Origin: an uncultured Actinomycetes bacterium
Lineage (GTDB): Bacteria > Actinomycetota > UBA4738 > HRBIN12
DNA: 64,000 nt
NCBI GenBank assembly: GCA_963706005.1
Contig: CAVPLL010000010.1
Coordinates: 162,459-226,458 of the forward strand
Reading direction: 5' to 3'
The notes under the pieces are model-generated. The model worked only from the letters and a program-made list of their open reading frames with translations. It was not told the origin of the DNA and ran no database searches. Position 1 is the stretch's first letter; the number at the start of each line of letters is the position of its first letter. The translations under genes were made by a program, and so were the position numbers. Positions 1 to 64,000 of the stretch are shown here, one piece after another.

Positions 1-166
1 CGCGGCCGCCGACCGAGGCGACGGTGTTCGGGTCGGTCGGGAACCCGAGGGTCGCGGCCGTCGCGGGGTCGACCCGGACGTCGACCTGCGTGAGGAACGC
101 GAGCTCCCTCGAGCCCAGGCGGTCGAGGTCGGCCGAGCGCTCGTCGAGCGGGCTCCTAGCCGTCAC
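1..166 (-). CDS. soxG: sarcosine oxidase gamma subunit, N-terminal part (runs off window start)
   Basis: Minus-strand frame reads V/M-TARSPLDERSADLDRLGSRELAFLTQVDVRVDPATAATLGFPTDPNTVASVGGR, which resembles SoxG N-termini. A candidate GTG start overlaps the soxA stop by 11 nt. Not in the ORF track because it is truncated. Confidence 0.5.
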   Translation of the reverse strand, partial: MTARSPLDERSADLDRLGSRELAFLTQVDVRVDPATAATLGFPTDPNTVASVGGR

Positions 167-2774
167 GGCGCGCACCCTCGGGGTCGTACAGGATCGGGGA
201 CGTCACCGTGCAGGCGATCGTCCCCTCGGGGACCGGCGCGTAGATCGTTCGGCCGCGCATCGCGTGCCCGCCCTCGAGCATCGCGAGCGCGAACGTGCGC
301 TCGAGCGCGGGGCTCCGATACGAGGAGGTCACGTGGCCGGCTAGCTCCATCGGGATCTCGGCGTCGTCGTCGAGCACCAGTTGCGCGCCCTCGGAGAGCA
401 GGGTCCCCGTGCCGACGGGCAGGAGGCCGACGAGGTGCTTACGGTCGGGACGGACAGCGTCGGCGCGCCGGAGTGACCGGCGGCCGATGAAGTCGCCCTT
501 CGACGGGTTCACGATCCAGTCCATCCCGAGATCGGCGGGGGTTACGCTCCCGTCCGTGTCCTGTCCGACGATCACGTAGCCCTTCTCGGCGCGGAGCACG
601 TGCATCGCCTCCGTCCCGTACGGCTCGATCCCGAAGGGCTGGCCGGCCGCCATCACGGCCTCCCAGATCTCGAGCCCGTGCCATGCCGGCACGTGGAGCT
701 CGTACGCCAGCTCGCCCGAGAAGCTCACGCGGGCGAGGCGGGTCCGAACGCCGGCGACCTCCCCGTCCCGGAAGGTCATGAACGGGAAGGCCTCGCGCGA
801 CAGGTCGACGCCGGTCCCCGCGGCCGAGACCACCTCGCGCGCGCGAGGCCCGTTGACCGCGACGACCGCCCACTGTTCGGTGACGCTGGTGCAGTACACG
901 CGGAGGTCGGGCCACTCCGTCTGGAGCCACTCCTCGAAACGGTCGAGCACGGTCGCCGCCCCCCCCGTGGTGGTCGTGACCAGATATCGGTCCTCGGCTA
1001 CGCGCATGGCCACGCCGTCGTCCAGGACCATCCCGTCGAGGCCGAGCATCAGCCCGTACCGGATGGCCCCGACCGCCAGGTTCGACATCCGGTTCGTGTA
1101 CATGCGGTCGAGGAAGGCCGGGGCGTCCGGCCCGACCACCTCGATCTTGCCGAGCGTGGACGCGTCCATGGCCCCGACGGCGTTGCGGACGGCTAGGCAC
1201 TCGCGTTGGACCGCGCCCCCCATCGGCTCGCCGGCGCGAGGGAAGTACCACGGGCGCTTCCACTGCCCGACGTTCTCGAACGCGGCGCCGCGCTCGACGT
1301 GCCACCGGTGGATGGGCGTTGTCCGGATGGGATCGAGGAGGTCGCCGCCGTAGGGACCCGCGACGCTCGCGTACGAGACCGGCATCGCCGGCGGCCTTGC
1401 GTTCGAGGGTCCCTGCCACCCTGGTCCGACGCCGAGCATCGAGTTCACGACCTCGGCGGTCATGACGCCGCTCGTGCGTCCCTGGTCGATCGCCGTGCCG
1501 ATATACGTCGCGCGCTTCACATGCTCGACCGAACGCAGGCCGCCCTCGAGCGCCGCGGCGATGTCGGCGACCGTCTGGTCCCGCTGGAGGTCGACGAAGT
1601 GTCGCGAGTAGTCGTCGGCGGGCACGAACCAGTACGGCCGGTCGTTGGCGACCTCGCCCGCGGCCGAGCCGACGACCGAGAGCCACGGTGGCCCCTCGGT
1701 CGGGACGAACGCGCTGATCCCCTCGTCGAAGCGAACGCCGCCACCGATGGCGCGCCAAAGCGCGAGGTTGGGATCCCAGCCGCCCGAGACGAGCAGTGAG
1801 TCGCACTCGATCGTCCGTCGATCACCGTCGGGTCCCTCGAGATCAACCGCCTCGAGCCGCCGGTCGCCCTCGGTCCCGGCTACCACCCACCCACGCAGCA
1901 CCTCGGCATCCTTCGCGTGCCCGGTGTCGGGGTCGCTCCCACTGAGGTCCGCGATCGCGGGCACCTCGCCCCCGTGCGCGACGAGGTTCGACGCCGCGCC
2001 ATATGCGTTCGCCCGCGCGGTGAACAGGACCGTGCGCGAGCCGACCAGCACCCCGTGCTCGAGCAGGTAGAGCCACGAGGCGTACGCGAGCATCACGCCC
2101 GGCCGGTCGTTGTCGGCGAACGCGATCGTTCGCTCGAACGCGCCGGTGGCGAGGATCACACGCCGTGCGCGGACGTGCCAGAGCCGGTCGAGCTCGTCCG
2201 CGCGCTCGAGCACGGTGACGAACCCGTCGTCGTACAGACCGAGCGCCGTCGCGCGCGTGAGGTACGTAACGCCCTCGGCCCGGAAGTCGCCGCCGGCGCC
2301 CCGCTCGATCGTCCGATGTTGCTCGACGAGCATCACGCGTTCCCCACGCGCGGCGGCGTCGCGGGCCGGGTAGAAGCCGTCGTGCCCGCTCCCCACGACG
2401 AGCAGCTCGACGTGCGCGTTCCGGTGCTCGACGAGGCGGCCGCGCGGCGCATCGCCGCGGAGGCGCCCGACGCCGGGACGGCTCTGGACCACCATGCCGT
2501 CGACGACGTCCACCATGGTCGCGGCGACGATCGGATCGAACCACGGCTCCGAGATCTCGACGAACGCGTTCGGCTCCTCGGCGCCCGCCGAGAAGACGCC
2601 GCGCGGGCGCCCGAGGATCGGGCTGCGGAACGGTGCTTCGATCCCGTTCGCGAGGATCGCGCTCGCGATCGTGTCGCCCACGAACGCCGGGACCACCTCG
2701 CCGTCGAACATGAACAAGATCGGCTTGGCGCGGTCGATCCACGAACCGCCGGACGCGAGCCGACCCGCGGTCAC
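156..2774 (-). CDS. soxA: sarcosine oxidase alpha subunit (heterotetrameric form)
   Basis: 872-aa ORF. N-terminal FAD/NAD-binding region. C-terminal aminomethyltransferase (GcvT) folate-binding domain with GQDTDGSVTP and YELHVP motifs typical of SoxA. Sits in a soxBDAG context. Confidence 0.9.
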   Translation of the reverse strand: MTAGRLASGGSWIDRAKPILFMFDGEVVPAFVGDTIASAILANGIEAPFRSPILGRPRGVFSAGAEEPNAFVEISEPWFDPIVAATMVDVVDGMVVQSRPGVGRLRGDAPRGRLVEHRNAHVELLVVGSGHDGFYPARDAAARGERVMLVEQHRTIERGAGGDFRAEGVTYLTRATALGLYDDGFVTVLERADELDRLWHVRARRVILATGAFERTIAFADNDRPGVMLAYASWLYLLEHGVLVGSRTVLFTARANAYGAASNLVAHGGEVPAIADLSGSDPDTGHAKDAEVLRGWVVAGTEGDRRLEAVDLEGPDGDRRTIECDSLLVSGGWDPNLALWRAIGGGVRFDEGISAFVPTEGPPWLSVVGSAAGEVANDRPYWFVPADDYSRHFVDLQRDQTVADIAAALEGGLRSVEHVKRATYIGTAIDQGRTSGVMTAEVVNSMLGVGPGWQGPSNARPPAMPVSYASVAGPYGGDLLDPIRTTPIHRWHVERGAAFENVGQWKRPWYFPRAGEPMGGAVQRECLAVRNAVGAMDASTLGKIEVVGPDAPAFLDRMYTNRMSNLAVGAIRYGLMLGLDGMVLDDGVAMRVAEDRYLVTTTTGGAATVLDRFEEWLQTEWPDLRVYCTSVTEQWAVVAVNGPRAREVVSAAGTGVDLSREAFPFMTFRDGEVAGVRTRLARVSFSGELAYELHVPAWHGLEIWEAVMAAGQPFGIEPYGTEAMHVLRAEKGYVIVGQDTDGSVTPADLGMDWIVNPSKGDFIGRRSLRRADAVRPDRKHLVGLLPVGTGTLLSEGAQLVLDDDAEIPMELAGHVTSSYRSPALERTFALAMLEGGHAMRGRTIYAPVPEGTIACTVTSPILYDPEGARRDG

Positions 2775-2784
2775 GTGCGGAGCC

Positions 2785-3177
2785 TCAGCGCTCGGGCGGT
2801 TCCTCCACGTGCCGGAAGCCGGAGCACACGACGCTCATCCGGGTGATGCGACCGTCCGAGGCGTCGAGGAAGCTGTGCTGCTCGACCACGTGCATCCCGT
2901 CGTCGTTCTCGACCCGCATCCGGTACGAGAGGTGGTGCCGGTCCGCGAACGGCTCGACCCGGACCTCCACCACCTCGCGGACGTGATCCGTCGGCTCGAA
3001 CCAGTTGGCGAGCACGACCTCGGCGACCTCCTCGGGCGTCGTCGCGCGCCACTCGTAGCTTGGGGTGAGCCCCCGGAAGTCGATCTGCGGGTCGAAGACC
3101 GACATCAGGCCGTCGCGGTCCTTCGTCGCGATCGAGTCCACGAAGGCTCGCGCCAGTCGGTCCGCGCCGCCGTCCAT
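2785..3177 (-). CDS. NTF2-like/SnoaL-like small protein inserted between soxD and soxA
   Basis: 130-aa ORF tightly packed in the sox operon. LARAFVDSIATKDRDGLMSVFDPQIDF resembles an NTF2-like fold N-terminus. No stronger assignment is possible. Confidence 0.45.
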   Translation of the reverse strand: MDGGADRLARAFVDSIATKDRDGLMSVFDPQIDFRGLTPSYEWRATTPEEVAEVVLANWFEPTDHVREVVEVRVEPFADRHHLSYRMRVENDDGMHVVEQHSFLDASDGRITRMSVVCSGFRHVEEPPER

Positions 3178-3222
3178 GGGTATCGACCCTAGCCCGCTGA
3201 ACCGCCGAGGGGAAGCCGAGCG

Positions 3223-3495
3223 TCATCGGTCGTCCCCGGCGGGGTCGGGGGAGGTCTCCAGGAAGCCGTGGGTCGCCGTGTCGCGCACCGCGTCGAACCA
3301 CCGGCGGCATCCGGCGACGTGGTACCAGCGCTCGGCGAACGCGCCCTTGGGGTTGTCGCGCATGAAGAGGAAGTCGGCCCACTCCTCGTCCGACAGGGCC
3401 TCGGGATCGGCCGGGTACGCGATCCCGGCCTGCCCACCGTAGCGGAACTCGAGCTCCTCGCGCGGGCCGCACCACGGGCAGGGGACGAGCAGCAT
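3223..3495 (-). CDS. soxD: sarcosine oxidase delta subunit
   Basis: 90 aa. MLLVPCPWCGPREE...RDNPKG matches the SoxD family (Cys-x2-Cys N-terminus). Lies between soxB and soxA. Confidence 0.8.
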   Translation of the reverse strand: MLLVPCPWCGPREELEFRYGGQAGIAYPADPEALSDEEWADFLFMRDNPKGAFAERWYHVAGCRRWFDAVRDTATHGFLETSPDPAGDDR

Positions 3496-3840
3496 TCAGA
3501 CCGCCTCGGCCTCGTCGAACGCCTGAACCAGCCGCTTCGGCGCGGTGAGCCTCCACGCCTCGGTGACGAGCTCGCGCAGCTCGTCGGGGTCGACCGTGCG
3601 GATCCGGACCCCGACCCACCCGCTCGGTCCCACGTAGGGCGGGACGAAGAACGTGTCCGGGTCCATCGCGGTCAACGCCTTCTGCTCATCGTGGGTCGAC
3701 TTGATCCACAGCTCGCGTTCACGCTCGGCGAACATCACGAAGATCTTGTTGCGGACGCGGAACGTCGCCGTCTCCCAGGTCTCCCGCTCCTCGGCGTCGG
3801 GGAGCTCCAGCGCGATCCGTCGCACCGTCCGGGCCTGCAT
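3496..3840 (-). CDS. MmcQ/YjbR-family putative DNA-binding protein
   Basis: Internal start [18 protein letters not shown]...TFRVRNKIFVMF is typical of MmcQ/YjbR. Its ATG overlaps the soxB stop (ATGA). Its stop abuts the soxD start. Confidence 0.55.
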   Translation of the reverse strand: MQARTVRRIALELPDAEERETWETATFRVRNKIFVMFAERERELWIKSTHDEQKALTAMDPDTFFVPPYVGPSGWVGVRIRTVDPDELRELVTEAWRLTAPKRLVQAFDEAEAV

Positions 3841-5042
3841 CAGTGCGCCACCCCCGCGGCGCCGTGCTCGTCGATCAGCGCGCCGGTCGTGAACCGCTCG
3901 AGCGCGTAGGGCCTCGCCAGCGGCCCGGGCTCGGCACGAGCGATCAGGTCCGCGAACACCCACCCCGACCCGGGCGTCGCCTTGAACCCGCCGGTGCCCC
4001 AGCCGCAGTTGAGGTACAGGTTCTCGACCGGGGTCGTCGAGATGATCGGTGAGGCATCCGGGCAGACGTCGACGATCCCGCCCCAGGTCCGCAGCAGCTT
4101 GGCGTGCGCGAAGATCGGGAACAGCTCGATCGCGGCGGCCAGCTGGTGCTCGATCACGTGGAACGAACCCCGTTGCGCGTACCCGTTGTAGGGGTCGATC
4201 CCCGCGCCCATCACGAGCTCGCCCTTGTCCGCCTGCGACACGTACACGTGCACCGCGTTCGACATCACGACGCAGCCGAGCACCGGCTCGAGCAGGACCG
4301 AGACGAGCGCCTGGAGGGGGTGCGATTGCACCGGGAGCCGGAGACCGACCATCTGGGCGAGCACGCTCGTGTGACCGGCCGCCACGAGTCCGACCTTGCC
4401 CGCGGCGATGTCGCCCCGCGTCGTCCGAACGCCCTCGACGCGCCCGCCGGCTCCGCGGACGAACCCCGTCACCTCGCAGTGCTCGACGATGTCGACGCCG
4501 AGCTCACTCGCCCGCGTCGCGTACGCCCAGGCGACCTTGTCGTGGCGGGCGACGCCCCCCCGGCGCTGGAGCGTGGCACCGAGCACCGGGTGCCGGACGC
4601 CGGGCGAGGTGTTCACGATCGGGCAGAACGCCTTCACGTCGTCGGGCTCCAGCCACTCGGCGTCGATCCCGCTCAGACGGTTCGCGTGCAGCCGCCGCAT
4701 CGAGGAGCGGACGTCGCCGAGGGAGTGCGCGAGGTTCAGGACGCCGCGCTGGCTGAACCGGAGGTCGGAGCCAAGGTCCTGCTCGAGCCCCTCCCAGAGC
4801 TTGAGCGAGTGCTCGTAGATCGCCGAGCTCTCGTCCCAGAGGTAGTTCGAGCGGATCACCGTGGTGTTGCGGGCCATGTTGCCGCCGGCGAGCCAGCCCT
4901 TCTCCACGACGCAGACGTCGGTGATCCCGTGGTTCGTGGCAAGGTAGTACGCGGTGGACAGGCCGTGGCCTCCGCCGCCGACGATCACGACGTCGTAGGC
5001 ACGCTTGGGCTCTGCGGCTCGCCAGTAGGTGGGTCGGGCCAT
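3840..5042 (-). CDS. soxB: sarcosine oxidase beta subunit
   Basis: [18 protein letters not shown] Rossmann motif and homology to MSOX/SoxB. The likely true start is the internal [19 protein letters not shown] (ATG at 5042). The track's 5216 start adds a low-complexity Arg/Gly extension. Confidence 0.85.
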
Positions 5043-5161
5043 ACGCAGATTGTGCACAAGGGCATGGCCGGCTGCTTTCGGCGCGGCGCGGGTACCATCG
5101 CCCGACGGCCGCCCGACGTCGCCACGCCGCCCGCTCGAAGAGGAGTCGCCGTCGCCTCCTC

Positions 5162-5605
5162 GTGGTCGGCGTGGCCGCCGTGGCGCTAGTCGCGGGAGGC
5201 GTCGGGTACGTCGCACTCTCCGGTCCGTCCATCGTGGTCCCCGACGACCCGTGCGCCGAGCGGCCCCCGCTGCGCGACGTCGACGGCGTCCGGCTCCAGC
5301 CGGTCGCGATGCGTGCGTTCCTGCAGGCGCAGCGAGATGCGGGCGTGCCGATCCCGGTCGTGCAGAGCTACCGCTCGTGCGCGGCCCAACGGGAAGCGTG
5401 CCGTTCGATCTGCGGGAACACCCAGGGATGTCCGGACCGCTGCGCCCCGCCGGGATCGTCCTGGCACCAGCTCGGCGCAGCGATCGACATCACGCAGGAG
5501 GGCGTGGACCAGCCCGCGATCGTGACGGCGCTCGAGGACAACGGCTGGTGCCAGTCGTTACCCGGGAGCGACCCGGGTCACTTCTCGTTCGACGGGTGCC
5601 ACTGA
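5162..5605 (+). CDS. peptidase M15 family (D-Ala-D-Ala carboxypeptidase/VanY-like), membrane anchored
   Basis: N-terminal hydrophobic segment. [11 protein letters not shown] motif (SxHxxGxAxD zinc site of the LAS/M15 family). Confidence 0.55.
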
Positions 5606-5615
5606 CCATGCGGAC

Positions 5616-6620
5616 TCACGGTGCGAAAAGCTGGTCGAGGCGCTCGGCGATCGGCCACGCGCCTTCGTTCGTGTTCGACAGCACCGTGGTCGTCAAGCGA
5701 ACGTTCGGGTCGTGCGCGGTCCGGAACGACACGCCCGCGTCGTAGCCGTGCAGCTCGACCACGTCGCCCGACGCGGCCAGCCAGAACCCAAGACCGTAGC
5801 GGGCCTCCTTCGGCGGGACGTCGCTGTGAGGACGCACCATCTCCTCAACTCGGTCCTTCGGGACGATCCGCCCTTCGAAAAGGGCGATCCAGAACGCTCG
5901 GACGTCGCCCGCGGTCGAGTAGATGCCGCCGTCCCCGGCTCCCCGGACCGGGAGATGGAGCACGTTCGTCCGGTCGCCGTCGACGTCGAGGTAGCCGAGC
6001 GCCGTCCGGCTCGGAAGCTCGTCGGAGCGCAGGAACGCTGTGTCCGCCATCCCTGCGGGGTCGCACACGCGTTGCACGACGAGGTCGTGGAACGGCGTTC
6101 CGGCGATGCGCTCCGTGATCAGCGCCAGGACGACATACCCCCCGTTGCAGTACGAGAAGCGCTCGCCCGGAGGGAACTTGGTCGGGTGGCCGTCGAGGAC
6201 GACGAGGTGGCCCTCGATCGTGGCGAGCTCGTGCACCGGGACGTCGAGGACATAGTCGGTGATGGGCCGATCGATCTCCTCGTCGAAGTAGTCGCCGATG
6301 CCTGAACGGTGGGCGAGGAGCTGCTCCACCGTCACGGCGTCGTCGATCAGGGGCAGGTCGGCCCCGAGCACCGAGCGGGCGGTCGTGGTCGGCGAGAGCC
6401 GCCCCTCTTGGATGAGGGTCATCACCGTCAGGGCCGTCAGCCCCTTGGTCCCGCTTGCGATCGCGAATCGCGTGTCCATCGTGTTCGCGACCCCGAACCC
6501 TCGATGCGCCCACCCGTAGGCCTTGGCGAACACGACGTCCTCGCCCCGGTCGACTCGCACGACGCCGGAGAATCGGGTCTCGGCCGCGATGGTGCCGATG
6601 GACCCCTCCAGGTCACGCAT
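5616..6620 (-). CDS. serine hydrolase, beta-lactamase family
   Basis: ASGTKGLT (SxxK) motif. Esterase/penicillin-binding-protein fold. Likely start MRDLEGSIG. The track start 6713 would overlap the divergent gene. Confidence 0.7.
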   Translation of the reverse strand: MRDLEGSIGTIAAETRFSGVVRVDRGEDVVFAKAYGWAHRGFGVANTMDTRFAIASGTKGLTALTVMTLIQEGRLSPTTTARSVLGADLPLIDDAVTVEQLLAHRSGIGDYFDEEIDRPITDYVLDVPVHELATIEGHLVVLDGHPTKFPPGERFSYCNGGYVVLALITERIAGTPFHDLVVQRVCDPAGMADTAFLRSDELPSRTALGYLDVDGDRTNVLHLPVRGAGDGGIYSTAGDVRAFWIALFEGRIVPKDRVEEMVRPHSDVPPKEARYGLGFWLAASGDVVELHGYDAGVSFRTAHDPNVRLTTTVLSNTNEGAWPIAERLDQLFAP

Positions 6621-6711
6621 CCGGGGAGTGTAGGTCCGGCTCGCACAGGCCCCGGCCGCGACCGCCGGCTTCGGGCTTGCGCTCGGATTGAACGACGAGT
6701 CAAACTGTGGC

Positions 6712-7767
6712 ATGGAGCGTCCGGAGACGCTCGTCTGGGACGCCTACGCCCGAGCGCTCCCCTCGATGCTCGACGCCGTCGGTCGGACGCCGCTCGTGCG
6801 GCTGTCCCGGGTCGGTCCGGAAGGCCTCAGCCTGCTCGCGAAGATCGAGTGGTACGGGCCGACGGGTTCGACGAAGGACCGGATCTACCGCCACATGATC
6901 GAGCGCGCCGAGGAGCGAGGCGATCTCAAGCCCGGGATGACGATCGTGGAGTCCACGACGGGCAACGCCGGGATCGCATGCTCGGCGGTCGCCGCGATCA
7001 AGGGCTACTCCTGCGTCATCGTGATGCCTCGCGGCATGAGCCTGGAACGCAAGCGGATGATCGAGGCCTACGGCGCCGAGCTCGTCCTCACGCCCGGGGC
7101 GGGGACCGACATCGACCTCGCGATCGCGAAGATGCGCGAGATCGTCGCCACCGACCCCGAGCGCTACTTCGTGCCCGGGGAGTTCGAGAACCCCGACAAC
7201 CCGGACGCGCAGGCGATCTCGGGGGAGGAGATCTGGCGGCAGTGCGGCCGCCAGGTCGACGCCGTGGTGGCGGCGCAGGGGACCGGCGGCTGGATCACGG
7301 GGGTGGCCCGGGCGCTGAAGGCCTACGACCGGGCGATCCGCGCCTACGCGGTCGAACCGGCCGAGAGCCCGCTGATCTCCGAACAGCGCTGGGGCACCCA
7401 CGGGGTGCCCGGGATCGGCGACGGGATCGTGCCGCACAACCTGGATCTCTCGTTGATGGACGGGATCGTGAGCGCGTCGACGGACGAGGCGCTCGAGATG
7501 GCGCACCGCCTCGCTCGGGAGGAGGGGATCCTCGCCGGCCCGTCCGGTGGCATCAACGTCGTCTCCGCGCTCAAGGTGGCCGAGAAGCACCCGGAGTTCG
7601 CGACGATCGTCACCGCGGTGCCGGACACCGGACAGCGCTACCTCTCGGGCGAGCTGTTCGGCGAACCGCCAGACGAACCCAGCTCCCCCGAGCGGGACCA
7701 TTCGGTCGACCCAGACTCGCTCCGGCAGATCGAGGACAACCGCGACCGGCTCGAGTTCATCTCGTAG
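6712..7767 (+). CDS. PLP-dependent cysteine synthase family protein (CysK/CysM-like) with a C-terminal extension
   Basis: GSTKDR lysine motif. TTGNAGIA and GxGGxxTG glycine loops. Approximately 40-aa acidic C-terminal tail. Confidence 0.75.
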   Translation: MERPETLVWDAYARALPSMLDAVGRTPLVRLSRVGPEGLSLLAKIEWYGPTGSTKDRIYRHMIERAEERGDLKPGMTIVESTTGNAGIACSAVAAIKGYSCVIVMPRGMSLERKRMIEAYGAELVLTPGAGTDIDLAIAKMREIVATDPERYFVPGEFENPDNPDAQAISGEEIWRQCGRQVDAVVAAQGTGGWITGVARALKAYDRAIRAYAVEPAESPLISEQRWGTHGVPGIGDGIVPHNLDLSLMDGIVSASTDEALEMAHRLAREEGILAGPSGGINVVSALKVAEKHPEFATIVTAVPDTGQRYLSGELFGEPPDEPSSPERDHSVDPDSLRQIEDNRDRLEFIS

Positions 7768-7792
7768 AGTCGCGGGCGTGACGACCTACCCG

Positions 7793-8956
7793 ATGTCCGA
7801 CGCGGATCGCGAGATCCAGGAGCGCGCGCGGTCGTTCGTGGAGGCCGAGCTGATCCCGCACGAGCTCGAGGCCGAGATGCACGGAGGTCGGCTCTCGGAC
7901 GAGCTGCGGGAGCGGCATCACCGGATGGCGATCGAGCTCGGCCTGTGGGCCATGAACATGCCGGCGGAGCTCGGGGGCGGCGGGATGTCGATGTTCCAGC
8001 AGGTCCTAGTCTCCGAGCAGCTCGGCCGGGTCACGAACGCCCTCGGCTGGTGCGTCCACACGCCGGCCGCCTGGGCGCCGGCGGTCGTCTCGCCCGGGCA
8101 GCTGGAACGGTGGATCGTCCCGACCATCCGCGGCGAGCGCCACGAGTGCTACGCGATCACCGAGGCGGGCGCGGGCTCGGACATCGATGCGATCGAGGCC
8201 ACCGCCCGGCGTGAGGACGACGGGTACGTCCTGAACGGCACCAAGATGCACGTCACCTCGTACAACACGGCCGACTACCTCTTCGTCCAGGCCAAGATCG
8301 ACGGCGGACCGAACGCCGGCGTGCACGCGATGTTCCTCGTCGACAAGGACACGCCGGGCGTCCGCCTGGTCCGCGAACCGGCCTACACGCACACGTATGC
8401 CGACACGCACGCGGTCGTCGCGTTCGAGGACGTCCGCGTGCCGTCGGCGAACCTCGTCGGCGAGGAGGGCGACGGCCTCGGGTTCACCTACGAGTGGTTC
8501 CGGTACGAGCGGCTGATGATCGCCGCCCGCTGCTGCGGCGCCGCCGAACGCCTGATCGACGAGGCCACGGCGTTCGCGAAGGAGCGCGTGCAGTTCGGGA
8601 GGCCGATCATCGAGAACCAGGCGATCGCGCACATGCTCGCCGACTCCGTCACCGAGCTCTGGGCCGCGCGCCTGATGACGTACGAGCTCGCGAAGAACGT
8701 CGACCGCGGTGTGGATCTCAAGGTCCAGCACGCCCAGTGCTCGATGGCCAAGCTGTACTCGAGCGAGATGGCGGGCCGGGTGGCCGATCGTGCCGTCCAG
8801 ATCTTCGGTGGTCGCGGGTACATGCGCGAGAACGTCGCCGAACGCTTCTGGCGCGAGGTCCGGGTGGACCGGATCTGGGAGGGGACCTCCGAGATCCAGC
8901 GGAACATCGTCGCGGACCAGCTCGCCAAGCGGGGCGTCCGAACCCTGAGCGGCTGA
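7793..8956 (+). CDS. acyl-CoA dehydrogenase
   Basis: Internal start MSDADREIQERARSF. ACAD signatures include YAITEAGAGSD and QIFGGRGY...ERFWREVRVDRIWEGTSEIQ. The 5' part of the track ORF is read-through. Confidence 0.85.
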   Translation: MSDADREIQERARSFVEAELIPHELEAEMHGGRLSDELRERHHRMAIELGLWAMNMPAELGGGGMSMFQQVLVSEQLGRVTNALGWCVHTPAAWAPAVVSPGQLERWIVPTIRGERHECYAITEAGAGSDIDAIEATARREDDGYVLNGTKMHVTSYNTADYLFVQAKIDGGPNAGVHAMFLVDKDTPGVRLVREPAYTHTYADTHAVVAFEDVRVPSANLVGEEGDGLGFTYEWFRYERLMIAARCCGAAERLIDEATAFAKERVQFGRPIIENQAIAHMLADSVTELWAARLMTYELAKNVDRGVDLKVQHAQCSMAKLYSSEMAGRVADRAVQIFGGRGYMRENVAERFWREVRVDRIWEGTSEIQRNIVADQLAKRGVRTLSG

Positions 8957-8963
8957 GGGCGGT

Positions 8964-9554
8964 TCAGGGGTCGAACCGCATGAACCACAGCCGCGGTCCG
9001 TCGCCCGGCGCCCGCTCGTCGGCGACGACGCGGAAGGCGAGCCCCTCGTAGTACCCGACGTTGCGTGCGCGGGCTGTCTCGAGGAACGCCGGGACCCCAT
9101 CGCGCCGGGCGAGCGCGAGGCCGAACCCGACGAGCGCCTTCCCGAGGCCCTCGCCGCGCCGTTCGGGCACGACGGCGAGGTGATCGAGGAACCAATGCGG
9201 TTCGGGGGGCAGGTGACCCTCGATCCAATCCCAGAACGCCCGGTAGCGCACCCCGCCGTCGTCGGTCATCGCGTCGATCGCGTCGCGGGTCTGCATCTCG
9301 ATCTCCCGGTACCGCTGCTCGCCACCGGGGGGGATCCAGAGTGCGACCCCCGCCGCGTCGCCCGCCTCCCACAGCCAGCCGGTCTCGGCGAACCGCTCGT
9401 TCATGACCAGGAACAGCTCGCGACACCGCTCCTGCTGGCTGCCCTCGGTCGGGAACGGCCAGCGGACGATGGGATCGTCCGCGAACGAGCGGCCGAGCAG
9501 CTCCGCGAGCGCGGGCACGCGCTCGGGTCCAGCCGCGACGATCTCGACGCTCAT
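8964..9554 (-). CDS. GNAT family N-acetyltransferase
   Basis: 196 aa. HLAVVPERRGEGLGKALV acetyl-CoA binding motif. Confidence 0.7.
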   Translation of the reverse strand: MSVEIVAAGPERVPALAELLGRSFADDPIVRWPFPTEGSQQERCRELFLVMNERFAETGWLWEAGDAAGVALWIPPGGEQRYREIEMQTRDAIDAMTDDGGVRYRAFWDWIEGHLPPEPHWFLDHLAVVPERRGEGLGKALVGFGLALARRDGVPAFLETARARNVGYYEGLAFRVVADERAPGDGPRLWFMRFDP

Positions 9555-9579
9555 GCGAGGAAGACTAAGCTGAGGCTCG

Positions 9580-10023
9580 GTGGACGACCTTCGAACCGAG
9601 CACGCGCGCCGGGAGGCGGAGGGGTGGGCGGCGTTCGAGGACGCTCTGTCCCGCGTCCCGGAGGATCGGCTGACGGCTCCCGGCGTCCTGCCGGGCTGGA
9701 CGGCGAAGGAGATGCTCCATCACGTCACCGGGTGGATCCGCGAGTGCATCGGCCACCTGGAACGGATGCGGGACGGGACCTTCGTCGAACCCGAGGAGAC
9801 GGACGAGTGGGTGAACGCGTGCAACGCCGCGTTCGCGGACGAGGCCAGGTCGCTCGACGTCGCCTCGGTCCGGGCCGGGCTCGACGTCGCGCGGGACGAG
9901 ATCCTGCGCCGATGGCAGGACCTCCCCGAGATCGACGAGGTCGCCGTCGAGTGGTTCGCGGGCGAGACGTACGAGCACTACGAGGAGCACCTGCCGGACC
10001 TGCGGTCGGCGTCGGGCGCCTGA
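9580..10023 (+). CDS. DinB/ClbS-like four-helix-bundle protein (uncertain)
   Basis: 147 aa. WTAKEMLHHVTGW resembles the DinB_2/DUF1706 family. Weak assignment. Confidence 0.35.
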   Translation: MDDLRTEHARREAEGWAAFEDALSRVPEDRLTAPGVLPGWTAKEMLHHVTGWIRECIGHLERMRDGTFVEPEETDEWVNACNAAFADEARSLDVASVRAGLDVARDEILRRWQDLPEIDEVAVEWFAGETYEHYEEHLPDLRSASGA

Positions 10024-10034
10024 GCCTACCCGCC

Positions 10035-10667
10035 TCAGGCCTTCGCGGGCTCGAGCTCGAACCCGAGCTGCTGCGCCGACACCTCCATGCAGGTCCGGTG
10101 CATCCGCGCGGGCGAGACCTCCGAGTCGTTCATGATCACCTGGATCGCGAGACCGTCGATCAGCGTGGCGAGCCGCAGCGCGAGCTCGTCCGCCTCCACG
10201 GTGGAGGTGAACTCGCCGCTCGATTGCCCGCCCCGGATGATGTCGGCGAGCTGCGAGCGCCAGCGCTGGTCGAGCACCTCGCGGTCCTTCGCCATCTCGG
10301 GATCGCGGAGCGCCCGGACCCAGACCTCGATCCACAAGGCCCATTCGTCGAGCCGTCCGAACTCGGGAAGGTAGGCCGGGACGGACAGGTCGACCAGCCG
10401 GCGCAGCTGATCCCTCGCGGAGGGGATCCTGCGGATCTCGCGCGACGTACGCAGGTAGAACTGGTCGTTCGCGAACGTGAGCGCCTCGGCGAGCAGGCGG
10501 TCCTTCGACTCGAAGTAGTACAGGATCAGGCCCGGTGAGACCCCTGCCTCCTCGGCGATGTCGGAGATCCGGGTCTCGGCGAGCCCGCGGTCGGTGATCA
10601 CCCGCGCGGCGGCGTCCAGGATCTCCTGGTGGCGGTCCTTGCCCTGCTTCACGCTTCCGGTGCTCAT
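10035..10667 (-). CDS. TetR family transcriptional regulator
   Basis: Real gene is the last 210 aa of the 925-aa track ORF. Start MSTGSVKQGK. HTH ISDIAEEAGVSPGLILYYFESKDRL. Divergent from an oxidoreductase gene. Confidence 0.85.
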   Translation of the reverse strand: MSTGSVKQGKDRHQEILDAAARVITDRGLAETRISDIAEEAGVSPGLILYYFESKDRLLAEALTFANDQFYLRTSREIRRIPSARDQLRRLVDLSVPAYLPEFGRLDEWALWIEVWVRALRDPEMAKDREVLDQRWRSQLADIIRGGQSSGEFTSTVEADELALRLATLIDGLAIQVIMNDSEVSPARMHRTCMEVSAQQLGFELEPAKA

Positions 10668-10856
10668 GGGTTCCGCTCCCGTTGAACGCGGGCCAATCCC
10701 GACGGGCGGCGCCCCGCTGTTTGAATCGGTGTTCAGCCACTGTACGCCCCTGACCTGGCGTGTCAAACCGTGCCGGTCGCCGGCGCGCTTGACTGGCCGT
10801 TCAAACGCGTGGGAGGATGGCGCGCGACCGGACGCCTCGAGGAGCTCTGAGCGGAC
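10668..10856. promoter_or_regulatory. divergent TetR/oxidoreductase promoter region with repeated GTT(T/C)(G/A)AAC-like half-sites
   Basis: Repeats gttgaacgcg, tgtttgaatcggtgttcag, gtcaaaccg and cgttcaaacgcg lie within 190 bp. These are candidate TetR operators. Confidence 0.35.
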
Positions 10857-12476
10857 ATGGCGAACGTCTACGACGCGATCGTGATCGGTGGTGGCCACAA
10901 CGGGCTGACGGCGGGCGCCTACTTCGCCCGCGCGGGTGCCCGAACGGTGGTACTCGAGGCCAGGAACAAGACCGGAGGCGCCGCGGACACGAGCGCGCCC
11001 TTCCCCGACCACCCCGAGATCAACGTCACGACCTACTCGTACGTCATGTCCTTGATGCCGCCGACGATCATCCGCGAGCTGAACCTGAAGCGGCACGGCT
11101 ACGACGTCACGCCGTTCGGCCCTTACTACCAGGCCTACCCGGACGGCCGTTCGATCACCGTCTACGCGGACGACGCCGCGAGGAGCTATGAGTCGATCGC
11201 CCAGTTCTCCAAGAAGGACGCCGAGACCCTCCCGCAGTGGGAGGCGTGGCTGCAGGACGTCGCGGACGTCCTCGGTCCCCTGCTCCTGCAGAAGCCGCCG
11301 AAGATCGGCTCGATGGCGTTCGGCGACCTGCTCGAGAGCGCGCGGGCCGCGTGGAAGATGCGCAGGCTCGGCGTCCGTGGCGTAGGCGACGTCACCCGGC
11401 TGTTCACGATGAGCATCACCGATCTGCTCGACGACTGGTTCGAGTCCGACCCCATCAAGGGCATGCTCGCGGTGAACGGGGTGATCGGCACGTGGGCCGG
11501 GCCGGACGAGCCGGGCACCGCCTACGTGATGCTGCACCACTCGATCGGCGACGTCGGCGACGGCCACCTCGGCTCGTGGGGGTTCCAGCAGGGCGGGATG
11601 GGGGGCGTATCGGACTCGATCCACCGATCGGCCGAGTCGTTCGGTTGCGAGGTCCGGACCGATGCTCGCGTGAGGAAGATCCTCACCGCCGGCGGGCGGT
11701 TCGTCGGGGTGGCGCTCGAGAACGGTGACGAGCTCCGTGCCCCGCTGGGCGTGACGTGCATCCACCCGAAGACTGCCTTCCTCGACCTCGTCGGCCGCGA
11801 GGAGCTGCCCGCGGACTTCGTGTGGGGCATCGAACGCTGGCGCTCGCGCTCTGGGGTCGTGAAGATCAACGTCGCGATGTCCGAGCTCCCGGACTTCATC
11901 GCCGATCCGGGCAAGGAGATGCAGGACCATCACACGGGGTCGGTCGAGCTCTGCTTCTCGCCGAAGTACGCCGAGGAGGCGTTCCAGGACGCCCACATGG
12001 GCCGCAGGGCGTCCGAACGTCCGTTCGTGGATGGCGTGATCCCGACCACGCTCGACAAGCGGCTCGCGCCCGAGGGTGTGCACGTGTTCTCGATGTTCAC
12101 GCAGTGGGTGCCCGACGACTGGAACCTCGAGCCCCACCGCGACGAGCTCGAGCAGTACGCCGATCGGATCATCGACCTCTACACCGAGCTCGCGCCGAAC
12201 TTCAAGGGCGCCGTGATCGACCGTCAGGTGCTCGGGCCGTATGACATGGAGCAGGAGCTCGGGCTGATCGGGGGCAACATCTTCCACGGCGAGCTCTCCG
12301 TCGATCAGCTCTTCCACATGCGACCGGCGCCCGGGTACGCGGACTACCGGACACCGATCAAGGGCCTGTACCACGGGTCGTCGGCTACGCACGCCGGTGG
12401 CGGCGTGAACGGCATCCCCGGCTGGCAGGCGTATCGTGCGGCCGTGAGGGATCGGGCGGTCAAGAAGCCGCGGTGA
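10857..12476 (+). CDS. phytoene-desaturase-family (CrtI-like) FAD/NAD(P)-dependent oxidoreductase
   Basis: AIVIGGGHNGLTAGAYFARAG dinucleotide fold. 539 aa. Paralog of 32534..34159. Confidence 0.8.
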   Translation: MANVYDAIVIGGGHNGLTAGAYFARAGARTVVLEARNKTGGAADTSAPFPDHPEINVTTYSYVMSLMPPTIIRELNLKRHGYDVTPFGPYYQAYPDGRSITVYADDAARSYESIAQFSKKDAETLPQWEAWLQDVADVLGPLLLQKPPKIGSMAFGDLLESARAAWKMRRLGVRGVGDVTRLFTMSITDLLDDWFESDPIKGMLAVNGVIGTWAGPDEPGTAYVMLHHSIGDVGDGHLGSWGFQQGGMGGVSDSIHRSAESFGCEVRTDARVRKILTAGGRFVGVALENGDELRAPLGVTCIHPKTAFLDLVGREELPADFVWGIERWRSRSGVVKINVAMSELPDFIADPGKEMQDHHTGSVELCFSPKYAEEAFQDAHMGRRASERPFVDGVIPTTLDKRLAPEGVHVFSMFTQWVPDDWNLEPHRDELEQYADRIIDLYTELAPNFKGAVIDRQVLGPYDMEQELGLIGGNIFHGELSVDQLFHMRPAPGYADYRTPIKGLYHGSSATHAGGGVNGIPGWQAYRAAVRDRAVKKPR

Positions 12477-14578
12477 CGTCCGGCTCGTCGGACGGACGGA
12501 GCGCGATCGAGCGGATGCTCGCGGCTCGCTCCGTGGCGGTGGTCGGCGCGAGCGTCCGCGAGGGCTCGGTCGGCAACCAGAGCGTCGTCGAGCTCGTCGA
12601 TGGCGGCTTCGACGGTCGGATCGTCCCCGTGAATCCCAAGTACGACGAGATCCTCGGGATCGCCTGCGTGGGCTCGCTGGCCGGGCTCGGCGAACCCGTC
12701 GACCTCGCGATCCTCGCGGTCTCGAACGCGCTGCTCGAGGACCAGCTTCGCCTGGCCGCGGAGGCCGGCGCCGGGAGCGCGGTGATCTTCGCGAGCGGGT
12801 ACGAGGAGCCACGCGATGGCGTGCCGTCGCTCACCGAGCGGCTCGCGGCCATCGCGCGCCACGCAGGGATGGCCGTGTGCGGTGGGAACTGCATGGGGTT
12901 CGCGAACCTCGAGCGGCGCGTGCGCGCGCTCGGCTTCTACGAGCCGAAGGACGCGCCCGTCGGCGGCGTGACGTTCCTCTCGCACTCGGGGTCGGCGTTC
13001 AGCGCGATGATCCACAACGACCGGGGACTGGGTCTGAACCTCGCGGTCTCGGCGGGGCAGGAGTTCGTGACGACGGTGGCCGACTACCTGCACTACGCCC
13101 TCGAACTCGAGAGCACGACGGTGGCGGGTCTGTTCATCGAGACCGTGCGCGACCCGAGCCGGTTCCGCTCGGCGCTCCAGCTTGCGAACGATCGCGACAT
13201 CCCGGTCGTGGCGCTGAAGGTGGGACGCGAGGAGCGAACGCGCGAGCTCGTGACCGCCCACTCGGGCGCGCTCGCGGGGGAGGACGGTGCGTACGAGGCG
13301 CTGTTCGCCGCGTACGGCGTCTCGCGCGTCGCGAGCCTCGACGAGATGGCGGACACACTCGCGCTGTTCGCCGGAGGTCGGCGAGCCGGACCCGGAGCGT
13401 TGGCGAGCGTGCACGACTCGGGAGGGGAGCGGGCGCTGCTCGTCGACGCGGCCGCGTCCGTCGGTGTCCCGTTGACCGAGATCTCGGGGGAGACCTCGGC
13501 GCGCATGGAGGCGCTGCTCGACCCGGGGCTGCCGCCGGTCAACCCGCTGGACTTCTGGGGCACCGGCAAGGACGCCCACCGCATCATCACGGGGTGCGTT
13601 CGGGCGCTGCTGGACGATCCGGCGGTGGCGGCGCTCGCGTTCTCGGTCGACCTCACGTCGGAGGACTACCCGGAGATGGGCTACGTCGCGATGGCGAGGG
13701 AGACGTTCCCCGAGACCGGCAAGCCGTTCGCCCTCCTGTCGAACTTCTCGAGCGGCATCGACCGTCGCGACGCGAAGCTGCTGGAGGGTGATGGGATCCC
13801 CGTGCTCGAGGGGACGCTCACGGGTCTGGCGGCGTTCGGGCATCTGTTCGCGTACCGGGACTTCGTCGCGCGCGAGCCCGTGACCGGTCGGTCACCCGTA
13901 TCGGGCGAGGTGCGCGAGCGGTGGATCGCGCGGCTGTCGGGCGGGGAGCCGTTCGACGAGCTCGAGGGCCTCGCGCTGCTCGCCGACTACGGCGTCCCGG
14001 TGATCGAGAGCATCCGCGCCGACACCCTCGAAGACGCGATCGCAGCGGCCGAGCGGATCGGGTTCCCCGTCGCAGTGAAGACGGCGGCGCCCGGCGTCCA
14101 GCACAAGTCCGACGTCGGAGGTGTTCGGCTGGGGGTCGACGACTCGGTCTCGTTGGAGGATGCATACAGCGACCTGGAACGCGCGCTCGGTCCCCAGGTC
14201 ACCGTCGCGCCGATGGCGCCGCCTGGGATCGAGATCGCGCTCGGCGTCGTGCGCGATCCGCAGTTCGGCCCGCTGGTGCTCGTCGGGGCGGGCGGCGTGC
14301 TCGTCGAGGTGCTGAAGGATCGGCGCCTCGCGATGGCGCCGCTCGACGAGATCCGGGCACGGTCGATGGCGGACCAGTTGAAGATCCGCCCGCTCCTCGA
14401 TGGGGTTCGAGGCCAGCCCCAAGCCGACGTGGATGCCCTCGGGAAGGCCATCGTCGCGCTGTCATGGCTCGCGCACGATCTGGGCGAACACCTCGAGGCG
14501 ATCGACGCGAACCCGGTGATCTGCGGCCCGGAGGGGTCCATCGCCGTCGACGCCCTCGTGATCCCCCGGTCCGGCTAG
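12473..14578 (+). CDS. NDP-forming acyl-CoA synthetase (acetate--CoA ligase ADP-forming type, fused alpha/beta)
   Basis: N-terminal CoA-binding and succinyl-CoA-synthetase-like domains. C-terminal ATP-grasp. ATGA overlap with the upstream gene. Confidence 0.8.
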   Translation: MTSGSSDGRSAIERMLAARSVAVVGASVREGSVGNQSVVELVDGGFDGRIVPVNPKYDEILGIACVGSLAGLGEPVDLAILAVSNALLEDQLRLAAEAGAGSAVIFASGYEEPRDGVPSLTERLAAIARHAGMAVCGGNCMGFANLERRVRALGFYEPKDAPVGGVTFLSHSGSAFSAMIHNDRGLGLNLAVSAGQEFVTTVADYLHYALELESTTVAGLFIETVRDPSRFRSALQLANDRDIPVVALKVGREERTRELVTAHSGALAGEDGAYEALFAAYGVSRVASLDEMADTLALFAGGRRAGPGALASVHDSGGERALLVDAAASVGVPLTEISGETSARMEALLDPGLPPVNPLDFWGTGKDAHRIITGCVRALLDDPAVAALAFSVDLTSEDYPEMGYVAMARETFPETGKPFALLSNFSSGIDRRDAKLLEGDGIPVLEGTLTGLAAFGHLFAYRDFVAREPVTGRSPVSGEVRERWIARLSGGEPFDELEGLALLADYGVPVIESIRADTLEDAIAAAERIGFPVAVKTAAPGVQHKSDVGGVRLGVDDSVSLEDAYSDLERALGPQVTVAPMAPPGIEIALGVVRDPQFGPLVLVGAGGVLVEVLKDRRLAMAPLDEIRARSMADQLKIRPLLDGVRGQPQADVDALGKAIVALSWLAHDLGEHLEAIDANPVICGPEGSIAVDALVIPRSG

Positions 14579-17500
14579 CTAATCGGCGGGACAGCTCGGG
14601 ACGTGGAGGTAGCGCCGGCACTCCTCGTCCGTGAACCCGCGCGTGACCCGAGACTGCGCGAGTTCGATCGCGTCCCCGAGCGCGATCGGATGCACGATGA
14701 TCCTTCCATCCGAGTAGACCGTCGTGATCCGAGACCCGTCCGGGCTGAACGCGACAGCGGCGACGTCGCTCGGTTCGACTGGCGAGGTGAAGATCAGGTC
14801 TCCCGTCGACGTGTTCCACACCCGGGCCGTTCCGTCGAGGCTTCCGGTCACGAGGCGTCTGCCATCGGCACTGAACGCGCCCGCGATGATCGGCAGCGTG
14901 TGTCCCTCAAGCATCAGCCCCTTGTCTGTGGGACGGCCTGTGGGACGGAGCCGGACATCGTCCCCCTCGAACTCGGCGACCACGTCGCCGTCCGGACTGA
15001 ACGCCACCTGGATGCGTCCACCCTCCGTGTAGACGAACCGAGAGCCGTCGGCGATGATCGCATCCCGGAAGCGATCGGGCGGCAAGGAGGACGTGATGCC
15101 GGTCGCGACGTCCTCGACCCTCCACGGGAAGGCAGAGAACAGGCGGGTCCCGTCGGGACTGAACGTGAGGACATCTGGCCGGAACGGCCAGCAGAACTCT
15201 CCGATCCCAGGCTTGCAGGTACGGTCTTTCGACACCTTCTGCCCAGTCGCGATGTCCCAGATCCGGACCGTCTCATGGCTCGCGCCGGTCGCGAGCAGGC
15301 GCCCGTCCGGACTGAGGGCCACCTGCGGGGAAAGGGCCTCGCCGAATCGACCGGGGATGCTGTTCGTGGCGGTCGGAGTGTCGCTCCGCTTCACGGCGGG
15401 CAGGCGGGTCGACGGGACGCTGAGGATCGCGTGTGCCGAGCTGACGTTCCATACGTGGGCCTTCCCCTCACCATCCCCGATCGCCAGCAGGGACGCGTCG
15501 TCGCTCAGATCGACGGTGAAGACGTCTCGACAGGCATCATCGGGGACGCATGGGACCGCAGGGTCGCTGATCGCGAACGATCGTGAGCCGTTCCGAAGAT
15601 CCCACACCCCGACCGATCCATCACGACCCACAAGAGCAACCACCGTCCCGTCGGTGGTGAACGTGAAGGCCCGGATCCCCTTGCCCACGACCGATGTCGT
15701 ATCGATCGTGACGGCGGGCGCGGCGCGGCGGAGGACGTCTTCCACCTGCGGATCGATGCGCTGATCGACGCTCCGGGCCGTCCGGAACGCCTCGAGGGCG
15801 AGCAGGGTGGCGAGCTGGTGGTCCACCTCGAGGTTCGCAGCCGCCGCCGCTGCGAGCTCGCGAGCGGCCGCGAGCCGCGACGCACGTTCGGCCTTGGCGC
15901 TCTCGTTGAGCGCGAACGCCGTGAGCGTTCCCGCCACGAGCGCCGCGACGGTCAACACCGCTACGAGTGCTCGGAGTCGCTTGACCGAGCGCCGCTCGAC
16001 CGTCCGCTCGCGCTCGCCGCGCGCCGCTTCGGCGGCGCGCTCCGTCTCTCGGCGCGCGATGCTCGCGAGCAGGTAGGCGCGCTCCCCAGGCCCGAGCGCG
16101 AGGCTCGTCGTCGAAGCCCAGGACTCGAGCTGTTCCAGGCGTGATCCGGTCAGCAGGAAGCTCGGCTCGGGGCCGCTCCGTTCCCATTCGTTCGCGGCGT
16201 CCGACAGACGCCGGTGCATCCGGAGGTCCTCGCGGCCCTCGTCGATCCACCCGCGGAGTCGCTCCCAGGCGCCGAGGAGCGCCTCGTGCGCGACCTCGAC
16301 GGTCGGCTCCCGGGTCGAAGGGTCGCGATCGAACGTGAGGAGCCGGTGACGTCCGTAGGAGTCGATGGCCGACTCCATCGCGCTCGCGTCGACCTCGATC
16401 GCCGACAGCTCGGAGAGCGGGACCCGGCGGCGCGTGTCCGCCGTCCCCTCGCCGAGCGTCACGAGCCGCAGGAACAGCTGGCGAACGGCTTCCCGGCCGG
16501 CGGGCTGTCGGGTGGCGTACAGGTGCTCGGCGCTCGCGGCGAGGGCCCCGCCGACGCCGCCGATCTCGCGGTACGCCTCGAGCGTGAGGCGTCCGTCGCT
16601 GGCGCCGGTCGTAGAGCTCGGTGAGCGCGTACTGGACGAGCGGCAGGGCGCCCGGTTGCTCGGCGACGTCCGCCGCGATCTGGGGGACGAGCGCGCCGGT
16701 CGACGTTCAGGCCCGAACGCTCCGCCGGCCGGACGATCGCCCGCTCGAGCTCCTCGGGCGTCAGTGGGCTCAGGACATCGGTGGTCGATCCGAGCAGCTC
16801 GCCGATCCGCGGGTAGCGGAGCGGTCGGTCGTAGAAGTCGGCCCGCAGCGTGACGATCGACTGCGCACCCGGCTGGCCGGGTCGGCGCTCGCGACGCGCA
16901 GACTCTCGAGGAACAGCGCCCGGTCGTCCTCGGTCTCGGTGAGGGTGAACGCCTCCTCGAACTGGTCGACGATCAGCAGGAGCTCGGTGCCGTCGGGGAC
17001 GATCGCATCCGCCACCTCGAGGAGCCCTCTCGGTCCCGACTCGAGGCGGCCGAGGAGGCCCGCGGGCGGACGCACGGCGACCCGCATCAGCGCCGCGTCG
17101 AGCTCCTCGAGCGGGTGGTGACCCGGGTGCATCTCGCTGACGAGCCAGGCGTCGGAGCCGGGGACCGCGCCGCGGCGGATCGCCGCCACCAGACCGGCTC
17201 TGACCACGGAGGACTTCCCGCTCCCACTCGGACCGACGACCGCGATGAACCTCGACGGGTGGTCCACTCGCGATAGCCGCTCGAGCAGCCGCTGGATGAA
17301 CGCCTCTCTGCCGAAGAAGTCGAGGGCGTCGGCCTCGACGAACGGCCGCAGGCCCTTGTAGGGGTTCCGGATATCGGCGACGACGGGCGCGCGGCCGTCC
17401 GTCCTCGTCCCCAGGACCGAGATGAGATCGGCGAGGACCGCCGCGTCGTCATCGGGTTCGTGCGCGAGCTCCGCCCGGCGGAGCGCCTCACCGACCGCCA

Positions 17501-18781
17501 TCGGGAGACGTTCGCCCAGCGTCTCATGAGCCAAGGCGGCGAACCCGTGCAGATCGTCCGCGGTTCGCACCGCGCCGCCTCCGATGGAGAAGTCCGTGAG
17601 GTAGGCGTTCCCCTCCTCGTCGAAGAGCACGTTCGACGCGCGGAGATCGCCGTGCACGACGCCCCGCCGATGAGCGAGCGACAGAGCCGAGGCCACGTGT
17701 TCGAGGATCCGCGTCGCTCGCTCGTGGGCAAGCTGGCCTGAGCCATCGAGGAGCTCGCGCAGGCTGCCGCCTCGGAAGAACCGGGTCACCACGTAGGCCC
17801 GGCCGGGTTCGCGCCAGTAGTCGTAGACGGGCGCGATGTGCTGGTGCTCGAGCGCCGCGACGGCCTGCGCCTCGGGTTCGAAACGGCGCACGAACGCCGG
17901 ATCGTTCGCACGATGCTCGTGCACGACCCTGACCGCGACCTCCCGGCCGACGTTCGGCTGCGTCGCTCGGTAGATGGCGCCGAACGGGTCCTCGCCGATG
18001 CGTTCGAGCAGCCGATAGCCGCGCAGCGGCTCTCCACCGAGATCCAGGTCCGGGCTCTGGGCGAGGATCCGCTCGTGCACCCGGCGAAGATCGGGCGACG
18101 GATCGATGCCGAGCTCGTCGGCCAGCATCTGGCGAGCCCGCTGATACGCGGCGAGCGCCTCCCCCTGACGGCCGGCGCGGTACAGCGCGAGCATCAGCTG
18201 CTCCCAGAAGCGCTCCCGGAGCGGATGACGTGCGGTGAGGGTCTCGAGCTCGCCGATCACGTCCCCGAACTCTCCGAGCGTGAGCTGTGCCTCGGTCCGC
18301 TCCTCGAGGGCCGCGAGACGCAGGTCGTCGAGCCGCGCCGCCTCGGATCGGAGCGACGCTTCTCCGGCGAGGTCGCGCGAAGGCCGGGCCGCGCCACAGA
18401 TCGAGCGCGTGGTCGAACGCGCCGATGGCCGCCGACGCGTCGATGGGTAGGAGTCGCCGCGCATCGCGGAGGAGCGACTGGAAGCGAACGGCATCGAGCT
18501 CCGATGGCTCGGCCCGGAGCACGTAGCCCGCCCGGCTTCCCTCGAGCCGCTCGGCCCCCAACGCCTTGCGGAGGTGCGAGGCGTAGCTCTGGAGGGCGTT
18601 GCGAACCGTCTCGGGCGGCTCCTCTCCCCACACCTCGTCGATCAGCACGTCCGTCGGGACGAGATGGTTGGCGCGCAGGAGCAGGTGGGCGAGGACCGCC
18701 CGCTGCTTCGGGCCCCCCGAGCGCGATCGGGCCGCGACCGTTCTCGAGGACCTCGATCGCCCCCAGGACCCGGAACTCCAT
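14579..18781 (-). pseudogene. decayed paralog of the giant wHTH/BTAD-Ser/Thr kinase-STAND NTPase-TM-WD40 protein
   Basis: Homologous segments lie in at least four different minus-strand frames (18847-18710, 18648-18375, 18494-16770, 16462-14579). One shift maps to a missing base in a GCGCG run near 18375. Kinase motifs are degenerate (VAVR in place of the catalytic VAIK lysine; HGD for HRD; DFS for DFG). The P-loop GPSGSGKSS, TM helix and WD40 repeats are still recognisable. Confidence 0.6.
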
Positions 18782-18864
18782 CGGGCGACGGTAGCCCCTG
18801 GTCGTCGAGATGGGAATGCCGGGCTCCGCCGACGTGCGAGCGTTCACGGCGAGAGCGTCGGCGT

Positions 18865-18897
18865 GGTCGCTGAAAGGTCGCTGAAAGGGTCGGCTCA
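18865..18897. repeat. 11-bp tandem direct repeats (ggtcgctgaaa x2 plus a degenerate third) in a divergent promoter
   Basis: Two perfect copies and one degenerate copy with helical-turn (11-bp) periodicity. Located between pseudogene start 18781 and the HExxH gene at 19045. Confidence 0.5.
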
Positions 18898-19044
18898 GCG
18901 CGCCTCACGCCATCGACACCGGGGGTTCATGAGCCCGGCTCGACCGTTCGCCCATGCGCACGATCGGTCGGCTCGGAGCTCTCGATCCTCGCTCTGGCGA
19001 TACTCGTCGGCTCATGGTCGCTCGCCTCCGGACAGGCATCGGGG

Positions 19045-19527
19045 ATGGAGGTGCGGCCCGGGGTCGTTGTGTTCTCGGACGATCGACCGCAGCGCGAGCT
19101 GGTCCGGTGGGCGGTGACGCGGTTCGAGCGTGCGGGACTGGGCGCTCCGACCGTCGAGATCCGTTTCCACGCGAGCAAGTCCGGGTGCGGCGGTCACCTC
19201 GGCTACGCGAAGGATGGTCGGGTCGACGTGTGCACGGTGCTCGTCAACGAGATGGCACGCCGGAACCTGCTCCACGAGATGGGCCATATCTGGATCGACC
19301 AGAACGTCGAGAGGTCGGTGCGCGATCGGTTCCTGCGGCTCCGTGGCCTGCAGGCGTGGAACGTATCGACGGACGCGTGGGAGGAGCGGGGCTACGAGCA
19401 GGGAGCCGAGATCATGGCGTGGACGCTCGGGAACCGGATCCTCAGCGCGCAGGTCCCGAACAACGACCCCTCGCCGCTCGCTGCGGGGTTCGAGCTCCTG
19501 ACGGGCATCGCCCCTCCGCCGGGGTAG
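19045..19527 (+). CDS. small HExxH (HEMGH) zincin-like protein, copy 1
   Basis: 160 aa. Paralog of 25331..25909, sharing CGG(H/N)LG(Y/F)AK(D/G)GR(V/I)D(V/L)C and LLHEMGHIW motifs. No obvious signal peptide in this copy. Confidence 0.55.
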   Translation: MEVRPGVVVFSDDRPQRELVRWAVTRFERAGLGAPTVEIRFHASKSGCGGHLGYAKDGRVDVCTVLVNEMARRNLLHEMGHIWIDQNVERSVRDRFLRLRGLQAWNVSTDAWEERGYEQGAEIMAWTLGNRILSAQVPNNDPSPLAAGFELLTGIAPPPG

Positions 19528-19575
19528 AGGGCCCGACCGAGCTCATCTGCGCTCGGATCGACCGTGGGCGCGCCG

Positions 19576-22500
19576 CTAGGCGATCCGCGTCCACTCGTAG
19601 GATCCGTAGATCTGTTGCAGCAGCTGCTCGAAGAACGCTCGATCACCGCACGGGACCGCGACGGTTTCGACGTCGCCCATCGTCAGCCGCGTCCCGCCGA
19701 GGGACCACCGCGCGGACACCTCCAGGCCGAAGCATCCAGGATCCTGCCGATCGGTGAGGGTGATCCGATCGCCCGACACCGTGTAGGTCCCGGACGTCTC
19801 CGTCGTGCCGCCGTCGGGTCGGTCTTGGTGGAGACGCCACTCGCCGTCGAAGATCGACAGCGTGTAGTCACCGACGTTCTCCTCGATCTCTCGCTTCGAG
19901 GATGCGCCCGCCAGGTCGGCGGGGGCGATCGTGACGCGGAAGGCCCCCTCGGGGCCCTCGGCCGAGGATGTTGACGTGGTCCCCGTGCCGTTCGGCGGCC
20001 CGATCTCGGGTGAAGCTGGACAACGAGCCACGTGGAGGTACTGACGACACTCGTCCCGGGTGAGACCGCGAGTGAGGCGCGTTCGAGCGAGCCGGATCAG
20101 GTCGTCGAGCTCGAGCGCGTACTCGCGAACCGTACCGTCCAGGCTCGACGTCGCGATCTCGGATCCAGCGGGACTGAACGCGACCCCGCTCAGGGCGTCC
20201 GTGGAGCCATACAGCGTGAGGATCTTCCGACCCGTCGCGGCAGCCCACAGCCCGGCCGTGCCGTCCTGGTCCGCAGTGGCGACGAGCGTCCCATCGGGGC
20301 TGAACGCCACGTCAGCGACGTTGCCTGCGTTGCCGGCGAGCGTGGCGACGTTCGCTCCCGACGGCATCGCCCAGAGTGCCGCGCCGTCCGCTCCCGACGT
20401 CGCGAGCGTGGTCCCGTCCGGGCTGAACGCGATCGCGCTGCCGTTGCTCGAGTGCGCCTCGAACCGGAGGACCTCCGTTCCCCTGGACACGTCCCAGACG
20501 TGCGCCGTGCCGATCCCGTTGATCCCCGCCAGGAGGGTTCCGTCCGGGCTGAACGACAGGCTCGTGATGTTGTTGATCTTCGCTGCGGGTTCGCCGAGGG
20601 TCGCGATCCGTGCCCCCGTGGACGCGTCCCATATGGCGACGGTGCCGCTCCCGTCGGTACCGGCGCCGAGGCCGCCCGCGATCAGCGAGCCGTCTGGGCT
20701 GTACGCCACGCTCTCGATCCAGTCCTCCTCGTCCAGCGTCATCTCCGCGATGACGTTGTCGGACGAGGCGTCGCGAACCAACGGATGGCCCGCTGTGACG
20801 AAGCGTCGCCCGTCCGGGCTGAAGACGGCTTCGTTCCACCCGCCCGACGAGGCGCTCCCCGATCTCCTCCCCCGAGGTCGCGTCCCACTGGCGGACGGCC
20901 AACCGCCCGTCCATCGCGATCAGGCGCGCGCCGTCCGGACTGTACGCGACGCTGTCGACGTTCGCCGGCGCCCCGATGGTCACCAGCTCGTGGCTGCCCG
21001 AAGGCGAGATATCCCACGCGCGAACCGTTCCGTCACTACTTCCCGTCAGGAGACGCGCACCATCGGGGGAGAATCGGATCTCGAAGATGGTGCCGGCGTG
21101 ACCACGGAGCACGAGCAGCTGCTCGCCGCTCCGGGCGTCCCAGATCCGTGCCGAGCCGTCGTCCCCGGCCGTGGCGAGCCGTTGCCCGTCGGGGCTGTAG
21201 GCGACCGCCCAGACCGGTCCGGTCTGCTCGTCCAGCTCCATCAGCTCGCGACCCGTCCGCGCGTCCCAGATCCTCGTCCCCCCATCGAAGTCCGATGTCG
21301 CGAAGTGACGATCATCGGGGCTGTAGGCGATGCCCAATGCCGAGTTGTCGAGCGTGAACACGCGATCCCCGGTCCGTACGTCCCAGACGACCGTCTTGCT
21401 GGGCCCGAAGTTCACGGTGGCGGCGACGCGGGTGCCGTCGGGGTTGAACGCCACGCTGAGGAACCCGGACCCGGGCACTCGCATCCTGCGCAGCTCCCGT
21501 CCGGTTCCGGCATCGAGGATCGACACGATCCCGTCCGATCCCACCACCGCGAGCAGGCTCCCGTCAGGGCTGAAGGCGAGGCTCGACGGGATCTCGGGCA
21601 TCCTGCCGAGGTTCACGGTCCACGCCTGCGTCCAGGAGCGCGTATCCCACACGACCACGGTCGAATCTCCCCAGATCGACGCGAGCCGCTCACCATCTGG
21701 GCTGAACGACGCATCGCCGAAGTCCGTGTTGGGCAGTGGCGGCAGCGTTTCGAGCCTGTCGCCCGTGACGGCATCGCGGACGATCAGTTCATTCGTGATC
21801 GGGCCGCCGGGGGGATCGGTTGGACCCTGCGTGACGAGCAGGCGTCCGTCGGGGCTCGATGCGAAGAAGCCGCCCCAGGAGATGTTGCGGAGCGCGAGGA
21901 CCTGGCGATCCGCCGACACGGCTCGGTGGAGCGCTTGCTCGGCCTCCTGGGTCGCGGACCCGTCTTCGTGCGTGGCGTCCACGGCTGCGAGGGCCAGGAG
22001 GATGCTGCGTTCGGGATCGATCTCCAGGTTCGTGATAGCTGCACCGGCCAGCTCGCGGGCGGTGGCGACGCGCGACTCGCGCTCGGCCCGGCTCCGCTGC
22101 TTCACCGCCACCACCGTGAGGGTCGAAGCGACGAGCGCTGCGGCCACTCCGAGCGCGACCAGTCCCCGCATCCGGCGGACGGACCGGCGCTCGAGTCCGA
22201 GTTCGCGGGCGACGCGCGTTTCCTCTTCGGCCCGCTCAACGTCTCGGAGTCGGACGCCTTCGTCCAGGTAGGCGCGGTCGTCGGCCGAGAGGGCGATCGT
22301 GGTGGTCTCGGCCCACGCGACGGTGCTCTCCAGCCGACCGCCGCGTAGCAGGAAGCTCTCGTCCCGGTCGCCCTGGATCCATTCCGATGCGGATACGGCG
22401 AGCCCGTTCCGGATCCGCAGGTCCTCGCGCGCCTCGTCGATCCAGCCTCCGAGCCGCGACCACGCGCGGAGGAGGGCCTCGTGCGCGATCTCGATCATCG

Positions 22501-25195
22501 GTTCGCGCGTCGAGGGATCGCGGTCGAACGACAGGAGGCGGTGCCGCCCGAAGGCCTCGATCACGGCGTCCATCGCTCGGCCGTCCAGGTGCGGAAGCTC
22601 CGAGCGGCGGACCCGGCGTCGGGTGTCCTCGGTGCCCTCACCGAGCGTCACGAGCCGCAGGAACAGCTGGCGGCAGGCGACGGCCCCGGCGTCGTCGAGC
22701 GCGTCGTACAGGTGCTCCGCACGGCGGGCGAGCGCCCCCGACACCCCCCCGATACGCCGGTACGCGTTGATCGTGAGTGAGGCGACATCCTCGCGATCGG
22801 CGAGCTCGGTCAACGCGTACTGCAGGAGCGGCAGCGCGCCCGGACGGTCGATCACGTCCGCGACCATCGCCGCGACGAGTCCCGGCTCGACGTCCAAGCC
22901 GACGCGCTCGGCCGGACCGACGATCGCGCGTTCGAGCTCTTCGGGGGACATCGGCGTGATCGCCTCCGTCCGGGCGGCGAGCAGGTCGCCGAAGCCGCGG
23001 ACCGATAGCGGTTGGTCGAAGAAGTCGGCTCGGAGCGTGGCGACGACGCGGACGCGGCTCGACGGGTCGGACGCCGCGACCCGGATGCTCTCCAGCACGT
23101 GCGTGCGTTCGGCGTCCGAGTCGACCATCGTGAAGAGCTCCTCGAGCTGATCGAGCACGATCAGCAGCTCGGCATCCGGATCCGGCAGGAGCCGGTCGAC
23201 CGCGCGGACGAGCCCGGACTCGTCGCGTTCCAGGTCATCCAGCAACGACGGCGGTGGGTCGACGCCCACGCCGAGCAGCGCCCGCTCGAGCTCTCGGAGG
23301 GGCTGGGACCCGGGGAGCAGGTCGATGACGTACCAGCGCTCGGAGCCGGGGATCACGCCTCGGCGGATCGCCGGCACGAGCCCCGCCCGGACCACGGACG
23401 ACTTCCCGGAGCCCGACGGGCCGACGACGCACAGGAACCGGGCGGCGCCGTTCTCGGCGAGCCGTTCGAGGAGCCGCCTCGTGAGAACCTCACGCCCGAA
23501 GAAGTCGGCGCTGTCGGGCTCGAGGAACGCCCGGAGTCCCTTGTACGGGTTGCGGATCTCGCCACGAGCGAGGACCCGTGCGGCGGAGCCCTCGATCGCG
23601 CCACGGTAGGCGGCGCAGAGCTCGAGCACGTGGGCGAACCTCGCCTGAGGATCCTTCGCGGTGGCGCGGGCGATCGCGACGTCGACGCCGGGCGCGATCT
23701 CCGGCCGCGACTCGCGGACCGAGGGCATCGGCTGGTGCAGGTGCTGGTCCAGCAGCACGTTCAGCGAGATACCGGGGAAGGGATGCTTCCCCGTGAGCAT
23801 CTCGTACAGCACGACACCGAGCGCGTAGATGTCCGAGCGTGCCGACGTCTGCTCGAGCCTGATCTGCTCGGGCGACAGGTACGCCGGCGTCCCCCGGATC
23901 ATCGTTCCCGCGGTCTGCTCGGGCGCGCCGGTCTCGAGCGCGATGCCGAAGTCGGACAGGTACGCGTTGCCCTGCTCGTCCAGCAGCACGTTGCCGGGCT
24001 TCACGTCGCGGTGCACGACGCCCTGGCTGTGAGCGGCGGCGAGCGCGGCGCCGATCTGATCCAGGAGGTCCGCCGCGCGCTCGGCCTCCAGCGGCCCGTC
24101 ATCGAGCACCGTCTCGAGGCTCCCGCCCCGCAGGTACCGCATGATCAGGTAGGCGGCGTTCGGCTCGCGCCAGTAGTCGTACAGGGGCACGATGTGCGGG
24201 TGCTCGAGGCGCGCCACGAGTTGCGCTTCGCGCTCGAACCGCCGCACGAAGTCCGGCTGGTTCGCGAGCTCCGAATGGATCGACTTGATCGCGACCTCGC
24301 GCTCGACCTGCGGTTGGATCGCCCGATACACGGAACCGAACGCTCCCTCTCCGATCTTCTCGAGCAGGCGGTAGCCGCGCAGCGGCTCCCCCGGGAGCTG
24401 GAGCGAGTCGTCCTGGCGGAGCACCCGCTCGTGGATGTCCTGGAGCTCCCGAGACGGGTCGATCCCGAGCTCGTCGGCCAGGAGCTCCCGCGCGCGGTCG
24501 AACGCCGCCAACGCCTCCGCCTGGCGGCCGGACCGGTACAGCGCGAGGATGAGCTGGCCCCACAGCCGCTCCCGCGTGGGGTGAGCGGCGGTCGCGGCCT
24601 CGAGCTCGGCGACCACCTCGAGGTGCTGGCCGAGGTCGAGCCTGGCCGCGATGCGTTCCTCCACGGCCACGAGGCGCAGCTCCTCGAGCCGTGCGATCTC
24701 GCCGAGGAGTGACGGCTCGAAGGCTAGGTCCGCGAGCGCCGGGCCGCGCCAGAGCTCGAGCGCCTCGTCGAGCACCTCGAGGGCCGCCTTCGGCTCCAGG
24801 CCGTCCTCGCTGGCCTCCTTCAGGAGCGTCTCGAATCGGAAGGCGTCGATCTCCTCCCGGTCGGCGTGGAACCGGTAGCCGGGCGCCTCGCCCTCGATGC
24901 GTTCCGATCCGAGCACTCCGCGCAGACGCGAGACGTAGGTCTGCAGGGTCGCCCGGGCGGTGTCCGGCGGCTCTTCGCCCCAGACCGCGTCGATCAGGTG
25001 ATCCATCGGCACGGTCCTGTTCGCCCGCAGGAGCAGGTGCGCGAGCACCAGCCGCTGCTTGGGGCCCCCGATGACGATCGGGCCGTCGTCCACGGAGGCG
25101 GCGAGGGGGCCGAGGAGCTGGTACCGCACCGCCGAACGGTACCTCCGAGCCTGCACGCGTGGAACCCCTTGTCCCCGTGCGTACGTCGTCGACAT
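19576..25195 (-). CDS. giant multidomain protein: OmpR/SARP-type wHTH + BTAD + Ser/Thr protein kinase + STAND P-loop NTPase + TM helix + WD40 propeller + C-terminal extra domain (apparent frameshift near 20780-20850)
   Basis: Start MSTTYARGQ... or MPAM (25195/25204). Kinase motifs GEGAFGSVYRA, VAIK, HRDVKPGNVLL, DFG. Walker A VVGPSGSGKSSVVRAG and Walker B LLIVLDQLEE. Hydrophobic helix LVALGVAAALVASTLTVVAV. Seven or more WD repeats continue in a second frame (track ORF 19576..20781). Confidence 0.65.
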
Positions 25196-25217
25196 GGCGG
25201 GCATCGTGAGCGAGGCC

Positions 25218-25312
25218 CCTTGCAAGACGCATGCAGAGCTCAGCCTGCAAGGGTGCCCGATCCATCGTCTGCGAGGCGATTGCAAGCCGGGCGCGGTCGC
25301 GATGCATGCGGG
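25218..25312. promoter_or_regulatory. divergent promoter with repeated TGCA-core motifs (ttgcaag x2, ctgcaag, atgcaga, gcatgc x2)
   Basis: Imperfect inverted repeat cccttgcaag...cctgcaaggg. Several repeat spacings are 11 or 22 bp. Confidence 0.35.
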
Positions 25313-25330
25313 TGAGCAGAACGTGCCCCC

Positions 25331-25909
25331 ATGCGAACCATCATCCGCATCGGCCTCGAGGTCGCGCTCGCCGCCGCAGTCGCGGCGTTCGGGTCGCTGC
25401 CCGAGGCCGCAGAGGCGTCGGTGGAGGTCCGGCCGGACGTCCTCCTCTACGGGGCGACCGCCGAGCAGATCGACCTCGGGCGCTGGGCCGTGCGCCGATT
25501 CGAGGCGGCCGGCCTGGAGACGCCGGACGTGGAGGTCCACTTCCAAGACGATGTGTCCGGATGCGGCGGGAACCTCGGTTTCGCGAAGGGCGGCCGGATC
25601 GACCTCTGCATGAGGCTCGTGCACGCGGGGGCGCGTCGGGCCCTGCTCCACGAGATGGGGCACATCTGGCTCGACGAGAACCTCGGGCCGGCCGTGCGGA
25701 CCCGCTTCCTTGAGCTCCGCGGCCTCTCCTCATGGAACTCCTGGGACGAACCGTGGAGGTTCCGGGGGTACGAGCAGGGCGCCGAGGTTCTGGCGTGGGC
25801 GCTCGGAGAGCGGACCATCACCCCGGCGATCCCGGACAACGAGCCCAAGAAGCTCGAGACGGCCTACCGGCTGCTCACCGGCGATCCTCCGCCGCCCGCC
25901 ATGGTGTGA
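25331..25909 (+). CDS. small HExxH (HEMGH) zincin-like protein with N-terminal signal peptide, copy 2
   Basis: 192 aa. N-terminus MRTIIRIGLEVALAAAVAAFGSLPEAAEA. Conserved Cys pair, HEMGH, and a downstream GYEQGAE glutamate. Confidence 0.6.
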   Translation: MRTIIRIGLEVALAAAVAAFGSLPEAAEASVEVRPDVLLYGATAEQIDLGRWAVRRFEAAGLETPDVEVHFQDDVSGCGGNLGFAKGGRIDLCMRLVHAGARRALLHEMGHIWLDENLGPAVRTRFLELRGLSSWNSWDEPWRFRGYEQGAEVLAWALGERTITPAIPDNEPKKLETAYRLLTGDPPPPAMV

Positions 25910-25915
25910 GCGTCA

Positions 25916-27520
25916 TCAGCCGTCGTCGGGCCAGCCAGCTTCGAGGCTGGTCAAGATCCGCGGATCGTCTCCGTCGAGCGGACCGAAACCGTTCTGAGCC
26001 GTGGCTTCTAGACGAAGGCGCTGGGGTCGGGCTGGGTCCCCGCGGGCCACCCGGGGTAGGTGTCGCCCGGGTACTCCGACGGTTTGCCGTAGCAGTGGTC
26101 GATCTGCGGGAGCGGCTTCGCGTCGGTGCGCGGGATTCCGTCCGAACGCGAACGCGTGCTCGAAGTTGTGGGTACGCTCGATCCGTTGGGTCAGGTACGG
26201 CAGGCCCCAGTTGTCCGAGATGAACTTCAGCGGGGTCGAGAACTCGGCCTCGGCGTCGTCGACGTAGCCCTTCCTCGCGTACGGGCTGATCAACAGGGTC
26301 GGTACACGGAACCCGAAGCCGATGTCGTCCACCTCAGGCGGCGGGACGTGGTCGTAGAACCCGCCCCACTCGTCCCACGTGACGAACAGCGCCGTGTGCT
26401 CCCAGTCGTCGCTCTGCATGATCGCGTTCACGACGCCGGTGAGCCAGTTGTGCGCGAAGCACGTGCTCTCGGGTGGGTGATCGGAGAGCTCGAACCGCGG
26501 CGTGACCCACGTGACCGCGGGGAGCCGCCCGGCGCGGATGTCGGCGGGCAGGCGGTCGACCGAACGGATCCGCTCGGGCCTCCACAGGTCGGAGTGGAAC
26601 ACGCCCGCGATGCCGTTCAACGCGTTCCAGAAGTACCCGGGTTGTCCGGGCTGGGCCGAGTAGTACGCCCAGGGGACGCCGGCCTCCTCGAGCTGTTCGG
26701 GAACGGTCTTGAAGGTGAAGCAGGAGTCGTGCTTGGTGAGGTTGCCCTGCTCGTCCTTCACGAGGACGAAGACGTTCTCGCCGACGGCGTCGCACCCCCA
26801 GCTCTTGAACGTTCGACCGTCCTGCATCGTGCGGACCTCGATGTTCTCCGGGTTGTCCAGCGCCCCGCCGGACTGCCCGGCCACGAAGAAGAAGTGGTTG
26901 GGGTAGGAGGGTCCACCCACGGAGCCGAAGAAGTTGTCGCAGAGCACGTAGTCGCGCGCCCACGCCCAGTAGTTCGGGATGGACGTGCCCTCGAACTGCG
27001 TGTACGCCCACGGGTCGCCGAACTGGCCGTTGCCGAACCCGTCGTACGTGCCGCCGTTCACGTCGTTCAGGTGCGCCGCGCGGTCGTGGGGGATGTCGCC
27101 GGGGAGCCAGTGCGGGCTCGAGGTGAGCGGGACCTCCTGCCCGAACTTCACGCCGACGGTCGCGCCGTTCGCGCCGGGGAACCGCCCGAACAGGTTGTCG
27201 AAGCTCCTGTTCTCCATCATCAGGTAGATCACGCGCTTGATCGGCCACTGCGTCTCGGTCGCCACGACCGACGCGGTGGCGCTCGGGCCGACGACCGGTT
27301 GCTTGCGGCCGCCGCCGGTGCACGCGTACATCGTCGCCCCCGCCAGTGCGAACGCGGACGTGCGCAGGAACGAGCGCCGCGAGAACAGGGGGGAATCGTC
27401 GTGGCCGAGACGCTGATACCGGGAACGGTCGTCGGGAGCGGGCGGGTCCGAGATCTGCACGGTTGCCCAAGCTATCAAGCGGGTCCGCGAACGATATCCT
27501 TCCTCGACCCCCAGACCCAT
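25916..27520 (-). CDS. Tat-secreted phosphoesterase family protein (phospholipase C / acid phosphatase type)
   Basis: SRRSFLRTSAFALAGA Tat motif. Phosphoesterase-family motifs (MENRSFDNLFG, DHPPE). The true start is probably internal (possibly GTG). Confidence 0.7.
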   Translation of the reverse strand: MGLGVEEGYRSRTRLIAWATVQISDPPAPDDRSRYQRLGHDDSPLFSRRSFLRTSAFALAGATMYACTGGGRKQPVVGPSATASVVATETQWPIKRVIYLMMENRSFDNLFGRFPGANGATVGVKFGQEVPLTSSPHWLPGDIPHDRAAHLNDVNGGTYDGFGNGQFGDPWAYTQFEGTSIPNYWAWARDYVLCDNFFGSVGGPSYPNHFFFVAGQSGGALDNPENIEVRTMQDGRTFKSWGCDAVGENVFVLVKDEQGNLTKHDSCFTFKTVPEQLEEAGVPWAYYSAQPGQPGYFWNALNGIAGVFHSDLWRPERIRSVDRLPADIRAGRLPAVTWVTPRFELSDHPPESTCFAHNWLTGVVNAIMQSDDWEHTALFVTWDEWGGFYDHVPPPEVDDIGFGFRVPTLLISPYARKGYVDDAEAEFSTPLKFISDNWGLPYLTQRIERTHNFEHAFAFGRNPAHRREAAPADRPLLRQTVGVPGRHLPRVARGDPARPQRLRLEATAQNGFGPLDGDDPRILTSLEAGWPDDG

Positions 27521-28187
27521 GCATCAGCACAGGTTCTCCACCGCGATCGCCGTGATGGGCGTCGTGCTCTCGCTCGTCGCATGCACCGGCGACGCGGAGC
27601 CCGACGCGCCGTCGACCACCCCCCCGGCGACACCTATCTCCGGGACCGGCCCGACGGCCTCGCCGACGCCGCCCGCCCTTCCCGAGGAGCCCCCCGCGAC
27701 GCACGGCCCGGCCGCGAGCGACTGCGTGAACGGGTGGGCGACGCCACAGCGAGGCTCCGACCGGTACGCCGAACCGCTCCGGGTGATCCGCAAGGTGACC
27801 GGCGTGCGTGGCCCGTTGGTGGTCGTGGACATGCGGTCGTTCGAGGGCCCCGAGTCTCCGCCCTCGGACAAGGGGTACCTGCTGGACATCCGCCGCTGGT
27901 ACGTGAAGGCGTTCGCGAAGGACGACCCGTCGTTCCAGGGAAGGTTCCTGGCGGAGTCCCGAACCTTCGGGACCGGCCTGGTCGCGGTCGCCCCCTACGA
28001 CACGGACGGCTTCCGCTCGCCGGACTGGGTGGGGTTCCAGTTCGACAGCGCGGACCCGTTGGCGCGTCCGTATCCGGGGTTGCCCGGCCGATGGGCGGGG
28101 ATCCCCTACGACTTCGTCGCCGGCGGCGCGGGGCTGCAGATCCCCGGACTGCCCGACGAGGTGGTCGGCTGCCTCTCAGCGACCTGA
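27519..28187 (+). CDS. lipoprotein of unknown function
   Basis: Signal peptide with lipobox LVAC, then a Pro/Thr-rich linker. 222 aa. Confidence 0.45.
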   Translation: MHQHRFSTAIAVMGVVLSLVACTGDAEPDAPSTTPPATPISGTGPTASPTPPALPEEPPATHGPAASDCVNGWATPQRGSDRYAEPLRVIRKVTGVRGPLVVVDMRSFEGPESPPSDKGYLLDIRRWYVKAFAKDDPSFQGRFLAESRTFGTGLVAVAPYDTDGFRSPDWVGFQFDSADPLARPYPGLPGRWAGIPYDFVAGGAGLQIPGLPDEVVGCLSAT

Positions 28188-28221
28188 TCAGCCGCCCGGG
28201 TGACGTCCGCCCGGACCCTGC

Positions 28222-29184
28222 TCAGCCGCCCGCGAGCACCGCGGCACCCACCGCGCCAGCGAGGTCGCCGAACTCGCTCGACAGCATCGCCGGGGGGCGG
28301 TCGGGTACGAAGAGCAGCGGGTGCATCTCCTTCTCGATCCGCTGGACGAAGTGGGTGCCGAGACGGTCGCCGAGCCCGCCGCCGATCACGATCGCTTCGA
28401 GTGCGAGCAGGTTCTGTACGGACGCGAGCCCCACGCCGAGCGCCCACACGGCATCGTCGACCAGCTCGTGCGCCATCCTGTCCTTCTTCTCGAGCGCCTC
28501 CGCCCAGACGCCGCTCGACAGGCGGGTGCGCCCCTTCTTCTCCATGATGTCGAACAGATCCGTCCTTTGGCCCTCCTTCACCAGGCGGCGAGCGTGCGCC
28601 TCCATCTGACCCCGGCCCGCGTAGGCCTCGAGGTGCCCGCGACGGCCGTCCGAGCAGACGCGGCCTCCCGGCTTCACGATCGTGTGGCCGATCTCCCCGG
28701 CCGCGCCCTGTCCCTCGTACAGCTTCCCGTCCACCACCAGGCCGCCACCGACACCGGTGCCGACCCATACGCCGAGGAGGTTCCGGTGGCCGCGTCCGGC
28801 GCCGCGCTTCCACTCGCCGAGGATCGCGACCCGCACGTCGTTGTCGAGCTTCACCGGGACGCCGCCGAGCGCCTCCGACACGATGGCGCCGAGCGGGACC
28901 GGTTCGGCAGCTTGGAACCCCGGCAGGTTCGGCGAGCTCGAGACCGTGCCGGCCTCCGTGTCGATCGCGCCGGGGACGCCCATCCCGACGGCGCGCAGGT
29001 CGGAGGGCTGTGCGCCCGCGTCGGCGAGCGCCTTCGCGACCGCGTCGCCGATCGCCGACGCGACGTCTTCGGCGCCCGTGAGCGGCGTCGCCAGGCGATG
29101 GCCGCCCGCCACCTTCTTCGCGCGCACCGCAGCCGACTGGATCTTCGTCCCGCCGACGTCGACGCCGACCGTGATGGTGCTCAC
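28222..29184 (-). CDS. ROK family sugar kinase (glucokinase-like)
   Basis: GVDVGGTKI ATP motif. ROK signature region and zinc-binding His/Cys cluster. GTG start preceded by AAGGAGGAG RBS. Upstream track extension rejected. Confidence 0.75.
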   Translation of the reverse strand: MSTITVGVDVGGTKIQSAAVRAKKVAGGHRLATPLTGAEDVASAIGDAVAKALADAGAQPSDLRAVGMGVPGAIDTEAGTVSSSPNLPGFQAAEPVPLGAIVSEALGGVPVKLDNDVRVAILGEWKRGAGRGHRNLLGVWVGTGVGGGLVVDGKLYEGQGAAGEIGHTIVKPGGRVCSDGRRGHLEAYAGRGQMEAHARRLVKEGQRTDLFDIMEKKGRTRLSSGVWAEALEKKDRMAHELVDDAVWALGVGLASVQNLLALEAIVIGGGLGDRLGTHFVQRIEKEMHPLLFVPDRPPAMLSSEFGDLAGAVGAAVLAGG

Positions 29185-29243
29185 CGGCTCCTCCTTCGAC
29201 GATGTACGCGGCCGGCCCGGGGCCGTTCCGGCAGCAGTATCGG

Positions 29244-30419
29244 TCAGGACGGCCATCCCGTATAGGCTCCGTGACCCCGCTTGCGGAGCTCGTTGCCGAT
29301 CACCATGCGCTGGATCTCGGAGGTCCCCTCCCAGATGCGATCGACGCGGAGCTCGCGCCACAAGCGTTCCACGGGCTGCTCGCGCATGTAGCCGCGGCCG
29401 CCGTGGATCTGCACCGCGGCGTCGGCGACCCGCCCCGCGGTCTCCGAGCACACGAGCTTGACGGCCGACGCGAGCGCGTGCACCTGCTTGCGCGAGGCCC
29501 CACCGCGCGCCGCCTGCCAGCCGACCCGGTAGAGCATCGACTTCGCCGCCATGATCTGGGCTGCCATGTCGACCAGCATGAACCCGATCGCCTGGAACCC
29601 GACGATAGGCTCGCCGAACTGCACGCGTCCGTTCGCGAACGCCAAGGCGAGGTCGAGCGCCCGGGTCGCGGCGCCCATCGTCCTCGCGCCGATCATGATC
29701 CGCTCCTCGACGAACCAGTCCTTGGTGAGCTCGTACCCGGAGCCGACTTCACCCAGCACCGCATCCTCGCCGACCCGGACGCCGTCGAAGGCGAAGATCG
29801 GGTGCTCGAACACGAACGTGTGGGAGTACTTCGGGGTGCGGACGAGCTCGACCCCGGGGAGGCCCTTGTCGACGAGGAACACCGTCGCCTTGGCCGGATC
29901 GCCGTCCACATGCGCGTGCACGAGGAAGAAGTCGGCGACGTCGCCGGACGTGACGTGCCACTTGGTCCCGTCGATCACCCAGCCGCTCCCGTCGCGCCGG
30001 GCGGTCGTCCGCACCATCGACGGATCCGAGCCGGCGTGCTCTTCGGTGATCGCGTACGCGTCGCGGCGCTCGCCGCGGCAGGCCGGCAGGAGGTACCGCT
30101 CCTTCTGTCCCGGCGTCGCCCGGGCGAGCGGGATCGATGGGCGCCAGGGGATGTCCCACAGCGCCCCGGTGGCCTTGCCCCACTGCTCCTCGATCAGGAT
30201 CTGCTGGAAGACGTCGAAGCCCTGACCGCCGTCCTCGCTCGCGTGGTTGATCGCGTTGAACCCGCCATCCAGCACGGCGCGGTGGGCGGCCGCGAGGCTC
30301 TGCGCGCTCAGCCCGTCGTTCTGCTCGCACTCGAGCTCGAGCGGGATCAGCACCTGTTCGGTGAACGCCTGGGCGCGCGTCTGCAGCGCGAGGTCGTCGG
30401 ATGACAGACGCATGTCCAC
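29244..30419 (-). CDS. acyl-CoA dehydrogenase
   Basis: 391 aa. YAITEEHAGSD, QIHGGRGY and ERLWRELRVDRIWEGTSEIQ. Confidence 0.85.
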   Translation of the reverse strand: MDMRLSSDDLALQTRAQAFTEQVLIPLELECEQNDGLSAQSLAAAHRAVLDGGFNAINHASEDGGQGFDVFQQILIEEQWGKATGALWDIPWRPSIPLARATPGQKERYLLPACRGERRDAYAITEEHAGSDPSMVRTTARRDGSGWVIDGTKWHVTSGDVADFFLVHAHVDGDPAKATVFLVDKGLPGVELVRTPKYSHTFVFEHPIFAFDGVRVGEDAVLGEVGSGYELTKDWFVEERIMIGARTMGAATRALDLALAFANGRVQFGEPIVGFQAIGFMLVDMAAQIMAAKSMLYRVGWQAARGGASRKQVHALASAVKLVCSETAGRVADAAVQIHGGRGYMREQPVERLWRELRVDRIWEGTSEIQRMVIGNELRKRGHGAYTGWPS

Positions 30420-30502
30420 GTTCGGCCTCCCGGTCCGGTCGCGGTCCGGAGTCTACGGGGCGCGACCGGACCGGGCGCTAGGATGGCCGGCCGGGAGGGC
30501 GG

Positions 30503-31192
30503 ATGGCGACGTTCGGGCTGGTGCACGGCGCCTGTCACGGGGCGTGGTGCTGGGACCTGCTGGTTCCGGAGCTCGCGGCGCGCAGCCACGGATCGATCGC
30601 GGTCGACCTCCCCTGCGACGATCCCTCCGCGGACTTCGACCACTACGCGGCGGTCGCGAGCGCGGCGTTCGAGAGGGCCCGGGACGACCTCGTCCTCGTC
30701 GGTCACTCGCTGGGCGCGCACACCGTCGCTCGCGTCGCCCAGCGTCGGCCGGTGCGGATGCTCGTCTTCCTGTGCGGCATCATCCCGGTGCGCGACGGGG
30801 AGCGCAACGATGACGAGCCGCCGCTCGAGGTGCCGGGCACGTTCGACGGCCTGCGCGAGGACGCGCTCGGCAGGTTCTCGTTCGCCGACCCCGAGGATGC
30901 GATCGCGGCGTTCTTCCAGGACTGCGACCCGGAGCTCGCCGCGTGGGCCGTGTCGAGGCTGCGGCCCCAATCCACCACCCCCCACCGGACCCTGGGGGAG
31001 CCGGTGGCGCTCCCCGACGTGCCGATCGTCTCCATCGTCTGCTCCGAGGATCGAACGGCGACGGCGGCGTGGGGGCGGTGGGCCGCCCGGGAGCGCCTGC
31101 TCGGAGCGCCGGTCCACGAGCTCCCGGGGAGCCACTCGCCGTTCCTGTCGCGGCCGGCGGCGCTCGCCGATCTCCTGTCGTCGCTCCTCTGA
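30503..31192 (+). CDS. alpha/beta hydrolase (esterase)
   Basis: GHSLG nucleophile elbow. 229 aa. Confidence 0.7.
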   Translation: MATFGLVHGACHGAWCWDLLVPELAARSHGSIAVDLPCDDPSADFDHYAAVASAAFERARDDLVLVGHSLGAHTVARVAQRRPVRMLVFLCGIIPVRDGERNDDEPPLEVPGTFDGLREDALGRFSFADPEDAIAAFFQDCDPELAAWAVSRLRPQSTTPHRTLGEPVALPDVPIVSIVCSEDRTATAAWGRWAARERLLGAPVHELPGSHSPFLSRPAALADLLSSLL

Positions 31193-31213
31193 TCGACGCC
31201 GGACCCTGGAACG

Positions 31214-32392
31214 TCAGCCGGCGGGCGGGCAGGTCGTTCCGCGGATCGCGAGCGTCTCGCGCCCGAGGTCGACGTCCTTGTACCCGACCGCGAGCAGGGT
31301 GCCGTCGGGGAGGGCGTCCACCCCGGTGAGGGCGTCCGACCCGGCGACCGACGGCCCGTCGACCGGGACCCATCGTCGGCCGCTGTACCGGTAGACGGCC
31401 GCCCGCGTGGTGTCCTGCTCCTTCGCCGGTAGCGAGCCGACCGCCCAGATGTCGAGCCCGCCGATGGCCGCGACGTCGACGAGCTCGGCACCTTCCCGGG
31501 TGACGGGGGCCTCGCTCCACGTCGACCCGTCGAACCGCTGGATCGACGATCCCACCGCCCACACCTCGCTGGTCGCGAACGCCTCCACGGCGTTCAGTGT
31601 CCCCCCGACGTCGGTCGGGCTCCGGCTCCACGCCTGACCGTCGAACCGAAGGACAAGCGGCTGGAAGTGGTGGTAGCCCACGGCCCACAGGTCGGTGGGG
31701 GAGACGCCCTCGATGTCGACGAGCGCGGACTTGCCGCCGCCGATCGTGTGCCCGACCTCGACGTCCGCCCACGCCGTGCCGTCCCAGTGCAGCACGAGCG
31801 CGCGTTCGAGCGAGACCGCCGGATCGCCGACGGACCCGACCGCCCACACGTCCGTGGGCGAGACGGCCACGACGCCGTTCAGGACCCCGTCGATCTCGTC
31901 GGGGAGCTCCACCGGGGACCAGTCGGTCCCGTCGTAGTGCAGGATCAGCGGGTCGTCGCCGAAGCCGCTCGAGGTCCTGCCCACCGCCCAGACGTCGTTC
32001 GGCTCGGCGGCGTCGACCGCGCGGAGCTCATTCAGGAAGGTGCCGGGGCTCGGCGCCTCGATCGCCGACCATCTCGTCCCGTCCCAGCGCTGGATCGCCA
32101 CAGCGGTCGGGGCATCCCGCTCGCCGGTGCCGCCGATGGCCCAGGCCTCCGACGAGGTGACCGCGGTGACGCCGAGGAGCGTCGTCGGCGCGTCGCCCGG
32201 GTTCGCACTGCGGAGGACGTCCCAGGTCGGTGCGCACGCGGGGGTGGGTGAGGCCGTCGGGCTCGGTGACGGCGACGGGGTCGCGACGTCCTCGGAGCCG
32301 CCGGCGGCGAAGACGATCGCGGAGCCGATCGCGAAGGTGGCCACGGCGGCGACCGAGGCGTTCACCAGGCCCCGTCGCTGGACGCTGTTCAC
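31214..32392 (-). CDS. secreted or membrane-anchored repeat protein with approximately 50-aa (D/E)VWAVG propeller-like repeats
   Basis: Probable GTG start at 32392. N-terminal hydrophobic segment then Ser/Pro linker. Six or more repeats ending in VWAVG or IWAVG. The upstream track extension is Arg-rich artefact. Confidence 0.5.
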   Translation of the reverse strand: MNSVQRRGLVNASVAAVATFAIGSAIVFAAGGSEDVATPSPSPSPTASPTPACAPTWDVLRSANPGDAPTTLLGVTAVTSSEAWAIGGTGERDAPTAVAIQRWDGTRWSAIEAPSPGTFLNELRAVDAAEPNDVWAVGRTSSGFGDDPLILHYDGTDWSPVELPDEIDGVLNGVVAVSPTDVWAVGSVGDPAVSLERALVLHWDGTAWADVEVGHTIGGGKSALVDIEGVSPTDLWAVGYHHFQPLVLRFDGQAWSRSPTDVGGTLNAVEAFATSEVWAVGSSIQRFDGSTWSEAPVTREGAELVDVAAIGGLDIWAVGSLPAKEQDTTRAAVYRYSGRRWVPVDGPSVAGSDALTGVDALPDGTLLAVGYKDVDLGRETLAIRGTTCPPAG

Positions 32393-32533
32393 GCCGCGGG
32401 GGCGCCCGCCGACCGCGGCCCGGTTCCCGACCGCGTGTCGCAAGTCCGGCCGCCGCGCGGCACGGTTCCGGAGAGCGGCTCGCGAGGCCCGCCGTTGCGG
32501 AGCACATCGCGCGCCCGGTACCCTCGCGCTTCC

Positions 32534-34159
32534 GTGGGCGTGTTCGAACGAGACGTCGTCATCATCGGGGGAGGCCACAACGGCCTCGCGTGCGCAGCGT
32601 ACCTTGCGAAGGCCGGCTTGGATGTGCTCGTCCTCGAGAAACGCGACCTGGTCGGCGGCGCCGCGGCCACCGAGGAGCCCTGGCCCGGCTACCGGGTCTC
32701 GAGCGCCTCCTACGTGGTGTCCCTCATGCCGCCGCAGGTGGTCCGCGAGCTCGACCTGAAGCGGTTCGGCTACGAGGTGTCGATCGTGACGCCCGATTAC
32801 TTCGTGCCGTTCCCCGACGGGACGTCGCTCACGTTGTGGGGTGACGTCGACCGCGATGCGGCGGCCATCGCGCGGTTCAGCGAGCGCGACGCGGCCGCCT
32901 ACGTCGAGTTCGATCGCTACTTCGATCGCGTCGCCCGACTGTTGAAGGACCTGCTGTTCGTCGTGCCGCCGAACATGAACCTGCGGGACCTCCCCAAGTG
33001 GGCTGCCACCGCGGGGCGCTTCCGCAAGTGGAGCGGTCGCGACCTCCACGAGGCCGTTCGTCTGTTCACGATGAGCGCGGCCGACTTCCTGGACGAGTGG
33101 TTCGAGGACGAGCGCGTCAAGGGAGCGCTCGCGACACAGGCGATCATCGGCGCGTGGTGCGGGCCGATGACGCCGGGTTCGGCGTACGTCCTGATGCACC
33201 ACTGGATCGGCGAGGTGGACGGCCACCCGGGCGCCTGGGGATGGGCGAAGGGCGGCATGGGCGGCATCTCCCAGGCGATGGCTCGAGCCGCCGAGGCGGC
33301 CGGCGCCGAGATCCGCACGGACGCCGAGGTCGACCGCGTCGCGATCAACGCGAGCGGCCGGGCCGTGGGCGTCGCGCTCGTCGACGGTTCCCTCGTCCGG
33401 GCGCAGCGGATCGTCTCGTGCGCGCACCCGGTCACGACGTACCTCTCGCTCGTGGGCGAGGAGCGGCTGCCGGGCGACGTGGTTCGGGACGTGAGGCGGT
33501 ACCGGTCGCGTTCGGGGTCGGTGAAGCTGAACGTCGCCCTATCCGAGCTGCCGGCCTTCCCGTCGTGGGATCAAGAGGCACCGTTGCACACGGGGCTGGT
33601 CGCGGTCTCGCCCTCGGTCGAGTACCTCGAACGCGCGTGGGACGACGCCAAGTACGGGCGGATGAGCGAGCACCCATACGTCGAGGTGGTGTTCCCGACG
33701 GCGCACGAGCCGCAGGGGCTCGCGCCGACGGGCAAGCACCTGATGCTCGCGTTCAGCCAGTACGGCCCGTACGAGCTCGCGGAGGGGTCGTGGGACGACG
33801 GCGGCCGCGACGAGTACGCGGCGCGCGTGCTGAAGGCGCTCGGGGAGTTCGCGCCCTCGCTCGAGTCGTCGATCGAGCACCTCGAGGTGCTGACGCCGAG
33901 GGACATCGAGGAGCGGTACGGTCTGATCGGCGGGAACATCATGCAGGGTGAGCTCACGCCCGATCAGCTCTTCAGCTTCCGCCCGATCCCGGGCCACGGG
34001 GATCACCGGACGCCGGTCGCCGGCATGTACCTGTGCGGTTCCGGCACGCATCCCGGCGGTGGGGTCATGGGCGTCCCCGGCCGCAACGCCGCGTCGGTGA
34101 TCGTGCGCGACCACAAGCGCGGCGAGTTCGTCGGGCGGATCAAGAACCTCGGCCGGTAG
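32534..34159 (+). CDS. phytoene-desaturase-family (CrtI-like) FAD-dependent oxidoreductase, paralog 2
   Basis: GTG start giving VGVFERDVVIIGGGHNGLACAAYLAKAG. Collinear with 10857..12476 along its full length. Confidence 0.8.
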   Translation: MGVFERDVVIIGGGHNGLACAAYLAKAGLDVLVLEKRDLVGGAAATEEPWPGYRVSSASYVVSLMPPQVVRELDLKRFGYEVSIVTPDYFVPFPDGTSLTLWGDVDRDAAAIARFSERDAAAYVEFDRYFDRVARLLKDLLFVVPPNMNLRDLPKWAATAGRFRKWSGRDLHEAVRLFTMSAADFLDEWFEDERVKGALATQAIIGAWCGPMTPGSAYVLMHHWIGEVDGHPGAWGWAKGGMGGISQAMARAAEAAGAEIRTDAEVDRVAINASGRAVGVALVDGSLVRAQRIVSCAHPVTTYLSLVGEERLPGDVVRDVRRYRSRSGSVKLNVALSELPAFPSWDQEAPLHTGLVAVSPSVEYLERAWDDAKYGRMSEHPYVEVVFPTAHEPQGLAPTGKHLMLAFSQYGPYELAEGSWDDGGRDEYAARVLKALGEFAPSLESSIEHLEVLTPRDIEERYGLIGGNIMQGELTPDQLFSFRPIPGHGDHRTPVAGMYLCGSGTHPGGGVMGVPGRNAASVIVRDHKRGEFVGRIKNLGR

Positions 34160-35551
34160 ATGCTCGCGCAGCTCGCCCAGGCCGTCCGCGAACGCCGCCT
34201 GTCCGCGGTCGAGCTCGTCACGGAGTCGGTCGCCCGGATCGAGCGGCTCAACCCGGTGCTCGGAGCCGTCACCGCCCTGTGGCCGGAGGAGGCGTTGGCG
34301 CAGGCGCGCGCCCTCGACGAGCGCGGCGCCGAGGGCCCCCTCGCCGGTCTCCCCCTGCTGGTGAAGGACAACACCGACCTGGCCGGCACGGTCACGAACT
34401 TCGGGTCGCGGACCATGCTCGACCGCCCGCCGGCCGACCGGAGCGAGATCACGGTCGAGCGCATGGTCGCGGCTGGCGCGATCGTGCTCGGCCGGACGAA
34501 CATCCCCGAGTTCGCGTTCCAGGGGTGGACGGACAACGACGTCTTCGGTCCGACGCGCAACCCGTGGGGCCTCGAGTGGTCGGCCGGAGGGTCGTCCGGC
34601 GGATCTGGCGCCGCGCTCGCCGGCGGCCTCGTGCCGCTCGCGACGGGGACCGACGGCGGCGGTTCGATCCGCACGCCGGCCGCGTTCTGCGGGTTGGCGG
34701 GCCTCAAACCGACCGCCGGCCTGATCGGGCGACGGCCGATCCCCTCGTGGCTCGAGGTCTCGACCCAGGGACCGCTCGCGCCGGGCGTGGAGGACGCGAA
34801 GCTGCTGCTGCACGTGATGCGGGGACCCGCCCAGGGCGACCCGTCGGCCGCTCCGTCCTGGCAGTACGGCGGAGGGATGCCGAGGCGAGTCCTCGCGGTT
34901 CCGCGCTCGCGCGACTTCGGCCCGCTGCCGTCCGAGGTGGACGAACCCTTCCGGGCGGCCCTCGCGGCGATCGAGCACGATCTCGGCCTGCCCGTCGAGC
35001 AGATCGCGACGTCGGCGCTGTTCCCGACGGCGGGGGTGACCGGGAGTGGGTCCCGCGACGACTGGTACGTCACCGTGACGGTCGAGGAGCTGCACTCCCT
35101 CGGCCGCGGGTGGGTGGAGGCGCACCTCGAGGAGTTCACCCCGATCTTCCGCTCGGAGATGGAGAACGCGCTCGGCTTCACGCTCGCCGACTACCTGGCG
35201 GCACGGCGCCGGCGGTTCGTCTACACGGCCGACCTCGACCGGCTGCTCGACGACGACACGGTGCTCGTCTGTCCCACCCACGGGTACGAGGGGTGGCTCG
35301 CGGACGGGACGCTGCCGGGCACGGACCGACCCGCCGGCCCGGAGGGCTACAACGCGGGGGAGTTCAACCTGAGCGGTCATCCCGCCCTCAGCGTCCCGGC
35401 CGGGATGTGCTCGAACGGCCTCCCGTTCGGCCTCGAGATCGTGGGGCCGCGCTACCGCGACGACCTGGTGCTGGAGTTCGGCGCCGCCTGGGAGGCAGCG
35501 CGGCCGTGGCCGGTCACGGCCCCGGGGTACGAGCCCTTCCCGCTCCCGTAG
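34160..35551 (+). CDS. amidase (amidase-signature family)
   Basis: GGSSGGSGAALAGG plus TDGGGSIRTPAAFCG signature. TAGATG junction with the upstream gene. Confidence 0.85.
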   Translation: MLAQLAQAVRERRLSAVELVTESVARIERLNPVLGAVTALWPEEALAQARALDERGAEGPLAGLPLLVKDNTDLAGTVTNFGSRTMLDRPPADRSEITVERMVAAGAIVLGRTNIPEFAFQGWTDNDVFGPTRNPWGLEWSAGGSSGGSGAALAGGLVPLATGTDGGGSIRTPAAFCGLAGLKPTAGLIGRRPIPSWLEVSTQGPLAPGVEDAKLLLHVMRGPAQGDPSAAPSWQYGGGMPRRVLAVPRSRDFGPLPSEVDEPFRAALAAIEHDLGLPVEQIATSALFPTAGVTGSGSRDDWYVTVTVEELHSLGRGWVEAHLEEFTPIFRSEMENALGFTLADYLAARRRRFVYTADLDRLLDDDTVLVCPTHGYEGWLADGTLPGTDRPAGPEGYNAGEFNLSGHPALSVPAGMCSNGLPFGLEIVGPRYRDDLVLEFGAAWEAARPWPVTAPGYEPFPLP

Positions 35552-35561
35552 CGAGACGCGC

Positions 35562-36398
35562 TCAGGTGGCGAGGTCGCGTCGCTCGAACGCCCACACGGT
35601 GTACGCGAGCGCGACGGCCGAGGCGCCCGCGAGCACGAGCGCGTTGACGGGATCCAGCCCGTTCAGGATCGGCGCCCCACTCGAGTAGTAGTAGAAGGGC
35701 GAAACGGGGCGGAACGGATCGAGCCAGTCGACCGAGGGCCCGAGCGCGTTCACGATGAACGTGGCGACCGCGAAGCCGCTCGGAACGCCGATCGCGAGCG
35801 CCTTCCTCCCGGTCGCCGAGCCGATCGCGAGCGCGAGGCTCCCGAAGACGAGCCCCAACAGGAACGTGTTGAGCGTCATCGCGGTGAATCCGCCGATGTC
35901 CGGCCGAAGGTCGAAGGCCGGTCCGAACACCAACACGGCCACCCACATCGAGACCGTGAGCACGAACGTCGCGAGCAGCATGGCGGCGAACTTGTCCGCC
36001 ACGACGCGGCGTCGGCGCACCGGCGCGGACAGGAGCAGGTCCAACGAGTTCGCCTCTTCTTCGCCGGCCACCGCGCGAGACCCGGCACCGATCGCGTACA
36101 CGAGCACCAGGATGGGAGCGAGGAAGCTGAAGAGCTCCGACTGGAGGTAGCCCTCGGGGGTGGTGTAGTCGACTCCTCCGAGGAGGTTGCGGACGACCTC
36201 GGGCAGGTCCTTCAGGTATCGGTTGAACTGCTCGGCGTTGTCTCGGACGCTCGGGTAGAACGATGCGTACAGGAGGACGGTCGCGACGAACCCGCCGATC
36301 CACCAGAGGAGCGCCCTGCGCTGATCTCGGATCGTCTTGGAGAAGACCGAGCCGAGCATCCGTCCGCGGGTGAGCGATGTTTCACTCGCCACGGTCAT
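35562..36398 (-). CDS. ABC-2 type transporter permease
   Basis: Six predicted TM segments. Overlaps the ATPase gene by 17 nt. Confidence 0.7.
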   Translation of the reverse strand: MTVASETSLTRGRMLGSVFSKTIRDQRRALLWWIGGFVATVLLYASFYPSVRDNAEQFNRYLKDLPEVVRNLLGGVDYTTPEGYLQSELFSFLAPILVLVYAIGAGSRAVAGEEEANSLDLLLSAPVRRRRVVADKFAAMLLATFVLTVSMWVAVLVFGPAFDLRPDIGGFTAMTLNTFLLGLVFGSLALAIGSATGRKALAIGVPSGFAVATFIVNALGPSVDWLDPFRPVSPFYYYSSGAPILNGLDPVNALVLAGASAVALAYTVWAFERRDLAT

Positions 36399-37284
36399 CC
36401 CCCCTGCCGTAGTACGCGAGGAAGACGTCCTCCAACGAGGGTTCGTGACTCACGAGATCGACCACCTCGAACCGAGCGGCGGCCTTGATCACGGGGTCGA
36501 TCGGACCCGCGACGGTGATCCGTGCCACGTCGCCGACCACCGACACATCCTGCACGCCGGGGAGGTCGCCGAACGGTTGGGCGCTCGGCGGCACGGCGAA
36601 ATGGATGTCGACCGTCCGAACCTGGCGGGCCTTCAGGTCGCCGACGTCCTCGACGGCGACCAGGCGCCCCTCGCGGATGATCGCCACCCGATCGCACAAC
36701 CGTTCCACCTCGGGCATCACGTGGGAGGAGAGGAAGACCGTGCGTCCCTCGCGGCGCACCTCCTCGACCATCGCGTTGAACTGCTGTTGGACGATCGGGT
36801 CGAGCCCCTGCGTGGGCTCGTCGAGCACCAGGAGCTCGGGTCGATGCATGAAGGCCTGGATCAGCGCCACCTTCTGCTTGTTGCCGTGCGACAGCGCCCC
36901 GATCTTGATCGAGAGGTCGCAGTCCAGGCGTTCGGCGAGGGACAGGACGAATGCCACGTCGATGCCACCCCGGAGCTCGCCGAGGTATCGGAGGTACTCG
37001 CCGCCGGTGAGCCGCTCGTACAGCGTCCCCTCGCCGGGCAGGTAACCGGTGCGCTGGTGGATCTCGATGCTGTCGCGCCGGGAGTCCAGGCCCAAGACGG
37101 TCGCGGATCCGGCGGTCGGCCGGATGAAGTCCAGGAGCGTCCGGATCGTGGTGGTCTTCCCCGCGCCGTTCGGGCCCAGGTAGCCGAACACCTCGCTCGG
37201 GGTGACGGTGAAGGTGAGTTCGACGACACCCCGCGTGCGCCCGTAGGACTTCGTCAGCCCCTCGACGGCGATCGCGTCCGACAT
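36382..37284 (-). CDS. ABC transporter ATP-binding protein
   Basis: Walker A GPNGAGKTT. Signature LSHGNKQKV. Walker B LLVLDEPT. Confidence 0.85.
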   Translation of the reverse strand: MSDAIAVEGLTKSYGRTRGVVELTFTVTPSEVFGYLGPNGAGKTTTIRTLLDFIRPTAGSATVLGLDSRRDSIEIHQRTGYLPGEGTLYERLTGGEYLRYLGELRGGIDVAFVLSLAERLDCDLSIKIGALSHGNKQKVALIQAFMHRPELLVLDEPTQGLDPIVQQQFNAMVEEVRREGRTVFLSSHVMPEVERLCDRVAIIREGRLVAVEDVGDLKARQVRTVDIHFAVPPSAQPFGDLPGVQDVSVVGDVARITVAGPIDPVIKAAARFEVVDLVSHEPSLEDVFLAYYGRGDDRGE

Positions 37285-37365
37285 GCGGGTTGCCTCCGCT
37301 TCCAGCCTGGCGCATCCGCCGGCGACGCGGCGGGTCGGTCGTCCCCGCCGCGGCGGGACCTCCGG

Positions 37366-38784
37366 CTAGGGGCCGAGGTTGTACCCCAGCCGCCTGGGGA
37401 GATGCGCGACCGTGTGGGTGAGGAGGCCGGGCCGCCGGCCCGCTTCCAGTCGATCGTCCCGCCGGATGATCGCCCGGCCGACCGCTCGCTCACCCAGGGT
37501 GAACATCGGCTCGGGCGGGAAGCGTACGCGGTCCCCGTCCGAGATCGGCAGCGTGGTCGCCTCGTCCTGCGCACCCAGCGCGAGGCCCGCGAGGATCTTG
37601 CCGCCCAGATGGCAGGGGCCGACGCCGTTGCCCGTGAAGCCGAGCCCGAAGTGTGTGACCCCGCCCGGGAGCGTGCCGAAGAACGGGACGTGCAGGCCGG
37701 AAACGTCGATCGGACCACCCCAGGCGGCCTCGAGCGGCACGCCGTCGAGCGCCGGGAACCACCGACGGAGATCGCGCGCGAGCGTCGATGCCGAGCCTTG
37801 GTCGTAGGCGTAGCGCGGCGAATCGGCCGGGTCGCCCGAGATCCGGAAGCTCGAGCCTCCGAACGCGACGCGGCCGTCTCGCGTCGGGCGGAGGTAGTGG
37901 AGCGAGGTGCGCAGGTCGTACACGCCTTCGCCACCGGTCCAGTTCATCGCCCGCAGGCGCTCCGGCGCAGGCGCCGTGATCACGATGTACGTGCCACGGA
38001 CGAACAACGCGCGCCGGAACTCGCGCAGGGGTCGGGCCCACGCGTTGACGCCGAGGATCGCGTGGCCGGCTCGCACCGTGCCGCGCGGCGTCTCGGCCTG
38101 CGGCCGCCGCGCGTTGAACCGGACGACCGGGGTCGTCTCGAAGACCCGGACGCCGCGCTCGACGAGTGCGTTGCGGAGCCCCCGCGCGAGCCGCGCGGGC
38201 TGCACGGTCGCGGCGTGCGCGACGAGGAACCCCGTTCGGACGACCGGCGAATCGAACCGCGCGCGGACGTCGTGGGGAGACAGCGGGCGGTAGACCTCGC
38301 CGAGGCCGAGGCGCTCGGCCTCGGCCACTGTCCGCACGACGGCCCGGTCGTGGGTCGGGTTGGTCGAGATCCCGAGGTCGCCGGACGGTTCGTACCAGGC
38401 GTCGACGCCGGTCTCCCGGCACCAGGCGCCGATCTCGTCGATCGAGCGAGAGGCCATCTCGACCGTCCGGCGCCCCTCGTTGCCGTGCCGCGCGATCAGG
38501 ACGTCGGCCTCGTCGTACAGCCCGTTGACGAACCCGCCGTTGCGACCGCTCGGTCCGCCACCACAGATGTCGCGCTCGAGGAGCACGATGTCGAGGTCGG
38601 GCTCACGTTCCTTGAGGAACCACGCAGTCCACATGCCCGTGTATCCGCCGCCGAGGATCACCACGTCCGCGGTCGTGTCGCGGTCCAGCTGCGGGGCCTC
38701 CGGCCCGGCGAACTCGGGGCGCGCGAGCGCCTCCTCCAGCCACCAGCTGCGACGGGCGGGTCTCGGGACCTCGAAGTCGGTCAA
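37366..38784 (-). CDS. FAD-dependent oxidoreductase (DAO family, PuuB/OrdL-like), tandem paralog 1
   Basis: DVVILGGGYTGMWTAWFL dinucleotide motif. Probable TTG start overlapping the stop of paralog 2 (TTGA). No in-frame ATG before the Rossmann fold. Confidence 0.7.
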   Translation of the reverse strand: MTDFEVPRPARRSWWLEEALARPEFAGPEAPQLDRDTTADVVILGGGYTGMWTAWFLKEREPDLDIVLLERDICGGGPSGRNGGFVNGLYDEADVLIARHGNEGRRTVEMASRSIDEIGAWCRETGVDAWYEPSGDLGISTNPTHDRAVVRTVAEAERLGLGEVYRPLSPHDVRARFDSPVVRTGFLVAHAATVQPARLARGLRNALVERGVRVFETTPVVRFNARRPQAETPRGTVRAGHAILGVNAWARPLREFRRALFVRGTYIVITAPAPERLRAMNWTGGEGVYDLRTSLHYLRPTRDGRVAFGGSSFRISGDPADSPRYAYDQGSASTLARDLRRWFPALDGVPLEAAWGGPIDVSGLHVPFFGTLPGGVTHFGLGFTGNGVGPCHLGGKILAGLALGAQDEATTLPISDGDRVRFPPEPMFTLGERAVGRAIIRRDDRLEAGRRPGLLTHTVAHLPRRLGYNLGP

Positions 38785-40229
38785 CGGGGACCCAGGCGGT
38801 AGCCCAGTCGCCGGGGGAGCCGGGCGAAGGCCCGCGTCGGCGCGCCCACGCGACGCCCCGCATCCTCGCGGTCGTCCATGCGACGGATCGCCGCGTTCAC
38901 GAGGAAGGCTCCGGGGGAGCGGAACGGCTCGGGCGGGAAGCGCTTCGGCGTGCGGGTCACGACCGCGAGGCGCGTGAACCCGTCCTCCGCATGCAGGGCG
39001 AGCGCGGCGAGGATCTTGCCCGCCAGGTGCGACGGGCCGACGCCGTTGCCGGTGAAGCCGAGGCCGTAGTGCACGTTGCCGCGCCCGATCGTCCCGAAGA
39101 ACGGCATCGTGAACCCGCTCACGTTGATCGGCCCTCCCCACGCCGCCGCGATCGGGACGGCCTCGAAGTTCGGGAACAGGCGGTACAGGTCGTTCGCGAC
39201 CCGCATCGCGTAGCGTGGCTCGTAGTCGTACCGCTGATCGATCCGGCGGGCGAGGTTCGGCTGCAGGCCTCCGAGCCCGAGCGCGATCCGCCCATCCGGC
39301 GTCGTCCGCAGGTAGTGGATCGAGGACCGGAGGTCCCGGATGGCCTCGCCCCCGGTCCAGCCGAGCTCCGCGAGCCGCTCGGGGGCCGGCTCGGTGACCA
39401 CCATGTACGAGCCGCGCAACGTGAGCCGTGGCTTGAACGCCTTCCACCACGTCGCCCAGGCGCCCAGGCCGATCACCGCGTCGCCGGCCCGCACGATGCC
39501 ACCCGGCGTCTCCGCCACCACCCGCGTGCCCATGCCGAGCCGCGTCACCGTCGTGCGCTCGAAGATCCGGACGCCGCGCTCGATCAACAGCCGCCGGAGC
39601 CCTCGCGCCAGTCTGGCCGGGTGCACCGTCGCGGCGTCCGCGATCAGCATCCCGCTGCCGAACCGCGGGGACGCGCACCGCTGTTGCACCTCGCCCGCGC
39701 TCAGCAGCTGGTACTCGTCCTCGACGCCGAGCGCGCGCGCGGCCTCGAGCGAGCCCTCCCACCCGCCTTCGTGCCGCACGTTGGTGGCGACCGCGAGGTC
39801 CCCGCCGTGGCGGAACCAGGCGTCGATGCCGTTGGCCCGGCACCAGGTGCCGATCTCGGTCGGCGCGCGCCCACACGTCATGAGCAGCTCCATCGCGTCG
39901 GCGTCGCCGTAGGTCTCGCGGACGTCGCGGATCTTCTCCCACCATCCATCGCAGAACCCGCCGTTGCGACCGCTCGGGCCGCCGCCGCAGATGTCGGATT
40001 CGAGCAGGACGACGTCCAGCTCGGGCCGGCGCTCCTTCAAGAACCACGCCGTCCACATCCCCGTGTACCCGCCGCCGAGGATCACGACGTCCGCGGTCGT
40101 GTCCCGGTCGAGCGGCGGCGTCGGCGGACCGGCGAACTCCGGCAGGGCGAGCGCCTCCTCGAGCCACCACGAGCGATCGGCGGGCCGGGGCGCGTCGGTG
40201 CGGGACACTGCCTTCCTTCCTAGGCGCAT
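38781..40229 (-). CDS. FAD-dependent oxidoreductase (DAO family, PuuB/OrdL-like), tandem paralog 2
   Basis: Start MRLGRKAVSRTDAPRPADRSWWLEE. Collinear with paralog 1. The upstream track extension is artefact. Confidence 0.7.
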   Translation of the reverse strand: MRLGRKAVSRTDAPRPADRSWWLEEALALPEFAGPPTPPLDRDTTADVVILGGGYTGMWTAWFLKERRPELDVVLLESDICGGGPSGRNGGFCDGWWEKIRDVRETYGDADAMELLMTCGRAPTEIGTWCRANGIDAWFRHGGDLAVATNVRHEGGWEGSLEAARALGVEDEYQLLSAGEVQQRCASPRFGSGMLIADAATVHPARLARGLRRLLIERGVRIFERTTVTRLGMGTRVVAETPGGIVRAGDAVIGLGAWATWWKAFKPRLTLRGSYMVVTEPAPERLAELGWTGGEAIRDLRSSIHYLRTTPDGRIALGLGGLQPNLARRIDQRYDYEPRYAMRVANDLYRLFPNFEAVPIAAAWGGPINVSGFTMPFFGTIGRGNVHYGLGFTGNGVGPSHLAGKILAALALHAEDGFTRLAVVTRTPKRFPPEPFRSPGAFLVNAAIRRMDDREDAGRRVGAPTRAFARLPRRLGYRLGPR

Positions 40230-40298
40230 CGGGGCTGCGGTATCGTGCGACCCTAATCCTTCCACGTCTGTAGGCCGGTCCCTCAGGAGGTCATCGCC

Positions 40299-41969
40299 AT
40301 GGTCGACCGCCCGCGCTCCCGGATGGTCACCGACGGACCCGAACGCGCTCCCGCGCGCGCGATGCTGCGAGCCGTCGGCTTCTCCGAGGAGGACTTCGGC
40401 AAGCCGCAGGTGGGCGTCGCCTCGTCGTGGAACGAGGTGACCCCGTGCAACTACCACCTCGACAAGCTGGCCGCGCTCGCCAAGGAGGGCGTGCGGCAGG
40501 GCAACGCGGTCCCACTGGAGTTCACGACGATCGCGGTCTCCGACGGGATCGCGATGGGTCACGAGGGGATGAAAGCGTCGCTCATCAGTCGTGACGTGAT
40601 CGCCGACTCGGTCGAGCTCGTCATGCACGCGGAGCGTTTCGACGCGTTGGTCGGCATCGCGGGATGCGACAAGTCCGAGCCCGGGATGCTGATGGCGATG
40701 GCCCGGCTCAACCTGCCGTCGGTGTACCTCTACGGCGGGACGATCCTCGCCGGCACCTACGGGGGCAGGGACGTCACGATCCAGGACGTGTTCGAGGCCG
40801 TGGGCGCGCACGCGAAGGGCACGATCGACGACGACGAGCTCCTCGGCATCGAGCGCGCGGCCTGTCCGACCGCCGGATCATGCGCCGGGATGTACACGGC
40901 CAACACGATGGCGGCAGCCGCCGAGGCGCTCGGCATGTCGCTGCCGGGCGCGGCGTCGCCGCCGGCCGTGGACTACCGACGTGAGGTGTTCGCCCGCGAG
41001 TCGGGCATCGGGGTGACCCAGCTGCTCCGGTCCGGCCTGCGGCCACGCGACATCTTGACCAAGGACGCGTTCACGAACGCGATCGCCGTCGTGATGGCGC
41101 TGGCCGGCTCGACGAACGCCGTCCTCCACCTGCTCGCGATCGCCCACGAGGCCGGCGTCGAGCTCGAGCTGGACGACTTCGACCGCATCAGCCGGGCCGT
41201 GCCGCACCTCGTCGATGTTCGGCCGGCCGGGAGGTTCGTGATGCAGGACCTCGATCGGGTCGGGGGCGTCCCGGTCGTCATGAAGGAGCTCCTCGACGCC
41301 GGGCTGCTGAACGGCGACGCGATGACGGTCACGGGCAAGACGATCGCCCAGAACCTCGCCGAGCTCGAGCCGCCCGCCCCCGACGGCACCGTCGTCCGGC
41401 CCTTCTCCGAACCGATCCACCCGGAGGGCGGCACGGCGATCCTGTACGGCTCGCTCGCGCCCGAAGGGTCGGTGATGAAGATCGCGGGGGCGGCGTCGCT
41501 CGAGTTCCGTGGGCGCGCTCGGCCGTTCGACTCCGAGCAGGAGGCGTTCGACGCGGTCACGAGCGGCTCGATCGTCGCGGGCGACGTCATCGTGATCCGG
41601 TACGAGGGCCCGAAGGGTTCCCCCGGGATGCCCGAGATGCTCGCGGTCACGGCAGCGGTGGCGGGCGCCGGTCTCGGCGCCGAGGTCGGGCTGATCACCG
41701 ACGGGAGGTTCAGCGGCGCCTCGAAGGGGTACAGCGTCGGTCACGTCGCGCCCGAGGCGTTCGTCGGGGGGCCGCTCGCGCTCGTCCGCGAGGGCGACGA
41801 GATCGTGATCGACGCGGCGAACCGCAGGATCGATCTCCGGGTTGACGACGCCGAGCTCGACGAGCGACGAGCTACGTGGGCGCCACCCGCACCCCGCTAC
41901 ACGAGCGGCGCCCTCGCCAAGTACGCGAAGCTCGTCGGGTCCGCATCGAAGGGCGCCGTCACCTGGTGA
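40299..41969 (+). CDS. ilvD: dihydroxy-acid dehydratase
   Basis: 556 aa. ILVD/EDD family motifs (CDKSEPGM Fe-S Cys, [18 protein letters not shown]). Confidence 0.9.
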
Positions 41970-41990
41970 CGCGAGGGGTGGTTCGGTGCC

Positions 41991-42614
41991 TCACTCCACC
42001 GGTTGGCGCAGGATCGTGCGCAGGCGTTCGGGCGCCGAGCGGCGAGGGTCGCCTAGGTAGATCTCGTGGTGGCGACCCCTGGGCCGCAATCCCGCGTCGT
42101 CGATCCCCGCGAGGAGGCGTTCGATCGACGGACGCTCGTCCGCGTAAGGCCCCACGTGCATCGTCTGGGCGCACGGTCCCTCGTCGAACGGCTCCACGCG
42201 CAGTGACGGCGCGACCGCGGGGTCGAGCTTGCCGCGCGCGGCGGCCAGGTGCTCCTCGAGCTCCGCATCCGTCGCCTCGTCGGGGAGCCCGATCATCAAC
42301 GTCCATCGCCACGTCTCGCGGTTCCCGCCGCCGAAGACCGCGTCGAGATCGACCACCCCGTCGGTGGTCCACCACAGGCCCTCGAGCGGCCCGACCTTGC
42401 CGTCGACGCCGCGTCGCTTGAGCGCGAACCTCAGCGGGTAGGCGAGGCCGTACAGGCCGGGCATCCGAGGCTCGAACGCCTCGGCTCCCGGTTGCCCCGA
42501 ACCGTCGATCATCACGAACCGGCGCTCGGGTATCGTCAGCAGCCGTATCCCGTCGCGCGGGGCGCGGATCTCGTCGAGCCGATCCTCGGGTCGTTCGAGG
42601 ACGCTCCGACTCAC
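41991..42614 (-). CDS. GyrI-like small-molecule-binding domain protein
   Basis: 207 aa. Architecture and composition typical of the GyrI-like/AraC-effector domain family. Moderate confidence. Confidence 0.5.
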   Translation of the reverse strand: MSRSVLERPEDRLDEIRAPRDGIRLLTIPERRFVMIDGSGQPGAEAFEPRMPGLYGLAYPLRFALKRRGVDGKVGPLEGLWWTTDGVVDLDAVFGGGNRETWRWTLMIGLPDEATDAELEEHLAAARGKLDPAVAPSLRVEPFDEGPCAQTMHVGPYADERPSIERLLAGIDDAGLRPRGRHHEIYLGDPRRSAPERLRTILRQPVE

Positions 42615-42624
42615 CGTCGCTCCT

Positions 42625-43140
42625 TCATCGGGGGCGAGAGCGGCCGTGGCCGTACGCCCGAACGGACGGGAGCATCGAGATCCCGATGATCGCGAAGCCC
42701 ACGGCCGCCAGGGCCGGCTGGAGCCAGATCACGTCCGGGATCACGAACAGCTCGTACACGATCCAGGCGACCAGGATCGACCCGATCGCGACCGTCCCCC
42801 ACCACGACCAGTGGAGCCCGGTGCGCCGGTCGATGCTCGCGAGCGGCCCGAAGGACCGCCGGGTCCACAGGCCCGCGATCAGGACCAGGCCGAACACGCC
42901 GTACACGAGGAACAGGAACAGCCCGGGCAGCAGGAAGTCGCTCACGGGCGTCCCCTCGAGCCACTCGAGGTCGGCCTGGAGCGCCGCGCCGGTCCGATCG
43001 GCCATCAGGCTCCACCCGCCCACGAGGCCGGCGATCGAGAGGACACCGATCAGCAGCATCAGGGGGTACAGGGCAAGGGGCCGGCCGCGCTGCACCCGGA
43101 CGACCGGGAAGTCGGTCGAGGGACTCGTCTCCAGACGCAT
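42625..43140 (-). CDS. integral membrane protein (four TM helices), function unknown
   Basis: 171 aa with four hydrophobic helices. Confidence 0.45.
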   Translation of the reverse strand: MRLETSPSTDFPVVRVQRGRPLALYPLMLLIGVLSIAGLVGGWSLMADRTGAALQADLEWLEGTPVSDFLLPGLFLFLVYGVFGLVLIAGLWTRRSFGPLASIDRRTGLHWSWWGTVAIGSILVAWIVYELFVIPDVIWLQPALAAVGFAIIGISMLPSVRAYGHGRSRPR

Positions 43141-43315
43141 GGTGCACCTCCATCGTGTGCCTGCTTCGACCGTAGGTCATCCTCGGTCGCGCGTGGGAGG
43201 CCGGTCGGGCCGGTGCACGGGGTCCGTTCGGCGCCCGAGTTGCGCCGGCCGATCTGGAGGGGACACACTCGCCCCCGGTCCGGTCGCCAGGAACCGGGGT
43301 AGGGGGCAGACAGGC

Positions 43316-44113
43316 GTGGAGCAGCCGCTCCCGGCGGAGCGTCAGCGCCGGATCCAGGAGCTCCTTCGGGAGCACCGGGTCGTCCGCGTCTCGGCCCTTT
43401 CCGAGCAGCTCGGCGTCTCCGAGGTCACCGTCCGCCGCGACCTCGAGCTGCTCGAGCGTCGCGGGATGCTCGAGCGGACCCACGGCGGCGCGGTCGCCAC
43501 CCAGTGGATGGGCGCCGAGCCGGCGTACCTCGAGGCGGCGTCCACGAACCCGGCGGAGAAGCGCCTGATCGGGGAGGCGGCCGCCCGGCTGGTCGAGCCG
43601 GGTGACGCCCTCTACCTGAACGGCGGGACGACGACGCTGCAGGTCTTCCGTCACCTCCGGGCCACGGGCCTCAAGGTCGCGACCAACCACGTCGGGATCG
43701 CGCTCGAGGCTGCCGACCGCGACGTCGAGCTCCTGCTGCTCGGCGGCCACTACCGCGCGCCGAGCAACTCGGTCGTGGGGCCGTTCGCCACCGATGCCCT
43801 CCGGCGGACGCACGCGACGAAGGCCTTCATCGGGGTGGAGGGGATCAGCGTGGGGTCGGGCCTCACCACCCCCGTCGCCGCCGAGGCCGAGATCGCGCGC
43901 GTGATGATCGAGCAGACCCGGGGGCGGGTGGTGGTGGTCGCCGACTACTCGAAGGTCGGCACTGTGGCGGACTTCGTGATCGCCCCGCTCGAGGAGGTCG
44001 ACGTCCTGGTCGTCGACGAGGGTTGTTCCGAAGCGTATCGGCAGCGTTTGACCGAAGCGGGCATCGAGGTCATCGTTGCGGCCGAACGGGCCACAGCCGC
44101 CTCCGGCGGCTGA
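43316..44113 (+). CDS. DeoR/GlpR family transcriptional regulator
   Basis: GTG start giving VEQPLPAERQRRIQELL. HTH VSALSEQLGVSEVTVRRDL. C-terminal sugar-phosphate-binding-like domain. The upstream part of the track ORF is artefact. Confidence 0.8.
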   Translation: MEQPLPAERQRRIQELLREHRVVRVSALSEQLGVSEVTVRRDLELLERRGMLERTHGGAVATQWMGAEPAYLEAASTNPAEKRLIGEAAARLVEPGDALYLNGGTTTLQVFRHLRATGLKVATNHVGIALEAADRDVELLLLGGHYRAPSNSVVGPFATDALRRTHATKAFIGVEGISVGSGLTTPVAAEAEIARVMIEQTRGRVVVVADYSKVGTVADFVIAPLEEVDVLVVDEGCSEAYRQRLTEAGIEVIVAAERATAASGG

Positions 44114-44144
44114 TCCCGATGTTCGTGGAGAAGGGGGGAACCGG

Positions 44145-45779
44145 ATGTCCACGAGTGATCAGGCGGCGAGGGACACCGCCGATCTCGAGAAGTTCGGCTA
44201 CAAGCAGGAGCTGAATCGCGGCCTAGGGACGTTCAGCTCGTTCGCGGTCGCGTTCAGCTACATCTCGCCGTCGACCGGGATCTTCACGCTGTTCGCCGTT
44301 GGGATGGCGGCGATGGGCGCCTACCTGTTCTGGGCGTGGCCGGTCGTGGCGCTGTTCCAGTTCGTCCTCGCGCTGAACTTCGCCGAGCTCTCGAGCCACT
44401 TCCCGGTCGCGGGGTCGGTGTACCAGTGGACGAAGTACCTCTCGGGTCGGACCTATGCGTGGTTCACCGGGTGGTTCTACCTGGTCGCTGGGATCCTCAC
44501 GGTGGCCTCGGTCTGCGCGACCCTGCCGCTCTCGCTTCTGCCGATGCTGAACACGATGTTCGACGCGCACTTCAACACGAACCTGGGCAGCGCGGACCAG
44601 GCGGTGGTCGCCGTCATCACCCTGGTTCTGATCACGGTGCTCAACATCTACGGCGTGAAGCTCGTCGCGATCGTGAACAACACGGGCGTGTTCTTCGAGA
44701 TCCTCGGCATGGTCGTGTTCGCGATCATCCTGGCGGTTGCCCACAACAACCAGGGCGTCGGCGTGATCTTCAGCTCGGACAAGACCGGGAACTTCCTTCA
44801 GTTCCCGGCTCCGTTCACCCTGCCGTTCTTCCTCGTCGCGATGTTCATGAGCCTGTACGTGATCTACGGGTTCGATACGGCCTCGACGCTCGCCGAGGAG
44901 ACGCGCAACCCCCGGACGGAGGCGCCGAAGGCGGTGCTCGGAGCCGTCGCCGGCGCGTTCGTGATCGGCGCGATCTTCCTGTGGGGCCTGCTGATCGCCG
45001 TCCCGAACATGGCCGACGCGGTCGCGGGGTTCGCAAGCCCGCCGGCCATCATCGACGCGGTGCTGTCGAGCACGTTGAGCGTGATCTACCTCTTCGTGGT
45101 GTCGGCCGCGATCTTCGTCTGCTGCATGTCGATCCTCACGTCGACGATCCGACTGGCGTTCGGGATGGCCCGGGACAACCAGCTGCCCTTCTCCGCGAGA
45201 CTGGCGAAGGTGAATCCGAGGCTCCACACGCCGGTCGCGGCCTGCATCGTCATCGGAGTGATGTCCGCGATCCCGTACATCCAGTTCTCCGGTCCGACCG
45301 TGATCGCCGTCGGAGCCACGGCGTCGATCTACCTGAGCTACCTGCTCGGGAACATCGCCGTGATGCGTGCCCGGATGCGCGGGTGGCCGAAGAGCAAGGC
45401 GCCGTTCTCGCTCGGGAGGTGGGGCAAGCTCGTCAACGTCGTCGCCATCCTGTGGGGGCTGGCGATGATGGTGAACTTCCTGACCCCCTCGGGGGCTGCG
45501 TCGGGGCTGGATCCCGGGACGGCTTCTGGGGCGTCGTACCTGCGGGTCTTCGCGAACCCGAAGGGGACGCAGACCGACTGGTACGTCGCGGGCGACCAGC
45601 TCGTGGACTTCAAGGTCGGGTTCCTGAACGACATCCCACTCATCTGGCTCGTGTTCGGTGTGGTGCTGATCATCGGGGTGATCTACTACTACGGGGTCCA
45701 GCGGAGGAAGCCATACGAGGTGGTGTTGGCGCCCACCGACGAAGACCTCACGGGGATCGCCTCGACGGCACCGGCGTAG
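44145..45779 (+). CDS. APC superfamily amino-acid/amine permease
   Basis: Start MSTSDQ, preceded by GAAGGGGGGAA RBS. Twelve TM helices. APC consensus FAVAFSYISPSTGIF. Confidence 0.85.
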   Translation: MSTSDQAARDTADLEKFGYKQELNRGLGTFSSFAVAFSYISPSTGIFTLFAVGMAAMGAYLFWAWPVVALFQFVLALNFAELSSHFPVAGSVYQWTKYLSGRTYAWFTGWFYLVAGILTVASVCATLPLSLLPMLNTMFDAHFNTNLGSADQAVVAVITLVLITVLNIYGVKLVAIVNNTGVFFEILGMVVFAIILAVAHNNQGVGVIFSSDKTGNFLQFPAPFTLPFFLVAMFMSLYVIYGFDTASTLAEETRNPRTEAPKAVLGAVAGAFVIGAIFLWGLLIAVPNMADAVAGFASPPAIIDAVLSSTLSVIYLFVVSAAIFVCCMSILTSTIRLAFGMARDNQLPFSARLAKVNPRLHTPVAACIVIGVMSAIPYIQFSGPTVIAVGATASIYLSYLLGNIAVMRARMRGWPKSKAPFSLGRWGKLVNVVAILWGLAMMVNFLTPSGAASGLDPGTASGASYLRVFANPKGTQTDWYVAGDQLVDFKVGFLNDIPLIWLVFGVVLIIGVIYYYGVQRRKPYEVVLAPTDEDLTGIASTAPA

Positions 45780-45791
45780 GGGCCACATCTG

Positions 45792-45818
45792 GAAGGGGCG
45801 GCCGTCGGCCGCCCCTTC
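45792..45818 (+). terminator. GC-rich perfect hairpin (13-bp stem) downstream of the permease gene
   Basis: gaaggggcggccg-t-cggccgccccttc, 13 nt after the stop codon. No U-tract, which is common in high-GC actinobacteria. Confidence 0.45.
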
Positions 45819-45827
45819 TAGAGTCTC

Positions 45828-46229
45828 GTGGCATCATCCGACGCGATGAGGATCGTCACCACCCCACGGGCGGCCGAGTACATCCGTGAGGCCGGTGGGT
45901 CTGTGTGGGTTTGGCTCGACCCGCACCGTGGGTTGGTCGGCTCGCACGTATGGCTCGAGGCGCACTGCGAACCGCCCCGATCGAGTCGCCGCACGATGTT
46001 CACCCGTGCCTCCCGTCGCCCACATCGGTTCGAGCGGATGGAGCAGGACGGGTTCGTGATCCACTACTCATTCGGGACGCTGAGCGAGCCCGAGGAGCTC
46101 CACTTCGATCGCAAGGGCTGGCGGCGCGGCACGTACAGGCTCGAGGCGTACTGGAACGGCTCCGTGTTCGTCGGCGACGATATCCCGGGCCCGGCGCATA
46201 GGTCGCAGGGGGACGAGGGCAGCGGATGA
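45828..46229 (+). CDS. small protein of unknown function, tandem paralog A (C-terminal LEAYWNGSVFV)
   Basis: 133 aa. Shares central and C-terminal motifs with the downstream 95-aa ORF. ATGA overlap. Confidence 0.45.
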   Translation: MASSDAMRIVTTPRAAEYIREAGGSVWVWLDPHRGLVGSHVWLEAHCEPPRSSRRTMFTRASRRPHRFERMEQDGFVIHYSFGTLSEPEELHFDRKGWRRGTYRLEAYWNGSVFVGDDIPGPAHRSQGDEGSG

Positions 46230-46513
46230 GCGTCAGCTCGACGGAAGAGACGGTGGCGCTCGTCCGAGAGCGGGGCGGCCGCCTCTTCGCCTGGCCGGAT
46301 CGGCAACGTTGCTGTCAGGGAGCGACGTACCTCCGCACAGCGAGCCGCCCGCCTCGGGGCAAGGCGTTCCGGCCCATCGGGGGCTCCCATGGGTTCGAGC
46401 TCTGGTTCGATCCCGCTGGCCGCAGGCCGCCCGCTGAACTCCACCTCGACGTCCGAGGGTGGCGGACGAAGCGGATCGAGGCGTACTGGAACGGCTGCGT
46501 ATTCGTCGACTAG
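46226..46513 (+). CDS. small protein of unknown function, tandem paralog B (C-terminal IEAYWNGCVFVD)
   Basis: 95 aa. Related to paralog A (GFELWFDPAGRRPPAELHLDVRGWRTKRIEAYWNG vs GFVIHYSFGTLSEPEELHFDRKGWRRGTYRLEAYWNG). Confidence 0.45.
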   Translation: MSVSSTEETVALVRERGGRLFAWPDRQRCCQGATYLRTASRPPRGKAFRPIGGSHGFELWFDPAGRRPPAELHLDVRGWRTKRIEAYWNGCVFVD

Positions 46514-48936
46514 GCCCTGATCCGTTCGCCCTTCGGGTCGTAGAGGGGTTCGTCGACGACCTTCGCACCGATCCACTCGCCGAAGACCTCGACCTCGAGC
46601 GCCGTCCCCGTGACCGCCAGGTCCACGGGCAGGTACGCGTACGCGATGCTCGCCCCGACCGTGTAACCGATCCCGCCCGAGGTCACCCGGGCGACGATCT
46701 CTCCGTCGGCCCGCACCGGCTCGTTGCCGAGCGTCGAGGAGCGCGGGTCGGCGAGCACCACGCAGGCGAGCCTTCGGCGCACGCCCTCGGCCCGCAGGCG
46801 CTCGAGCGCCTCCTTGCCGACGAAGTCCTTGCCGCGCGCCACGGCGAACCCGAGGCCCGCCTCGAGCGGTGAGTCGTCGGGCGTCACGTCCGCGCCCCAC
46901 GCCCGGTACCCCTTCTCCAGGCGCAGCGAATCGATCGCCCGGTACCCGGCCGGGACCATGCCGTGCGGGGCCCCCGCCTCCATCAGGGTGTCGAACAACG
47001 TCGTCCCGAACTCGACGGGGGCGTAGAGCTCCCATCCGAGCTCGCCGACGTAGGTCACCCGCAGGGCCAGGCACGGCGCGTGCCCGACGGTGATCTCGCG
47101 CGCGGTCATGAAGGGGAAACCGTCGTCGGACAGGTCGTCGACGGACACGGCCGTCAGGATGTCGCGTGCCCGCGGCCCCCACAGCCCGAGGCAGGCGAAC
47201 CCGGACGTGACGTCGCGGACCTCCACGCGATCGCCGCGCTCGAGCTGTCCCGTGATCCACGCGAGGTCGAGGCCGCCCGAGGCCGTCCCGGTCACGATCC
47301 GGAAGCGTTCGGGTCCAAGGCGCGTCACGGTCAGGTCGCACTGGATGCCGCCTCTGCGGTTCAGCATCTGCGTGTACACGACCCGCCCGTCGGCCACGTC
47401 GACGTCGTTCGCGCAGACGCGCTGGAGGAACGCGCACGCGTCGGGTCCCGAGACCTCGATCTTGGCGAAGCTGGTCTCGTCGAACAGCCCGGCCCGCTCG
47501 CGCGTCGCGAGGTGCTCGGCCACGATCGCGGTCGACCAGTGCTCGCCGGCCCACCCTCGAGGCTGCAGCGAGACGTGGGCGGCGTCCTCGTTCGAGCGGA
47601 ACCAGTTGGCCCGCTCCCAGCTCGCCTTCTCGCCGAACTCGGCACCGAGCGTCCCGAGCCGTGCATAGGTCGGCGAGACCCTCAGGGGACGCCCCGCCTC
47701 GTAGTCCTCGCCCGGGTACTTCACGTCGTAGTGCTTGGCGTAGATCTCGTGCGCGCGTGCGAGCGCGAACCGCCGGCTCCGGTACTGGGCGCCGAACCGA
47801 CGGACATCCATCTTGGACAGGTCCATCGAGGGCTCCCCGTCCACGATCCACTCGGCCGTGTACCGGCCGATGCCGGCGCCGCCCGTGATCCCGTGGGCGC
47901 AGAACCCCGCCGCGACGAAGAACCCGCGCACCTCGGTCTGCCCGAGGATGAAGTCGTCGTCGGGCGTGAACGCCTCGGGCCCGTTGATGAACCGGTTGAT
48001 CTCCGTGGTCCGCAGGGCCGGGATCAGGTTGAAGGCTCCCTCGGCGATGGGCTCGAACCGCTCCCACTTCTCCCGCAGGAGCCGGTGGTTGAAGTCGGGC
48101 GGGATCGGCGTGTCGACGTGCCAGGGGTCCGGGTTGCGTTCGTACCCACCGACGACGAGGCCGCCCACCTCCTCGCGGACGTAGACGAGGTTGTCGGGGT
48201 CGCGGAGCGTGGGGAACCGGGCCGTGACACCCTCGATCGGCCGCGTGATCAGGTACTGGTGCTCCATCGGCACGACCGGGATCTCGACGCCGGCCAGCCG
48301 TCCGATCTCGTGGGCCCAGATCCCGGCGGCGTTCACGACGACCTCGGCCTCGATCGTGCCGTGGTCGGTGACGACGCCGGTCACCGCCCCGTCGCGCACC
48401 GGGATCTCCAGGACGCGGACGCCGGCGCGGATCCTCGCGCCCCCGCGCTTGGCACCTTCGGCGAACGCCATCGTGAGTCCGGTGGGGTCCAGGTGTCCAT
48501 CCGTCGGGACGAACTGCGCGCCCAGCACGTTCGAGACGTCGATCAGCGGGAAGCGTTCGTGGGCCTCGGCCGAGGAGACGATCTCGACGGGGAGGCCGAA
48601 GCTCTTGGCCCAGCCGGCCTGGCGGGCGAGCGCCTCGAGCCGGTAGGGCGACGAGGCCAGGTGGAGCGTCCCCACCTGGTGCCACCCGGGGTCGACCCCG
48701 GTCTCGGCCTCGAGGGTCGGGTACAGGTCGACGCCGTACATCATCATCCGGGTGTGGCTGACGGAGTTCCGCAGCTGCGCCACGAGTCCGGCCGAATGGA
48801 ACGTGGAACCGCTCGTGAGCTCCGAACGATCGACCAGCAGGACGTCGTTCCACCCCATCTTCGTGAGGTGGTAGGCGATGCTCGCGCCCGCGACGCCGCC
48901 GCCGACGATCACCACGCGGGCCCGGTCGCCGGTCAC
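46510..48936 (-). CDS. dimethylglycine oxidase/dehydrogenase-like enzyme (DAO domain fused to GcvT folate-binding domain)
   Basis: 808 aa. VVIVGGGVAGASIAYHL FAD motif. C-terminal aminomethyltransferase domain. Size and architecture resemble Arthrobacter DMGO. Confidence 0.8.
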   Translation of the reverse strand: MTGDRARVVIVGGGVAGASIAYHLTKMGWNDVLLVDRSELTSGSTFHSAGLVAQLRNSVSHTRMMMYGVDLYPTLEAETGVDPGWHQVGTLHLASSPYRLEALARQAGWAKSFGLPVEIVSSAEAHERFPLIDVSNVLGAQFVPTDGHLDPTGLTMAFAEGAKRGGARIRAGVRVLEIPVRDGAVTGVVTDHGTIEAEVVVNAAGIWAHEIGRLAGVEIPVVPMEHQYLITRPIEGVTARFPTLRDPDNLVYVREEVGGLVVGGYERNPDPWHVDTPIPPDFNHRLLREKWERFEPIAEGAFNLIPALRTTEINRFINGPEAFTPDDDFILGQTEVRGFFVAAGFCAHGITGGAGIGRYTAEWIVDGEPSMDLSKMDVRRFGAQYRSRRFALARAHEIYAKHYDVKYPGEDYEAGRPLRVSPTYARLGTLGAEFGEKASWERANWFRSNEDAAHVSLQPRGWAGEHWSTAIVAEHLATRERAGLFDETSFAKIEVSGPDACAFLQRVCANDVDVADGRVVYTQMLNRRGGIQCDLTVTRLGPERFRIVTGTASGGLDLAWITGQLERGDRVEVRDVTSGFACLGLWGPRARDILTAVSVDDLSDDGFPFMTAREITVGHAPCLALRVTYVGELGWELYAPVEFGTTLFDTLMEAGAPHGMVPAGYRAIDSLRLEKGYRAWGADVTPDDSPLEAGLGFAVARGKDFVGKEALERLRAEGVRRRLACVVLADPRSSTLGNEPVRADGEIVARVTSGGIGYTVGASIAYAYLPVDLAVTGTALEVEVFGEWIGAKVVDEPLYDPKGERIRA

Positions 48937-48937
48937 G

Positions 48938-50008
48938 TCAGACGCCCTCGGCGGCCTGCTCCAGCCACCGCTCGAACCGTTCGTCGGCCATCGAGCGCTC
49001 GAGCCGGTCGAAGTGGCGGTCGGCGTACGCGACGTAGTCGATGTCCAGGGTCGACAGCGCCTGCTGGATCACGCCCCACATCGCTTCGCGGAAGTCGGAC
49101 ATGATCCGCATCAGCTGCAGGCGCGCGCGATGCCCGTCGGTCACCTCGCCGAACGTGAGCCGGAGCAGCGACTCCTGCGACCGCTCGGACAGGCCGTTGT
49201 TGATCGACAGGTTGCCGAGATCGAAGAAGGGATCGCCCATCCCGGAGTACTCGTAGTCGACGAGCCAGAAGCCGTCTGCTCCACGGAGGAAGTTGTCGGC
49301 GAGCAGGTCGTTGTGGCAGGGCCGCGCCGACACCGGGGCCACCGCGAGGGCCTCCTCGATGCGTTCGGCGCGATCGTGCGCCCGTTCGTACGCGGCGGGG
49401 ATCGCGACGCCCCGTTCCTCCGATACGCGCCGGTACTCCTCCACGATCCGGAACGCGTCGAACGATGCAGGGAGCCTCGGGCCGGCGTGGATCGTCGAGA
49501 CGACGCGTACGACGTCGGCCAGGACCGACTCCTGCTCCATATCGCCCTCGGCGAGCGGCTCCCCTGGGACCCATCGTGTGATGAGGCATCCGTGCTCGGG
49601 GAGATGGGCGACGACCTCGGGTCCGACCCCGGCGGCCGCGGCCGCCAGGGCCGCCTCGAACTCGGCCACGCGGTCGATCCCGAGCAGCGCGGTGTCCTTC
49701 TCGGACAGCCGGAGGAAGAACACCCCGGCGCCGATCTCGACGCGGAAGTTGCGGTTGGTCCGCCCCGCCTCGATCGGGGTGATCCTCGGATCGTGGCCCC
49801 GCCACTCGGGCACGGCCGCGATCACCGCATCGAGTTCGCGATCGAGGCTCACGGCGCGAGACCCTAGACGGGATGATCGTTTCCGGTCAAGGTTGAGCGG
49901 TTCCGAACGACTACGGCCGGGTCGGCTGACCGTTCCTGCGCGGTCACCCGTCCGACGGGTTGACACGTCGTTCGATGTCCGTACACTGGCCGAGCCATGT
50001 TCCACCAC
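48938..50008 (-). CDS. choline/ethanolamine kinase family phosphotransferase
   Basis: Brenner motif HNDLLADNF. Choline-kinase motif LVDYEYSGMGDPFFDLGN. The track GTG at 50008 overlaps the ilv leader, so the true start may be the GTG at 49852. Confidence 0.65.
   Translation of the reverse strand: MVEHGSASVRTSNDVSTRRTGDRAGTVSRPGRSRSEPLNLDRKRSSRLGSRAVSLDRELDAVIAAVPEWRGHDPRITPIEAGRTNRNFRVEIGAGVFFLRLSEKDTALLGIDRVAEFEAALAAAAAGVGPEVVAHLPEHGCLITRWVPGEPLAEGDMEQESVLADVVRVVSTIHAGPRLPASFDAFRIVEEYRRVSEERGVAIPAAYERAHDRAERIEEALAVAPVSARPCHNDLLADNFLRGADGFWLVDYEYSGMGDPFFDLGNLSINNGLSERSQESLLRLTFGEVTDGHRARLQLMRIMSDFREAMWGVIQQALSTLDIDYVAYADRHFDRLERSMADERFERWLEQAAEGV
49960..49987 (+). promoter_or_regulatory. sigma-70-like promoter (TTGACA-16-TACACT) for the ilv leader/operon
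   Basis: -35 ttgaca 49960-65. 16-nt spacer. -10 tacact 49982-87. Predicted TSS is approximately 3-6 nt before the leader ATG, giving a leaderless transcript. Confidence 0.4.
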
Positions 50009-50050
50009 CAGGAGAAGACCGGACCGCGGGCCCTCGTACTTATCGCGTAG
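49997..50050 (+). CDS. ilv-leu operon leader peptide MFHHQEKTGPRALVLIA
   Basis: 17-codon ORF ending in Leu-Val-Leu-Ile just before the stop. Located between the promoter and the attenuator hairpin upstream of ilvBNC. Confidence 0.5.
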   Translation: MFHHQEKTGPRALVLIA

Positions 50051-50090
50051 GCGCGGCCGGGCCGAGACAGGCCCGGGACCCGCGCCAGAT

Positions 50091-50116
50091 GCCCCTCGCC
50101 CAGCGAGGGGCTTTTT
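50091..50116 (+). terminator. attenuator-type intrinsic terminator (gcccctcgc-cca-gcgaggggc + TTTTTC)
   Basis: 9-bp GC stem, 3-nt loop, then T5. Sits 40 nt after the leader peptide stop. Alternative pairing is possible with the upstream GC-rich segment 50051-50090. Confidence 0.55.
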
Positions 50117-50201
50117 CTACCCCGGTCGGGACCACGGGGAGCGAGCGGGACCCAGGGCGCCGAGACGGGCCACCGGACCAGGAGCTAGCAGACAGGAGGA
50201 G

Positions 50202-50525
50202 ATGGAGATGCGATACGAGTTCGAGCGGGGCGGCAGGACGGTCGCGAGCGTGCTGTGGGAGGGCCCGGGTCAGGTGACGATGGACGTCGCCGACGCCGCC
50301 GATCGCCCGCAGTTCGACCGGTTCTTCGGCGAGGAGGTCGCGTACCTGGACGCCGGGTTCGACTTCGGCGGCGGGATGGACGAGGCCGGGATGACCACGC
50401 GGCGGCGCGACTGGACCCCGTGGGAGTTCGAGCGCGCCACCCGCAACCTGGCCCACCGGCTGGGCTGCACGGTCCGCCGCGTCGAGACCGGACCGGTCGA
50501 GGAGCGCGAGGCCGTCGCCCCATGA
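50202..50525 (+). CDS. 107-aa acidic protein of unknown function, translationally coupled to ilvB
   Basis: AGGAGGAG RBS then ATGGAGATG. Stop overlaps the ilvB ATG (ATGA). In frame with track ORF 49293..50525. Confidence 0.5.
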
Positions 50526-52270
50526 AGGTCACCGGCGCGCAGGCGCTGTTCCGTTCGCTCGAGGGCGAGGACGTCGACATCGCGTTCGGCATCCCGGGCG
50601 GGGCGATCCTGCCCGCGTACGACCCTTTGATCGACTCCAAGGTCCGCCACGTCCTGTGCCGGCACGAGCAGGGGGCGGGCCACGCCGCCGAGGGCTACGC
50701 GTGGGCGACCGGGAAGGTCGGGGTCGCGATCGCCACCTCCGGCCCGGGCGGCTGCAACCTCGTGACGGCGCTCGCGGACGCAAAGATGGACTCCGTCCCG
50801 ATGGTCGCGATCACCGGGCAGGTCCCGACACCGGTCGTCGGGAACGACGCGTTCCAGGAGGCCGACATCACCGGCATCACGATGCCGATCACCAAGCACA
50901 ACTTCCTGGTCAAGGACGCCAACGAGCTCGCGATGACGATCCGCGAGGCGTTCCACATCGCCCGGACCGGTCGGCCCGGCCCCGTGCTGGTGGACATCCC
51001 CAAGGACGTCCAGCTGCAGGAGATCAGCTGGGACTGGCCGGAGTCGGTCGACCTCCCCGGCTACCGCCCGACGACCAAGGGCAACCTGAAGCAGGTCCGC
51101 AGCGCCGCGAAGATGATCATGGCGTCCGAGCGCCCCGTCCTGTACGTCGGCGGCGGCGTGATCAAGGCCGAGGCGCACAAGGAGCTACTGAAGCTCGCGA
51201 ACGACGGGCGGCTCCCCGTCACGACCACGCTGATGGCCCGGGGAGCGTTCCCCGACACGCACGAGCTCGCGCTCGGGATGCCGGGCATGCACGGCGGCTA
51301 CACGGCCGTCACCGCGATGCAGAAGGCGGACCTGTTGGTCGCGCTCGGGGCGCGGTTCGACGACCGGGTGACCGGACAGCTGTCCTCGTTCGCGAAGGGC
51401 GCGAAGATCGTCCACGTCGACGTCGACCCGGCCGAGATCGGGAAGAACCGCGTCGCCGATGTGCCGATCGTCGGCGACTGCAAGGACGTCATCGCCAAGC
51501 TCCACACCGAGCTCCGGCGCCTCCAGGACGAGTCCGGCGGGGTCCCGGACCGGACGGCCTGGCTCGCTCAGCTCGACGATTGGAAGCGGACGTACCCCTA
51601 CACGTACGACCAACCGGCGGACGGGCCCCTGAAGCCCCAGTTCTGCATCGAGCGTCTGTACGAGCACACGAAGGGCGACGCGATCGTCGTCGCCGGTGTC
51701 GGCCAGCACCAGATGTGGGCGTCGCAGTTCTGGCGATTCACCGAGCCGCGGACGTGGGTGAACTCCGGGGGGCTCGGCACGATGGGGTTCGCCGTGCCGG
51801 CGGCACTCGGCGCCAAGGCCGGCCGACCCGACCGCCGGGTGGTCGCCATCGACGGGGATGGGTGCTTCCAGATGACCAGCCAGGAGCTCGCGACCTCGAC
51901 GGCCGAGGGCATCCCCTTCGTCACGGCGATCATCAACAACGCGCACCTGGGGATGGTCCGCCAGTGGCAGGAGCTGTTCTACGAGGAGCGGTACTCGCAG
52001 GTCTACCTGTCCTACGACGTGCCGGACTACGTCAAGCTCGCCGAGGCGTACGGCTGCGTGGGTCTGCGAGCTGAGCACCCCGACGAGGTGGATGCCGTGA
52101 TCGACAAGGCGCTCTCGGTCACCGACCGGAGCGTCGTGATCGACTTCCGCGTGGACTCGAAGGAGATGTGCTTCCCGATGGTCCCCGCGGGCTCGAGCAA
52201 CGACGACATCATCGTCGGCCCCGAGGGCCTGCGGCCGACGAACGATCCCGCCGAGGCACCGGTCGCATGA
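50522..52270 (+). CDS. ilvB: acetolactate synthase large subunit
   Basis: 582 aa. ThDP enzyme motifs. [14 protein letters not shown]-terminus. [15 protein letters not shown] ThDP-binding region. Confidence 0.9.
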
Positions 52271-52821
52271 GCCTGCATACGATCTCGGTGCTGGTCGAGG
52301 ACAAGCCGGGCGTCCTCACGCGCGTCGCCGGGCTGTTCGCGGCGCGGGGGTTCAACATCGACTCGCTGGCGGTCGGCCCAACCGACGACGCCGGTCTGTC
52401 GCGGATGACGATCGTGGTCCAGGTCGACACGAAGCCGCTCGAGCAGGTCACGAAGCAGCTCAACAAGCTGATCAACGTGATCAAGATCCTGGAGCACGAG
52501 GCGGGCGACGCGGTCGAGCGCGAGCTGATGCTGGTGAAGGTCAAGGGCGAGGGCGAGGCCCGCGCGCGGATCCTGGAGATCTGCGACGTGTTCCGGGTCC
52601 GGGTGCTCGATGTGACCCACCGGACGATCACGATCGAGGGCACCGGCACGCCCGACAAGCTCGAGGCCCTCCTCGAGCTGCTGCGCGACTTCGGCATCGT
52701 GGAGCTCTCGCGCACCGGGCGGATCGCGCTTGCCCGCGGCGATCGGGGGATCAAGGAGCGGACTGCGCGTCTGCGGTCGGTCGTCGGCAACGGACAGGAG
52801 TGGACCGGCGGCGGCGTCTGA
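52267..52821 (+). CDS. ilvN: acetolactate synthase small (regulatory) subunit
   Basis: [37 protein letters not shown] (ACT domain). ATGA overlap with ilvB. Confidence 0.85.
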
Positions 52822-52860
52822 CGTCGCCGGAGGAAGGAACCGGAAAGGCGGGAACCATCG

Positions 52861-53886
52861 ATGGCGACGATCTACCACGACGCGGATGCCGATCCGTCGG
52901 TCCTTGCCGGTCAACGGATCGCGGTCCTGGGGTTCGGGAGCCAGGGCCACGCGCACGCGCAGAACCTGAAGGATTCGGGCCACGACGTCCGCGTGGGGCT
53001 GCGCGAGGGCTCGGGGTCGTGGTCCAAGGCGGAGGAGGCCGGGCTGCCCGTGAGGCCGACGGGGGAGGCCGTGGCGGAGGCGGACGTGGTCATGGTCGTG
53101 CTCCCCGATACGGCGCACGGCGCCGTCTACGCCTCGGCCATCGCGCCGAACCTGCAGGCGGGCAACATGCTGATGTTCGCGCACGGGTTCTCGGTGCACT
53201 TCGGGACCGTGCGGCCGCCCGCCGATGTCGACGTGACGATGATCGCGCCGAAGGGCCCGGGGCACCTGGTGCGGCGCACCTTCCAGGAGGGGATCGGGAC
53301 GCCGGCGCTGGTCGCGGTGCAACAGGACCCGACTGGCACGGCGTTGGCGCGCGCGCTCGCGTACGGGGCCGGGATCGGCGCCGCTCGTGCCGGGATCATC
53401 GAGACGACGTTCAAGGAGGAGACCGAGACCGATCTGTTCGGCGAGCAGTCGGTGCTGTGCGGAGGGATCTCGACGCTCGTCGAGGCCGGGTTCGATACCC
53501 TCGTGCAGGCCGGATACCAGCCGGAGATCGCGTACTTCGAGTGCCTGCACGAACTCAAGCTGATCGTCGACCTGATCTACGAGGGCGGCCTGTCGTGGAT
53601 GCGCTACTCGATCTCCGACACGGCCGAGTGGGGCGACTACCGGAGCGGTCCGAGGATCGTGGACGAAGGCGTGCGCGAGCGCATGCGTCAGGTCCTGTCC
53701 GAGATCCAGGACGGCGCGTTCGCGAAGGAGTGGCTGGGGGAGGCCGAGGCCGGCTTCCCCCACTTCCTCGCGCTCCGTCGCGAGGCCCGTGGCTCGCAGC
53801 TCGAGTCCGTGGGCCGCGAGCTGCGTCCGATGATGCCGTGGCTGCACTCCGACGAGAAGGTGGTCCCCGATGACGAACGACCCTGA
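52861..53886 (+). CDS. ilvC: ketol-acid reductoisomerase
   Basis: 341 aa. [21 protein letters not shown] Rossmann motif. Class I KARI. Confidence 0.9.
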
Positions 53887-55417
53887 CGTAGTTCGGATCT
53901 TCGACACCACGCTCCGCGACGGCGAACAGGCCCCGGGGATCGCGCTCACCCGGGCCGAGAAGGTCGAGATCGCGGAGCAGCTGGCCCGCCTCGGCGTCGA
54001 CGTGATCGAGGCGGGCTTCCCCGTCTCGAGCGAGGGGGAGTTCGAGGCCGTGAGCGAGATCGCCTCGAGCGTCCGCGGCCCGGTGATCGCGGCGCTCGCC
54101 CGCGTCGTGCCCGGCGACATCACCCGCGCGGCCGAGGCCCTCGCCGGTGCCGAACGGTGGCGGATCCACACGTTCATCTCGACGAGCGACATCCACATGA
54201 CGGACATGCTCCGGATGAGCCAGGCGCAGGTGCTCGACGCGATCCGCGAGGGCGTCAAGCTTGCCGTCGGTTACACCGAAGACGTCGAGTTCAGCGCGCA
54301 GGACGCGACGCGGACCGAGCTGGACTTCCTCCTCGAGTGCTTCCGGGTCGCGGTGGACGCCGGGGCGACGACGATCAACGTCCCCGACACGGTCGGCTAC
54401 GCGATGCCGCACGAGTTCGGCGAGTTGGTCCGGACGGTGCGCGAGGCCGTCCCGGAGCATGTGGTGATCTCGACGCACTGCCACAACGATCTCGGACTGG
54501 CCGTGGCCAACTCGCTCGCCGGCATCGTGAACGGCGCCCGGCAGGTCGAGGTGGCCGTGAACGGGATCGGTGAACGCGCGGGCAACTGTTCGCTCGAGGA
54601 GGTCGCCATGGTCGTGCGCACGCGCCGGGAGGCGCTCGGCGTGACGCACCGGCTGAACCTGAAGGAGATCACGCGCACCTCGCGCCTGGTCAGCATGACC
54701 ACCGGTTACGGCGTGCAGCCGAACAAGGCGGTCGTCGGGTCATCCGCGTTCGCGCACGAGAGCGGGATCCACCAGCACGGGGTGCTCGCCAATCGGGCGA
54801 CGTACGAGATCATGGACCCGCTCGAGATCGGCCTCGAGGGCAACCAGCTCGTCCTCGGCAAGCATTCCGGCCGTCACGCGTTCGCGGACGCGCTCGACAA
54901 GATCGGGATCGAGCTCGACGAGGAGCACCTCAACCGTGCGTTCGCGCGCTTCAAGGACCTCGCCGACCGGAAGATCCAGCTCACCGACCAGGACCTCGCG
55001 GCCATCGTCTCCGAGGAGCTCGGCGCGGCCGCCGAGGACGTGTTCGTGCTCGAGGCGCTCCAGGTGGGCGGGGGGACCGCGCTCTCCCCGACGGCGAGCG
55101 TCCGGCTCCGCAGGGGCGACGAGATGGTCGAGGAGTCAGCGATGGGCGACGGCATGATCGACGCCGCGATGGGTGCGATCCAGCGAGCCTCGGGGGTCGA
55201 GGGGCGCCTCGTCTCGTTCAACGTCTCGGCCGTCACCGGCGGGACCGATGCGCTCGGCGACGTCGTCGTGCAGCTCGATGCGCTCGGACGGCGTGTCACG
55301 GGTCGTGGCGTGGCGACCGACGTGGTCGAGGCGAGCGCCCGCGCCTACCTGGCCGCGGTCAACCGCGCGCTGCTGATGTCGAACCGCGACGACGACGCGG
55401 AGAAGCACACCCCGTGA
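53870..55417 (+). CDS. leuA: 2-isopropylmalate synthase
   Basis: [15 protein letters not shown]... [16 protein letters not shown] motifs. 515 aa with C-terminal LeuA dimer/regulatory domain. 17-nt overlap with ilvC. Confidence 0.85.
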
Positions 55418-56472
55418 CCGGCCGGACGCACTCGATCGGCGTGATCCGGGGCGACGGGACGGGTCCCGAGGTCGTCGGCGAGGCCCTCAAGGTGCTCGAG
55501 GCCGTCCGCGATGGATTCGACGTCTCGACGGTCGGGTTCGACCTCGGCGCCGACCGGTACCTGCGCACGGGCGAGGTGCTCCCCGACGACGAGCTCGAAC
55601 GACTGGGCACGATGGACGCCGTCCTGCTCGGGGCCGTCGGCGACCCGCGGGTACGGCCCGGCATCCTCGAGCGCGACCTGTTGCTGCGCATCCGGTTCGA
55701 GCTCGACCAGTACGTCAACCTCCGTCCGATCGTGCGGTACCCGGGGGTGGAGACCCTCGTACCCTCCCACTCGGAGGACGACGTCAACATGGTGGTCGTC
55801 CGCGAGAACTCCGAGGGCTTGTACAGCGGGTCGGGCGGCTTCCACCGCAAGGGCACGCCGCACGAGGTGGCCGTGCAGGAGTCGATCAACACGCGCCACG
55901 GGGTGGAGCGGATCGTCCGGTACGCGTTCGAGCTCGCGATGCGGCCTGACCGGCGGCGCAAGGTGACGCTCGTCCACAAGACCAACGTGCTCACGTTCGC
56001 GGGAGACCTGTATCAGCGCATCGTGGACGAGGTCGGGAGCGGGTACCCCGAGGTCGAGCGCGACTACGTCCACGTGGACGCCGCGTGCATCTACCTGTTG
56101 GATCAGCCGTCCCGCTTCGACGTGATCGTCACCGACAACATGTTCGGGGACATCATCACGGACCTCGGTGCGATGATCCAAGGTGGGATGGGCATCGCGG
56201 CGGGAGGCAACATCAATCCCTCCGGGATGAGCATGTTCGAACCGATCGGTGGCACGGCCCCCGACCACACCGGGCGGGGGACCATCAACCCGCTCGCGGC
56301 GATCGGCGCGCTGCAGATGCTGCTCGCGCAGCTCGGCGAGGAGGAGGCCGCGGCGCGTGTGACCGCGGGCATCCGCTTCGCGTGCTCGAAGCTGCATTCG
56401 ATGCGCGCGGGGCAGATGGGGTACTCGACGCCGGAGGTCGGTGACCTCGTGGCCGAGGGGGCGATCCCGTGA
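55414..56472 (+). CDS. leuB: 3-isopropylmalate dehydrogenase
   Basis: 352 aa. Isocitrate/IPMDH family (IGVIRGDGTGPEV, NMFGDIITD). ATGA overlap with leuA. Confidence 0.9.
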   Translation: MTGRTHSIGVIRGDGTGPEVVGEALKVLEAVRDGFDVSTVGFDLGADRYLRTGEVLPDDELERLGTMDAVLLGAVGDPRVRPGILERDLLLRIRFELDQYVNLRPIVRYPGVETLVPSHSEDDVNMVVVRENSEGLYSGSGGFHRKGTPHEVAVQESINTRHGVERIVRYAFELAMRPDRRRKVTLVHKTNVLTFAGDLYQRIVDEVGSGYPEVERDYVHVDAACIYLLDQPSRFDVIVTDNMFGDIITDLGAMIQGGMGIAAGGNINPSGMSMFEPIGGTAPDHTGRGTINPLAAIGALQMLLAQLGEEEAAARVTAGIRFACSKLHSMRAGQMGYSTPEVGDLVAEGAIP

Positions 56473-58070
56473 GCCCGTTGCAGGTGGAGCTGTACGACAC
56501 TACCCTGCGCGACGGCGCGCAGGGGACCGGCTTCTCGTACTCGATCGACGACCGGCTGCGGATCCTGCACAAGCTCGATCAGCTGGGCGTCTCGTTCATC
56601 GAGGGTGGCTGGCCCGGCGCGAACCCGCGCGAGACCGAGTTCTTCCGGCTCGCGACGGGGGAGACCCTCAAGCACGCGACGCTCACGGCGTTCGGGATGA
56701 CGCGCAAGGCGGGGGAGGCGCCGGACCGCAGCGGCGTCCTCCGTGACCTCCTCGACGCGGGGACCGAGGTCGTGTGCCTGGTGGGCAAGGCCTGGGACCT
56801 CCACGTCACCGAGGCCCTCCGCACCGACCTGGACGAGGGCGCGGCCATGGTCCGCGACTCGATCGCGTTCCTGCGGCAGCAGGGACGTCGCGTCTTCTTC
56901 GACGCCGAGCACTTCTTCGACGGCTACCGGAGCGACCGGGCGTTCGCGCTGCGGGTGCTCGCGTCGGCCGAGGAAGCCGGCGCCGAGCGCCTGGTCCTGT
57001 GCGACACCAACGGCGGGATGCTCCCGCAGGAGGTGGCTCGCATCGTCGCCGAGGTGCGTGAGGTTGTTCGGACGCCGCTCGGCATCCACGTGCACAACGA
57101 CGCCGGCTGCGCCGTCGCGAACTCGCTCATCGCGGTCGAGCACGGCGCCTTCCAGGTGCAGGGCGTCGTGAACGGCTACGGCGAGCGGACCGGCAACGCG
57201 GACCTGATCCCGATCGCCGCCAACCTGATGCTGAAGATGGGCGCCGAGTGCCTGCCCGACGGCTCGCTCGAGCGGCTCACCGAGGTCGCGCACTACGTCG
57301 CCGAGGTCGCGAACGTGGCGCCGGACTCGCGCCAGCCGTACGCGGGCCGGTTCGCGTTCACGCACAAGGCCGGGTTGCATGCGAGCGGCATCGAACGCGT
57401 CTCGCGCGCCTACGAGCACGTGGCGCCCGAGACCGTGGGCAACCACCGCGGGGTCGTGGCGAGCGATCTCGGGGGGGCGGCGACGATCCGGATGAAGGCG
57501 CGGGAATTCGACCTCGAGCTGGGGTCCGAGGCCGTCGGCCGGCTGCTCGCGGACCTCAAGGAGCGCGAGGCCCGCGGGTACACCTTCGAGGTGGCGGACG
57601 CGTCCCTGGAGCTGCTGATGCGACGCGCCGACGGGTGGCGGCAACCGTTCTTCGAGATCGACAGCTACCGCGTCCACGTCGAGGAGCGGGTGGGCGACGA
57701 TGAGCCACCGCTCGCCGAGGCGACCGTCAAGGTCGTGACCAAAGGGACCCGGCACATCGAGAGCGCCGAGGGCCACGGCCCGGTCGGAGCGCTGGACAAC
57801 GCGCTCCGCAAGGCCCTGGTGAACGACTACCCGGAACTCGGGAACATTTCGCTCGAGGACTTCCGGGTCCGCGTCCTCGAGCAGACCTCCGGGACCGGTG
57901 CGGTGGTGCGCGTGTTGATCGACACCTCGAACGGCCAGCGGGAATGGACCACCGTCGGCGTCTCCGAGAACATCATCGAGGCGTCTTGGGAGGCGCTCGT
58001 GGACGGGTACCTCTACGGGCTGCTCCATCCGCGAGACGGCGAGGCGCCCTCGGACCCCGCGGTACCCTGA
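56469..58070 (+). CDS. cimA: (R)-citramalate synthase
   Basis: 533 aa. LeuA/NifV fold with the IEGGWPGANP motif characteristic of CimA (TIGR00977-type). ATGA overlap with leuB. Confidence 0.7.
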   Translation: MSPLQVELYDTTLRDGAQGTGFSYSIDDRLRILHKLDQLGVSFIEGGWPGANPRETEFFRLATGETLKHATLTAFGMTRKAGEAPDRSGVLRDLLDAGTEVVCLVGKAWDLHVTEALRTDLDEGAAMVRDSIAFLRQQGRRVFFDAEHFFDGYRSDRAFALRVLASAEEAGAERLVLCDTNGGMLPQEVARIVAEVREVVRTPLGIHVHNDAGCAVANSLIAVEHGAFQVQGVVNGYGERTGNADLIPIAANLMLKMGAECLPDGSLERLTEVAHYVAEVANVAPDSRQPYAGRFAFTHKAGLHASGIERVSRAYEHVAPETVGNHRGVVASDLGGAATIRMKAREFDLELGSEAVGRLLADLKEREARGYTFEVADASLELLMRRADGWRQPFFEIDSYRVHVEERVGDDEPPLAEATVKVVTKGTRHIESAEGHGPVGALDNALRKALVNDYPELGNISLEDFRVRVLEQTSGTGAVVRVLIDTSNGQREWTTVGVSENIIEASWEALVDGYLYGLLHPRDGEAPSDPAVP

Positions 58071-58075
58071 GGTCC

Positions 58076-58591
58076 ATGCCGCCACGGATCCGCGAGGCCG
58101 CCCCGAAAGACGCGCGCGCGATCGCGGAGATCCACGTCCGGTCGTGGCAGGCCGCGTACCGAGGCCAGCTCACCGACGACTACCTCGATGGCCTCACGGT
58201 GGAGGACCGGCTCGAGCAGCATCGGCGGAGCCTCGAGGAGCCGCGCGCCGGGTGGGTTACGTGGGTCGCCGACGACGGGGGAGCGCTGACGGGGTTCGCG
58301 GTGACCGGTCCGAGCGAGGACGCCGACGCGGGCGAGCGGACGGGCGAGCTCTACGCGATCTACCTCGACCCCGAGCATGTCGGCACGGGTCTGGGACGGC
58401 GCCTGTTCGAGCACGCGCTCGAGGACCTGCGGTCACACGGGTTCGATATCGCGACGCTCTGGGTGCTCGAGACCAACGAGCGAGCCCGCCGCTTCTACGA
58501 GGTCGCCGGGTGGAAGCACGACGGGACCGTCACGAGCGAGCGCGTCGACTGCGAGATGCGACCGACGATCCGATACCGCGTGGACCTGTAG
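58076..58591 (+). CDS. GNAT family N-acetyltransferase
   Basis: Start MPPRIREAAPKDARAIAEIH. YLDPEHVGTGLGRRL acetyl-CoA motif. Confidence 0.7.
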   Translation: MPPRIREAAPKDARAIAEIHVRSWQAAYRGQLTDDYLDGLTVEDRLEQHRRSLEEPRAGWVTWVADDGGALTGFAVTGPSEDADAGERTGELYAIYLDPEHVGTGLGRRLFEHALEDLRSHGFDIATLWVLETNERARRFYEVAGWKHDGTVTSERVDCEMRPTIRYRVDL

Positions 58592-58600
58592 ACCGGCGCG

Positions 58601-59782
58601 CTACGCGTCCCCGTCGGCCCCGTGGTCGTTCCCGTGGCCGTGGGCCCCGCCCTCGTGTCCCGGTGGGTCGCCCTCGTGCCCATGGGTCTCGCCCGCGTGC
58701 CCGTTGGCCCAGGGCGGAGGACCACCGTCACCCTTGGTCTCCTTGTGGCTCTGCCCCCACTCGCGACCGTCGCCGGGGGCGAGCGCGATCACGGTCCTAT
58801 CGTCCCCGCCGCCGCTCCCGTCGCCTCCTCCGCCGCCGGTCGTGTCTCCGACGTCGCCTCCTCCGGAGATCATCGGATCGCCGGTCGAGCCGCCGATGAC
58901 GGGGCCGAGGATGACCTCCGACCCGCCGCCCGGAGTGGGTTCGATCTCGAGTACGGGGAACAGATGCCCGAAGACGTCCTGCAGGCTCGCGGTCACGCCC
59001 GGCGGAAGCGAGCTCGCGACGGCCGACAGGGCGGCCCGGATCTCGTCATCGAGGCCGACCGTGAGGGAGCCACCCGCCATCGCGGTTCCGCGCTGGTCCA
59101 TCAGCGCCTGCGCGTGGATGGAGGCCTGCAGGTAGCTGCCCGCCTCGAGCGCCGCGATCATCCGCTCGAGCGAGTCGTGCGCGTCGTCGAGCGCGTCGAT
59201 GCCCCGGGGCACGGTCACGACCTGCCCGGCGAGGTCGGTGGTGTCGACCCGCGGCAACGGCACGCCGCCACCGGTCGTGATCATCGCGATGAGCGCCCAG
59301 ATCGCGAGGAGCGGCACGCCGACGGTGGCGACGAAGCGCGTGACGCCACCCTTCGAGTCGGTCCTCGGCATCGGGGCCGACGCGACGGTCTCGACACCGG
59401 CGAGCGCCGTCGGCGGACCCTCCTGTGTGAAGAGGCGACCGAGCAGGACGGAGAGCTCGGCGAGGCCCACCCCCCGCCCGAGGTAGGCATCGGCCTCGGC
59501 CGGGTTCGGCGCGCGGACGCCCGCCGCCGTGACCACGACCACCTTCGCGTCGGGCGCCGCACGACGCACCCTCGGAAGGAGCTTCCCGATCCGCCGGCCC
59601 AGGAGCCGGTCGTCGATCACGATGGCGTCGGGCCGGCCGGCGGACACGGAGGGCAGGACGTCGTCGCACGTGAACGTCTCTGCGACCACGTCGTAGCCGT
59701 CGTCCTCGAGGAACGGACGTACCGACGAGCGGTTCACGCAGATGTCACCCGCGACGAGGACGCGGATCCTACCGACCGCCAT
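58601..59782 (-). CDS. response-regulator receiver domain fused to a TM helix, an extracytoplasmic region and a Gly/His-rich C-terminal tail
   Basis: Start MAVGRIRVLVAGD (GGGAGG RBS). Receiver fold with D at VAGD and DAIVID. TM segment FVATVGVPLLAIWALIAMI. Tail ...GHAGETHGHEGDPPGHEGGAHGHGNDHGADGDA. Confidence 0.55.
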   Translation of the reverse strand: MAVGRIRVLVAGDICVNRSSVRPFLEDDGYDVVAETFTCDDVLPSVSAGRPDAIVIDDRLLGRRIGKLLPRVRRAAPDAKVVVVTAAGVRAPNPAEADAYLGRGVGLAELSVLLGRLFTQEGPPTALAGVETVASAPMPRTDSKGGVTRFVATVGVPLLAIWALIAMITTGGGVPLPRVDTTDLAGQVVTVPRGIDALDDAHDSLERMIAALEAGSYLQASIHAQALMDQRGTAMAGGSLTVGLDDEIRAALSAVASSLPPGVTASLQDVFGHLFPVLEIEPTPGGGSEVILGPVIGGSTGDPMISGGGDVGDTTGGGGGDGSGGGDDRTVIALAPGDGREWGQSHKETKGDGGPPPWANGHAGETHGHEGDPPGHEGGAHGHGNDHGADGDA

Positions 59783-59932
59783 CGGGCGCCTCCCGGGAAT
59801 GGGTCCTCGGACACGAAAAGGTCTCTGATCCATGCTAGGGAAGGGTGTGTCCGAAGGCATCGACCGCGCGGGTGAACTTGCATCGGCCCGCCGGGGGACA
59901 GCGCCTTAGACCCCTTGGGGGGTTCGGGCACG

Positions 59933-62900
59933 CTAGGAGGAGACTTCGGTCTCCCGCTGCTCGAGTGTCTGCCGGGTGGTGAGCAGCTCGTCCACGCTCT
60001 CGAGCGGGAGCGGCTTGGCGAAGTAGAAGCCCTGACCCAGGTCGCATCGCAGCGCCAGGAGCTTCTCGAGCTGATCCGCTCGCTCGATGCCCTCGGCCAC
60101 CGGACGCAGCCGCAGGATCCCTGCCAGCTCGATGATGGCCGCGGTGAGCGCCGATTCCTCGCCGCCCTCGTTGACCCCGTCCACGAAGGACTTGTCCACC
60201 TTGAGGATGTCGACCGGGAACCGGCGGATGTAGTTGAGGCTCGAGTACCCCGTGCCGAAGTCGTCGACGGCGAGGCGCACGCCGAGCTCCTTCAGCTCCG
60301 CGAGACGTTGGATCGACAGCTCCATGTCTTGCATCATCACGGACTCGGTGATCTCCAGGACGAGGCTGCTCGGATCCAGCTGGGTCTCCATCAGGGTCTC
60401 GGCGATCTCGCCGACGATCTCGGGACGCTGGAGCTGCCGAGCCGACAGGTTGACGGCCATGTGCAGCGGTGGGTCCATCACGTAGCGCTGCTGCAGACGG
60501 CGGGCCTGGGTGCACGCCTCCTGGAGCACCCATCGGCCGAGCGGGACGATCAGGCCGGTCTCCTCGGCGAGCGGGATGAAGTCCAAGGGCGCGATGAGGC
60601 CGCGGGCAGGGTGCTGCCAGCGGACGAGGGCCTCGAGCCCCTCGATCCGTCCGGTCGAGAGCTCGATCACCGGCTGGTAGTGCAGGACGAACTCGCCGTT
60701 GTCGACCGCGCGCTGGAGATCGGCCTTGAGCTCCAGTCGCTGCAGGGCCGTGTCGTGCATCGCGGGTTCGAAGACCTGGTACCGGCCCTTGCCCGCTTCC
60801 TTGGCCATGTACATCGCCACGTCTGCGTTCCGCAGGAGCTCCTCGGCTCCCTCGGGTCCGCCCGTTCGCGCGTCGGCGGTCGCGATGCCGATCGACGCCC
60901 GGACGAACACCTCCTTACCCTCGAGATGGAACGGTCCTTCGAGCGATGAGAGGATCCTCGCCGCGACCTCTGCCGCGTCGACCCCGTCGCCGCCGTCCTC
61001 GAGCAAGATCGCGAACTCGTCGCCGCCCAAGCGAGCCGCCGTGTCGGCCTGGCGGAGCGAGTTCTTCAGGCGCTCGCCCACCTCGCTGAGGAGACGGTCC
61101 CCGGCCGCGTGGCCGAGCGAGTCGTTGATCGTCTTGAAGTCGTCGAGGTCCATGAACAGGATCGACACCGGGAGGCGGTCGCGCGCCTGGCGTTCGATCA
61201 TGTGCTCGACGCGGTCCTTGAACAACGCCCGGTTCGCGAGGCCCGTGACCGCGTCGTGGAACGCCTGGTGTGCGAGCTGCTCCTCGAAGGCCTTGCGTTC
61301 GGAGACGTCACGCGTGTTGAGGACGATCCCCTTCACGTTCTCGTCGTGCAGCAGGTTCGTCCGCAGGGTCTCGACGTGCAGCCAGAAGTCGTCGCGGTGC
61401 TTCATCCGGAACTCGGTGAGTCCGGGGTGGGCGTCGCCCTCGCGGCCGCCCGACGTGAGGAACTGCAGGACGCCGGCCCGGTCCTCCGGGTGGATCAGGA
61501 TCGTGAGCTTCGTCCCCTCGAGCTCGCTGGCCGCGTGGCCGAGCACGCGCTCGACCGAGGGGCTGATGTACCGGATCGTGGAGTCGGCCTCCACGACCAT
61601 GACCACGTCCGACGAGTTCTGGACCAGGGACGAGAAGCGCGCCTCGCTCTGGCGGATGAGCAGGATCTCGGTCGTGAGCGCGCTGTCGAGCGCCAGGGCC
61701 ACCTGGGAGGAGAGGGCCTCCAGCGAGTCCCGGATCGCGCGCGGCACGGTCGTCGCCCCCGCGATCACGAGCAGACCCTGGAGCTCCTCCTTCATGAACA
61801 GCGGAGCGCTCAGCACGAAGGCCGCGTTCTCGGGCATGCCGAGCGAGCTCGCGAGCTCGGCCTCCCCGACCGGGACCTCGTAGGAGCGATGGGACTGGAG
61901 CCGGTCGCGCTTCCACTGGGGGAGGATCGACAGGGAAACCGTCGTACCTTCGACACGCTCGACCCCTCCGGTGGCCGCGACCACCCGGAAGACGTCCGGA
62001 TCGTCCTCGGTCGCGACGAGCAGCCGAAGGCCGGCGTCCTCGCCCACGAGGGCCCGAGCGGCCTCCAACGTGGCCGCGTAGATGCTTTCTCGGTTCGTGG
62101 CCGTCACGAGCGACGCGCCGACGTTGCGCAGCGCCTTCTCCCGCCGGGTCGACTGCTCCTGCCGGCGGACCAGGCCCGCCATCCGGGCGGCGACGAGCAC
62201 GAACAAGCAGGTCGTCGAGATCGTGATGACCCACAGGTCGGTCGCCTCCTCCCGGAGCAGCTGGATCGCGCGCACGGCCTGCGGGACCAGCGACGCGGCT
62301 CCGAGCAGGAGCAGGCGCCCGCGGGTGAGGCGGACCTCCTGATCCGGCGCGCGATCGGCGAGATGGCGCATCGACGGGTGCAGGGCGGCCGCGCCCCACA
62401 GGAGGTAGAACATGCCCCATCCGGCTTCGAGGTAACCGGACTGATCGTAGACGAGGCCCTGGACGGAGATGTACGTGTACACGGTGTCCGCGAGGAACAG
62501 CGAGAGGGCCGCCGCCCCCATGAGGTAGAGCGACGGAGCCCGCTTGCCGGCGCCGATCGCCAGCCGCACGACCGCGGTGAGCAGGATCAGGTCCATGAAC
62601 GGATACGCCATGCCGACCAGTTTCTGCACGAGCGTGGAGGTCGAGTCGTGCGCGACCGGCGACATCAGGAACACCCACTGCATCGTGCCGACGCCGATCG
62701 CGACGATGAGCGAGTCGATCACGCTGTCGCGGTCTCGGCCGGGGTTGCGTTGGCGGATCAGGAGCAGCAGCCCGCCGACCAGGCACGGGTAGACCAGCAG
62801 GTAGGCGACGTCGCCGATCGACGGGTACGGGAGATCGGTGCCGAAGAAGTCGTTGTAGTTGTAGGTGATGACGTCCCCGATGACGAAGAACGTCTGACCG

Positions 62901-63097
62901 AGCGCGAACAGGTACCAGGGAGCACGGACGGTCGGCTTCCACATCCGGACGGCGACCACGATCGCCACCGGCGAGGACAGCGAGATCATGTTGAAGACCC
63001 ATCCCTGCCGCATGTGGGGCAGGAACAGGAAACCGAGGAGCGCGGCAACGCCGCCACCCAGGTACAGGAGCCAAGCCCGAGGCTTCATGTCTGCCAT
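59933..63097 (-). CDS. membrane sensor c-di-GMP enzyme: multi-TM N-terminal domain + GAF + PAS + GGDEF + EAL
   Basis: Start MADMKPRAW. Approximately eight TM helices. GGDEF motif RLGGDEF. EAL motif EALVRW plus DDFGTGYSSL and EITE. The upstream 238 codons of the track ORF are Arg-rich artefact. Confidence 0.85.
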   Translation of the reverse strand: MADMKPRAWLLYLGGGVAALLGFLFLPHMRQGWVFNMISLSSPVAIVVAVRMWKPTVRAPWYLFALGQTFFVIGDVITYNYNDFFGTDLPYPSIGDVAYLLVYPCLVGGLLLLIRQRNPGRDRDSVIDSLIVAIGVGTMQWVFLMSPVAHDSTSTLVQKLVGMAYPFMDLILLTAVVRLAIGAGKRAPSLYLMGAAALSLFLADTVYTYISVQGLVYDQSGYLEAGWGMFYLLWGAAALHPSMRHLADRAPDQEVRLTRGRLLLLGAASLVPQAVRAIQLLREEATDLWVITISTTCLFVLVAARMAGLVRRQEQSTRREKALRNVGASLVTATNRESIYAATLEAARALVGEDAGLRLLVATEDDPDVFRVVAATGGVERVEGTTVSLSILPQWKRDRLQSHRSYEVPVGEAELASSLGMPENAAFVLSAPLFMKEELQGLLVIAGATTVPRAIRDSLEALSSQVALALDSALTTEILLIRQSEARFSSLVQNSSDVVMVVEADSTIRYISPSVERVLGHAASELEGTKLTILIHPEDRAGVLQFLTSGGREGDAHPGLTEFRMKHRDDFWLHVETLRTNLLHDENVKGIVLNTRDVSERKAFEEQLAHQAFHDAVTGLANRALFKDRVEHMIERQARDRLPVSILFMDLDDFKTINDSLGHAAGDRLLSEVGERLKNSLRQADTAARLGGDEFAILLEDGGDGVDAAEVAARILSSLEGPFHLEGKEVFVRASIGIATADARTGGPEGAEELLRNADVAMYMAKEAGKGRYQVFEPAMHDTALQRLELKADLQRAVDNGEFVLHYQPVIELSTGRIEGLEALVRWQHPARGLIAPLDFIPLAEETGLIVPLGRWVLQEACTQARRLQQRYVMDPPLHMAVNLSARQLQRPEIVGEIAETLMETQLDPSSLVLEITESVMMQDMELSIQRLAELKELGVRLAVDDFGTGYSSLNYIRRFPVDILKVDKSFVDGVNEGGEESALTAAIIELAGILRLRPVAEGIERADQLEKLLALRCDLGQGFYFAKPLPLESVDELLTTRQTLEQRETEVSS

Positions 63098-64000
63098 CAC
63101 GTATCGGTGGGCCGAGCCGGAGACCTTAGACCGGACGCCGAACTTCCCGAGGTGGGAAAGGGCCCCTGACCAGCGGAGATGGGTGCCAGCGGGCCCTCGA
63201 GGGCCCCGAAGCCGGTATCGCCGTTCCCGTCGACGTGCGTGCCCGCGAGCCTCCCGCTCCGCTCGATGTCGCGCATCCCGGGCAGGAACAGGAAGGCGAG
63301 GGTGACGATCCCTCCCAGCAGGCCGGCCCCCACGAGCGTCTCCGTCGCGCCGAACGCCCCCGCGATCGGGCCCGTGAAGGCGTACGAGATCGGGACGAGC
63401 GCGATCGAGATGAACCAGTCGAAGCTCGACACGCGCCCGAGCAGCCGGCTCGGCACCAGGCGGCCCTTCGTCGTCGCCCACACGATCGTCCCCGCGCCCT
63501 CGAGGGCGTTGAACGCGAAGCAGGCGGCCATCGCCTGCCACGGGAACCGGGCGAGCCCGTAGCCGGCGATCGCGAGCGTCGACGCCGTCCAGACGAGGTA
63601 GATGAACGTCATGTTCCTGCGGGGCATCTGACGGTTGCCCATCACGATGGCCGACGTCATCGCGCCGATCCCGCCGACGGCGAAGATCAGACCGAGGTCG
63701 GCCGCGGTGCCGTGCATCTCGTTGCGGACCACGAACGGGAGCAGGACCTCCGACGGGCCCCAGAAGATCAGGTAGCCGAGCGTCGCGGCGAGGAACGTGC
63801 CCCACAACCACACCTGCGAACGGACGTACGCGAACCCCTCGCGGAGATCACCGATCACCGAGCCGTGCGGCTCCTCCGACGTCGTTCGCCCCGATCGCAT
63901 GAGGGCGACGCAGGAGATCGAGACCGCGAACGTGCAGGCGTCCACCACGAACGCGGTTCCCGCCCCGCCGCTCGCGACGATCCAACCCCCCAACGCCGGG
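63097..64000 (-). CDS. MFS transporter, C-terminal half (runs off window end)
   Basis: Six TM helices. Stop overlaps the downstream GGDEF-EAL gene start (TGATG). Confidence 0.55.
   Translation of the reverse strand, partial: PALGGWIVASGGAGTAFVVDACTFAVSISCVALMRSGRTTSEEPHGSVIGDLREGFAYVRSQVWLWGTFLAATLGYLIFWGPSEVLLPFVVRNEMHGTAADLGLIFAVGGIGAMTSAIVMGNRQMPRRNMTFIYLVWTASTLAIAGYGLARFPWQAMAACFAFNALEGAGTIVWATTKGRLVPSRLLGRVSSFDWFISIALVPISYAFTGPIAGAFGATETLVGAGLLGGIVTLAFLFLPGMRDIERSGRLAGTHVDGNGDTGFGALEGPLAPISAGQGPFPTSGSSASGLRSPARPTDT

Follow-up and report, generated by a model that had tools for sequence, protein, structure and literature searches.

The 64-kb window (the whole stretch of 64,000 nt that was analysed) contains two adjacent divergent gene pairs, i.e., module 1 (14579-19527) and module 2 (19576-25909). 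This agrees with the duplicated two-gene unit that the first-pass annotation had claimed. With somewhat better than even confidence, we interpret the giant protein of each pair as a transmembrane one-component SARP/STAND activator that would drive the divergent gene of a secreted zincin. The features are listed below.

Module 1
14579..18781, minus strand: giant-1, ~1398 aa after frame correction (reading frames, Pfam, alignment to L003, GC3 HMM)
14582..15670, minus strand: giant-1 predicted extracytoplasmic WD40 propeller (Pfam WD40), ending in ECRRYLHVPSCPAD
15908..15970, minus strand: giant-1 predicted TM helix ALVAVLTVAALVAGTLTAFAL (Kyte-Doolittle 2.27, sole such segment)
16223..17372, minus strand: giant-1 nSTAND1 NTPase (PF20703, E 9e-117)
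16953-16982, minus strand: giant-1 Walker B LLLIVDQFEE
17208-17234, minus strand: giant-1 Walker A GPSGSGKSS
17577..18017, minus strand: giant-1 degenerate kinase N-lobe (Pkinase profile positions 1-144 of 263)
18045..18781, minus strand: giant-1 SARP module (Trans_reg_C winged helix, E 3e-8; BTAD, E 7e-44)
18866..18887, plus strand: 22-bp box, putative SARP operator, two exact 11-bp direct repeats GTCGCTGAAAG
18954..19527, plus strand: small zincin 1, ~190 aa if repaired; signal peptide, Cys pair, HEMGH; true start MRTIGRLGA

Module 2
19576..25129, minus strand: giant-2, ~1850 aa from GTG 25129, one frameshift near 20842
19579..21868, minus strand: giant-2 predicted extracytoplasmic part, ~14 WD40 blades
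20017-20052, minus strand: giant-2 ECRQYLHVARCP, between the WD40 blades and a Pro/Thr/Ser linker
22103..22165, minus strand: giant-2 predicted TM helix GLVALGVAAALVASTLTVVAV (Kyte-Doolittle 2.36)
22418..23557, minus strand: giant-2 nSTAND1 NTPase (PF20703, E 7e-115)
23138-23167, minus strand: giant-2 Walker B LLIVLDQLEE
23396-23422, minus strand: giant-2 Walker A
23606..24373, minus strand: giant-2 Ser/Thr kinase domain (Pkinase, E 2e-54)
25219..25288, plus strand: operator-like repeats, conserved in L003b, L009 and L020
25219-25240, plus strand: repeat pair CTTGCAAGACG/CATGCAGAGCT, 11-bp units
25244-25252, plus strand: repeat CCTGCAAGG
25268-25288, plus strand: repeat pair TCTGCGAGGCG/ATTGCAAGCC, 11-bp units
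25331..25909, plus strand: small zincin 2, 192 aa, intact; signal peptide ending in AEA followed by S, C78/C93, H107-E108-xx-H111, GYEQGAE

Reading frames and integrity of the modules

The sequence as given encodes neither giant in a single ORF. Five single-base corrections restore the frame of giant-1 (near 18715, 18376, 16862, 16697 and 16600) and a single one near 20842 that of giant-2, where the deposited protein P0121 (1605 aa) stops. These breaks are backed by alignment to intact orthologues as well as by a GC3 frame HMM. A further frameshift near 18980 splits MRTIGRLGA from the remainder of small zincin 1, for which the first-pass ORF started at 19045.

With its six frameshifts, module 1 as sequenced could be non-functional in this organism. 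That is, it may be a decaying pseudogene pair, possibly along with giant-2, such that at most one unit is functional here. We consider this possible but doubtful. It would fit the local frameshift density (6 in module 1, which spans 4.95 kb, vs. about 2 in about 21 kb of neighbouring genes compared with orthologues) and the frameshifted giant-1 orthologues in L005/L006, L008 and L017. Decay is at odds with the corrected frames, none of which holds an in-frame stop, and with the type-1 giants that are intact in L003, L004, L016, L018 and L022. Furthermore, giant-1 aligns to the intact 1437-aa orthologue of L003 in blocks of alternating frame (78-97% identity), and the block-wise amino acid identity to the L003 orthologue of 60-97% resembles the 69-90% of the flanking genes. 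The phosphoesterase gene adjoining module 2 is frameshifted, too, and such breaks are common across related MFD MAG loci on contigs named contig_N. From this naming we infer long-read assemblies, in which case the breaks would point to indel errors.

Domain content and membrane topology of the giants

For both giants, Pfam reports Trans_reg_C, BTAD (E 1e-42 to 1e-44), Pkinase, nSTAND1 (PF20703, E 1e-115 to 1e-117) and WD40. The domain order given by the first-pass annotation (SARP, kinase, STAND NTPase, TM, WD40) holds once the frames are corrected, and the motifs FFGRE, GPSGSGKSS and LIVLDQLEE are found as it had quoted them. Its length of ~1800 aa and its Ser/Thr kinase apply to giant-2 (~1850 aa, complete kinase) but not to giant-1 (~1398 aa, N-lobe remnant). 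Giant-1 (type 1) consists of a wHTH with BTAD, a truncated pseudokinase, nSTAND1, the TM helix, a single WD40 propeller and, at the C-terminus, the Cys-pair motif. Its kinase part has VAIK changed to VAVR, HRD to HGD (HGDLRASN) and DFG to DFS and lacks the C-lobe; this remnant of ~149 aa recurs in type-1 orthologues. Giant-2 (type 2) combines wHTH and BTAD with a complete Hanks kinase (VAIK; HRDVKPGN at 23990-24013; DFG at 23939-23959), nSTAND1, the TM helix, two WD40 propellers, the Cys-pair motif and a C-terminal extension of ~145 aa. The C-terminal domain after its Pro/Thr/Ser linker has a second Cys pair, and a search with the extension yields just a sub-threshold Lipocalin_4 match.

Between nSTAND1 and WD40, where a TM helix had been proposed, a single 19-mer per giant stands out as strongly hydrophobic (Kyte-Doolittle 2.27 in giant-1 and 2.36 in giant-2, vs. 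1.4 for the next-best segment). All 118 homologues (118/118) share such a helix ~420 aa past Walker A, with a median value of 2.48 vs. 1.36 for the next-best segment. The number of Cys residues is even C-terminal of the helix in 114/118 homologues and N-terminal of it in 56/118; giant-1 itself has none before the helix and six after it, arranged as three close pairs. In sister proteins, a solute-binding domain (SBP_bac_1/8) replaces the WD40 part after the same helix while the Cys motif is kept. Hydropathy, Cys parity and this domain swap support the topology put forward earlier, i.e., a cytoplasmic SARP/kinase/NTPase part and a WD40 propeller predicted to be extracytoplasmic. Alternatively, the giant might be entirely cytoplasmic and the segment a helix that is buried or peripheral, which would make the protein a soluble STAND regulator with a WD40 sensor, comparable to AfsR with its TPR. 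Known STAND proteins are mostly soluble and the helix has positive charge on both flanks, both in line with this reading. Still, we judge it improbable given values of 2.3-2.5 over 19-21 residues in every homologue, which far exceed all other segments, a Cys parity that is even solely on the C side, and SBP_bac_1/8 domains, which normally work outside the cytoplasm.

Small zincin proteins

The Cys pair and HEMGH motif claimed for the small proteins are present in both. A signal peptide had been described as a feature of copy 2; small zincin 1 encodes one as well, masked by the frameshift, and the signal-peptide-like N-terminus is therefore not particular to copy 2. The anticipated zincin-like fold is seen, with the Pro-Pro endopeptidases PPEP-2 and PPEP-3 as closest structural relatives at fold level only (~10% identity). 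At sequence level, Pfam, NCBIfam and PDB give no match. Identity to PPEP-1, -2 and -3 (M34-like secreted gluzincins) is only ~10%, and in contrast to these the small-zincin family has its own conserved Cys pair and GYEQGAE motif.

Operator-like repeats and conservation of the pairing

The module-1 box precedes the ATG of the small gene by 67-89 nt. Exact 7- to 11-mers with an 11-nt period are fixed at this place (-89 to -67) in most of nine type-1 loci, and both repeat copies change together between loci, with GCTTGAAG in some. Type-2 loci carry a distinct TGCAAG-type array, i.e., the paralogous modules differ in their repeat (GCTGAAAG vs. TTGCAAG). Both motifs are unique in the 64-kb window and lie in their own intergenic regions, against 0.06 (module 1) and 0.02 (module 2) expected occurrences. 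Downstream of the module-1 box we found no canonical TANNNT -10, just a conserved TCAGC block at a distance of 6-8 nt. The sites bound by SARPs are direct repeats of a heptamer, arranged in 11-bp units and overlapping the -35 region (PMC10972967). At the afs box (-40 to -19), which precedes a weak -10, a SARP dimer occupies the two 11-bp repeats (PMC10936776). By analogy, this published binding matches the repeat layout of the modules. In L027 and L028, similar repeats are also found in the sense orientation of the giant itself, so that the repeats may serve autoregulation instead of target activation.

The claimed conservation of the pairing is borne out as well. The giant is located divergently upstream of the small gene in 13/20 species-representative genome loci, and the pairing is also found in metagenome loci L001-L006, at L029 (SBP-type giant) and at L032 (remote zincin). 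Given that 7/20 of the genome loci have no adjacent giant and the sampled giants of L027, L028 and L030 no zincin, the pairing is frequent, not obligatory. Related giants are paired with other divergent secreted or lipoprotein genes, where TGAAAG repeats occur, and in L012-L015 the STAND regulator ahead of related zincin genes is another one, i.e., AAA_16-TPR-GerE.

Proposed mechanism and alternative explanations

In the regulator-and-target model, a single helix would hold the giant in the membrane with its propeller(s) facing outward as sensor. Like the STAND regulators AfsR and MalT, the nSTAND1 NTPase inside the cell would act as a nucleotide-dependent switch or oligomeriser; the fused Ser/Thr kinase of type 2 may add phosphorylation control, and in type 1 only the pseudokinase remnant is left of the kinase. 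A side-by-side pair of N-terminal SARP domains would sit on the two 11-bp direct repeats of the divergent intergenic region and activate transcription of the small gene. Its product, presumably a Sec-exported, disulfide-containing, small gluzincin-like metallopeptidase, would act outside the cell and thus in the sensor's compartment. That is, ligand sensing, NTP switching, DNA binding, small-gene activation and peptidase activity are what we infer from the features above. The membrane-tethered cytoplasmic part of 1000 aa must reach chromosomal DNA, which is plausible by analogy to ToxR/CadC. Since the repeats differ between the paralogous modules, the two should be insulated from each other.

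Alternatively, the secreted zincin may cleave the ectodomain or the Pro-rich linkers of the giant, which would either release or activate the cytoplasmic SARP part, like site-1 cleavage in regulated intramembrane proteolysis, or turn signalling off as feedback. Both partners are predicted in one compartment, and the known substrates of PPEPs, of which PPEP-2 and PPEP-3 are the nearest structural relatives, are surface proteins encoded beside the protease gene. In giant-2 (CPASPEIGPPNG) and likewise in SBP variants (CPPLPEEAPAG...RPAPPGQP), the conserved Cys-pair motif has Pro-rich linkers behind it. Against this, giant-1 ends right after the Cys motif without a linker, neither a site-2 protease nor a cleavage motif was identified, many giants have no zincin, zincin genes also stand beside AAA_16-TPR-GerE regulators, which are cytoplasmic and lack an ectodomain, and the PPEP similarity is confined to the fold. 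We rate such cleavage as unlikely; it can coexist with the regulator-and-target model. Three observations favour this simpler model: each small gene is preceded by SARP-type 11-bp direct repeats, related giants also occur with different secreted or lipoprotein cargo, and related zincin genes come after the AAA_16-TPR-GerE regulator. An NLR-like conflict or defence system has a low probability in our view. Here, the nSTAND1 protein would have an immune-type role in sensing invaders or competitors, with kinase, SARP domain and zincin as effectors of a locus that diversifies under conflict. The definition of nSTAND1 comes from predicted counter-invader systems (PMC8195603), the slot between CoA-ligase and phosphoesterase genes holds varying giant and cargo combinations in related genomes, and the modules are multi-copy with frequent frameshifted copies. 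PADLOC yields only generic kinase-domain matches, i.e., no Avs or STAND defence model and no match for the zincin. Like the non-immune STAND regulators AfsR and MalT, the giants have a DNA-binding activator as predicted output, next to an operator-like site; a toxic effector domain is absent, and an external sensor is at odds with the intracellular sensing of phage proteins by bacterial STAND defences.

Comparison with known systems

M. tuberculosis PknD and Streptomyces AfsK have a Hanks kinase inside, a beta-propeller outside and a single TM helix; giant-2 is predicted to share this arrangement. The PQQ repeats of AfsK are mentioned in PMC1262709. As from AfsK to AfsR and from PknH to EmbR, the kinase pathway would feed a SARP, here with kinase, SARP and STAND switch as part of a single polypeptide. 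Like AfsR-type large SARPs (SARP, NB-ARC, TPR) and SARP-LALs, the giants start with a winged helix and BTAD, fused to an NTPase of the STAND class and, at the C-terminus, to a sensor made of repeats. The giants also share with the AfsR type the predicted binding site, a pair of 11-bp direct repeats in front of the target, and the coupling of phosphorylation to the regulator (AfsK phosphorylates AfsR). They differ from it in the NTPase (nSTAND1, not NB-ARC), the sensor (WD40 or SBP, not TPR, and placed outside by the predicted TM helix), the kinase fused in cis, and the proposed target, i.e., a secreted zincin and not a biosynthetic cluster or afsS. With nSTAND1 conflict proteins (Kaur et al. 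2021, PMC8195603) they share the PF20703 NTPase (E about 1e-115) and the tripartite order of N-terminal output, NTPase and C-terminal repeats; the output is, however, a DNA-binding activator with kinase and not a TIR/caspase/trypsin effector or effector-associated adaptor domain, and the sensor is predicted outside the membrane.

The giants also resemble regulators in which the tethered protein itself binds DNA. In ToxR/CadC-type proteins, as predicted here, one TM helix links a cytoplasmic N-terminal winged helix of the OmpR type to a sensor outside the cytoplasm. Past the winged helix, the giants share nothing with them in sequence, and in the giants BTAD, kinase and STAND switch (~900 aa in total) separate the DNA-binding domain from the membrane.

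The architecture had been called undescribed, and indeed the SARP classes distinguished in the reviews consulted (small, medium, large, SARP-LAL) contain no match. It is, on the other hand, built from known parts, and thousands of homologues are already auto-annotated in databases. That is, the modules represent an uncharacterised signalling design that is widespread in uncultured soil Actinomycetota.

Reading frames of the two modules

The two adjacent modules proposed in the first-pass annotation are present, i.e., each comprises a giant gene on the - strand (giant-1 in module 1, giant-2 in module 2) and a small gene divergent to it on the + strand. The giants are not, as had been assumed, encoded by single open reading frames in the given sequence. 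Three-frame translation, tblastn with intact orthologues and a GC3 frame HMM agree on the sites at which the frames are broken.

Near 18715 (G6 run), 18376, 16862, 16697 and 16600, - strand: five single-base frameshifts in giant-1
Near 20842, - strand: one frameshift in giant-2
18954, + strand: true start of small gene 1 (MRTIGRLGA), which has its own frameshift near 18980

Because of the latter frameshift, small protein 1 had been read as a 160-aa product without a signal peptide. The corrected frames contain zero stop codons, and their similarity to orthologues equals that of the flanking genes. With six breaks in its 4.95 kb, module 1 lies above the local background. The breaks may be assembly errors or may reflect recent decay. 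Frameshift-like breaks are frequent in related MAG loci bearing contig_N names, and orthologues of the giant-1 type (type 1) are unbroken in the loci L003, L004, L016, L018 and L022. An apparently natural split of a giant at its TM helix in L005/L006 (916 + 496 aa) proved to be another frameshift and was dropped as evidence.

The phosphoesterase gene (PF04185-like) that adjoins module 2 (25916-27520, - strand) is also frameshifted, with a break near 26120; compared with the L003 orthologue, which is intact at 481 aa, residues 1-447 lie in one frame and residues 441-481 in another. The GC3 frame HMM marks two same-strand frame changes near 44134 and 63185 with no stop codon close by; these could represent additional frameshifts in other, unrelated genes.

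G+C content is ~70% across the window. The exact module-2 small protein (P0001) and the deposited giant-2 protein (P0121, which ends at the frameshift) are encoded on one and the same NCBI/ENA contig. The relatives that we found all come from metagenomes or MAGs labelled uncultured Actinomycetes / Actinomycetota.

Domains and predicted topology of the giants

Pfam searches with the frame-corrected giants recovered each of the domains that had been read from the sequence, i.e., Trans_reg_C and BTAD, Pkinase, nSTAND1 and WD40 in both proteins. Both show the SARP layout of an OmpR-type winged helix (Trans_reg_C, E 3e-8 in giant-1; for giant-2, P0121 has a precomputed PF00486 match) followed by BTAD (E 2e-42 and 7e-44 in the two giants). 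The nSTAND1 profile (PF20703) is matched over positions 1-378 of 379 with E 7e-115 and 9e-117, and Walker A (GPSGSGKSS) as well as Walker B (hhhhDQxEE) are intact in both.

The size of about 1800 aa given for the giants holds for giant-2, which has ~1850 aa counted from GTG 25129 and ~14 WD40 blades, but not for giant-1, which comprises ~1398 aa after frame correction and one propeller. Giant-2 carries a complete Hanks-type kinase (VAIK, HRDVKPGN, DFG; Pkinase E 2e-54), and its C-terminal extension of ~145 aa has no significant family match in Pfam, only a sub-threshold one to Lipocalin_4. Giant-1 does not qualify as a Hanks-type kinase: its match covers Pkinase profile positions 1-144 of 263 with no C-lobe, and the motifs of the catalytic Lys, HRD and DFG are altered to VAVR, HGDLRASN and DFS. 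This kinase remnant is also present in the type-1 orthologues, and giants 1 and 2 are therefore old, distinct paralogues. The tandem layout of type 2 (giant-2-like) plus type 1 is seen again in L003/L004, L005/L006 and L018.

A TANNNT-like hexamer, TACCGT, is found at 18788-18793 and 25136-25141 (ACGGTA on the + strand, TACCGT on the - strand), i.e., 6 nt 5' of the start codon in both giants, and is kept upstream of nearly all orthologous giants. Its position suggests that the giant transcripts are leaderless or very short-leader, and favours GTG 25129 over ATG 25195 as the start codon of giant-2.

Each giant has a single standout hydrophobic segment (KD 2.27 and 2.36), located between NTPase and propeller. 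In 118/118 homologues, the top hydrophobic 19-mer lies ~420 residues past Walker A, with a median KD of 2.48 vs 1.36 for the runner-up. Cys counts are even C-terminal to this helix in 114/118 homologues and N-terminal to it in 56/118; giant-1 has no Cys up to residue 937, followed by three close pairs. A sizeable group of homologues (~1560-1600 aa) carries SBP_bac_1/8 solute-binding domains instead of WD40, while sharing the same preceding helix and the same Cys-pair motif. Taken together, hydropathy, Cys parity and the SBP variants back the proposed arrangement, in which the SARP/kinase/NTPase part is cytoplasmic and the sensor extracytoplasmic. The giants are predicted from sequence to be receptors that cross the membrane once and have their sensor outside.

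The small proteins form a new zincin family

A word-indexed search yielded 280 matches to the small-protein family, and an exhaustive search (E of 1e-3 or better) 1422 cluster representatives, corresponding to ~1400 clusters at 50% identity. The small proteins have no match in Pfam (even at E 10), NCBIfam or a PDB profile search. When aligned, they share a basic-hydrophobic-AxA segment at the N-terminus and the invariant residues C78, C93, H107, E108, H111, E148 and E152. The AF2 model has high confidence (pLDDT 87.7, pTM 0.81). HExxH lies on an active-site helix inside a zincin fold, as had been expected from the motif. Candidate third zinc ligands are E148 and E152 in GYEQGAE, 37-41 residues past H111. 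At the sequence level the family stands apart from the PPEP / M34 peptidases, to which the structural alignments give only 10-11% identity. The small proteins are thus predicted to be secreted and gluzincin-like, and the sequence family that they form is new.

In L003, the zincin beside the type-2 giant (5305-5577) is called at just 90 aa and aligns with residues 1-68 of small protein 2 of the window; this copy is truncated, and the rest of the locus is intact.

Operator-like repeats between the divergent genes

The intergenic region of module 1 contains the following box.

18866-18887: 11-bp repeat GTCGCTGAAAG in two exact copies, 67-89 nt 5' of the small-gene ATG

Other type-1 loci show the same repeat layout at the same distance from the small-gene ATG, and in some of them both copies are altered together to GCTTGAAG. 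Module 2 and its orthologues have a distinct array in 11-bp units, i.e., TTGCAAG / ATGCAGA / CTGCAAG plus TCTGCGAG / ATTGCAAG. Each paralogue's motif is found once in 64 kb, where 0.06 and 0.02 occurrences are expected. Direct repeats in 11-bp units are the published signature of SARP sites (PMC10972967), and we consider the module repeats to be putative SARP sites that are conserved and paralogue-specific. The intergenic regions of L027 to L030 likewise contain TGAAAG repeats.

We found no canonical TANNNT -10 element downstream of the module-1 box but a conserved TCAGC block only. Both paralogue types further share a conserved block, located 3' of the repeats and 5' of the small-gene ATG (~18905-18950; ~25290-25330), that reads TCATGAG/TGCATG(A/C)G ... 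CGTGC ... CATGCGCAC. This block may serve as a 5' UTR element or as the site of a second regulator.

Conservation of the pairing and locus context

The pairing of giant and zincin recurs in related genomes: within the species-representative genomes, a giant is directly divergent upstream of the zincin gene in 13/20 loci, and the pairing is also seen in metagenome loci. In L029, an SBP-type giant is paired with a zincin in the same syntenic slot, and the remote zincin of L032 is likewise paired with a giant. In four genomes (L012-L015, e.g., L014 4528-10552), the zincin gene instead follows, in the same orientation, the gene of another STAND regulator, AAA_16-TPR-GerE (LAL/MalT-like); in L014, a Lon protease gene precedes this regulator. 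The giants of L027 and L028 have other divergent cargo, every one encoding a secreted protein or lipoprotein, and the sampled giant of L030 has no divergent partner.

The slot that has the DAO/CoA-ligase genes (10857-14578) on one side and the phosphoesterase/222-aa/ROK genes (25916-29200) on the other is a hotspot of variation. Among the loci compared (L003, L005/L006, L027, L029), it holds type 2 plus type 1 modules, a single WD40 giant together with a PD40 lipoprotein and a secreted protein of 347 aa, or an SBP-type giant paired with a zincin. L005/L006 (10583-19024) has PIN, ParE and PhdYeFM toxin-antitoxin genes and fragmented WD40 genes between successive giant-zincin modules, and several extra zincin copies of 196-198 aa. 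The modules are flanked by paralogues (7793-12476, 29247-34156), i.e., acyl-CoA dehydrogenases of ~48% and amine-oxidase/DAO proteins of ~46% identity. This suggests that a segment around the locus was duplicated long ago.

Discussion

The component parts of the giants are all previously known, and databases already auto-label them as BTAD/SARP/WD40/kinase proteins. Their combination differs from known systems: AfsR-like large SARPs have a central NB-ARC and C-terminal TPR, whereas the giants have nSTAND1 (AAA_16 weakly) and WD40, with neither NB-ARC nor TPR among the Pfam matches listed for them. None of the published SARP classes (small, medium, large AfsR-like, SARP-LAL) covers a membrane-spanning form that is based on nSTAND1 and fused to a kinase, and in the STAND surveys consulted, STANDs that are transcription factors are treated as soluble and non-immune. 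We found no description of a membrane-tethered or kinase-fused SARP-STAND in the open-access literature, an absence that is no proof.

The best-supported reading is that each module consists of a one-component activator that spans the membrane and the gene that it targets. The external propeller (or the SBP domain in the sister proteins) would be the sensor, the nSTAND1 domain would switch or oligomerise, with the fused kinase modulating in type 2, and the SARP pair would bind the 22-bp box and thereby turn on the gene of the secreted zincin. The resemblance to PPEPs, together with the Pro-rich linkers, makes it conceivable that the zincin also acts on the sensor or on the sensor's ligand. A more far-reaching version, which we regard as rather unlikely, takes the giant as a transmembrane NLR-like receptor, i.e., a STAND NTPase switch with external ligand-sensing WD40/SBP part, a fused SARP domain for direct DNA binding and a fused kinase, which would control a secreted PPEP-like zincin that processes the receptor ectodomain or its ligand and so closes an extracellular feedback loop. 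The defence-like role that had also been suggested gains no support from PADLOC, where matches (PD-T4-6, mad6, Stk2) are confined to the kinase domain at residues 250-520 and the zincin has none. Since these matches concern a generic kinase only, we reject filing the modules under a known defence system.

STAND/NLR-type switches are generally regarded as soluble intracellular sensors, and SARP regulators are known as soluble activators of antibiotic gene clusters. The giants unite both parts in one polypeptide that is predicted to span the membrane and would relay an external signal directly to a promoter. With a clear predicted operator and target gene and thousands of homologues in soil metagenomes, the family is a compact model for how a STAND switch can be driven across a membrane and for combined kinase and NTPase control on a SARP; the giant-zincin modules likewise are a model for the role of the small secreted zincins, a family that is both new and very large. 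The paralogue-specific pairs of repeat and regulator could act as orthogonal expression switches in actinomycetes. If the NLR-like receptor reading were true, the giants would represent an undescribed class of one-component transmembrane signalling that is abundant in uncultured soil Actinomycetota.

Follow-up and report, generated by a model that had tools for sequence, protein, structure and literature searches.

A probable ribosome-mediated transcription attenuator with two adjacent hairpins upstream of an ilv-leu operon in uncultured Actinomycetota

The leader of the orf105-ilvBNC-leuA-leuB-cimA operon in the window (the whole 64-kb stretch of DNA analysed) is probably a ribosome-mediated transcription attenuator, as judged from sequence conservation and RNA folding. 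The original prediction of a leader peptide with branched-chain amino acid (BCAA) codons and an intrinsic terminator before an ilv-leu operon was supported by codon conservation, covarying hairpins, and the identities of the genes. The element was found at no fewer than 179 loci (166 distinct sequences), all in uncultured soil and sediment Actinomycetota; the subsets used were 70 aligned homologues, 161 parsed sequences, and 159 and 169 loci for the promoter and ORF statistics. A pattern scan of metagenomes also gave 10 matches that were not followed by orf105 or ilvB, and 9 of these were chance matches in low-GC DNA. We found this widespread cis-regulatory element to be unannotated and absent from Rfam. 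It can be searched for by the signature CTC GTA CTT ATY NNN TAG GCGCGG, followed by a hairpin and then by a terminator. The leader consisted of the following features.

49960..49965, + strand: -35 hexamer TTGACA (promoter scan)
49982..49987, + strand: -10 hexamer TACACT (promoter scan), with a 16-nt spacer to the -35
49988..49996, + strand: 9-nt stretch from the -10 to the ATG, GGCCGAGCC, family consensus GnnnnGACC
49997..50050, + strand: leader ORF of 17 codons plus TAG (stop at 50048-50050), read directly as MFHHQEKTGPRALVLIA
50033..50044, + strand: putative regulatory codons CTC GTA CTT ATC (Leu-Val-Leu-Ile), near-invariant in 70 aligned homologues
50050..50086, + strand: hairpin H1, between the stop codon and the terminator (folding, -30.9 kcal/mol)
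50087..50090, + strand: linker AGAU from H1 to the terminator, purine-rich, with G-A conserved
50091..50116, + strand: intrinsic terminator T, with a 9-bp stem, CCA loop, and U5 (terminator scan, -18.2 kcal/mol)
50117..50123, + strand: CUACCCC right after the U tract, conserved as YACCCC

Promoter, leader reading frame, and operon

A TTGACA-16-TACACT promoter followed within about 10 nt by an ATG had been proposed, and both were located as described, with the ATG 9 nt past the -10. This was the only promoter-like site found, against 0.0 expected from shuffles. Among related loci with enough upstream DNA, TTGAC[A] was kept in 159 of 169; the -10 of relatives read TA[CG]ACT or xACACT, and the spacer measured 16-17 nt. 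The distance from the -10 to the ATG was exactly 9 nt in 129 of 159 loci, and in these 9-nt loci position 7 of the stretch was A (112/129) or G (14/129), with CC at positions 8-9. Since the ATG was fixed 9 nt after the -10 and the consensus was GnnnnGACC, initiation at typical spacing from the -10 would yield a transcript beginning with (A/G)CC-AUG. The predicted transcription start is 49994, and 49997 is less likely. The 5’ UTR is thus predicted to be 0-3 nt long, more likely 3 nt, and a Shine-Dalgarno site was excluded for the leader ORF because a 5’ UTR of 0 or 3 nt is too short to hold one. The earlier description of the mRNA as leaderless was not supported in its strict sense: the ORF lacks a Shine-Dalgarno site and its AUG is predicted to lie 0-3 nt from the 5’ end, but a 0-nt start is the less likely case given the fixed 9-nt gap and the purine at position 7. 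The predicted 3-nt 5’ UTR would count as leaderless under the rule of 5 nt or less applied to M. tuberculosis.

The leader ORF reads ATG TTC CAC CAC CAG GAG AAG ACC GGA CCG CGG GCC CTC GTA CTT ATC GCG TAG, so that the 17 codons ending in L-V-L-I-A were present as first described. Across the 70 aligned homologues, the LVLI codons were invariant at the nucleotide level except for the wobble position of Ile and for two CTG and two CTC variants, and the changes at the Ile and Leu codons were exclusively synonymous. The peptide L-V-L-I, often as V/A/T-L-V-L-I, was invariant in both the 70 aligned and the 166 distinct sequences, and the family signature was CTC GTA CTT ATY, one free codon, and TAG. 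The residue before the stop was fully variable (A, R, P, T, V, G, H, S, or I). UAG was the stop codon in 70/70 loci; the genome mostly uses TGA. Based on codon use in the genes of the window, GTA accounted for 0.9% of Val, CTT for 2.7% of Leu, and ATT for 0.4% of Ile codons, each below 3% of its own synonymous set. The peptide body ranged from 15 to 30 codons, the ATG stood in the LVLI frame with zero in-frame stops in 155 of 159 loci, and indels within the ORF body were always multiples of three. Codon-periodic conservation and the frame kept in these 155 loci together argue strongly that the leader ORF is read as codons and translated. The nucleotide invariance of GTA and CTT could, however, also stem from a motif at the RNA or DNA level, which counts against a purely codon-based reading.

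The genes downstream of the leader were arranged as follows.

50208..50525, + strand: orf105, conserved hypothetical protein of 105 aa, first gene of the operon (alternative start ATG at 50202)
50522..52270, + strand: ilvB, acetolactate synthase large subunit (TPP_enzyme N, M, and C domains)
52267..52821, + strand: ilvN, acetolactate synthase small subunit (ATGA overlap with ilvB)
52861..53886, + strand: ilvC, ketol-acid reductoisomerase
53870..55417, + strand: leuA, 2-isopropylmalate synthase (NF002086, 715.8 bits against a cut-off of 532)
55414..56472, + strand: leuB, 3-isopropylmalate dehydrogenase (Iso_dh domain)
56469..58070, + strand: cimA, citramalate synthase (TIGR00977, 654.9 bits against a cut-off of 450)

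The leader was thus confirmed to precede a BCAA operon containing ilvB, ilvN, ilvC, leuA, leuB, and cimA, but the first gene of this operon was orf105 and not ilvB as had been supposed. The TGA stop of orf105 overlapped the ATG of ilvB as ATGA. All 474 homologues of orf105 were unnamed and began at MRYEF; no relatives were found in Pfam, NCBIfam, or PDB, and no fold or family could be assigned. The protein was acidic, without a recognisable RNA-binding fold, and its gene was found with the leader at about 90% of loci. Where orf105 was missing (L038, L067, L069, and L071), the leader directly preceded ilvB, and the leader therefore belongs to ilvB rather than to orf105. On the same grounds, orf105 was rejected as a necessary RNA-binding regulator. 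As a conserved protein of unassigned fold that is translationally coupled to acetolactate synthase, it is worth characterising. The promoter scan revealed no further promoter-like site between T and the operon genes, and the distance from T to the next gene fell to about 35 nt in relatives; the operon would therefore depend on read-through of T.

Two hairpins and the search for an overlapping antiterminator

The 9-bp GC hairpin followed by TTTTTC, 40 nt past the ORF, was borne out. The stem of T (50091-50111) consisted of GCCCCTCGC / CCA / GCGAGGGGC, with 8 G-C among its 9 bp, and began 40 nt past the stop codon; TTTTTC followed directly at 50112-50117. T held the sole run of at least five T, or of at least five A, in the window, and one terminator-like site was found against 0.3 expected from shuffles. 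Compensatory changes were present in four stem pairs of T, and the hairpin was kept in relatives in a conserved arrangement. The leader RNA folded at -64.1 kcal/mol, with z = -3.1 compared to shuffles.

H1, the stronger of the two hairpins, was omitted from the original prediction. Its outer stem GGCGCGG/CCGCGCC was invariant and its inner stem CCGGGCC/GGCCCGG covaried. The outer stem showed zero variation in 70 aligned and 161 parsed sequences, without a single GC-to-CG swap, and such absolute invariance demands more than a role in stability only. Of 161 sequences, 160 had the G of TAG as the first base of H1. The linker between H1 and T was 3-4 nt long in about 93% of the 161 sequences and shortened to 0-1 nt in the most divergent members. 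For H1 and T combined, 99.1% of cells were paired and 7 pairs had changed on both sides, a result matched by 0 of 500 shuffles; on this comparative evidence, H1 and T are genuine RNA structures. By its position H1 corresponds to an antiterminator, and it may be a pause hairpin too. Counting from the base of H1, 115 of 161 sequences carried a pause-like pattern, G(-10)...Y(-1)G(+1), after 10-13 nt; 29% lacked it, and the sequences are not mutually independent.

When the ribosome footprint was modelled with L13, V14, L15, or I16 in the A site, H1 stayed intact or at worst opened its outermost pairs, and moving the ribosome to the stop codon cost H1 its outer stem. T itself was retained in the minimum-energy fold of the 70 homologues at every ribosome position. 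Constrained folding with ribosome footprints on six codons, using full-length and truncated transcripts, gave no antiterminator overlapping T in the window or in the 70 homologues, and no conserved alternative partner for the 5’ arm of T was found in these homologues. In transcripts cut before the 3’ arm of T, pairing of the 5’ arm was 0.46-0.55 in stalled states and 0.43-0.61 in other states. As a positive control, the identical procedure recovered the 3-nt overlapping antiterminator of the Corynebacterium ilvB leader. The layout had been called textbook ribosome-mediated attenuation, and this was not borne out: H1 merely abuts T and shares no bases with it in the window and the 70 homologues. 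The folding comparison of terminator and antiterminator alternatives suggested at the time thus gave no pairing that shares bases with T, and by the standard set there the classical mechanism is unsupported.

An all-versus-all scan of alignment columns for conserved alternative helices returned solely UCCUCG:CGAGGG and the trivial CUUA:UAGG. The conserved CUACCCC could also pair with the GGGG of the T 3’ arm (91% of cells, zero covariation). Among 67 read-through leaders, 40 had a minimum-energy fold in which CUACCCC was paired to the Shine-Dalgarno region of the following gene. None of UCCUCG:CGAGGG, CUUA:UAGG, and GGGG:CCCC showed covariation, and for logical and kinetic reasons we rejected all three as antiterminators. 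A helix between the purine-rich 5’ portion of the ORF and the 5’ arm of T was discarded as well, being unconserved and absent from the clade of the window.

These observations bear on whether textbook attenuation operates through an overlooked base-sharing antiterminator, non-canonical or long-range, which we regard as unlikely. Candidate helices for it would join UCCUCG to CGAGGG in the T 3’ arm, or the purine-rich 5’ portion of the ORF to the T 5’ arm. UCCUCG, formed by the Val/Leu-Val codons, was able to pair with CGAGGG in 97% of cells, but a ribosome stalled on LVLI would hide it, giving the wrong logic, and the helix lacks covariation and spans 70 nt compared to the 3-nt loop of T. Similarly, a 5’ CGAGGAC can pair with GUCCUCG in some clades, yet the 5’ CGAGG segment is missing from the window’s own clade. 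The M. tuberculosis relative is described with mutually exclusive hairpins, which favours a base-sharing switch; against it, pairing of the T 5’ arm was no higher in the stalled state, and the Corynebacterium control showed a clear overlapping helix.

Proposed mechanism and alternative readings

In the mechanism we propose, RNA synthesis would start from the TTGACA/TACACT promoter and deliver an AUG 0-3 nt from the 5’ end, without a Shine-Dalgarno site. The ribosome would then make a short peptide, of which the sole conserved part is Leu-Val-Leu-Ile, any residue, and UAG, with the rarest synonymous codons (GUA, CUU, and AUU) specifying Val, the second Leu, and often Ile. When amino acids are plentiful, the ribosome would reach UAG, and its footprint would cover and unwind GGCGCGG, the 5’ strand of H1. 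With H1 unwound, the RNA upstream of T would be single-stranded, T would form, and transcription would stop after about 123 nt. Under a shortage of charged Leu-, Val-, or Ile-tRNA, the ribosome would instead stall on the LVLI codons just before H1, leaving H1 folded and allowing the polymerase to pass T into the operon.

The part of this scheme that we are least sure of is how folded H1 would prevent termination at T. Since none of the modelled states contained an antiterminator overlapping T, the read-through step rests on a steric argument. The basal pairs of T would have to close far inside the RNA exit channel of the polymerase, and the rigid all-GC end of H1, 0-4 nt from the base of T, would be unable to enter the channel behind T. 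Within the polymerase, H1 and T would then exclude each other, though compatible in free RNA. We prefer, as a tentative reading, attenuation by steric exclusion between adjacent hairpins, in which H1 would antiterminate without a shared nucleotide unless a ribosome at the stop codon melts it. H1 may also double as a pause signal, holding the polymerase near C50097 until the ribosome arrives. We know of no experimental precedent for steric exclusion of a terminator by an adjacent hairpin. If true, the switching of a terminator by a neighbouring hairpin without sequence overlap may represent a design principle, which would matter for synthetic designs and for the prediction of attenuators, in that current searches seek overlapping alternative helices.

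A distinctly improbable alternative to ribosome-mediated control is that H1 binds a trans-acting factor which decides termination, with a minor role at most for the ORF. Such a factor might be a protein that binds RNA (possibly orf105), an RNA that modifies RNA polymerase, like put of phage HK022, or a small ligand. Sequence-specific recognition would fit an invariant outer stem of H1 beside a covarying inner stem, and the uncharacterised orf105 accompanies the leader in about 90% of loci; however, the leader persists in the four loci without orf105, and orf105 is acidic with no recognisable RNA-binding fold. H1 is a plain hairpin without aptamer-like complexity. A cmscan of 49000-51000 gave no relevant match to Rfam leader, T-box, or riboswitch families even at E = 10, the three hits elsewhere in that segment being chance matches. 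Such a factor would also leave the codon-periodic conservation and the fixed rare codons unexplained.

It is very improbable that the ORF is untranslated, that CTCGTACTTAT...TAGGCGCGG is an RNA or DNA motif, and that the unit as a whole is either a gene for a small RNA or a partial terminator working constitutively. Exactly three variable nucleotides separate the invariant blocks, only synonymous changes occur at the Ile position, the indels of the ORF body are all multiples of three, 155 loci are free of in-frame stops, and the four fixed codons specify the three amino acids made by the operon. The points in favour of such a motif are the invariance of the block even at synonymous sites and an ATG that is probably preceded by 3 nt instead of lying at the very 5’ end, when strict leaderless initiation probably requires a 5’-terminal AUG. 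We also give very little credence to a TnaC-like nascent-peptide sensor, in which LVLI-X together with free Leu, Val, or Ile would block release factor 1 at UAG and hold the ribosome on H1, favouring termination: the use of UAG in 70/70 loci despite a TGA-preferring genome and the fixed LVLI-X-stop spacing would suit it, but the residue beside the stop is entirely free, which is not so in known arrest peptides, selection acts on particular rare codons beyond the amino acids alone, and the G of UAG is also required as the first pair of H1.

Comparison with known attenuators

The proposed ribosome-mediated attenuator resembles the enterobacterial trp, leu, and ilv attenuators in having a leader peptide with end-product codons, a pause hairpin released by the ribosome (a possible role of H1 here), and an intrinsic terminator before the first structural gene. 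Rare codons would serve as sensors in both, as CUA does in the enterobacterial leu leader. The enterobacterial attenuators have a Shine-Dalgarno-led ORF and four overlapping segments (1:2, 2:3, and 3:4), whereas the present element is Shine-Dalgarno-less, has two non-overlapping hairpins, and matched no Rfam leader family. The mycobacterial leaderless polycysteine short ORF attenuators (bioRxiv 10.1101/834739) are similar to what is predicted here in that a leaderless sensory short ORF is the first cistron of an Actinomycetota biosynthetic operon and control is exerted by ribosome stalling on cognate codons; they differ from this element, which carries a canonical intrinsic terminator. In the account given in PMC1262725, changing the presumed regulatory codons of the Streptomyces coelicolor ilvB leader had no effect, which speaks against the attenuator reading.

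The element is akin to the Corynebacterium and M. tuberculosis ilvB leaders. According to Morbach 2000, as cited in PMC4046766, a Corynebacterium ilvB leader peptide is produced in the absence of a ribosome-binding site. The ORF likewise opens the RNA motif, with no ribosome-binding site, in the Corynebacterium ilvB-II motif and the C. glutamicum ilvB leader (PMC10272879; Morbach 2000). The peptide there has 15-17 codons and the same rare codons, CUU and GUA; the terminator core GCCCUCG:CGAGGGC is like GCCCCUCGC:GCGAGGGGC here; and a GGCGC:GCGCC antiterminator helix, which a ribosome at the stop would disrupt, resembles the H1 outer stem GGCGCGG:CCGCGCC. The Corynebacterium ORF, however, lies inside hairpin P1, and the 3’ strand of its antiterminator overlaps the 5’ arm of the terminator by 3 nt, whereas the ORF here ends before H1, and H1 stops 4 nt before T. 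The antiterminator of the ilvB-II motif forms with the lower stem of P2, which is not the arrangement found here. No P1-like helix was found in the clade of the window, and the sequence strings of the element were not found in the published ilvB-II and ilvB-OMG alignments.

The M. tuberculosis ilvB1NC attenuator (PMC13236596, 2026), likened here by its published description, comes from the same phylum and precedes the same first pathway gene. Both have an upstream ORF with four BCAA codons near the stop, including GUA (LVVI there, LVLI here), and the U tract of the terminator runs to about +126 in M. tuberculosis and to about +123 here, relative to the predicted start. They differ in the stop codon (UGA there, always UAG here), in that the M. 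tuberculosis upstream ORF is classed as ‘isolated’ rather than leaderless, and in that a mutually exclusive pair of antiterminator and terminator is described for it, whereas H1 and T have no base in common. GUA is among the regulatory codons of the M. tuberculosis ilvB1 leader, and mutation of LVVI to AAAA abolishes induction (PMC13236596). Together, our results extend the ilvB leader peptides with GUA and CUU codons of Corynebacterium and M. tuberculosis to a deep uncultured lineage, and support a phylum-wide theme.

Leader layout and operon

Direct reading and scanning of the region upstream of the ilv genes identified the following elements.

49960, +, -35 hexamer TTGACA (direct reading of 49600-50500 and consensus scan)
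ending at 49987, +, -10 hexamer TACACT, 16-nt spacer from TTGACA (consensus scan)
49997, +, ATG of the leader ORF encoding MFHHQEKTGPRALVLIA, stop codon TAG at 50048-50050 (direct reading)
50050-50086, +, H1, a 37-nt hairpin of -30.9 kcal/mol (RNA folding)
50091-50111, +, T, the intrinsic terminator stem of 9 bp (8 G-C), loop CCA, followed by TTTTTC (reading and consensus scan)
50208-50525, +, orf105, encoding a 105-aa protein, with a strong GGAGGAG ribosome-binding site and a stop codon overlapping the ilvB ATG
following orf105, +, ilvB, ilvN (ATG 52267), ilvC, leuA, leuB and cimA, in this order
48941-49852, -, divergent kinase of the GntI/thiamine-kinase type (profile match)

The promoter, ATG-initiated ORF and 9-bp GC hairpin with TTTTTC of the original prediction were all found in place, whereas H1 had been overlooked. 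Shuffles of the region gave 0.0 promoter-like and 0.3 terminator-like sites by chance. The T-run of the terminator was the sole run of at least five T or at least five A across the 64-kb window (70.5% G+C). The promoter, ORF and terminator features are not chance. The leader RNA had a folding energy of -64.1 kcal/mol (z = -3.1), and the first base of H1 was the G of the TAG stop codon.

The distance from the -10 hexamer to the ATG was exactly 9 nt in 129 of 159 related loci, with the consensus GnnnnGACC and A at position 7 in 112 of these 129. Applying the usual spacing between -10 hexamer and start site to this conserved stretch, we inferred an RNA 5' end of (A/G)CC-AUG. With either 5' end there was no room for a Shine-Dalgarno site before the leader ATG. 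By the rule of a 5' UTR of ≤5 nt, as used for M. tuberculosis, the mRNA with this predicted end counts as leaderless, as had been proposed, although a 5' end exactly at the ATG was not established.

Downstream of T the operon was tightly packed, with several gene junctions overlapping as ATGA or GTGA. The first gene was orf105, not ilvB as had been assumed, and the two were translationally coupled by an ATGA overlap. The orf105 protein had 474 homologues, all unnamed, sharing an invariant 12-residue motif, and no relative in Pfam, NCBIfam or PDB by sequence or fold; its AlphaFold2 model (pLDDT 72.6) had the strand/helix order b-b-b-a-b-b-a-b. Within 53870-58070 (+), the operon encoded a 2-isopropylmalate synthase (leuA) as well as a citramalate synthase (cimA). 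The presence of cimA beside leuA implies that isoleucine would be made via citramalate, with this route subject to the Leu/Val/Ile attenuator as well. On the other strand, the kinase started about 110 nt from the -35 hexamer; the models nearest to it were thiamine kinase and GntI guanitoxin kinase, the latter at 259 bits, short of its 357-bit cut-off.

A consensus scan of the region found no further promoter-like site, and the spacer from T to the next gene was as short as ~35 nt in relatives. Operon expression is therefore predicted from sequence to be one that must depend on read-through of T.

Conservation across related loci

An IlvB scan yielded 80 loci from uncultured Actinomycetota genomes (69-97% identity). 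The leader element was present in all 70 loci that had an orf105 homologue and sufficient upstream sequence, and in five loci without a detectable orf105 match; in four of these it lay immediately before ilvB, and the fifth (L080) carried a divergent orf105. Overall, orf105 was found in ~90% of related loci, and the few without it had the leader directly before ilvB. About 100 further loci were added by a metagenome pattern scan, bringing the family to 179 loci and 166 distinct sequences.

H1 began at the G of TAG in 160 of 161 sequences, and the GCGCGG after TAG was invariant. In ~93% of sequences 3-4 nt separated H1 from T; the most divergent members had a linker of 0-1 nt. The H1 loop and inner stem, the T upper stem and the distance from T to the next gene varied. 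In H1 and T, 99.1% of cells were paired and 7 pairs had changes on both sides, values reached by 0 of 500 shuffles; slid registers dropped to 35-56% paired. The terminator hairpin, whose absence from relatives had been named as evidence against an attenuator, was present there with covariation.

Several loci departed from this arrangement. Terminator tails in L008, L111, L071, L117 and L155 had interrupted U tracts (e.g. GGGGCUUUCGUUAUCC), and these members may be natural variants that terminate more weakly. L042, L065 and related loci, from several clades, had a third hairpin, in which CGAGGAC near the ORF 5' end paired with GUCCUCG in the Val-Leu-Val codons; its 7-11 bp surrounded the ORF body, and the window's own clade lacked it. 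The metagenomic contig L083 (3700-6500) had a genuine leader (…HLFTLVLIT*) complete with H1 and terminator, but what came next was neither orf105 nor ilvB; small ORFs and the ATP-synthase genes atpB, atpE and atpF lay there instead.

Ribosome positions and the search for an antiterminator

In a footprint model, a ribosome with Leu13, Val14, Leu15 or Ile16 in the A site left H1 intact or frayed its outermost pairs, and a ribosome at the stop codon held the GGCGCGG strand inside. As modelled, the position of H1 relative to the ribosome is exactly the antiterminator geometry of the classical model. Yet not one nucleotide was common to H1 and T, and T was kept in the minimum-energy fold at every ribosome position in 70 homologues. 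The "textbook" layout was thus not established: in the window and the 70 homologues, no antiterminator overlapping T was found at any modelled ribosome position. The T 5' arm had no consistent partner in transcripts cut before the T 3' arm. The sole conserved alternative helix, UCCUCG:CGAGGG, would be covered by the stalled ribosome and showed no covariation.

A conventional antiterminator might have been overlooked. As a positive control, the same folding method was applied to a Corynebacterium leader (MTIIRLVVVTARRLP); it recovered a GGCGC:GCGCC helix with a 3-nt terminator overlap, which formed with the ribosome on Val8 and was missing with the ribosome at the stop codon. The method is therefore sound. 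The H1 outer stem resembles this helix, shifted 4 nt off T. Alternatively, a trans-acting factor might recognise the invariant H1 stem; orf105 is disfavoured for this role, since the leader persists without it.

We hypothesize instead that H1 acts by steric exclusion and pausing. The H1-folded state would be the read-through state, because any ribosome-based logic of a biosynthetic operon requires this. H1 would prevent completion of the T bottom pairs within the RNA exit channel, which would explain why the linker is kept strictly to 0-4 nt, why the helix end is all-GC and so should resist fraying, and why H1 is placed right at the stop codon. A further role of H1 might be that of a pause hairpin. 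In 115 of 161 sequences, the stretch 10-13 nt past the H1 base showed a G(-10)/Y(-1)G(+1) pattern (C50097/G50098 in the window).

The H1 outer stem GGCGCGG:CCGCGCC (50050-50056/50080-50086) was a near-copy of the T upper stem CCUCGCC:GGCGAGG (50094-50100/50102-50108), and CCUCG of the Leu-Val codons mimicked the T 5' arm. Strand exchange among these copies was feasible on paper but yielded no sensible regulatory logic. Directly 3' of the U tract, CUACCCC (50117-50123, +; family-wide YACCCC) was able to pair with GGGG of the T 3' arm. When 67 read-through leaders were folded, its partner in the minimum-energy structure was the Shine-Dalgarno region of the following gene in 40. It could add a second layer of control, at translation, or belong to the terminator as a downstream element.

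Evidence for codon reading, and known attenuators

The sequence CTC GTA CTT ATY, one free triplet and TAG occurred in 70 of 70 loci, after a peptide body of 15-30 codons that was in frame without a stop in 155 of 159. Conservation was codon-periodic: exactly three free bases separated the invariant blocks, within which all changes were synonymous (ATC/ATT, two CTG, two CTC). The codons fixed in this Leu-Val-Leu-Ile run were those that the window's genes use least: GTA (5/559 Val codons), CTT (15/563 Leu) and ATT (1/263 Ile). This is evidence for a leader ORF read as codons, sensing charged tRNA. A TnaC-like peptide sensor would account for the invariant UAG, but the residue beside the stop is free and selection acts on particular codons. 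Codon periodicity contradicts a reading of the ORF as an RNA or DNA motif that is not translated.

With codon-level conservation, H1/T covariation and the ilv-leu operon downstream, the element is very probably a branched-chain amino acid leader-peptide attenuator, as originally predicted. Terminator-linked leader peptides before ilvB were predicted in 2005 in Corynebacterium, Mycobacterium and Streptomyces, in a report calling the mode of regulation unclear (PMC1262725). The C. glutamicum peptide was demonstrated (Morbach 2000, as cited in PMC4046766), and the ilvB-II motif was defined in 2023 (PMC10272879). In M. tuberculosis, ilvB leader attenuation was shown to operate in 2026, with GUA as a named regulatory codon of the ilvB1 leader and induction abolished by an LVVI to AAAA mutation (PMC13236596). 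Leaderless sensory short ORFs are known in mycobacteria (bioRxiv 10.1101/834739).

Antiterminator-terminator overlap, the one structural criterion tested, characterizes the classical family, whereas the element here lacks it. Because of this, and because no Rfam model matched the element and neither the ilvB-II nor the ilvB-OMG published alignment contained it, we file it on present sequence grounds as a variant of a known attenuator kind, set apart by non-overlapping hairpins. The regulator is of the expected type, yet its family is large and uncatalogued, and its hairpins have an unusual, directly testable arrangement. In function it appears similar to the Corynebacterium and M. tuberculosis ilvB leaders and the mycobacterial leaderless short ORFs, and Corynebacterium ilvB leaders use the same CUU and GUA codons.
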